In this document: positions 1 to 20,000 of the stretch, piece after piece | Layout: each line of letters begins with the position of its first letter | Position numbering within the stretch: position 1 is the first letter of the stretch | IMG/VR virus record: IMGVR_UViG_3300018083_000026 | Strand: one strand, 5' to 3' | DNA length: 20,000 nucleotides | Origin: an uncultured virus (IMG/VR IMGVR_UViG_3300018083_000026) | Lineage: Duplodnaviria; Heunggongvirae; Uroviricota; Caudoviricetes | Translations under genes and position numbers: made by a program | Notes under the pieces: generated by a model | Seen by the model: the letters and a program-made list of their open reading frames with translations, nothing else | What the model was told of the DNA's origin: nothing | Databases searched by the model: none

Positions 1-2272
1 TGAGATATATGAAGTCAATCTCCGGCAAGTCCGGTGGCAGCGGCGGGAAGAATATTACACCCAAGGGAGGAGGAGTTAAACTGTCAAAGGAATGAATGAT
101 AGGAACATCGGCCACCGCGCTAATCCGGATAACCTCCTGCCCCTGCGGTTCTATCTTCATCACTTTGAGATACTTAGTGATTTGATTGGAGACGCCAAAC
201 ATGAAAAGCATGGGCTCCGTTGTGCCGTCCTGCAAGAAGTCTATCTCCATTGCCGTGTTAATAGCTACTTGCTGGGCGTCCGCAGTCTGCCGAACTAGCA
301 AAGGCCCTATCACATTAGCCGTCCGCCCGCGCAATAGGATTTGGTGGTCCACGCCTTCCATAAATGTAACCGGTTCCGACAGCCAAAGATGGTAGAGTGT
401 TCCTTCGCCCCGCACGGCTTTGACCACATAGCCTGCCTGTCCCCAACTAGGCACGTCATGGCATACGGCTATCAAGTCTCCGTAAGTCGGGATGAATCCT
501 TCCATTCCCGTGTCGAAGGAAATGTTCTCCCGCAAGTATCGTTTGCACGCCATCATATACAAGCCGGCACGATAAGCATGCGTGCGATCTTGAACGCCCG
601 ACAACCTAATATCCTCCGGATGGTCGGAAGTTCCGCCGGGCAGGACAGCTACCACTTGCTCTTGTTTGTAGCCAGTCGATGGGTCGGTGTATTCAATTTG
701 GATGCTGTCATACTCATCCAAGTCCCAGAGCTTAATGTCCCATTGAAAAGTGCCACTAACGATATTCTCTTGGTTAAACATCGCCACCGGCACGTCTAGT
801 GGCCCGTCCCGCTTCACCGTGACTAAAGAACCAGTAAGCAAAGGAATGGCGCGTCCTACCCTAACCACGGTCTGAGCCGTAGCCCAAACAGTGCCAGCAT
901 CGCGAAAGATCCAATCGAAGTATTCATTGCGGCTAGTATAGAGCGCGTCCAACTCTAGCAAGACATCCCAATCGAAGTAACCCTCCTCTAGGCGCCCGCC
1001 ATACAAGCTGCGGAAGACATCCACCATTGCCCAGATAATTGAGCGAGTAGCTACCGGCTCCGTAAACCCTCCCGACTCATACATTGGCAGCTTGCGGGTG
1101 GCAATGACGTTAAATCTTTGCTGGGTGTTAGCGTTCAGATTGTTAGAAGCCCGTATCTTCACTGCTATCAAAGTCACATCTCCAAAACTATGCTCCTCCG
1201 AAGAAGAGATAAAGGAACGGAGCCCTTCCCAAACCACATCATTACCAGCCCGTGGAGAAAGCTTCTTGAGTCCTGTCCTCCGCAACCGGACTTCATATCT
1301 GCCGACAGGAACACCAGTAGAATAAGTCTTGCGCTGGGGAGTCGTCGTCTTTCCCGTAATAGTTATAGGGGAAGGGACAATTAAATCGGTATAGTCGCCC
1401 AGCGGCGTTCCTGTATTGTCTATCAGCCGCTTCTCCGCCTCCACCGTAATAGTCATATTCTGCAAGCTGCCGGAGGAACTCATTTTGTAGATGCCCTTGG
1501 GAAAAACTAAATCGATTTCGATCTTCTCCGTTTCTGAGCCCACCGGGCAGACGGGGAAGGGTCCAACCCAGCCGTCCGGGACATACTCCTCTTCATTAGG
1601 AGCAAGCAAAGTATGACCGCCGGCCTCCGGAGAGGTATAGACATTGGTGGCAAACAATGAGGTGGACCCGCCCGGAGGAATGACTTCATATTCTACTTCC
1701 TGATAGTCGGAGATGCTGGCGTCCCCAATCTGTATTGCTTCTATGTCATACTGCCCTTGGCCCAAACAGTAAAGCGAGTGTTGATATTGATCGTTTCCCG
1801 AGTATTGGTAGAAGGGACGGGAAGCCAGGGAAGGGTAGACCCGGTTTCGCCCGTAGCAAACTTCGATGGGCTCTCCCAAACGGATTTCATTGCTCTGCCC
1901 CTTGACAGAATAAACGGGATCGGATTCGGGCCCTCCGCCAGGAGGAGGCGGCACCGGCATCAACACCAGCACCAGCACCATGACAATCACCACAATGATT
2001 AAGGCAATGATAAGTTCAATGCCTTGCGGAATGGCAATGAAGTTTACCACGTCGCCCTCTTGAATAGGTCGGTCCCAATCCTTCCGCAGAAGCGGCTGGC
2101 CGTTGAAGAGGCAGATAGTGGGCAGGGGGAATTCCTGGGTTTCGGGATGGCGGCAAGCCACCCACTCCATGACTAGGATGCCACAAGGCACTTGATGCCG
2201 CTCCACCTTATAGGGGTTGAAAGAATCGGCTGTCTCAAACACCCATCCCATCTTTGGTCTTATTGTTTCCAT
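1..2272 (-). CDS. Tail tip / central tail fibre (host specificity, lambda J-like TipJ family), 3'-truncated by the window edge
   Basis: Missing from the ORF track, consistent with having no stop inside the window. I translated both ends by hand and they are in the same frame. It starts at ATG 2272 (alternative ATG 2251): METIRPKMGWVFETADSFNPY...ICLFNGQPLLRKDWDRPIQEGDVVNFIAIPQG (gpI/ubiquitin-like), then a hydrophobic stretch IELIIALIIVVIVMVLVLVLMP, then YSVKGQSNEIRLGEPIEVCYGRNRVYPSL...LYCLGQGQYDI, typical of TipJ N-termini. It follows NlpC/P60. Confidence 0.88.
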   Translation of the reverse strand, partial: METIRPKMGWVFETADSFNPYKVERHQVPCGILVMEWVACRHPETQEFPLPTICLFNGQPLLRKDWDRPIQEGDVVNFIAIPQGIELIIALIIVVIVMVLVLVLMPVPPPPGGGPESDPVYSVKGQSNEIRLGEPIEVCYGRNRVYPSLASRPFYQYSGNDQYQHSLYCLGQGQYDIEAIQIGDASISDYQEVEYEVIPPGGSTSLFATNVYTSPEAGGHTLLAPNEEEYVPDGWVGPFPVCPVGSETEKIEIDLVFPKGIYKMSSSGSLQNMTITVEAEKRLIDNTGTPLGDYTDLIVPSPITITGKTTTPQRKTYSTGVPVGRYEVRLRRTGLKKLSPRAGNDVVWEGLRSFISSSEEHSFGDVTLIAVKIRASNNLNANTQQRFNVIATRKLPMYESGGFTEPVATRSIIWAMVDVFRSLYGGRLEEGYFDWDVLLELDALYTSRNEYFDWIFRDAGTVWATAQTVVRVGRAIPLLTGSLVTVKRDGPLDVPVAMFNQENIVSGTFQWDIKLWDLDEYDSIQIEYTDPSTGYKQEQVVAVLPGGTSDHPEDIRLSGVQDRTHAYRAGLYMMACKRYLRENISFDTGMEGFIPTYGDLIAVCHDVPSWGQAGYVVKAVRGEGTLYHLWLSEPVTFMEGVDHQILLRGRTANVIGPLLVRQTADAQQVAINTAMEIDFLQDGTTEPMLFMFGVSNQITKYLKVMKIEPQGQEVIRISAVADVPIIHSFDSLTPPPLGVIFFPPLPPDLPEIDFIYL

Positions 2273-2667
2273 TCTCGATGACGGTAGAATTTCATGTGTC
2301 TAATCCCCTTGAGTTTAATCCCTTTTGGCGTGTCAGCAATGACCTTATGCCGACCCCAACAATGTATCACCTTTCCTCCGTCCGCCCCAATCCACAAGCC
2401 TACATGGTGCATCACTTCGCCCTGACTCATCGTCACAGCACAAGCATCAAAAGGCTTCTCCACTTTCACCCAGTCCTGCTCCACTTCCTTCTCGATAGCA
2501 GCACACAAAGCAGAGACTTCGCAAGCTGGTATCCCCGGGATGAAAGGCAAGGTGATTCCAAACTCATTCTCATACACCAGGCAAATCAACCCCCAGCAAT
2601 CCACACCACCTACCGTCCTCCCGCTTATCTCGTAAGGGAGCCCAATGTATTTAGTGGCCCAATGCAT
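2260..2667 (-). CDS. NlpC/P60 family tail tip assembly peptidase (lambda K-like)
   Basis: YIGLPY..GR...GVDCWGL (catalytic Cys), HHVGL (His) and VIHC motifs; canonical position between the L-like and J-like genes; TAATG overlap with the upstream gene. Confidence 0.92.
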   Translation of the reverse strand: MHWATKYIGLPYEISGRTVGGVDCWGLICLVYENEFGITLPFIPGIPACEVSALCAAIEKEVEQDWVKVEKPFDACAVTMSQGEVMHHVGLWIGADGGKVIHCWGRHKVIADTPKGIKLKGIRHMKFYRHREWKQ

Positions 2668-3167
2668 TATCCCAGCGAGGGAAAGCGGCTGCGGGTATAA
2701 AGCTCAGCCGGGAATTTCTTGTTGACGATATCCATGAAGGTGGCCCGCCCTACAACCTGGACCGCTGTGATCCGCACGTCTTTTAAGAACAACACCAGCG
2801 GAGGAATCATTTGTGGATGGGTAAGGTCATCACTGAGATAAGGACGATAGATAACTTTGATGGGCTCCGCAACCGACATGGCCGCATTCATAAAGGCCGT
2901 TACCCGCAAGCCTACATTGTCGATGGCGATGTTAAGACTTTGAAATCCTTCTTCGTTGGACGGTGGGAGGGAAAAAGAGAATCCCACCGGCTCGAACACC
3001 CGCTCCACTCCGTTCTCGTCCGTTGCCACCATGCCCCGCCGCGCCTGGACTAGGAAGATAGGGTCTTGCACACCTTCCTGGCGTATCTCAATCGTGTTGA
3101 GAATAACCTTGCTGGCCGGGGCCAGCGCGAAGGCTTCCTTGATGGCGTCCTGCAAAGATGAGTTCAT
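2667..3167 (-). CDS. DUF1833-like minor tail / tail tip protein
   Basis: 166 aa with ILNTIEIR, FEPVGFSFSLPP, LNIAIDNV, YRPYLSDDL and a C-terminal FPAELYTRSRFPSL; lies immediately upstream of NlpC/P60. Confidence 0.82.
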   Translation of the reverse strand: MNSSLQDAIKEAFALAPASKVILNTIEIRQEGVQDPIFLVQARRGMVATDENGVERVFEPVGFSFSLPPSNEEGFQSLNIAIDNVGLRVTAFMNAAMSVAEPIKVIYRPYLSDDLTHPQMIPPLVLFLKDVRITAVQVVGRATFMDIVNKKFPAELYTRSRFPSLG

Positions 3168-3169
3168 GC

Positions 3170-4417
3170 TTAAGCAAGCGTTCGGCCTACGTGGATGCGG
3201 AAGGAGAGGGTCAAAGTGTAAAGGGAGCTCTTTGTTTGTGCCTCGTCAAAGACACAAACAAAGGCGCACCCCGTTGACTCCGGATAAACAGAAGACCCGA
3301 ATCTATAGGTTCCCAAACCCATGCTCCGAAAATCAGTTCTATTAGCCGCTCCTACTGCAAAGGTTGTGGACTTATCCCGGAAGAAATCCAAAGCCACGTA
3401 GGAGGACAGTGTAACAATTTGATGAGCTGAATTAGCTGTGCGGTCCACCGCCGCCGTATTAAAGGAAGTAGGAGCAGAGGCATTAGGAGAAATCCAAATG
3501 TAACAAGAGTAAAGGCCACTCGCAGTATCGACTATGCAAGGCTCTAGACATCCTGTCCCATAAGACCCGCCCGCATCCGATTGCTGATAAGTCCCATCTG
3601 TTGCAATTCCAATGATGCCAGGAAGTTGCCATTGTTGGTCACCGTCCAGCGAGGTGGAAGGAAGCACGGGCCATCCGGTGATATTAAAAGTAGCCGGAGT
3701 CAGTGTGGTAGGAGACACCGCAATGGTGAGGGTATAGATAACTCTGAATTGCTGGCCGGCAATAAGCGGAACGCCGGAGGAGAGCTTGATGCGTGAAAAG
3801 AGATTATTACCCGGAGTAGACGTCCAAGAGAAACCCACCTCGTTATAAGTCACCCCTCCCGATTCCGCGGAGAAGTCGAAAGTCCTCTTTAACACACAAG
3901 AACTTCCCGACACGGAACTGCCGCAGTTACCCGACCCCGTTAGATAAACGCTGTGACGCTTGACCTCCGTAGCCAGTCCAACCTGACTAGTCTTATAAAT
4001 AGTGAACTCACCCGAGCTAAGGGTCCCTGACGGTATGTATTCGACATGGGTAGCGTCGGTTACCGCAGTGATCCGAACTTCAGTCCCGCTGCTAGACCCA
4101 CTTGACATTTTCAACATATCACCCACTGCCGCATTAGAAGTAAAATTGAAGGAGCCGGGTCCCGTAAAGGTAGTGCTAGCACCCGAGCCATTCTCTCCGG
4201 CTCCAGAAGCCGCATTGGTTGCCGTTGTGCCTGTCCCCGCCGCGCAATGGAGAAATGCATCACCCCAAACCACACTAGAGCATACCGTATTCAATCCCTG
4301 GTTGAGGATTAGGTTTTTCTGTGGCTCGTAGGAACGCACCACACGACCCTTTTCTACCACCTGACATTGGACGACACCACTCGCTTGTTGATAACAGTGA
4401 CTGATTATTTTGTTCAT
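3170..4417 (-). CDS. Tail-associated virion structural protein (baseplate/fibre-attachment-like)
   Basis: 415 aa, Gly/Ser/Thr-rich and beta-rich. The pattern KNLILNQGLN..AAGTGTT..GLATEVKR..YNEVG..LFSRI..FRVIYTLTI resembles phage tail collar/attachment domains. A-rich leader; no signal peptide. Confidence 0.65.
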   Translation of the reverse strand: MNKIISHCYQQASGVVQCQVVEKGRVVRSYEPQKNLILNQGLNTVCSSVVWGDAFLHCAAGTGTTATNAASGAGENGSGASTTFTGPGSFNFTSNAAVGDMLKMSSGSSSGTEVRITAVTDATHVEYIPSGTLSSGEFTIYKTSQVGLATEVKRHSVYLTGSGNCGSSVSGSSCVLKRTFDFSAESGGVTYNEVGFSWTSTPGNNLFSRIKLSSGVPLIAGQQFRVIYTLTIAVSPTTLTPATFNITGWPVLPSTSLDGDQQWQLPGIIGIATDGTYQQSDAGGSYGTGCLEPCIVDTASGLYSCYIWISPNASAPTSFNTAAVDRTANSAHQIVTLSSYVALDFFRDKSTTFAVGAANRTDFRSMGLGTYRFGSSVYPESTGCAFVCVFDEAQTKSSLYTLTLSFRIHVGRTLA

Positions 4418-4431
4418 AAATTTCTTTCTGT

Positions 4432-5259
4432 TTAGGCCAGAACATAGCTGCCTGATTGAAATCCGGCCGATGAAGAACTCGATTCAGAATGTGTAGTTGG
4501 AACAGAAGTAAGGGTATAGACACCCGACAGGAATCCACTGGAGGAAGAACCCTCGTCCGCTTGGTCCGGGGAAACTATCACGATAAGAGTGTAGACACCG
4601 GACAGAAATCCACCCACGGAGGAGCCCTCATCCGCCTCCGTGACAAAAACCACCACCGGCAGATAGACACCCGACAGGAATCCACTGGAGGAAGAACCCT
4701 CGTCCGCTTGGTCCGGAGCAAACGTTACCGACAAAAAGTGCTCCCCTGTTAGAAACCCGGCCAAACTAGTAGCCTCTTCTGGAGCCCGGCCCAATTCCCC
4801 ATCGGAAAAGGACGCTGATGTGCTGGCGCTGTCCGAAACGATTGATCGAATGTGCAAGGAAGGATATTCCTCTTGCTCCTCCTCATCCACTTCCAAAATA
4901 GCCGAGACAGTAAACAAGTTATCAGACTGAGAGAAATTATACTTGCCATCCAAAAAGGCATACGAGCGAGTGAACCTAATGAAAGTGGAAGGACCATCGG
5001 AAGGCTCAATCGTTTCCATCACAAAGAAGAGCGAGCCGTGTTTCAAATCGTTGATAAAGAAATTTCGGAACGTCACATAGGCGTCCGCCACAAAGTTCCA
5101 GGTGACGTCCACAACCTCGATGGGCTCCAGCTGCAATCGCCGAATCCGTTTGCGCCCGCTTTCCATCTCGGTGATTTGCGAGCGGGGTAGAATTTGATGT
5201 CTCCTCTCTACAAGAGGAGTATCAAGTCCTTCGGGCCAGTAAGGTAAATCGCTGTCCAT
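4432..5259 (-). CDS. Distal tail (Dit)-like protein 2 with C-terminal ~24-aa tandem repeats
   Basis: The N-terminal ~130 aa are visibly similar to 7774..8247 (WPxxLxxPL, RRR, VxW, YxxFxxFFxxxLxxG). The C-terminus has repeats of DEGSSxxGFLSGVY. Confidence 0.7.
   Translation of the reverse strand: MDSDLPYWPEGLDTPLVERRHQILPRSQITEMESGRKRIRRLQLEPIEVVDVTWNFVADAYVTFRNFFINDLKHGSLFFVMETIEPSDGPSTFIRFTRSYAFLDGKYNFSQSDNLFTVSAILEVDEEEQEEYPSLHIRSIVSDSASTSASFSDGELGRAPEEATSLAGFLTGEHFLSVTFAPDQADEGSSSSGFLSGVYLPVVVFVTEADEGSSVGGFLSGVYTLIVIVSPDQADEGSSSSGFLSGVYTLTSVPTTHSESSSSSAGFQSGSYVLA
4440..4800. repeat. Intragenic tandem repeat (~72-75 bp period), including an exact 54-bp duplication
   Basis: 4516..4569 is identical to 4663..4716 (ATAGACACCCGACAGGAATCCACTGGAGGAAGAACCCTCGTCCGCTTGGTCCGG). 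A degenerate copy lies at ~4592..4636, and weaker copies at the protein level flank these. Confidence 0.9.
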
Positions 5260-5262
5260 ATC

Positions 5263-6186
5263 TTAAGGCCATTTATATTGCCAGTTGTTAGTCCATGTCG
5301 ATGAGGAATAAACGAGAGGACTTCCATTGCCATACAGGAGCGCCACGTCATTAGTGCTGAGAGTCCGATTCCAATAAGCCATTTCATCGACCCCTCCTAA
5401 ATACCCATAGCTGCCGTCGATTAAATTGCCTATTCCAAAATAATTGTAAGGACTGCCCGTGTTCGTCGCCGATTGGAATAGCGGGATGACGGAGGCAATG
5501 GGCTGAGTCACCCGGGCGCCACCGTTGGTCTGGAACCACAGAGCCGGGATCTGCCCATCATATCCTAACGCCACGTGAATCCACTGATTAGTCCAGGTGC
5601 TGCCCGTGCTGAATAGCTTAACAAAGCCAATACCTGAGTTGGTTCCTGTGGTCATGTTGGCGAAGAACCCTAAGTAAGTGCCGCCGCTGTCGTAGGCCAG
5701 TTTATACTTTTGTCCCGGAGAGCCACCACCGGTCTGCCAAATGCCCAAAATAGTATTGAGACCCGTTTCCCTTCCAATCTTTAGCCACGCGGAGATCGTG
5801 AAGGAGTTCGTGCCGCCGCTAGAATAGTTGGTGGAACTGAGGTTGGGATTAGGAACACCATTTGTGATTCTCGAGGCGTAGGAGATGCTATTGGCCGCGC
5901 CGTTGAAGTAGACACCATTGCTAGATACTCCTACGACGTTGGTGGGCCCGTTGGCCCCAACCAGCGACTCCCGCATATACACACCGTCTAAATACTTGTC
6001 CGCCGTGCGAGTGTTATCCATCGTGAAATAGTCCAGCAAACCGTCGCCCAAGTTGGTGGTAGACCCACCGCTTCCGCCGGCCGCTGCGGGGATATACGCA
6101 AAGGGCCACGTCGGGTCCAGATGCGTAAAGGCCTGTCCGAGCAAGGAACAAACAGACAAAAGCAATATCGTGAGGATGTTCTTCAT
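5263..6186 (-). CDS. Signal-peptide-bearing LamG/ConA-like jelly-roll protein (putative receptor-binding or lectin protein)
   Basis: Start reassigned to ATG 6186, which forms an ATGA overlap with the upstream stop; 307 aa. N-terminus MKNILTILLLSVCSLLGQA. LamG_3-type motifs FTISAWLK, NQWIHVALGYDG and GGVDEMAYWNRTLSTNDVALLY. Confidence 0.82.
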   Translation of the reverse strand: MKNILTILLLSVCSLLGQAFTHLDPTWPFAYIPAAAGGSGGSTTNLGDGLLDYFTMDNTRTADKYLDGVYMRESLVGANGPTNVVGVSSNGVYFNGAANSISYASRITNGVPNPNLSSTNYSSGGTNSFTISAWLKIGRETGLNTILGIWQTGGGSPGQKYKLAYDSGGTYLGFFANMTTGTNSGIGFVKLFSTGSTWTNQWIHVALGYDGQIPALWFQTNGGARVTQPIASVIPLFQSATNTGSPYNYFGIGNLIDGSYGYLGGVDEMAYWNRTLSTNDVALLYGNGSPLVYSSSTWTNNWQYKWP

Positions 6187-7436
6187 TTGATAGGATAGGA
6201 CGCGCCGTTGGTCCACTTCTTTCCGTTGTTGATAAAAGTCACGGCAGTGACGTTGGTCACGTTCCACGTTCCATTGGTCGCCAGCATACCCGAAGGCGGA
6301 GTCATGTTCCATACGGAGGCGGTCGAGTTTGTGATAAAGTAAACAGTTGTTTGAATGTTGGTGTGGGATACTCCGGTGAACCCAGACCAAGCAAAAGCCG
6401 CATTGGTGCCGAAATCCCGATATTCTACAAAGCCACCAAAGACGATCGCTTGCGTGCCAGCGTTGGTGGGATAAAGGACCGTGCCTAGAATGGACGTCGT
6501 TGCCTGGAGCAAGGGGAAGGTTCCTTGAATTTGATTTGCATAGAGGGTGGCACTTGTTACAGGGACGTTCACAGAAATATGAGAGTCGTAGTTTCCCCCG
6601 ATAACAAAGTTCCAAGTAGGAGTATTGACTACCGCGTCGGCTTTCCATCGCAACATCAGACGTGAACCATAAGGTAAGTTCGTTGCCGTGTTCACATTTA
6701 TCGTCGTGCTGAAGATCGTAGGTGTAGCAGACTCGCTGAACAACTGCGGACCGGACGAGGCCAATTCTATGATGGTGTCGTTAGTGAACCAAACGTATAT
6801 CTCCGGATGAGCGGTAATGGATTGTGCGCCGGCTCCACCAGAGACGTAGACATACGTTTGCAAGTGAACCGGCCCCTCTTCAATCCGACTTACCGTATTA
6901 GTAGTGATGCGGGATAAGAAATAAACTCCCGCTGTAGGAACGGCGATAGAATTTGTAGCACCCGCAGCCACCGGCGTATCGATCATCGTTGTAAGGTTAG
7001 TGGCGATGCCAATATCCGTGTTAGTGACGGCGGAGAAGAAGTAGTGCTGATTAAGATTCGCTACCAAAGCCCTAACATAATTGGTGGAGGCTACTCCGTT
7101 CGTGTCAGGCGCGAGCAATGTAGATGGCATCACGCTGTCCTTGAGGACGAATAGATTGGTGTCGACGCCACCCACTTCAGAAGCCAAAGCAAACTCGTCC
7201 GCATCATGAGTGATAATGTCCCCGGCATCCGAAATGGCGGAGGAGGGGATATTGGTCAGCCCCGTGCCGCCGCCGGCAACATTGTCCGCTTGCAAGGTTG
7301 CGACGTTGGTAATGGACTTTTGATTTCCGTTGAGGTTGCTTTGCAGATAAGCCCGGTTCAGAGGCTGGCGAGTGGCGGCGAAGGCTGTTAAGTCGAGCAG
7401 TGAAATCAGGACGATTAATCTAAGTAAGGTTTTCAT
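6183..7436 (-). CDS. Signal-peptide-bearing, Thr-Asn-rich tail-fibre-like protein
   Basis: 417 aa. MKTLLRLIVLISLLDLTAFA|A is a Sec/SPase I-like signal with AxA. It has fibre-like motifs GGGTGLTNI and ASTNYV, 18 TN dipeptides, and ATGA coupling on both sides. Confidence 0.65.
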   Translation of the reverse strand: MKTLLRLIVLISLLDLTAFAATRQPLNRAYLQSNLNGNQKSITNVATLQADNVAGGGTGLTNIPSSAISDAGDIITHDADEFALASEVGGVDTNLFVLKDSVMPSTLLAPDTNGVASTNYVRALVANLNQHYFFSAVTNTDIGIATNLTTMIDTPVAAGATNSIAVPTAGVYFLSRITTNTVSRIEEGPVHLQTYVYVSGGAGAQSITAHPEIYVWFTNDTIIELASSGPQLFSESATPTIFSTTINVNTATNLPYGSRLMLRWKADAVVNTPTWNFVIGGNYDSHISVNVPVTSATLYANQIQGTFPLLQATTSILGTVLYPTNAGTQAIVFGGFVEYRDFGTNAAFAWSGFTGVSHTNIQTTVYFITNSTASVWNMTPPSGMLATNGTWNVTNVTAVTFINNGKKWTNGASYPIK

Positions 7437-7777
7437 GAGGCTGTTATGGCATCTCCTTTTAATGTATAGTAAAGCCGATAGTTAGCGTTCGATGTTATGC
7501 CGCTAAGTTGGAAGGAGAAACCGTCAGCGGACAAAGAACCTCGAATAGGATTGGCGAAGATGGAATCGCCGTCAGCAGGAATCTCGACGGTGAGCTGGAC
7601 CCTAGTAGGAACAAAGGGAAGGCCCAACCCAGTCACCACCCCGCCTTCCTCTTCGTTGCCCAAATCATATGAGCCGTTGTAAGTAGGATCGGTTCCAATA
7701 AACGGGATAAGCAAGGCGTTGGCTATCGCCTCATCTACCTGGGCACCGGTATAGGCTGATTGATATGGCGTGGTCAT
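7433..7777 (-). CDS. Small tail protein, putative fibre adaptor
   Basis: 114 aa. The N-terminal YQSAYTGAQVDEAI resembles tail-fibre N-terminal attachment motifs and is followed by a small beta domain. ATGA overlaps on both sides. Confidence 0.55.
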   Translation of the reverse strand: MTTPYQSAYTGAQVDEAIANALLIPFIGTDPTYNGSYDLGNEEEGGVVTGLGLPFVPTRVQLTVEIPADGDSIFANPIRGSLSADGFSFQLSGITSNANYRLYYTLKGDAITAS

Positions 7778-8247
7778 ACGTGAACACTATAGAGGAATTC
7801 GTCCAACGTGGCAAAGGGAGTCTCCGCCGGGAGAACGTAGAAGTAGATCCAATCAATAATAGGAGAGGGGTCGGCGCCGGCGAGGCTGAGCCTGACAATA
7901 TCTAAGTCGGCTTCGACCACCCAGTTCCCATCCTGATAGTCCGCCGCATAACTGGAAGTAAAACGGACCATCCACTCCGTCAAGTCCGTCGCCCGTGGAT
8001 AACGTAACTCAATTAGAAAGAGGCTGGCGCCATTGCCCAGGGTGTCGAGGAAGAACGCCTTAAAAGCTTCGTATTCACTAATCGACAGGACCCACTGAAC
8101 ACTGGCGCCGACCACAGAAGCGTGGAACCGGCGCCGGCGTTGTATCTTCGGATTGCTCAGCTTGCTAGCCAGGGTGACGTGCAAAGGTAGCCCACTGTAA
8201 TCCATTAGTGGAAGAGGCAGGGCAGAGGGCCACGCGGTCATACTCAT
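7774..8247 (-). CDS. Distal tail (Dit)-like protein 1
   Basis: 157 aa, directly downstream of the tape measure gene with an ATGA overlap. WPSALPLPL...RRRRF...VQW...FKAFFLDTLGNGASLF pattern. Confidence 0.75.
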   Translation of the reverse strand: MSMTAWPSALPLPLMDYSGLPLHVTLASKLSNPKIQRRRRFHASVVGASVQWVLSISEYEAFKAFFLDTLGNGASLFLIELRYPRATDLTEWMVRFTSSYAADYQDGNWVVEADLDIVRLSLAGADPSPIIDWIYFYVLPAETPFATLDEFLYSVHV

Positions 8248-10493
8248 TGTTGGCCCCTCCGCAGTCCAAAGGTGGACTCCATAGAGCGAGTGACATCGCC
8301 ACGGCCATCGCGTATCTCCGAACTGAGCTCATTCTTAACCCGCTTGATCATTACTTCGATCACCCGCTCGCCGCCCTCGTTCCGCTCTTTAACTTCCGGC
8401 TTGGCGTCGGTATAATTGTTAATAACGATCCGCACATTACCTCCGCTGCCTCCGCCTAAGGCATCGTTAGGGATGATGTTGCCGCCGCGCGAGGGCACAA
8501 ACATTTCTGGCCCCTTCTCTCCTACCAAGAAAGCTTTGTCACTAGTTACGGGACCACCTAACACCTTCTCTCCTCCGAACTCTAGCTTCACTGCCTGAAT
8601 GGAAGAAACAATAGTGGCCGTAGCTGCTATCACAGATCCCATCGCCACAATGTTCGCAGGGTAGGGCAAGTATAAAGCACTCGTAATACCTTGGAGGATC
8701 TTAACCGTGGCGTCTGCCACAGCGAAAGCTTTCGACATGGCGAATATCGTTTTGTAGGCTGCCGACTGTTCGCCGCCAAACGCCTTCGCCATGCCCGCCA
8801 TGTCATCGAACATTTTCGAGGAGGCGCTTAAGGCAACTTCCGCCGCAGCCAACTGAAGCGCCTTGAGATCCCGGTTGCCCTTCTCGATAGCAGCATTCCT
8901 CGCGTCGATTGTTTCCTGATTTAGTGTTTTCTCCCGAACCCCGGCGTCTTGCAGGAACGCCAGCCGGTCCTCGATCATCTGCTTCTCTTTTTCGAACTGG
9001 CTTGCTTGGGCAACTAAGGGGTCGGCGCCCAATCCAGTCATGGGTTGCTTGCCTGTTCCTTTCAATTGCTCCATCAAGCCACCGGAAATTCCCAACTCCT
9101 GGGCGGATTGAGGAGTCAACCCCATGTTTTCCAACCGACTCTTGCCTCCTCCCATCGCACTTAAAGCCGCCATCATCTTCTGCGAATTGCCTATGATGTC
9201 TTGCGTATCCTTGGCAACCGCATCCTTTATCTCCTTCGACCTAACCTTAATAGGCTCCATTATCTTGGCGCCCTTGTTAGCCCAATCCTCCCACTGTTTG
9301 AGGATGTCGTCAGCGGCGCCCTTCGTCAGTTCAATTACTACCCCGCCCGTCCGGTCCACCGAGTCTGTTACAATCTTACTGGATTGTGCGACGCCCTGGG
9401 CAATGGCGCCGGAAACATCTCCCCAGCCTTTGGCTACTGTCCTCCCTATATCTGCTACTCCTATACCAACCGTCGCGAAGTCTTGGGTTAACAGAGCCTT
9501 CATGACTCCACCCACCTGGCCTACTAAACTTCCCAGGTCCCCTAACCCTGTCATGATATTCTTTAGAACCTTCCACCAAACCCCTATCAGCTGAATCACA
9601 GCATCAATCCCGTTCCGAAAGACTTCGAGTTCGACAGTTACATTAGTGGCAATGATTGTAGCCACTGACCGCAATACCGTCCAAATAGTCAAGAGCCCTA
9701 GCCGGAGTATGTTCACCACATCAGCCATAGTTTGGAACCCGGCGATAATTCCATCGGCCACAATCCGCGCGTGGTCCCCTTCCTTAGCCCACTCTATAAA
9801 TCTTTCCGTCAACTCTATCCACACCGGCAAGAGCTGTTCCGCCACCATGTTAAATATGCCACTAAACATGGTGTGAATACGCTTCAGGTTGTCGTTGAAC
9901 GTCTGGGCGTTGGCAGTAAATTCCTTACTGATAACGGCGCCAAACTGTTTAGCCTCGTCCATCTGTTCGCGAATTGCTTTGCTGCCCTGGTTGAGGAAGG
10001 GCAGCATCTCTGCCCCTGCACGTCCAAACCGTTCGTAGGCCATCCGCAACTTGGCAGACTCGTCCGTCGTAGCCGCGAAGGCGTCTGCCTGCTGGATAAT
10101 TGACTCAGTGAGATTTTTGGAGTGCTCGCCCTGCTCGTCTAAGAACTTAGAGAGGAATTTAGTCGACTGGACCAGCTCCTGCGTGCTCATGTCCGCCAGC
10201 CCGGCGGAGTAAGACAAGGCTGAAAACGCTTCCACCGTTTGCCCAGCCTTCTGCGCCATCTTCCCCATCTCATCGGCCGCGTTAATAGCCTCCTTGGTAA
10301 GCTTGAGAGAGATAGCTGCCGCTGCCGCTACCACCGCCGCGGCAATCCCTCCCACCGCGATAGCCATGGTGTCCGAAGCCTTCGCCACGCTCGTCTTTGC
10401 CAAGTTCATCCCCTTGACAAGCTCTACTGAGTTAGCCGTCAGCTTGACGTAGAGAGTTCCTAAGTCTCCAGCGCCTTCAAAGGGTGCAGGCAT
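8244..10493 (-). CDS. Tail tape measure protein
   Basis: 749 aa, Ala-rich and helical. N-terminal LGTLYVKLTANS; C-terminal GGPV....FLVGEKGPEMFVP...G.IIPN motif; follows the chaperone pair. Confidence 0.95.
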   Translation of the reverse strand: MPAPFEGAGDLGTLYVKLTANSVELVKGMNLAKTSVAKASDTMAIAVGGIAAAVVAAAAAISLKLTKEAINAADEMGKMAQKAGQTVEAFSALSYSAGLADMSTQELVQSTKFLSKFLDEQGEHSKNLTESIIQQADAFAATTDESAKLRMAYERFGRAGAEMLPFLNQGSKAIREQMDEAKQFGAVISKEFTANAQTFNDNLKRIHTMFSGIFNMVAEQLLPVWIELTERFIEWAKEGDHARIVADGIIAGFQTMADVVNILRLGLLTIWTVLRSVATIIATNVTVELEVFRNGIDAVIQLIGVWWKVLKNIMTGLGDLGSLVGQVGGVMKALLTQDFATVGIGVADIGRTVAKGWGDVSGAIAQGVAQSSKIVTDSVDRTGGVVIELTKGAADDILKQWEDWANKGAKIMEPIKVRSKEIKDAVAKDTQDIIGNSQKMMAALSAMGGGKSRLENMGLTPQSAQELGISGGLMEQLKGTGKQPMTGLGADPLVAQASQFEKEKQMIEDRLAFLQDAGVREKTLNQETIDARNAAIEKGNRDLKALQLAAAEVALSASSKMFDDMAGMAKAFGGEQSAAYKTIFAMSKAFAVADATVKILQGITSALYLPYPANIVAMGSVIAATATIVSSIQAVKLEFGGEKVLGGPVTSDKAFLVGEKGPEMFVPSRGGNIIPNDALGGGSGGNVRIVINNYTDAKPEVKERNEGGERVIEVMIKRVKNELSSEIRDGRGDVTRSMESTFGLRRGQQ

Positions 10494-10496
10494 AGG

Positions 10497-10832
10497 TCAG
10501 CTGCCTCCTATCTTCATGTTAAGGGACCGCATCCAAGCAGACTTAGATTTAGAGGGCGGTTTCTCAACCTTAGTTGGGGCATCAGTTTTATTCATTAAGA
10601 AATCTTTCGTCTTAACCGACTTGGGATTCTTTACCAGGCCCCGCCTAATCTCCGCAGCGATCTGCGCCAAGTAAATATCCTGCTTCGTGTTTCGTTCTTC
10701 CTCGCGCCGGAGGAATGTCAACCAGTCAATGAACTCGCTGTAGGTTATCCGAGCCCTTAGCTCAGCCACTGAATAACCTAGGTGAGAAGCTACTTGGAAC
10801 CAACCCAGCTTCTCACCCGTCATCCGTTTTTT
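10497..10832 (-). CDS. Tail assembly chaperone, frameshifted C-terminal extension (gpT-like part of gpGT)
   Basis: The ORF is in the -1 frame relative to 10820..11191 and is open across the slippery site A AAA AAC. VASHLGYSVAELRARITYSEFIDW is typical of gpT-like domains. An independent ATG exists at 10823. Confidence 0.85.
   Translation of the reverse strand, partial: KKRMTGEKLGWFQVASHLGYSVAELRARITYSEFIDWLTFLRREEERNTKQDIYLAQIAAEIRRGLVKNPKSVKTKDFLMNKTDAPTKVEKPPSKSKSAWMRSLNMKIGGS
10781..10832 (-). promoter_or_regulatory. Programmed -1 ribosomal frameshift signal: A_AAA_AAC heptamer plus downstream hairpin
   Basis: Heptamer at 10832..10826, correctly phased (TCA AAA AAC GGA TGA). A perfect 11-bp stem, GGTGAGAAGCT/AGCTTCTCACC (10817..10807 with 10791..10781), starts 8 nt downstream. 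Confidence 0.88.
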
Positions 10833-11191
10833 GATTCAGCTACCGCTTTCTTCTCTGCGACTGCCGTCAGATGGTTTAGCTTTTGAGCTTCCTCAAATAA
10901 GGAGGCTACGACTGATGCTGGCCACCCTTGAATAGTTTCCCGGGTAACCTTGCTTCCATCTACCCGCAAGAAAAGGCAGCGGGAAACCAAATCCGCTTGC
11001 AGTCCATCGAACTTCGTGACTCCGCCCGGCTTGCCGTCCTTGTCCATCTGCACGCGGTCTCCAAGCGTATCCAGATAGGCATCCCGGACGGCTGCCGTCA
11101 TTTCGCGAAGCTCGTAGTCTTGTGATTTTCCGTTCCCACCTTCCAACGCTACTGGGATGGTGGAGGCTACTAAGGTGAATTTCAGAGCCAT
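10820..11191 (-). CDS. Tail assembly chaperone (gpG-like)
   Basis: 123 aa between the tail tube and tape measure genes. YELREMTAAVRDAY...LVSRCL...WPASVVASLFEEAQKLN; ends in a slippery sequence. Confidence 0.88.
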   Translation of the reverse strand: MALKFTLVASTIPVALEGGNGKSQDYELREMTAAVRDAYLDTLGDRVQMDKDGKPGGVTKFDGLQADLVSRCLFLRVDGSKVTRETIQGWPASVVASLFEEAQKLNHLTAVAEKKAVAESKNG

Positions 11192-11197
11192 AAAATT

Positions 11198-11644
11198 TTA
11201 GCTCTCCACCGCTTCGGCGTAGACGGGAGCCACTTCTTCCCCTAGGAGGTTTCGCATTCCTGTTTGAATGCTAAGTTTGGCCGTCGGCTGCTCGCCTTCC
11301 GTATGGGTTGCCGGAGTAAACTCCTCAATCCATCCGTAGAACGAAATGGTTGAGTTGTCGGGGAAGGTAACAGTGATGAGCTGGTTGACGCCTATCTGTC
11401 CCCAAACGTCATCGATGGCAATCGTGGCATAGGCCACAGTGGCGCTCACTTGCGTGAGGGATTTCAACTTGCGCGGCGCACTCGTCCTATAGGCAATGTT
11501 CCGCATGGTTGTGGTTTCGATGGGCCCTCCCGCCGTGTAGCCCGGAGGAGTGACGTCCTTCTCATAAAGTTTGACGAGAGGGAGGTTGGCGAATGTGATA
11601 ATGGTTGAGAAACCATCATCTAATCTTAATTCGTTTTCGTTCAT
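11198..11644 (-). CDS. Major tail (tube) protein
   Basis: 148 aa with VTPPG..GGPIETTTM, ITVTFPDNSTISFYGWI and GEQPTA; position after the tail terminator; strong A-rich leader shared with the capsid gene. Confidence 0.85.
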   Translation of the reverse strand: MNENELRLDDGFSTIITFANLPLVKLYEKDVTPPGYTAGGPIETTTMRNIAYRTSAPRKLKSLTQVSATVAYATIAIDDVWGQIGVNQLITVTFPDNSTISFYGWIEEFTPATHTEGEQPTAKLSIQTGMRNLLGEEVAPVYAEAVES

Positions 11645-11665
11645 CTTGTTTCTTTCTTGGTTGAT

Positions 11666-12094
11666 TTAGTTACTGCTCATAGTGACCACTGCGTTAATAG
11701 TGAAGAGATGACGACGACGATCGCCTTCCTGCTCCACTCCCAATGGAATGACATCTCCGCTCCGGGATACATTGTGGAGAATGTAGCTGTTCGCGGAGTC
11801 CATTACAACTATCGTCCGGCACTGGGCGTCGAGCGCCAAAGCAATGTCCGTCACTTTCTTTATGACGTCGATATAGCTAGACCCCCGCACTACCACCTGG
11901 ACTCCGGGATGGACTATTTTCTCCCCGGTCCGCATTATCCGCCCGTTCATCTTCCCCGCCGTATCATAAATGCCTAGCGCATTGTCCGGCGTGCCGGGAA
12001 GGAAAGACACGAACACGGGCCAAGTCCCCGCTTGCTCCGTCCCTAAGTCGAGCTCGATGAGAAGCTGGCGGATGACATCGGCAGGAGAATTCAT
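11666..12094 (-). CDS. Tail terminator / tail completion protein (minor capsid 3-like)
   Basis: 142 aa with PDNALGIYDTAG, PGVQVVVRG and LG.....RRHLFTIN; position before the tail tube gene. Confidence 0.8.
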   Translation of the reverse strand: MNSPADVIRQLLIELDLGTEQAGTWPVFVSFLPGTPDNALGIYDTAGKMNGRIMRTGEKIVHPGVQVVVRGSSYIDVIKKVTDIALALDAQCRTIVVMDSANSYILHNVSRSGDVIPLGVEQEGDRRRHLFTINAVVTMSSN

Positions 12095-12504
12095 ATATGC
12101 ATCTCCTTAATGATATCCGCCCGCATGTCGGTATTGAGCCGGCGGACCGGCTCCTCTAGAAACTTCGACTGCCCGCGACCCTGCGGGTCCCAATACCTAC
12201 CCTTGTGCGGCGGATTGCGGGGTTCACCTTTAAGCTTCATCTCCACGTTCTCGTGGACGTAGACGGCATAGGCTGCCGTATAACCCACCGTCACCGCTGT
12301 TCCAAATCCCTCGCCTTCGGAACGGGTAAAGGCCGACGCCTTAAGGACTCCGTAGTCTACAGGGACAAGGCGCTGGCTTTCCCGCTGGAGGCGGAGTCCA
12401 GCCTTCTTGAGTCCCCGAGCGCAACCTCTGCCCATCTTCTCCGATGCTTCGTGCATCCGGGCGAGAACTTCCTTGATCCCAGTGATGGCGCCAATTTCAG
12501 GCAT
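12091..12504 (-). CDS. HK97 gp10-like neck / tail completion protein
   Basis: SQRLVPVDYGVLKAS, VGYTAAYAVYVHE and GQSKFLEEP motifs. Confidence 0.85.
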   Translation of the reverse strand: MPEIGAITGIKEVLARMHEASEKMGRGCARGLKKAGLRLQRESQRLVPVDYGVLKASAFTRSEGEGFGTAVTVGYTAAYAVYVHENVEMKLKGEPRNPPHKGRYWDPQGRGQSKFLEEPVRRLNTDMRADIIKEMHI

Positions 12505-12725
12505 TAGATCGCTGGGGTGATGTCGATGTAATACTGGTTACCCTTGATAAGAAATCCCTGGGCGACCGGATTGTCAATGGAGATGCTGAATGTAGCGCAA
12601 GGGGTAGATTTAGCGAAGGTCTTGTTCTCGTCGCTTCCTCCTGTGACAGCATACATAGACACGGTCTCCGTTGTGCCTGCCATCTTAACATCCTGCACCC
12701 ACATTTTGGCTCTTATTTGTTTCAT
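12504..12725 (-). CDS. Small hypothetical phage protein
   Basis: 73 aa with IRAKM..ENKTFAKSTP..ISIDNP.A..YYIDITPA; translationally coupled on both sides (ATGA and TAATG). Confidence 0.7.
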   Translation of the reverse strand: MKQIRAKMWVQDVKMAGTTETVSMYAVTGGSDENKTFAKSTPCATFSISIDNPVAQGFLIKGNQYYIDITPAI

Positions 12726-13063
12726 AGGTAAGCGGTATAAAGGAACTCAGTTGCTTTCATGTTTGGGGTCTCGTCAAATCGTTGGATCTCGAAGGCGTGG
12801 ACAAGCTCCGCCGGACTGTCGGGAGTTCCGGATTCCATCTCGCCTTTCATTAGCTTGTCCCCTTTCTTGAGGACCCGGTCGGGATAGACTGTGGCGTTGG
12901 ACATCTCCGTCTCTCCTACCCCGTTGCGAAACTCTGTTCCGCTGTCATCCCACCGGCAGGCAATCTCCACAGGAGCGGCGAAAGCATAGCTGCCGAATCG
13001 GTCCGGTGTAGTCCGCTCCCACCATACGGCCCGCTGCTTCCGCATTTTCTTTATAATGCTCAT
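12722..13063 (-). CDS. Head closure / head-tail joining protein
   Basis: Start reassigned to ATG 13063 (ATGA overlap); 113 aa. KQRAVWW...DRFG...APVEIACRWDD...MSNATVY is typical of stopper proteins. Confidence 0.78.
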   Translation of the reverse strand: MSIIKKMRKQRAVWWERTTPDRFGSYAFAAPVEIACRWDDSGTEFRNGVGETEMSNATVYPDRVLKKGDKLMKGEMESGTPDSPAELVHAFEIQRFDETPNMKATEFLYTAYL

Positions 13064-13809
13064 GCCGTTATTAAACCCCCGCCTAGGCCCCTGCCTTGCC
13101 CTGTCTGAGCTTGCAACGCTGCCACCCGTCCGTTTGTAGCGGAACGGGGAACACACCCAGACAGGGCTTGGGGAGGGGCCGGGGTAAGTGTCTTAATTAT
13201 AGACAGAAAGTGGGCTACAGAAATCCGTTCGAATACCGGCAGCTTGCTGGACCCGTCCGTCACATTGAGAATCCGCACATCCGGCCGGCGCTTCAAACTT
13301 TGGGCTAGTGTAGTAAATCCCCGGGTAAACCTAATGAAGGCTTCAATGTTGGGTGGCTTGAAAGCGTAGGAATGCCAATGCACCTTTCCATTCTGGGGTC
13401 CTAAGTCGTAACCCAAAAGGAAGATGCGGGTGGCTCCTAAAGTCACAGCCAAGTTGATAGCTGCGGCGCCAGTAGAATAGTTCCATCCTAAGACGTGGCC
13501 TTCGTGCAGTCCATCGCGTATCCGCTCCATCTGCCACAGCCAACTCAACTGCAAAGGCAGCAAAGTAGGAGCGCAAGTAACCACCCGCCCCTTGAATTGT
13601 TTTAGGTCTTGCTTGTTTCGCTCCCACCAGCTGGCATCGCCAAACAAACAAATCTTGACTATCTCCTCCCCTAAGTGCCAAGCATCATTGCACCCAATCA
13701 CGTTGCATTGCTTTAGAATCGAGAAGTCAAATCCCGCGAGGGAAGAACCGCCACCAATAAGAAAGGCGTCCTGGTCTTTCCATTCTAAAGAAGGAGTCCA
13801 GGCTGGCAT
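13060..13809 (-). CDS. Maf/DUF115 (MptE-like) / GT29-GT42-like glycosyltransferase-fold protein
   Basis: Start reassigned to ATG 13809, 1 nt after the adaptor stop; 249 aa. Motifs AFLIGGGSSL, VIGCND, FGDASWW and NYSTGAAAINLAVTLGATRIFLLGYD..HWH. Confidence 0.75.
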   Translation of the reverse strand: MPAWTPSLEWKDQDAFLIGGGSSLAGFDFSILKQCNVIGCNDAWHLGEEIVKICLFGDASWWERNKQDLKQFKGRVVTCAPTLLPLQLSWLWQMERIRDGLHEGHVLGWNYSTGAAAINLAVTLGATRIFLLGYDLGPQNGKVHWHSYAFKPPNIEAFIRFTRGFTTLAQSLKRRPDVRILNVTDGSSKLPVFERISVAHFLSIIKTLTPAPPQALSGCVPRSATNGRVAALQAQTGQGRGLGGGLITA

Positions 13810-13810
13810 G

Positions 13811-14197
13811 TTATTCCTCCGCCGTTGCCAGTGGTGTTCCCAGCCAGCTAACCGACAACACCTTCTTTTTCTTGAGGGTGTTAAGAGCGGCCAGACCACC
13901 CGCCGTGTCGAGCAGCATAGCAGTCTGACCGTAGTGGGAGGTGTTGAGGTTGAGAGCCACCGCACTTTGGTAAGTAACACCCACCGGACCCGCCTTCTCA
14001 TTCACGGCGCGAGGGTCCCGGTTAGTGTAGAAATGGGCCGACAGCCAGCGTTCAATTAATTCCAGCCGACTGTCGGTGTAGCCCTTATCCGTGCAGACTT
14101 CTGTGACCAGTTCGTTCGCTATCATCATGAACGGCTCCAAACCAATGGAGGCGTCCACTTCGATGATATCCGCAACCTGTCCCGAAGTCGTTCGCAT
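13811..14197 (-). CDS. Head-tail adaptor (DUF4054-like)
   Basis: 128 aa with LELIERWLSAHF, EKAGPVGVTY and TSHYGQTAMLLDTAG; position after the capsid gene. Confidence 0.82.
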   Translation of the reverse strand: MRTTSGQVADIIEVDASIGLEPFMMIANELVTEVCTDKGYTDSRLELIERWLSAHFYTNRDPRAVNEKAGPVGVTYQSAVALNLNTSHYGQTAMLLDTAGGLAALNTLKKKKVLSVSWLGTPLATAEE

Positions 14198-14202
14198 GGT
14201 GT

Positions 14203-14487
14203 TTAACGTTTCGCAGGATGGCTCTTGGCAGCCGGGGCGGGCTTAGCCCCAACTGGATGCGGGATAGTGCGCCGCTCCGCTACAGGCGCCGGCGCTTCGC
14301 GGTCCGCCCAGCTCTCAGGGATTTTCTCCAGCGTCTGCTCTCCCATATCCGACTCGGCAAGTTCCAGCCGGGAGAACTTGCCAGGGAATAATTTTGGAAG
14401 ATCCAACGGGCTATTAACTATCGCTCCCTTGCCGTAGACCTTTCCGGCTTCCAAGTGGGTCCCTATCACTACCTTGTATTTGGCCAT
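14203..14487 (-). CDS. Small capsid-associated hypothetical protein
   Basis: Start reassigned to ATG 14487 (MAKYKVVIGTHLEAGKVYGKGAIV), which lies downstream of the hairpin and follows an A-rich leader; 94 aa with a Pro/Ala/Lys-rich tail. Confidence 0.65.
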   Translation of the reverse strand: MAKYKVVIGTHLEAGKVYGKGAIVNSPLDLPKLFPGKFSRLELAESDMGEQTLEKIPESWADREAPAPVAERRTIPHPVGAKPAPAAKSHPAKR

Positions 14488-14514
14488 ATTTTTGGTTTCG
14501 TTTTGTATTGTTCT

Positions 14515-14546
14515 AAAAGCCGGCCCGTTCACAACGCGGGCCGGCT
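14515..14546 (-). terminator. Intrinsic terminator/attenuator after the major capsid gene
   Basis: Minus strand AGCCGGCCCG-CGTTGTGAA-CGGGCCGGCT-TTT: a 10-bp GC-rich stem with a short U tract, 40 nt after the capsid stop. Confidence 0.75.
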
Positions 14547-14586
14547 CAGCTCAGCTTAGCTTTAACCGACGGACTGCACTAATTGA

Positions 14587-15648
14587 TTACGGAGTAGCGA
14601 CCCCGTGGACAATACCCGTTTGGCCATTAAAGTCGGCCCGCAGTTGCGGAACCATGATGGCCATTACCTTGAAGTTAAGGCGCATACCGCCCAAGGTTTC
14701 CCACTGCAAGGTGGTGATATCCATACCGATGACCATACGAATGACGTCGCTCGTCATCTGGAGCAGGATCATTTGGAACCCCGTGAGGTAGTCCAGCGTA
14801 GTTACGGCGCCGATATTGCTAATCGCACCAATGCGCTGGCGAAGGGTGATGTCGCCCTTGAGAGTAGAATAATCATCATCCATATATTGATCCCAAGCTG
14901 GGCTCGTGTAAAGCACCCAGGGACCGTAGTGGTGGTTCTCTTCGCTCGCCTGCCGCATGGCTAGCAATTCCTGAATCGTCGCTTGCGGCGTCCAGCCCGT
15001 TTCCGTAGGTGCGGTGAGATCCACCGAAGTCACCCGGGAAGGGAAGTTGGTGAGACCGTAAACCGTCCCGCCGCCATAGGAGAATGTTGGGAGGACTCCC
15101 AGCGTCAGCTTCTCGGCTTCCTCCGCCACCCGGCGGGCAGCGAGCTGGGCCATAGTCGTGTCGATTGAGGCTCCGCTATTCCGGGACGTCGCCACTTGGC
15201 GGGCGTTGAAATAGAAGTCCTTGTGAATGACCGGCAGGGGCAAGTTCACAATGTCGAACTCCGGCCGATCTCCTTCCGAGCTTCGAGCGGGGTCCATGCT
15301 AATCGTAGCGCCCGTGATGTCGCCCATCGATTCCGATTCCAAAACCGTCTTACCCATCCCGTTGGGAATGTTGTAGACGAGTCCGCGTCCGCGCAAGTCG
15401 GCGACCACCCGCAGCCGCTCCTTCGCTGCGATCAGAATCGCATCGTCCAGAATCTTCCACTCCTCCTTGCGAAGGGTGGCCGTAGCGTTCTGGGTAGGAA
15501 CCGCAATGAGTTTACCCGCCTGGTTCCGCGAGATGTAATGACGTCCATCCTTGCCGACCCAAGGCCGCAAGGCAGCGACGTCGAACCCGTTATTCAACAG
15601 GGTCGTGGCGACGGCTCCCTGAGCCTGCCCGTTCATAATAAATTCCAT
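14587..15648 (-). CDS. Major capsid protein (HK97 fold, encapsulin/Linocin-M18-like branch)
   Basis: 353 aa with TLRKEEWKILDDAI, LPLPVIHKDFYFNARQ, IDTTMAQLAARRVAE, VYGLTNFP and NFKVMAIMVPQLR; position after the protease and decoration genes. Confidence 0.9.
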   Translation of the reverse strand: MEFIMNGQAQGAVATTLLNNGFDVAALRPWVGKDGRHYISRNQAGKLIAVPTQNATATLRKEEWKILDDAILIAAKERLRVVADLRGRGLVYNIPNGMGKTVLESESMGDITGATISMDPARSSEGDRPEFDIVNLPLPVIHKDFYFNARQVATSRNSGASIDTTMAQLAARRVAEEAEKLTLGVLPTFSYGGGTVYGLTNFPSRVTSVDLTAPTETGWTPQATIQELLAMRQASEENHHYGPWVLYTSPAWDQYMDDDYSTLKGDITLRQRIGAISNIGAVTTLDYLTGFQMILLQMTSDVIRMVIGMDITTLQWETLGGMRLNFKVMAIMVPQLRADFNGQTGIVHGVATP

Positions 15649-15689
15649 AATGTTTCTTTCTTGTTTGGTTGATATTGTTTAGGGCCAGC

Positions 15690-16124
15690 TCAGAGGATAC
15701 GGACTCGAATCCTCTCGTTCACGTTGTTACTGTCACTGGCGTCCACAGCTTCTAGCGCCACCGCAATGGCATTAGTAGTTCCGGCTTGCAATGTGCCGTC
15801 GCCATTGCTGTTAAGGAAGCTAGAAGGATTGACCTTCTCGCCACCGCTCAGGTAGGCATAAACAACATCACCTGGCTTGCACAGAACAAAGCCCACCAAC
15901 TCACCCACCGCGTAGTCGGTGTCAATCGTGCGGCCTTGCAAGGCATCCTCGAGGGCGAAGGCTCTCTCCGCTGGACCGGCCGCACCTGAATGCGGAATAA
16001 CGGCGCCATCGGCGTTCTGGGCGAGAAGCATCCCAGGTTTGATAATTGCAGCGGCGCGGGCTTCTTCATGCCGGCCGTCGCCCAACAGGTGAATCCTGTG
16101 CGGCTTTTGAATAATCTCACTCAT
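15690..16124 (-). CDS. Head decoration / capsid cement protein
   Basis: 144 aa between the scaffold and capsid genes; AAAIIKPGMLL, LNSNGDGTL, AIAVALEA and RIRVRI pattern. Confidence 0.75.
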   Translation of the reverse strand: MSEIIQKPHRIHLLGDGRHEEARAAAIIKPGMLLAQNADGAVIPHSGAAGPAERAFALEDALQGRTIDTDYAVGELVGFVLCKPGDVVYAYLSGGEKVNPSSFLNSNGDGTLQAGTTNAIAVALEAVDASDSNNVNERIRVRIL

Positions 16125-16157
16125 AGTTTGGTTTGTGAATTGTTTTAGTTGGAGAGG

Positions 16158-16832
16158 TTATTTGGCGAAGCTCATCGCTGGGATGGACAACGCTTCCTCA
16201 GACTCCGCATTGTCGGAGGGAACCGCGCCCTGTCCCGCATAGTTTGCGGGCGGACGGGAAATGGAGGAGGTTACTCCCGCGAGACGGGCGAGGCTTCGCA
16301 GCTCTCCCAGCGGGCGATTGCTCAAATCCTCTTTGGTGAAAGGATTGTTTTTATTTGCGATGATGGAATCAACCAGCTTGTTCTTCTCTTCCTCGTAAAC
16401 CGACAAGCTGTTATTCAACACATTCTGAACCTCCGGAGGAGCGGCCTGAATGTATTCCTGCAAGTTGAGAACCCTGGGAGCAACGGGCGCTGACTTCCCG
16501 GCTTCTTCTTCGTTCTTCGTCATCATCTTGTCGAACATTGCAGCACAAGCCGCCTTGTCCGCCATGTTAGTGCAACGCGCCATGTAGTCCGCTTTGGCTT
16601 CGCCCTTCTTAGGAGACGGAGGAGCGGTCGGTGCGTTCTTCACGACCGTGATGGTGACCTTACCATCCGCATCCTTCTCTACCATTTTGAAGTTCACCGT
16701 CGGCATCTCCTTGTGGAGATTGCGCACGGCTTCCAATTGCTTTTCGGTGAGTTCCATGAGGGCCGTCCGGTCCTCTTCCTTCCAACCGATGTTGGAGGTA
16801 ATGATGGAGTCCACCAATTCCTTCTTATTCAT
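16158..16832 (-). CDS. Putative nested in-frame scaffolding protein (internal start M325)
   Basis: ATG 16832 is preceded by CCAAACCAAAACCAAACCAAAAAGATCAAAATT, an A/C-rich leader like those of neighbouring genes; 224 aa. Confidence 0.6.
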   Translation of the reverse strand: MNKKELVDSIITSNIGWKEEDRTALMELTEKQLEAVRNLHKEMPTVNFKMVEKDADGKVTITVVKNAPTAPPSPKKGEAKADYMARCTNMADKAACAAMFDKMMTKNEEEAGKSAPVAPRVLNLQEYIQAAPPEVQNVLNNSLSVYEEEKNKLVDSIIANKNNPFTKEDLSNRPLGELRSLARLAGVTSSISRPPANYAGQGAVPSDNAESEEALSIPAMSFAK

Positions 16833-17804
16833 AATTTTGATCTTTTTGGTTTGGTTTTGGTTTGGGTCTTGGTTGCCCACGAAGGCACCCTCCACCGTTC
16901 GGTATTCAGTCACCCTTTTAACTTCGGCGGGCGCCTCCTTATCCAAGGTGACACCCGTGTCAGTTGCAGAATAGCCAAGGCGGAACAATTTGCCACCTAA
17001 CTCGTAGATGACAAAATCAGTGTAAACATCGTTCACCCACAGGAAGGGTCCGGCCATGTTGTCCGTAACATTGAACTTCTTGCGGAGAGCCTCGCGGAGG
17101 CTGTCAGCGATGTTAGAATGGGAGAGCTCGTTCTCGGTTACACCCAGGCCGCGCATCACCTGGGCAAAGACGGAACGAACTAAAGAAACTTCTTCCTGCT
17201 GGTTGCGGAGAAATCCAGCGCCGTCCTTAATGGAGCAAGCACCTATCTTATCCGGCAGCAAGGCGAGATGGTCGGGGCGATAGTTGCGGGCAATGCCGCT
17301 ATAAGCTTCTCCCTTCCACTCTCCAGGTGTCTCCTCGCAGTCGACAAATACCCCAGTGGACAATTCCATCATTGTGTTGGCTTCGATAGCCGCCATAATG
17401 CGCTCGTCCACCGTATTAGCGCGGTCCACTTCGATCCACGCTTCCGACTTAAGCTTGCCCTTCTCAAACTTAGTATTCATCATCACACCCACCTTGCGGT
17501 TGGTAATGACAGAAGGATCGCAAGCAGAAATTCCTACCCCATTCATCTCCGGGTGGTAAACAACGACGGGCTTGTGGTTCCAAGTAACCGGAGTCTTGGA
17601 CAGCTCCTCCTTAGGATAAAGCATGGGACCATCGGACCCGGCGTGAACTCCTTCAGTTAAGATGACCATAGGAACCACTAAGAAATCCCGGTTCTCCATC
17701 TTGTCGTGGCGCACCAGCTTAGGAAGCAAGTTCAAAACCAGGTTCTGAATGGGTTGCTTCTTAGGCTCTTCATTAAGAACTAGTTTGTGGGCTAGCTGTT
17801 TCAT
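16158..17804 (-). CDS. Prohead protease-scaffold fusion (DUF2213-like)
   Basis: 548 aa. N-terminal domain VPMVILTEGVH, WNHKPVVVYHP, ELSTG and PDHLALLPDKIGACS..DGAG; charged helical C-terminal scaffold region. Confidence 0.85.
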   Translation of the reverse strand: MKQLAHKLVLNEEPKKQPIQNLVLNLLPKLVRHDKMENRDFLVVPMVILTEGVHAGSDGPMLYPKEELSKTPVTWNHKPVVVYHPEMNGVGISACDPSVITNRKVGVMMNTKFEKGKLKSEAWIEVDRANTVDERIMAAIEANTMMELSTGVFVDCEETPGEWKGEAYSGIARNYRPDHLALLPDKIGACSIKDGAGFLRNQQEEVSLVRSVFAQVMRGLGVTENELSHSNIADSLREALRKKFNVTDNMAGPFLWVNDVYTDFVIYELGGKLFRLGYSATDTGVTLDKEAPAEVKRVTEYRTVEGAFVGNQDPNQNQTKKIKIMNKKELVDSIITSNIGWKEEDRTALMELTEKQLEAVRNLHKEMPTVNFKMVEKDADGKVTITVVKNAPTAPPSPKKGEAKADYMARCTNMADKAACAAMFDKMMTKNEEEAGKSAPVAPRVLNLQEYIQAAPPEVQNVLNNSLSVYEEEKNKLVDSIIANKNNPFTKEDLSNRPLGELRSLARLAGVTSSISRPPANYAGQGAVPSDNAESEEALSIPAMSFAK

Positions 17805-17813
17805 AGTGCAATC

Positions 17814-17842
17814 AACCTAACCGAAGTTGGCCTCTCTTGCAA
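17814..17842 (-). promoter_or_regulatory. Putative sigma70-type promoter for the head genes
   Basis: TTGCAA-17 nt-TAGGTT on the minus strand, with an upstream A/T tract; the -10 ends 9 nt before ATG 17804. Confidence 0.45.
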
Positions 17843-17845
17843 TGG

Positions 17846-17905
17846 AAATAAAAACTAAGGCCGTCGCCCGCCCTAGGAGGTGAACCGAAGGAGCAGGGAC
17901 GGCCT
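17846..17905 (-). terminator. Long stem-loop with U-rich tail (putative terminator)
   Basis: AGGCCGTC (17905..17898) pairs with GACGGCCT (17865..17858), extended by CCUGCUC/GGGCGGG wobble pairs, then TAGTTTTTATTT. Confidence 0.55.
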
Positions 17906-17933
17906 CCCAATCAGCATTGCCACTGATCGGAAT

Positions 17934-18113
17934 TTACGGCTTAGACTTCTGCCACCAAGGCTGCTTCATCTTCTCCGCCACTAAGGCGTCGTAAGCCTTT
18001 TCCTCTTCGGTAGTCATTTCCCTGCTTGTCTTCTTAGTTGCCAAGTAATCCATCGCCTTGTTAAACAAGGTCAACGCGCCACTGGCTAGCGCGATAATTG
18101 AAGCAATTTCCAT
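17934..18113 (-). CDS. Small membrane-associated protein (59 aa, absent from the ORF track)
   Basis: Hand translation: MEIASIIALASGALTLFNKAMDYLATKKTSREMTTEEEKAYDALVAEKMKQPWWQKSKP*. It fills the gap between genes and has an A/C-rich leader. Confidence 0.75.
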   Translation of the reverse strand: MEIASIIALASGALTLFNKAMDYLATKKTSREMTTEEEKAYDALVAEKMKQPWWQKSKP

Positions 18114-18140
18114 AATAGGTATTCTCGTTTGGGTTGAGGG

Positions 18141-18617
18141 TTACTTAGGCAAGGAGTTAGATTTTATTTCCGGCGGGACGGTGAGCACGGCTGCCTTTGC
18201 CTCCGCCCGCTGCTTCTCCACTGCGGGGAGAACACCCGAAGCCATATCCGACCTCTTCTGCACGGCGGACATTGTTATATTCATCGTCTCTCTGTCCGCC
18301 GGCGAGCGGGTCTGTTTGTAAGCCCGTGTGGCAGCCCGAAAGGCGTTGTAAGCTGGCGGAAAGTCATCGCGCAGCGTATCTGCCACCTGAGTTACATTAA
18401 CCGGCAAGGCGGTCCGATTGTTATGTTCCCACTCCAGGAACGTGTCGACTACTGTGAACGAGAGGATAGCCACTCGCTCCGCATTAACCACCAGCGCCTC
18501 GCTCCCCGGGTCTGTCTTGCTAAAGAAAGCGCAACCAGGGAGAAAGACGACAGTGGGCGTAGTTATGACCACTGACATCAACACGGCGAGGAGGATTGAT
18601 TTGAATCTTGTTTTCAT
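18141..18617 (-). CDS. Lipoprotein, helical (possible spanin-like lysis component)
   Basis: Start reassigned to ATG 18617; 158 aa. MKTRFKSILLAVLMSVVITTPTVVFLPG|C has a lipobox-like LPGC; the mature part looks helical. Confidence 0.7.
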   Translation of the reverse strand: MKTRFKSILLAVLMSVVITTPTVVFLPGCAFFSKTDPGSEALVVNAERVAILSFTVVDTFLEWEHNNRTALPVNVTQVADTLRDDFPPAYNAFRAATRAYKQTRSPADRETMNITMSAVQKRSDMASGVLPAVEKQRAEAKAAVLTVPPEIKSNSLPK

Positions 18618-18657
18618 ATGTTTGTAGACGTCTGCCGTCCTTCTCCGAGGTGTGTTG

Positions 18658-19290
18658 TTATGCGGTGGGTGCTTCGGGTTTGACTTCCGGAGTGCCAACG
18701 ACAATACCCAAGTTCTTCGCTGAGGCGCTGCCGACCTGCACTTCAAGGATCTCGGAGATTTCCTCAACACCTTCGCCTAGGTCAGCGTCGGCCTTCACGA
18801 GGATCTGCGTGTCGCCCGGATTGTCCGAGCTAACGATTAGCGCCGACAAGCCATCTGCGGCCGCCGTCACCGTGGATTCACCACTAATGACTTCGAATGT
18901 CGGAACGCCGTCCAACTTGGCAATCCGCCCGCCGTCCGTCTTCGGCTTCAGCGTGACGGTAACTTGCTGTTCATTTGTGAGTTTAATTATCATCTGTTCT
19001 TTCTCCTGTTGGACCTTGTTTTGCACCGGCCCGACGGTCCAGTCGAATCGAGCCCGTGTAATCAGCTTGCCGAGTCTTGTCTCGGTAGCCAATAAATCTT
19101 TCTTTGTAGCTAAATCAATAAAGTCCTTTCGACCCGGCAACCTCGCTTCCAAATTCGTCAGGTAGGTTTTAATAGCTGTCGTGGACCACTCCACTTTGCT
19201 AACAATAATAGTCTCCGTCGCTATTAGATCCTGGAGGACCAGCTGGCGGTTAGGGTGCGGCGGTTTATTTGGTTTTGGTTTGATAGGCAT
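18658..19290 (-). CDS. Hypothetical protein with C-terminal Ig-like beta domain
   Basis: Likely start ATG 19290 (GAAAGGA upstream). An internal ATG 18993, preceded by AGGAGAAAGAACAG, begins a 111-aa beta-rich domain (MIIKLTNEQQVTVTLKP...). Confidence 0.65.
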   Translation of the reverse strand: MPIKPKPNKPPHPNRQLVLQDLIATETIIVSKVEWSTTAIKTYLTNLEARLPGRKDFIDLATKKDLLATETRLGKLITRARFDWTVGPVQNKVQQEKEQMIIKLTNEQQVTVTLKPKTDGGRIAKLDGVPTFEVISGESTVTAAADGLSALIVSSDNPGDTQILVKADADLGEGVEEISEILEVQVGSASAKNLGIVVGTPEVKPEAPTA

Positions 19291-19303
19291 AATTAGAATC
19301 CTT

Positions 19304-19774
19304 TCAGGGTGATTCAGGTGGTGGTTCGGCACCCGGCACTATCTTTATCGCGGTGGCGGGAACAGTGCCAGGAATATGTTCGGGCGGAAACTTAAAGGAC
19401 TGATACTTAGCCCGCTCTGCCATCTGCCCAGCGTTGTAACTCTCGCGGGTGGCTTCGGCCAACCTAGTTTTCATGTCATGCTCCTCATAATCCCGTTGCG
19501 CCTGCTCAGCGGCAGCAATGTCAGTAGGGTGCTGGGTTATGTCCGCCTTCTCCTTCGCAAGTATCATGATGGTTCGCAAAGCCCGAGCCATCGCGCCATT
19601 AACCAAGCTATGTATCTCTCCCATGCGCTGGGCTTGCCTAGCCACATACCCTCGCGCCTCTGCCACGGCAGAAGAAGCTTGTTTGCGGGACCTCCAGGCA
19701 TGCCATTGCGTCATTACTGCCACTAAGAAAACACCCGCCAAGGTCCCATATTGTGCCGCTTGTTCTGTTGTCAT
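19304..19774 (-). CDS. Single-TM membrane protein (holin/i-spanin-like topology)
   Basis: 156 aa; N-terminal hydrophobic YGTLAGVFLVAVMTQW followed by basic RSRK and an Ala/Gln-rich helical region; ATGA overlap. Confidence 0.6.
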   Translation of the reverse strand: MTTEQAAQYGTLAGVFLVAVMTQWHAWRSRKQASSAVAEARGYVARQAQRMGEIHSLVNGAMARALRTIMILAKEKADITQHPTDIAAAEQAQRDYEEHDMKTRLAEATRESYNAGQMAERAKYQSFKFPPEHIPGTVPATAIKIVPGAEPPPESP

Positions 19775-19959
19775 CGTTTGATTTCCTTTACCGGAATAAC
19801 TCTACCTCTGACATGGTAGTCCTCTTTCACTTTCTTCACCCAGCGGTTCGCCAGGTCCTCTTCTTCCAAATCGAAATAACGGTTCTCCCGATAAGTAGGA
19901 GACCGCACCGGAAACTTCACTATGAAGCCCTCCCACCGTTTCTTCCGCTGCCTCGACAT
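19771..19959 (-). CDS. Small basic hypothetical protein
   Basis: 62 aa; GGAG upstream; ATGA-coupled to the next gene. Confidence 0.55.
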   Translation of the reverse strand: MSRQRKKRWEGFIVKFPVRSPTYRENRYFDLEEEDLANRWVKKVKEDYHVRGRVIPVKEIKR

Positions 19960-20000
19960 TCTACTTCTCCGTGGGCAGGGCCGGCGGAACCCGTGAAGCA

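What the first reader, a model, noticed from the sequence alone, without database searches (positions are those of the whole stretch)
5263..7436. Tail-fibre/lectin-like genes with Sec signal peptides inside the tail-tip module: candidate exported virion components
Seen: two adjacent genes, chained by ATGA overlaps to the Dit-like and adaptor genes, begin with signal-peptide-like N-termini (MKTLLRLIVLISLLDLTAFA|A and MKNILTILLLSVCSLLGQA|F). One has fibre-type motifs (GGGTGLTNI, ASTNYV); the other has a LamG/ConA jelly-roll. Established: tailed virions assemble in the cytoplasm, and their fibres normally lack signal peptides. Inference: these receptor-binding-like parts are exported, matured in the periplasm, and joined to the tail at or after lysis. 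Alternatively they are secreted receptor-masking or decoy proteins expressed with the late genes. Their coupling and orientation argue against independent morons.
Basis: partly seen in the sequence, partly recalled or inferred. Interest (0 to 1): 0.85.

Follow-up and report, generated by a model that had tools for sequence, protein, structure and literature searches.

The report
Phage tail fibres carrying export signals
Two sugar-binding, fibre-like proteins at the tail tip of an uncultured long-tailed phage carry conserved bacterial export signals, and one is predicted to plug into a neighbouring signal-less protein, so part of the host-recognition gear may be exported and joined to the virus only at lysis.

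Summary
Genes 6183-7436 (417 aa) and 5263-6186 (307 aa, LamG lectin fold) lie on the minus strand inside a lambda-like tail-tip operon. They are chained by ATGA overlaps and both start with Sec-type signal peptides.

- **Signals conserved:** both genes keep the signal in 6 of 6 syntenic loci. By a crude rule, 81 of 100 family representatives have one.
- **Different from cultured relatives:** in Janthinobacterium and Acinetobacter phages the genes in this slot have no signal.
- **Fibre-like modules:** each protein has a conserved mature N-terminus and swappable C-terminal domains. The folds resemble phage fibre and spike domains.
- **Predicted docking:** a complex prediction places the first residues after the predicted cleavage site of the 417-aa protein in the neighbouring signal-less 114-aa protein (score 0.87; best control 0.00).
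- **Precedent:** Cellulophaga phage phi18:3 has three MS/MS-annotated structural proteins with such signals.

Best reading (about 0.5): a split side fibre whose distal parts are exported and join the particle at lysis. Main rival (about 0.3): exported non-virion lectins, such as receptor masks.

Export, cleavage and virion presence are all untested, and the host is unknown. This scan has noted similar cases on other DNA. My five literature searches found no paper describing exported tail fibres.

The parts
7433..7777 (-). 114-aa protein without a signal peptide; predicted trimeric socket for the 417-aa protein
   Evidence: No Pfam, PHROG or NCBIfam hit. Conserved at 69-80% in L003, L004 and L012, with a 51% homologue in L026. 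Predicted complex with residues 21-130 of the 417-aa protein: ipSAE 0.87, best control 0.00; its contact residues are 44, 66, 69-73, 76, 90, 92-94.
6183..7436 (-). 417-aa fibre-like lectin gene with signal peptide
   Evidence: ORF and ATGA overlaps. No Pfam or PHROG hit. 100 representatives in the 1.84-billion-protein library. AF2 model with mean pLDDT 78.
7377..7436 (-). Signal peptide of the 417-aa protein (codons 1-20, predicted cut AFA|A)
   Evidence: n/h/c regions read. Conserved with hydrophobic substitutions in P0002, P0004, P0011 and the loci L002, L003, L004, L009, L012.
7341..7376 (-). Mature N-terminal docking motif ATRQPLNRAYLQ (residues 21-32)
   Evidence: Residues 21-28 and 32 form the predicted interface. 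The motif P[LI]N.. L[QR]S[NDH] is found in 12 of 103 stored family proteins, each time a few residues after a signal peptide.
6552..7055 (-). Central beta jelly-roll domain (residues 128-295), carbohydrate-binding-module-like
   Evidence: pLDDT mostly above 90. Foldseek PDB matches: CocE C-terminal jelly roll, CBM4, CBM28, TNF-like. BFVD matches: uncultured Caudovirales proteins including Peptidase S74 and collagen-repeat fibres, E 1e-15 to 1e-9.
6186..6500 (-). C-terminal beta-sandwich domain (residues 313-417), the most widespread module of the family
   Evidence: Lies at the extreme C-terminus of most hits. Model pLDDT 84.3. Best structural matches are phage capsid-spike, tailspike and baseplate domains at Z 5.8-6.8, all below the Z 8 reliability mark.
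5263..6186 (-). 307-aa LamG lectin gene with signal peptide
   Evidence: No other full-length homologue in the 5.8-billion-protein search.
6130..6186 (-). Signal peptide of the 307-aa protein (codons 1-19; cut GQA|F, or LLG|QA if the Bacteroidota Q-rule applies)
   Evidence: Read. Conserved as ...C/W-S/A-LLGQA or AAMGQA in L002, L003, L004, L009, L012.
6058..6129 (-). Conserved mature N-terminus (xTHxDPTWP...AAGGSGG) before the swappable domain
   Evidence: Only the first 47 residues are shared with the 502-aa orthologue of L004 (51% identity, E 9e-10). The same head sits on the 204-aa (L003) and ~375-aa (L012) variants.
5341..5823 (-). Laminin_G_3 / ConA-like jelly roll (residues 122-282)
   Evidence: Pfam PF13385, E 2.2e-11.
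7774..8247 (-). First phrog_384 protein (157 aa), in the distal-tail position directly after the tape measure
   Evidence: phrog_384, E 3.8e-15. 31% identity over 78 aa to the gene after the tape measure of Janthinobacterium phage Donnerlittchen, E 4e-8.
4432..5259 (-). Second phrog_384 protein (275 aa) with five C-terminal GF(L/Q)(S/T)G-type repeats
   Evidence: phrog_384, E 1.2e-8, residues 7-129. Repeats read from the translation.
3170..4417 (-). 415-aa tail-fibre protein without a signal peptide
   Evidence: phrog_4176 'tail fiber protein', E 9.2e-19. N-terminus not hydrophobic.
8244..10493 (-). Tape measure protein
   Evidence: phrog_9483, E 5.2e-37, plus 17 further families.
2..3167 (-). 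Tail-tip core: DUF1833 minor tail protein, NlpC/P60 protein, and gpJ-like tip protein with an N-terminal membrane-like segment
   Evidence: PF08875 E 1.2e-32, PF00877 E 1.7e-7, phrog_469 E 9.8e-132 and PF24801. 39.6% identity to the tip attachment protein of phage Donnerlittchen.

Best explanation
This is a split accessory (side) fibre of a lambda-like siphophage.

**Parts.** The signal-less 114-aa protein (7433-7777) forms a socket made in the cytoplasm. The 417-aa protein has a signal peptide, a fibrous N-terminal stalk, a CBM-like jelly roll and a C-terminal beta-sandwich. The 307-aa protein has a signal peptide, a short conserved head, a Gly-rich linker and a LamG lectin domain.

**Proposed mechanism.** The 417-aa and 307-aa proteins are exported by Sec and cleaved by signal peptidase I. 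Cleavage frees the conserved N-terminus ATRQPLNR. That N-terminus docks into the 114-aa socket when cytoplasm and periplasm mix, either at holin-mediated membrane permeabilisation or after lysis. The LamG protein probably rides on the same complex through its own conserved mature N-terminus. Its exchangeable C-terminal domain would provide glycan specificity.

**Shown here:** gene order and coupling, the signal-peptide features and their conservation, the modular architecture, the folds, and the in-silico docking.

**Inferred:** actual export, cleavage, the timing of joining, presence on the virion, and the partner of the LamG protein.
For: 1. **Phage tail-tip context.** The order is tape measure, phrog_384, 114 aa, 417 aa, 307 aa, phrog_384, tail fibre, DUF1833, NlpC/P60, gpJ. 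The genes are coupled by ATGA overlaps. Promoter- and terminator-like sites show no excess: 3 against 6.6 expected, and 8 against 8.9.
2. **Signal-less genes in the same slot of cultured relatives.** In phages found through gpJ, the position after the phrog_384-like gene holds signal-less accessory genes: a GDSL esterase of 463 aa in Donnerlittchen and a 658-aa protein in DMU1.
3. **Signals conserved.** Both genes keep them in 6 of 6 syntenic loci: the window, L002, L003/L010, L009, L004/L014 and L012. Among 100 family representatives, 75 pass a crude rule and 6 more pass from an internal Met or with a long n-region. Eight are fragments with non-Met starts, and 11 fail, several of which look like truncated leaders.
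4. **Twin-arginine leaders in a second lineage.** In L005 and L018 the gene after the family member carries RRDFIKKG or RRRFIKKG.
5. **Fibre-like modularity.** A conserved mature N-terminus sits on varied bodies in 12 of 103 stored proteins. There are four different C-terminal bodies behind the same head of gene 2. Some relatives carry GDSL, YadA-head, collagen, Ig or LamG modules.
6. **Folds.** The central domain matches domains of S74-chaperone and collagen-repeat phage proteins. The best matches of the C-terminal domain are phage spike and tailspike domains at Z 5.8-6.8.
7. **Predicted docking.** Three copies of the 114-aa protein were folded with three copies of residues 21-130. ipSAE was 0.87, 0.87 and 0.88, with a best control of 0.00. 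There were 83-90 confident contacts and the partner pLDDT was 85-87. In calibration the mark was reached by 116 of 157 solved complexes and 2 of 215 mismatched pairs. The interface is residues 21-28 and 32, starting at the predicted cleavage site. I found no solved relative by sequence, so a pass from memory is unlikely.
8. **Same layout elsewhere.** In L005 a 164-aa protein equals the first ~130 residues of long tail-fibre PHROGs. In L018 there is a SU10_adaptor-like protein. In each locus a signal-bearing family member of 1127 or 1085 aa lies downstream: directly after the adaptor in L018, and after three small ORFs in L005.
9. **Precedent.** Cellulophaga phage phi18:3 gp085, gp086 and gp087 are annotated as structural proteins 'based on experimental MS/MS proteomics analysis' and begin with signal-peptide-like N-termini ending in Q. 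The 8 other such proteins I translated do not.
Against: - There are no proteomic, expression or host data for this phage.
- The 114-aa protein is not shown to be a virion part. It has no family hit and no longer homologues.
- In L021 a homologous signal-bearing pair lies between the terminase and the RecT/exonuclease genes, not in a tail module. The pair is a 583-aa family member plus a 247-aa weak LamG match (E 1.1e-4, below the Pfam cut-off).
- In L026 the 114-aa homologue is followed by a different protein.
- The phage has signal-less gpJ and a signal-less 415-aa fibre, so these proteins may be dispensable for adsorption.
- No reason for periplasmic maturation is visible. The mature parts have no cysteine. 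NxS/T sequons are at the level I estimated by hand from composition (counts). The Bacteroidota D[ST][AILVMT] motif is not enriched: 2 against 1.5 expected, and 0 against 0.8.
- A conserved basic residue at +3 of the mature 417-aa protein is, from my recollection of E. coli work, unfavourable for Sec export.
- The complex job assumed 3:3 stoichiometry, used an alignment of 3 rows for chain 1, and is unlike the tool's calibration set.
- All matches to the C-terminal domain lie below Z 8.
- Signal peptides were judged by a crude hydrophobicity and charge rule, not by SignalP.
Confidence: 0.5

Rival explanations
1. These are exported lectin-type accessory proteins that never join the virion. Made with the late genes, they are sent to the periplasm or cell surface. 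There they bind the host's own surface glycans or receptors. This would mask receptors against superinfection and protect progeny from adsorbing to debris, or it would alter the cell surface. In function they would resemble T5 Llp, Cor or lambda Lom, but be much larger and derived from fibre modules.
For: - The export signals are conserved, and twin-arginine leaders occur on neighbouring proteins in L005 and L018.
- In L021 the pair lies outside a tail module.
- Both proteins have carbohydrate-binding-type folds.
- L005 and L018 carry a run of further exported proteins next to them: a beta-helix enzyme, lipoproteins, and in L005 an outer-membrane-like protein.
- Passages read in a paper on Porphyromonas gingivalis phages (PMC10367356) interpret Q-rule signal-peptide genes of unknown function as ways to modify the host.
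- Exported receptor-blocking proteins encoded beside receptor-binding genes are an established kind (T5 Llp, PMC9586334; I saw the listing and the start of the abstract only).
Against: - Docking of the mature N-terminus into a signal-less neighbour is predicted with clean controls. A free secreted lectin would have no need for that.
- The layout of a conserved N-terminal head with an exchangeable body is the layout of virion-anchored fibres.
- The genes are tightly coupled by translation inside the tail-tip operon, with no promoter or terminator of their own.
- Signal-bearing proteins are MS/MS-annotated structural proteins in phi18:3.
- The 417-aa protein has no lipobox.
Confidence: 0.3
2. 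The hydrophobic N-termini do not lead to export. The proteins are ordinary cytoplasmic fibre parts. Their leader-like helix would serve another purpose, such as transient membrane tethering during assembly or removal by a phage protease. Alternatively it is retained as an anchor.
For: - Tailed-phage assembly is cytoplasmic in all studied models (established knowledge).
- The predicted partner, the 114-aa protein, has no signal.
- A basic residue lies close to the predicted cleavage site.
- The P. gingivalis phage paper notes capsid proteins with predicted signal peptides that the authors think are removed by the prohead protease (PMC10367356, passages).
Against: - The full n/h/c layout with small -3/-1 residues is kept although the sequence diverges.
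- By my own reading of the N-termini printed (not computed), roughly a third of the signal-bearing relatives expose Q at +1. That is the Bacteroidota signal-peptidase-I signature (PMC5837995, abstract read).
- Twin-arginine motifs on neighbouring proteins in L005 and L018 point to true export.
- The docking interface starts exactly after the predicted cut.
Confidence: 0.1

Closest known systems
Cellulophaga phage phi18:3 gp085, gp086, gp087 (KC821620; cultured podovirus of Cellulophaga baltica, Pachyviridae)
   Same: These are three adjacent large proteins that begin with signal-peptide-like N-termini. Their record annotates them as structural proteins from MS/MS of virions.
   Different: No sequence similarity to the window's proteins was found: tblastn of the 417-aa protein against 50,697 phage records gave no match. 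It is a different phage type and its host is known. The record makes no statement about export or processing. I could not open the phage's original paper.
Signal-less accessory genes in the same tail-tip slot of cultured relatives (Janthinobacterium phage vB_JliS-Donnerlittchen gp12, a GDSL esterase; Acinetobacter phage DMU1 gp20)
   Same: They occupy the same position, after the tape measure and the phrog_384-like gene and before DUF1833, the peptidase and gpJ. The gpJ proteins are 38-40% identical.
   Different: They have no signal peptide. Each is a single large protein rather than three. Neither resembles the 114-aa protein.
Exported phage proteins encoded in or beside tail-fibre genes: T5 Llp, Cor of T1/phi80-like phages, lambda Lom
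   Same: They are phage-encoded, carry export signals, lie next to receptor-recognition genes and act at the envelope (Llp: PMC9586334, listing and start of abstract; Cor and Lom recalled).
   Different: Those are small lipoproteins or an outer-membrane barrel with no fibre modules (sizes recalled). Here the proteins have 417 and 307 residues and fibre- and lectin-type domains. They also have a conserved docking head and a predicted signal-less partner. The 417-aa protein has no lipobox.
Split or branched fibres built on a separate adaptor (for example LtfA/LtfB of T5-like DT57C, PMC4728585, listing only; CBA120 tailspikes, whose TSP4 N-terminal domain is a weak structural match)
   Same: A small virion-bound piece carries separately encoded distal receptor-binding proteins through their N-termini.
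   Different: In those systems all parts are made without signal peptides and assemble in the cytoplasm (recalled).

Membership tests
Sec / signal peptidase I signal peptide | Basic n-region, hydrophobic h-region of about 8-15 residues, small uncharged residues at -3 and -1 | tested here: met
   MK..R / LIVLISLL / AFA|A and MK / ILTILLLSVCSLL / GQA|F. Only 2 of 25 window ORF products show this.
Sec / signal peptidase I signal peptide | Feature kept in homologues despite sequence divergence | tested here: met
   6 of 6 syntenic loci keep it on both genes. Of 100 representatives, 75 pass the crude rule and 6 more pass from an internal Met or with a long n-region.
Sec / signal peptidase I signal peptide | Prediction by a trained predictor (SignalP) and experimental cleavage | not testable with these tools
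   No such predictor or experiment was available.
Lipoprotein (signal peptidase II) signal | Lipobox L-[AS]-[GA]-C at the end of the h-region | tested here: inconclusive
   The 417-aa protein has no cysteine. The 307-aa protein has LSVC at residues 10-13. Orthologues have LSTC, LSAC or CSAW, so the Cys is not conserved in L004 and L012 and lies unusually early.
Pfam Laminin_G_3 (PF13385), ConA-like lectin/glucanase fold | Score above the gathering threshold over most of the profile | tested here: met
   44.6 bits against 27.6, profile positions 12-151 of 151. The Atlas feature and structure neighbours are LamG_3 clusters.
Phage tail fibre / receptor-binding protein | Match to a named fibre family (Pfam or PHROG) | tested here: not met
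   Neither protein has a hit, and there is no tblastn match in 50,697 phage records.
Phage tail fibre / receptor-binding protein | Conserved N-terminal anchor with exchangeable distal domains, encoded in the tail-tip module | tested here: met
Phage tail fibre / receptor-binding protein | Fold shared with known fibre or spike domains | tested here: inconclusive
   The central domain matches uncharacterised phage proteins with S74 or collagen modules and generic jelly rolls in the PDB. The C-terminal domain's matches to phage spike domains are Z 5.8-6.8, below the Z 8 mark.
Phage tail fibre / receptor-binding protein | Homotrimer attached to the virion | tested here: inconclusive
   Residues 21-130 score pLDDT 85-87 when folded as three copies with the 114-aa protein. 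In the monomer model most of residues 23-109 lie below 50. Other stoichiometries were not tested, and virion presence cannot be tested here.
Type IX secretion C-terminal sorting domain (Por_Secre_tail) | Pfam/NCBIfam match or fold match of the C-terminal ~100 residues | tested here: inconclusive
   No Pfam or NCBIfam hit at E <= 0.01. It is not among the 50 best structural matches, which does not exclude it.
Twin-arginine (Tat) signal, on the neighbouring proteins of L005 and L018 only | S/T-R-R-x-F-L-K-type motif before a hydrophobic stretch | tested here: met
   MVRRDFIKKGLLFVP... and MNRRRFIKKGALFVP.... The two proteins are 65% identical. They are not significantly similar to the window's LamG protein (E 0.48).

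The most novel reading that the evidence does not exclude
Some tailed phages finish their particles outside the cytoplasm. Distal receptor-binding modules would be exported by Sec (or Tat). Signal-peptidase cleavage would create the very N-terminus that plugs into a signal-less socket on the tail. Export would therefore license assembly, which would happen only when holin lesions or lysis bring virions and periplasmic contents together. The ~100-cluster family found here would be one widespread set of such export-licensed fibre modules. It includes cassettes that move between siphovirus-like and podovirus-like genomes.
Probability: 0.35. Interest if true: 0.9.

Novelty: new variant of a known kind. 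Interest (0 to 1): 0.72.

Why it matters
Textbook tailed-phage assembly is entirely cytoplasmic. If receptor-binding parts are routinely exported and attached at lysis, several things change:
- how host range is predicted from genomes, because signal-bearing 'hypothetical' genes in tail modules would be receptor-binding proteins;
- how such fibres should be expressed for phage engineering and diagnostics, that is, without the leader and perhaps in the periplasm;
- how lysis timing and particle maturation are thought to be linked.

This case offers a concrete, testable pair: a 114-aa socket and a docking peptide that begins at the predicted cleavage site. It also defines a previously unnamed protein family, of which 81 of 100 representatives carry a leader. 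If the proteins are instead non-virion lectins, they would be an unusually large, fibre-derived class of receptor-masking or surface-modifying factors.

Tried and rejected
- **Whole genome:** none is held for this window, so the host could not be read from flanks.
- **Host or prophage search:** two scans of 185,579 species genomes with the C-terminal and central domain patterns found no relative. Two alignments were too diverse for pattern scans and were replaced by smaller ones.
- **Cultured phages:** tblastn of the 417-aa protein gave no match.
- **307-aa protein:** no full-length homologue other than itself.
- **114-aa protein:**
  - no longer homologues;
  - no similarity to the slot proteins of Donnerlittchen or DMU1;
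  - no solved relative.
- **Second phrog_384 protein against the Donnerlittchen 238-aa protein:** no similarity. 'Between two Dit-like genes' therefore does not hold for that phage.
- **Glycosylation idea rejected:**
  - NxS/T sequons match a hand estimate from composition (counts);
  - the Bacteroidota O-glycosylation motif is not enriched in either protein.
- **Disulfide idea rejected:** there are no cysteines in the mature parts.
- **Moron signature:** promoter- and terminator-like sites show no excess, and GC is like that of the neighbours.
- **Type IX sorting-domain idea:** no support.
- **Tat-leader neighbours in L005 and L018:** I could not show that they are LamG proteins.
- **Literature:** five full-text searches listed no paper describing export of tailed-phage fibres. 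They cannot show that none exists. The original paper on the Cellulophaga phages is not held.
- **Atlas neighbours of the 417-aa protein:** scores were only 0.77-0.80, so they are leads only.
Full report
**What is in the window.** All long ORFs lie on the minus strand and form a late operon of a lambda-like siphophage.

| Coordinates | Product |
|---|---|
| 16158-17804 | protease/scaffold-like protein |
| 15690-16124 | decoration protein |
| 14587-15648 | HK97-type capsid protein |
| between the capsid and chaperone genes | connector and tube genes |
| 10820-11191, 10497-10823 | G/T-like chaperones |
| 8244-10493 | tape measure |
| 7774-8247 | 157-aa phrog_384 protein |
| 7433-7777 | 114-aa protein |
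| 6183-7436 | 417-aa protein (part of the finding) |
| 5263-6186 | 307-aa protein (part of the finding) |
| 4432-5259 | second phrog_384 protein, with C-terminal repeats |
| 3170-4417 | 415-aa tail fibre (phrog_4176) |
| 2667-3167 | DUF1833 protein |
| 2260-2667 | NlpC/P60 protein |
| 2-2272 | gpJ-like tip protein |

No genome is held for the window.

**Observation check.** The coordinates, the ATGA overlaps at 7777/7774, 7436/7433 and 6186/6183, the quoted N-termini and both motifs are as described. The 307-aa gene and the next gene are 3 nt apart and do not overlap.
- The LamG call is solid: PF13385, E 2.2e-11, and LamG_3 neighbours in the Atlas.
- Both N-termini show the n/h/c layout of Sec signal peptides with small -3/-1 residues.
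- Among the 25 ORF products examined, only these two combine a strongly hydrophobic N-terminal stretch with a preceding positive charge.
- Start codons that would skip the hydrophobic segment lie at codons 48 and 46, inside conserved sequence.
- I had no SignalP. For relatives I used a crude rule: Met start, mean Kyte-Doolittle hydropathy of at least 2.3 over 8 residues beginning within the first 15, and net positive charge before it.

**Conservation of the signals.** Six syntenic loci show both genes: the window itself (=L001), L002 (=L011), L003 (=L010), L009, L004 (=L014) and L012. In all six, both genes start with a signal peptide. The residues differ but stay hydrophobic, and the cleavage motif is kept.

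An exhaustive profile-free search of 1.84 billion representatives found 100 proteins at E <= 1e-3, of which 42 are at E <= 1e-10. By the crude rule:
- 75 have a signal peptide;
- 6 more have one after an internal Met or a long n-region;
- 8 are fragments with non-Met starts;
- 11 fail, and several of these look like truncated leaders, for example MAILTLILAIALPGLGA.

By my own reading of the N-termini printed (not computed), roughly a third of the signal-bearing members expose Q at +1. In most Bacteroidetes signal-peptidase-I substrates, cleavage exposes an N-terminal glutamine (PMC5837995, abstract read).

**Architecture of the family.** The hits map to three modules of the 417-aa protein:
- a short N-terminal motif;
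- a central domain (about residues 110-310);
- a C-terminal domain (about residues 315-417) that lies at the very end of most relatives.

Relatives range from 61 to 1592 residues. Most have no Pfam domain. Among the 54 long relatives scanned:
- 1 has a GDSL esterase domain;
- 2 have YadA-head repeats;
- 1 has collagen, Ig and LamG modules.

The motif P[LI]N..L[QR]S[NDH] occurs in 12 of 103 stored family proteins, always a few residues after a signal peptide.

Gene 2 behaves the same way. The leader plus about 25 mature residues (xTxxDPxWP...AGGxGG) are conserved, but the body differs: LamG here, 204 aa in L003, 502 aa in L004 and about 375 aa in L012.

**Folds.**
- The AF2 model of the 417-aa protein has mean pLDDT 78. 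Confidence is high for residues 128-295 and 325-417, while most of residues 23-109 are below pLDDT 50.
- The central domain is a jelly roll. It resembles the CocE C-terminal domain, CBM4/CBM28 and TNF-like domains.
- In the viral structure library it resembles uncharacterised proteins of uncultured Caudovirales, several of which carry Peptidase S74 or collagen repeats (E 1e-15 to 1e-9).
- The C-terminal domain modelled alone (pLDDT 84.3) best matches these phage domains:

| Structure | Z |
|---|---|
| Pseudomonas phage Pa223 capsid spike | 6.8 |
| Acinetobacter phage Solidus tailspike | 6.2 |
| CBA120 TSP4 | 6.0 |
| Klebsiella phage baseplate protein | 5.8 |

- These four rank above most unrelated rows; one non-phage entry (6o38, Z 5.5) scores close to them and the remaining rows fall to Z 4.2 and lower. 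All lie below the tool's Z 8 reliability mark.

**Comparison with cultured relatives.** gpJ is 38-40% identical to the tip proteins of Janthinobacterium phage Donnerlittchen and of Acinetobacter DMU1-like phages. In those phages the gene after the tape measure is homologous to the window's first phrog_384 gene (E 4e-8). It is followed by one large accessory protein without a signal peptide: a 463-aa GDSL esterase, or a 658-aa protein. The slot is therefore an accessory-fibre slot, and the export signals are specific to the window's lineage. The Donnerlittchen 238-aa protein is not similar to the window's second phrog_384 protein.

**Other genomic contexts.**
- **L005 and L018** are a different, podovirus-like lineage; the closest cultured relatives of an L005 structural protein are Ab31-like Pseudomonas phages and Pelagibacter podophages.
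  - Each locus encodes a signal-less anchor. In L005 it is a 164-aa protein equal to the first ~130 positions of long tail-fibre PHROGs. In L018 it is a SU10_adaptor-like protein.
  - A signal-bearing family member of 1127 or 1085 aa lies downstream: directly after the adaptor in L018, and after three small ORFs in L005.
  - After it come a protein with a twin-arginine leader, a signal-bearing beta-helix protein, and further exported or lipoproteins.
- **L021** has a 583-aa family member plus a signal-bearing 247-aa protein with a weak LamG match (E 1.1e-4, below the Pfam cut-off). The pair lies between the large terminase and the RecT/exonuclease genes. This counts against an obligatory link to a tail module.
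- **L026** has a 51% homologue of the 114-aa protein, followed by an unrelated 377-aa protein with an internal hydrophobic segment.

**Docking test.** I folded three copies of the 114-aa protein with three copies of residues 21-130 of the 417-aa protein, using my own alignments.
- The score was 0.87, 0.87 and 0.88, with a best control of 0.00.
- There were 83-90 confident contacts, and the partner pLDDT was 85-87.
- The runs agree in at least 96% of contacts.
- In calibration the mark was reached by 116 of 157 solved complexes and by 2 of 215 mismatched pairs. The tool warns that this multi-copy job with my own alignments is unlike that calibration.
- The interface uses residues 21-28 and 32 of the 417-aa protein. 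These are the first residues after the predicted cleavage site, and they contain the family's conserved motif. On the 114-aa protein it uses residues 44, 66, 69-73, 76, 90 and 92-94.
- Neither protein has a solved relative by sequence, so a pass from memory is unlikely.

The model supports binding but does not show it. It says nothing about where or when the two proteins meet.

**Precedent.** Following a lead from earlier notes of this scan, I opened the GenBank record of Cellulophaga phage phi18:3.
- gp085, gp086 and gp087 are annotated as 'structural protein, annotation based on experimental MS/MS proteomics analysis'.
- They begin MKNKITIIMILMSISFGYSQ, MKKTIYILSILLLTISGVSAQ and MKHTFSIVLFFILSIGLNAQ.
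- The 8 other MS/MS structural proteins I translated (gp099, 104, 112-115, 120, 121) have no such N-terminus.
- I did not examine gp123 or the genes before gp075, and I could not read the original paper.

This shows that signal-bearing proteins can be found in virion preparations of a cultured phage. It does not show processing or the route taken.

**Host.** The host is unknown. The hints are weak:
- gpJ/K/L-type tail tips like those of phages of diderm bacteria;
- only 4 of 19 genes have a GGAG/GAGG core at a usable spacing;
- the capsid and tube genes have A-rich leaders sharing CAAGAAAGAAACA, a pattern I recall as typical of Bacteroidota and some other phyla;
- the conserved G-Q-A at the end of the gene-2 leader;
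- Bacteroidota and viruses are the commonest taxa of the nearest LamG clusters.

**Interpretation.** Real export is well supported as an inference, at about 0.85-0.9. Whether the exported proteins end up on the particle is open.
- The predicted docking into a signal-less neighbour, the anchor-plus-variable-body layout, the slot, the fibre-like folds and the phi18:3 precedent favour a split fibre completed at or after lysis (about 0.5).
- That canonical holin lesions are large enough to let cytoplasm and periplasm mix before the outer membrane fails is my recollection. It is what makes such joining physically plausible.
- The L021 context, the known paradigm of exported receptor-masking proteins, the presence of signal-less gpJ and a 415-aa fibre, and the lack of any visible reason for periplasmic maturation (no cysteines, no glycosylation-motif excess) keep the non-virion reading alive (about 0.3).
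- A non-exported hydrophobic N-terminus is least likely (about 0.1).

**Novelty and literature.** Five full-text searches listed no paper describing export of tailed-phage fibres. One paper (PMC10367356, passages read) notes Q-rule signal-peptide genes of unknown function in Porphyromonas phages and reads them as host-modifying. This scan has noted signal-bearing fibre genes on other DNA many times. The present case adds three things:
- a lambda-like siphophage tail tip;
- a defined, previously unnamed family;
- a docking prediction that ties the signal-peptidase site to the attachment site.

Noticed in passing
window 13060-14001 (-): A 313-aa ORF in the head-tail connector region matches phrog_4603 'alpha-2,3-sialyltransferase' (E 3.2e-29) and weakly matches Pfam MptE-like. 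It may be a glycosyltransferase-like enzyme inside the structural operon. Its start overlaps the ORF at 12722-13156.
   Followed up: no
window 4432-5259 (-), C-terminal half: The second phrog_384 protein ends in five repeats of the type SSSSGFLSGVY(T)L. They are also present, with variation, in L003, L004 and L012. They could be repeated docking strands for fibres.
   Followed up: no
window 11645-11666 and 15649-15670 (-): The leaders of the tube-position gene (11198-11644) and of the capsid gene share the A-rich string CAAGAAAGAAACA and have no Shine-Dalgarno core. Only 4 of 19 genes have a GGAG/GAGG core at spacing 3-12.
   Followed up: partly
window 7786-7814 (-): A promoter-like site, TTGCCA-17-TATAGT (10 of 12 matches), lies just upstream of the 114-aa gene, inside the end of the first phrog_384 gene. 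The region as a whole has fewer such sites than shuffles do.
   Followed up: no
window 2-2272 (-), residues about 87-105 of the product: The gpJ-like protein carries a very hydrophobic segment near its N-terminus (mean hydropathy 3.81 over 19 residues). This is consistent with a fused gpI-like tail assembly part.
   Followed up: no
L005 3385-13123 and L018 586-9826: There are runs of consecutive proteins with Sec, Tat or lipoprotein leaders beside the fibre genes. They include a beta-helix protein (Pfam Beta_helix, E 2.4e-7, in L005), small lipoproteins in L018 and, in L005, a 205-aa outer-membrane-like protein ending in F.
   Followed up: partly
L026 5331-6464: After the 114-aa homologue lies a 377-aa ORF. 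It has a basic, helix-rich N-terminal ~90 residues, then a hydrophobic segment ending in GGC (lipobox-like). It is unrelated to the window's 417-aa protein.
   Followed up: no
L028 5001-5915, L029 4995-5351: The N-terminal motif (S/K)xYTGAQVD(E/D)A(I/V) of the 114-aa protein also opens a 304-aa and a 118-aa protein in other viral contigs. In L028 the neighbouring ORFs look fibre-like to my eye; they were not searched against any library.
   Followed up: partly
window 19304-19774 (-): A 156-aa ORF has a hydrophobic N-terminal segment but a net negative charge before it. It has no family hit.
   Followed up: no
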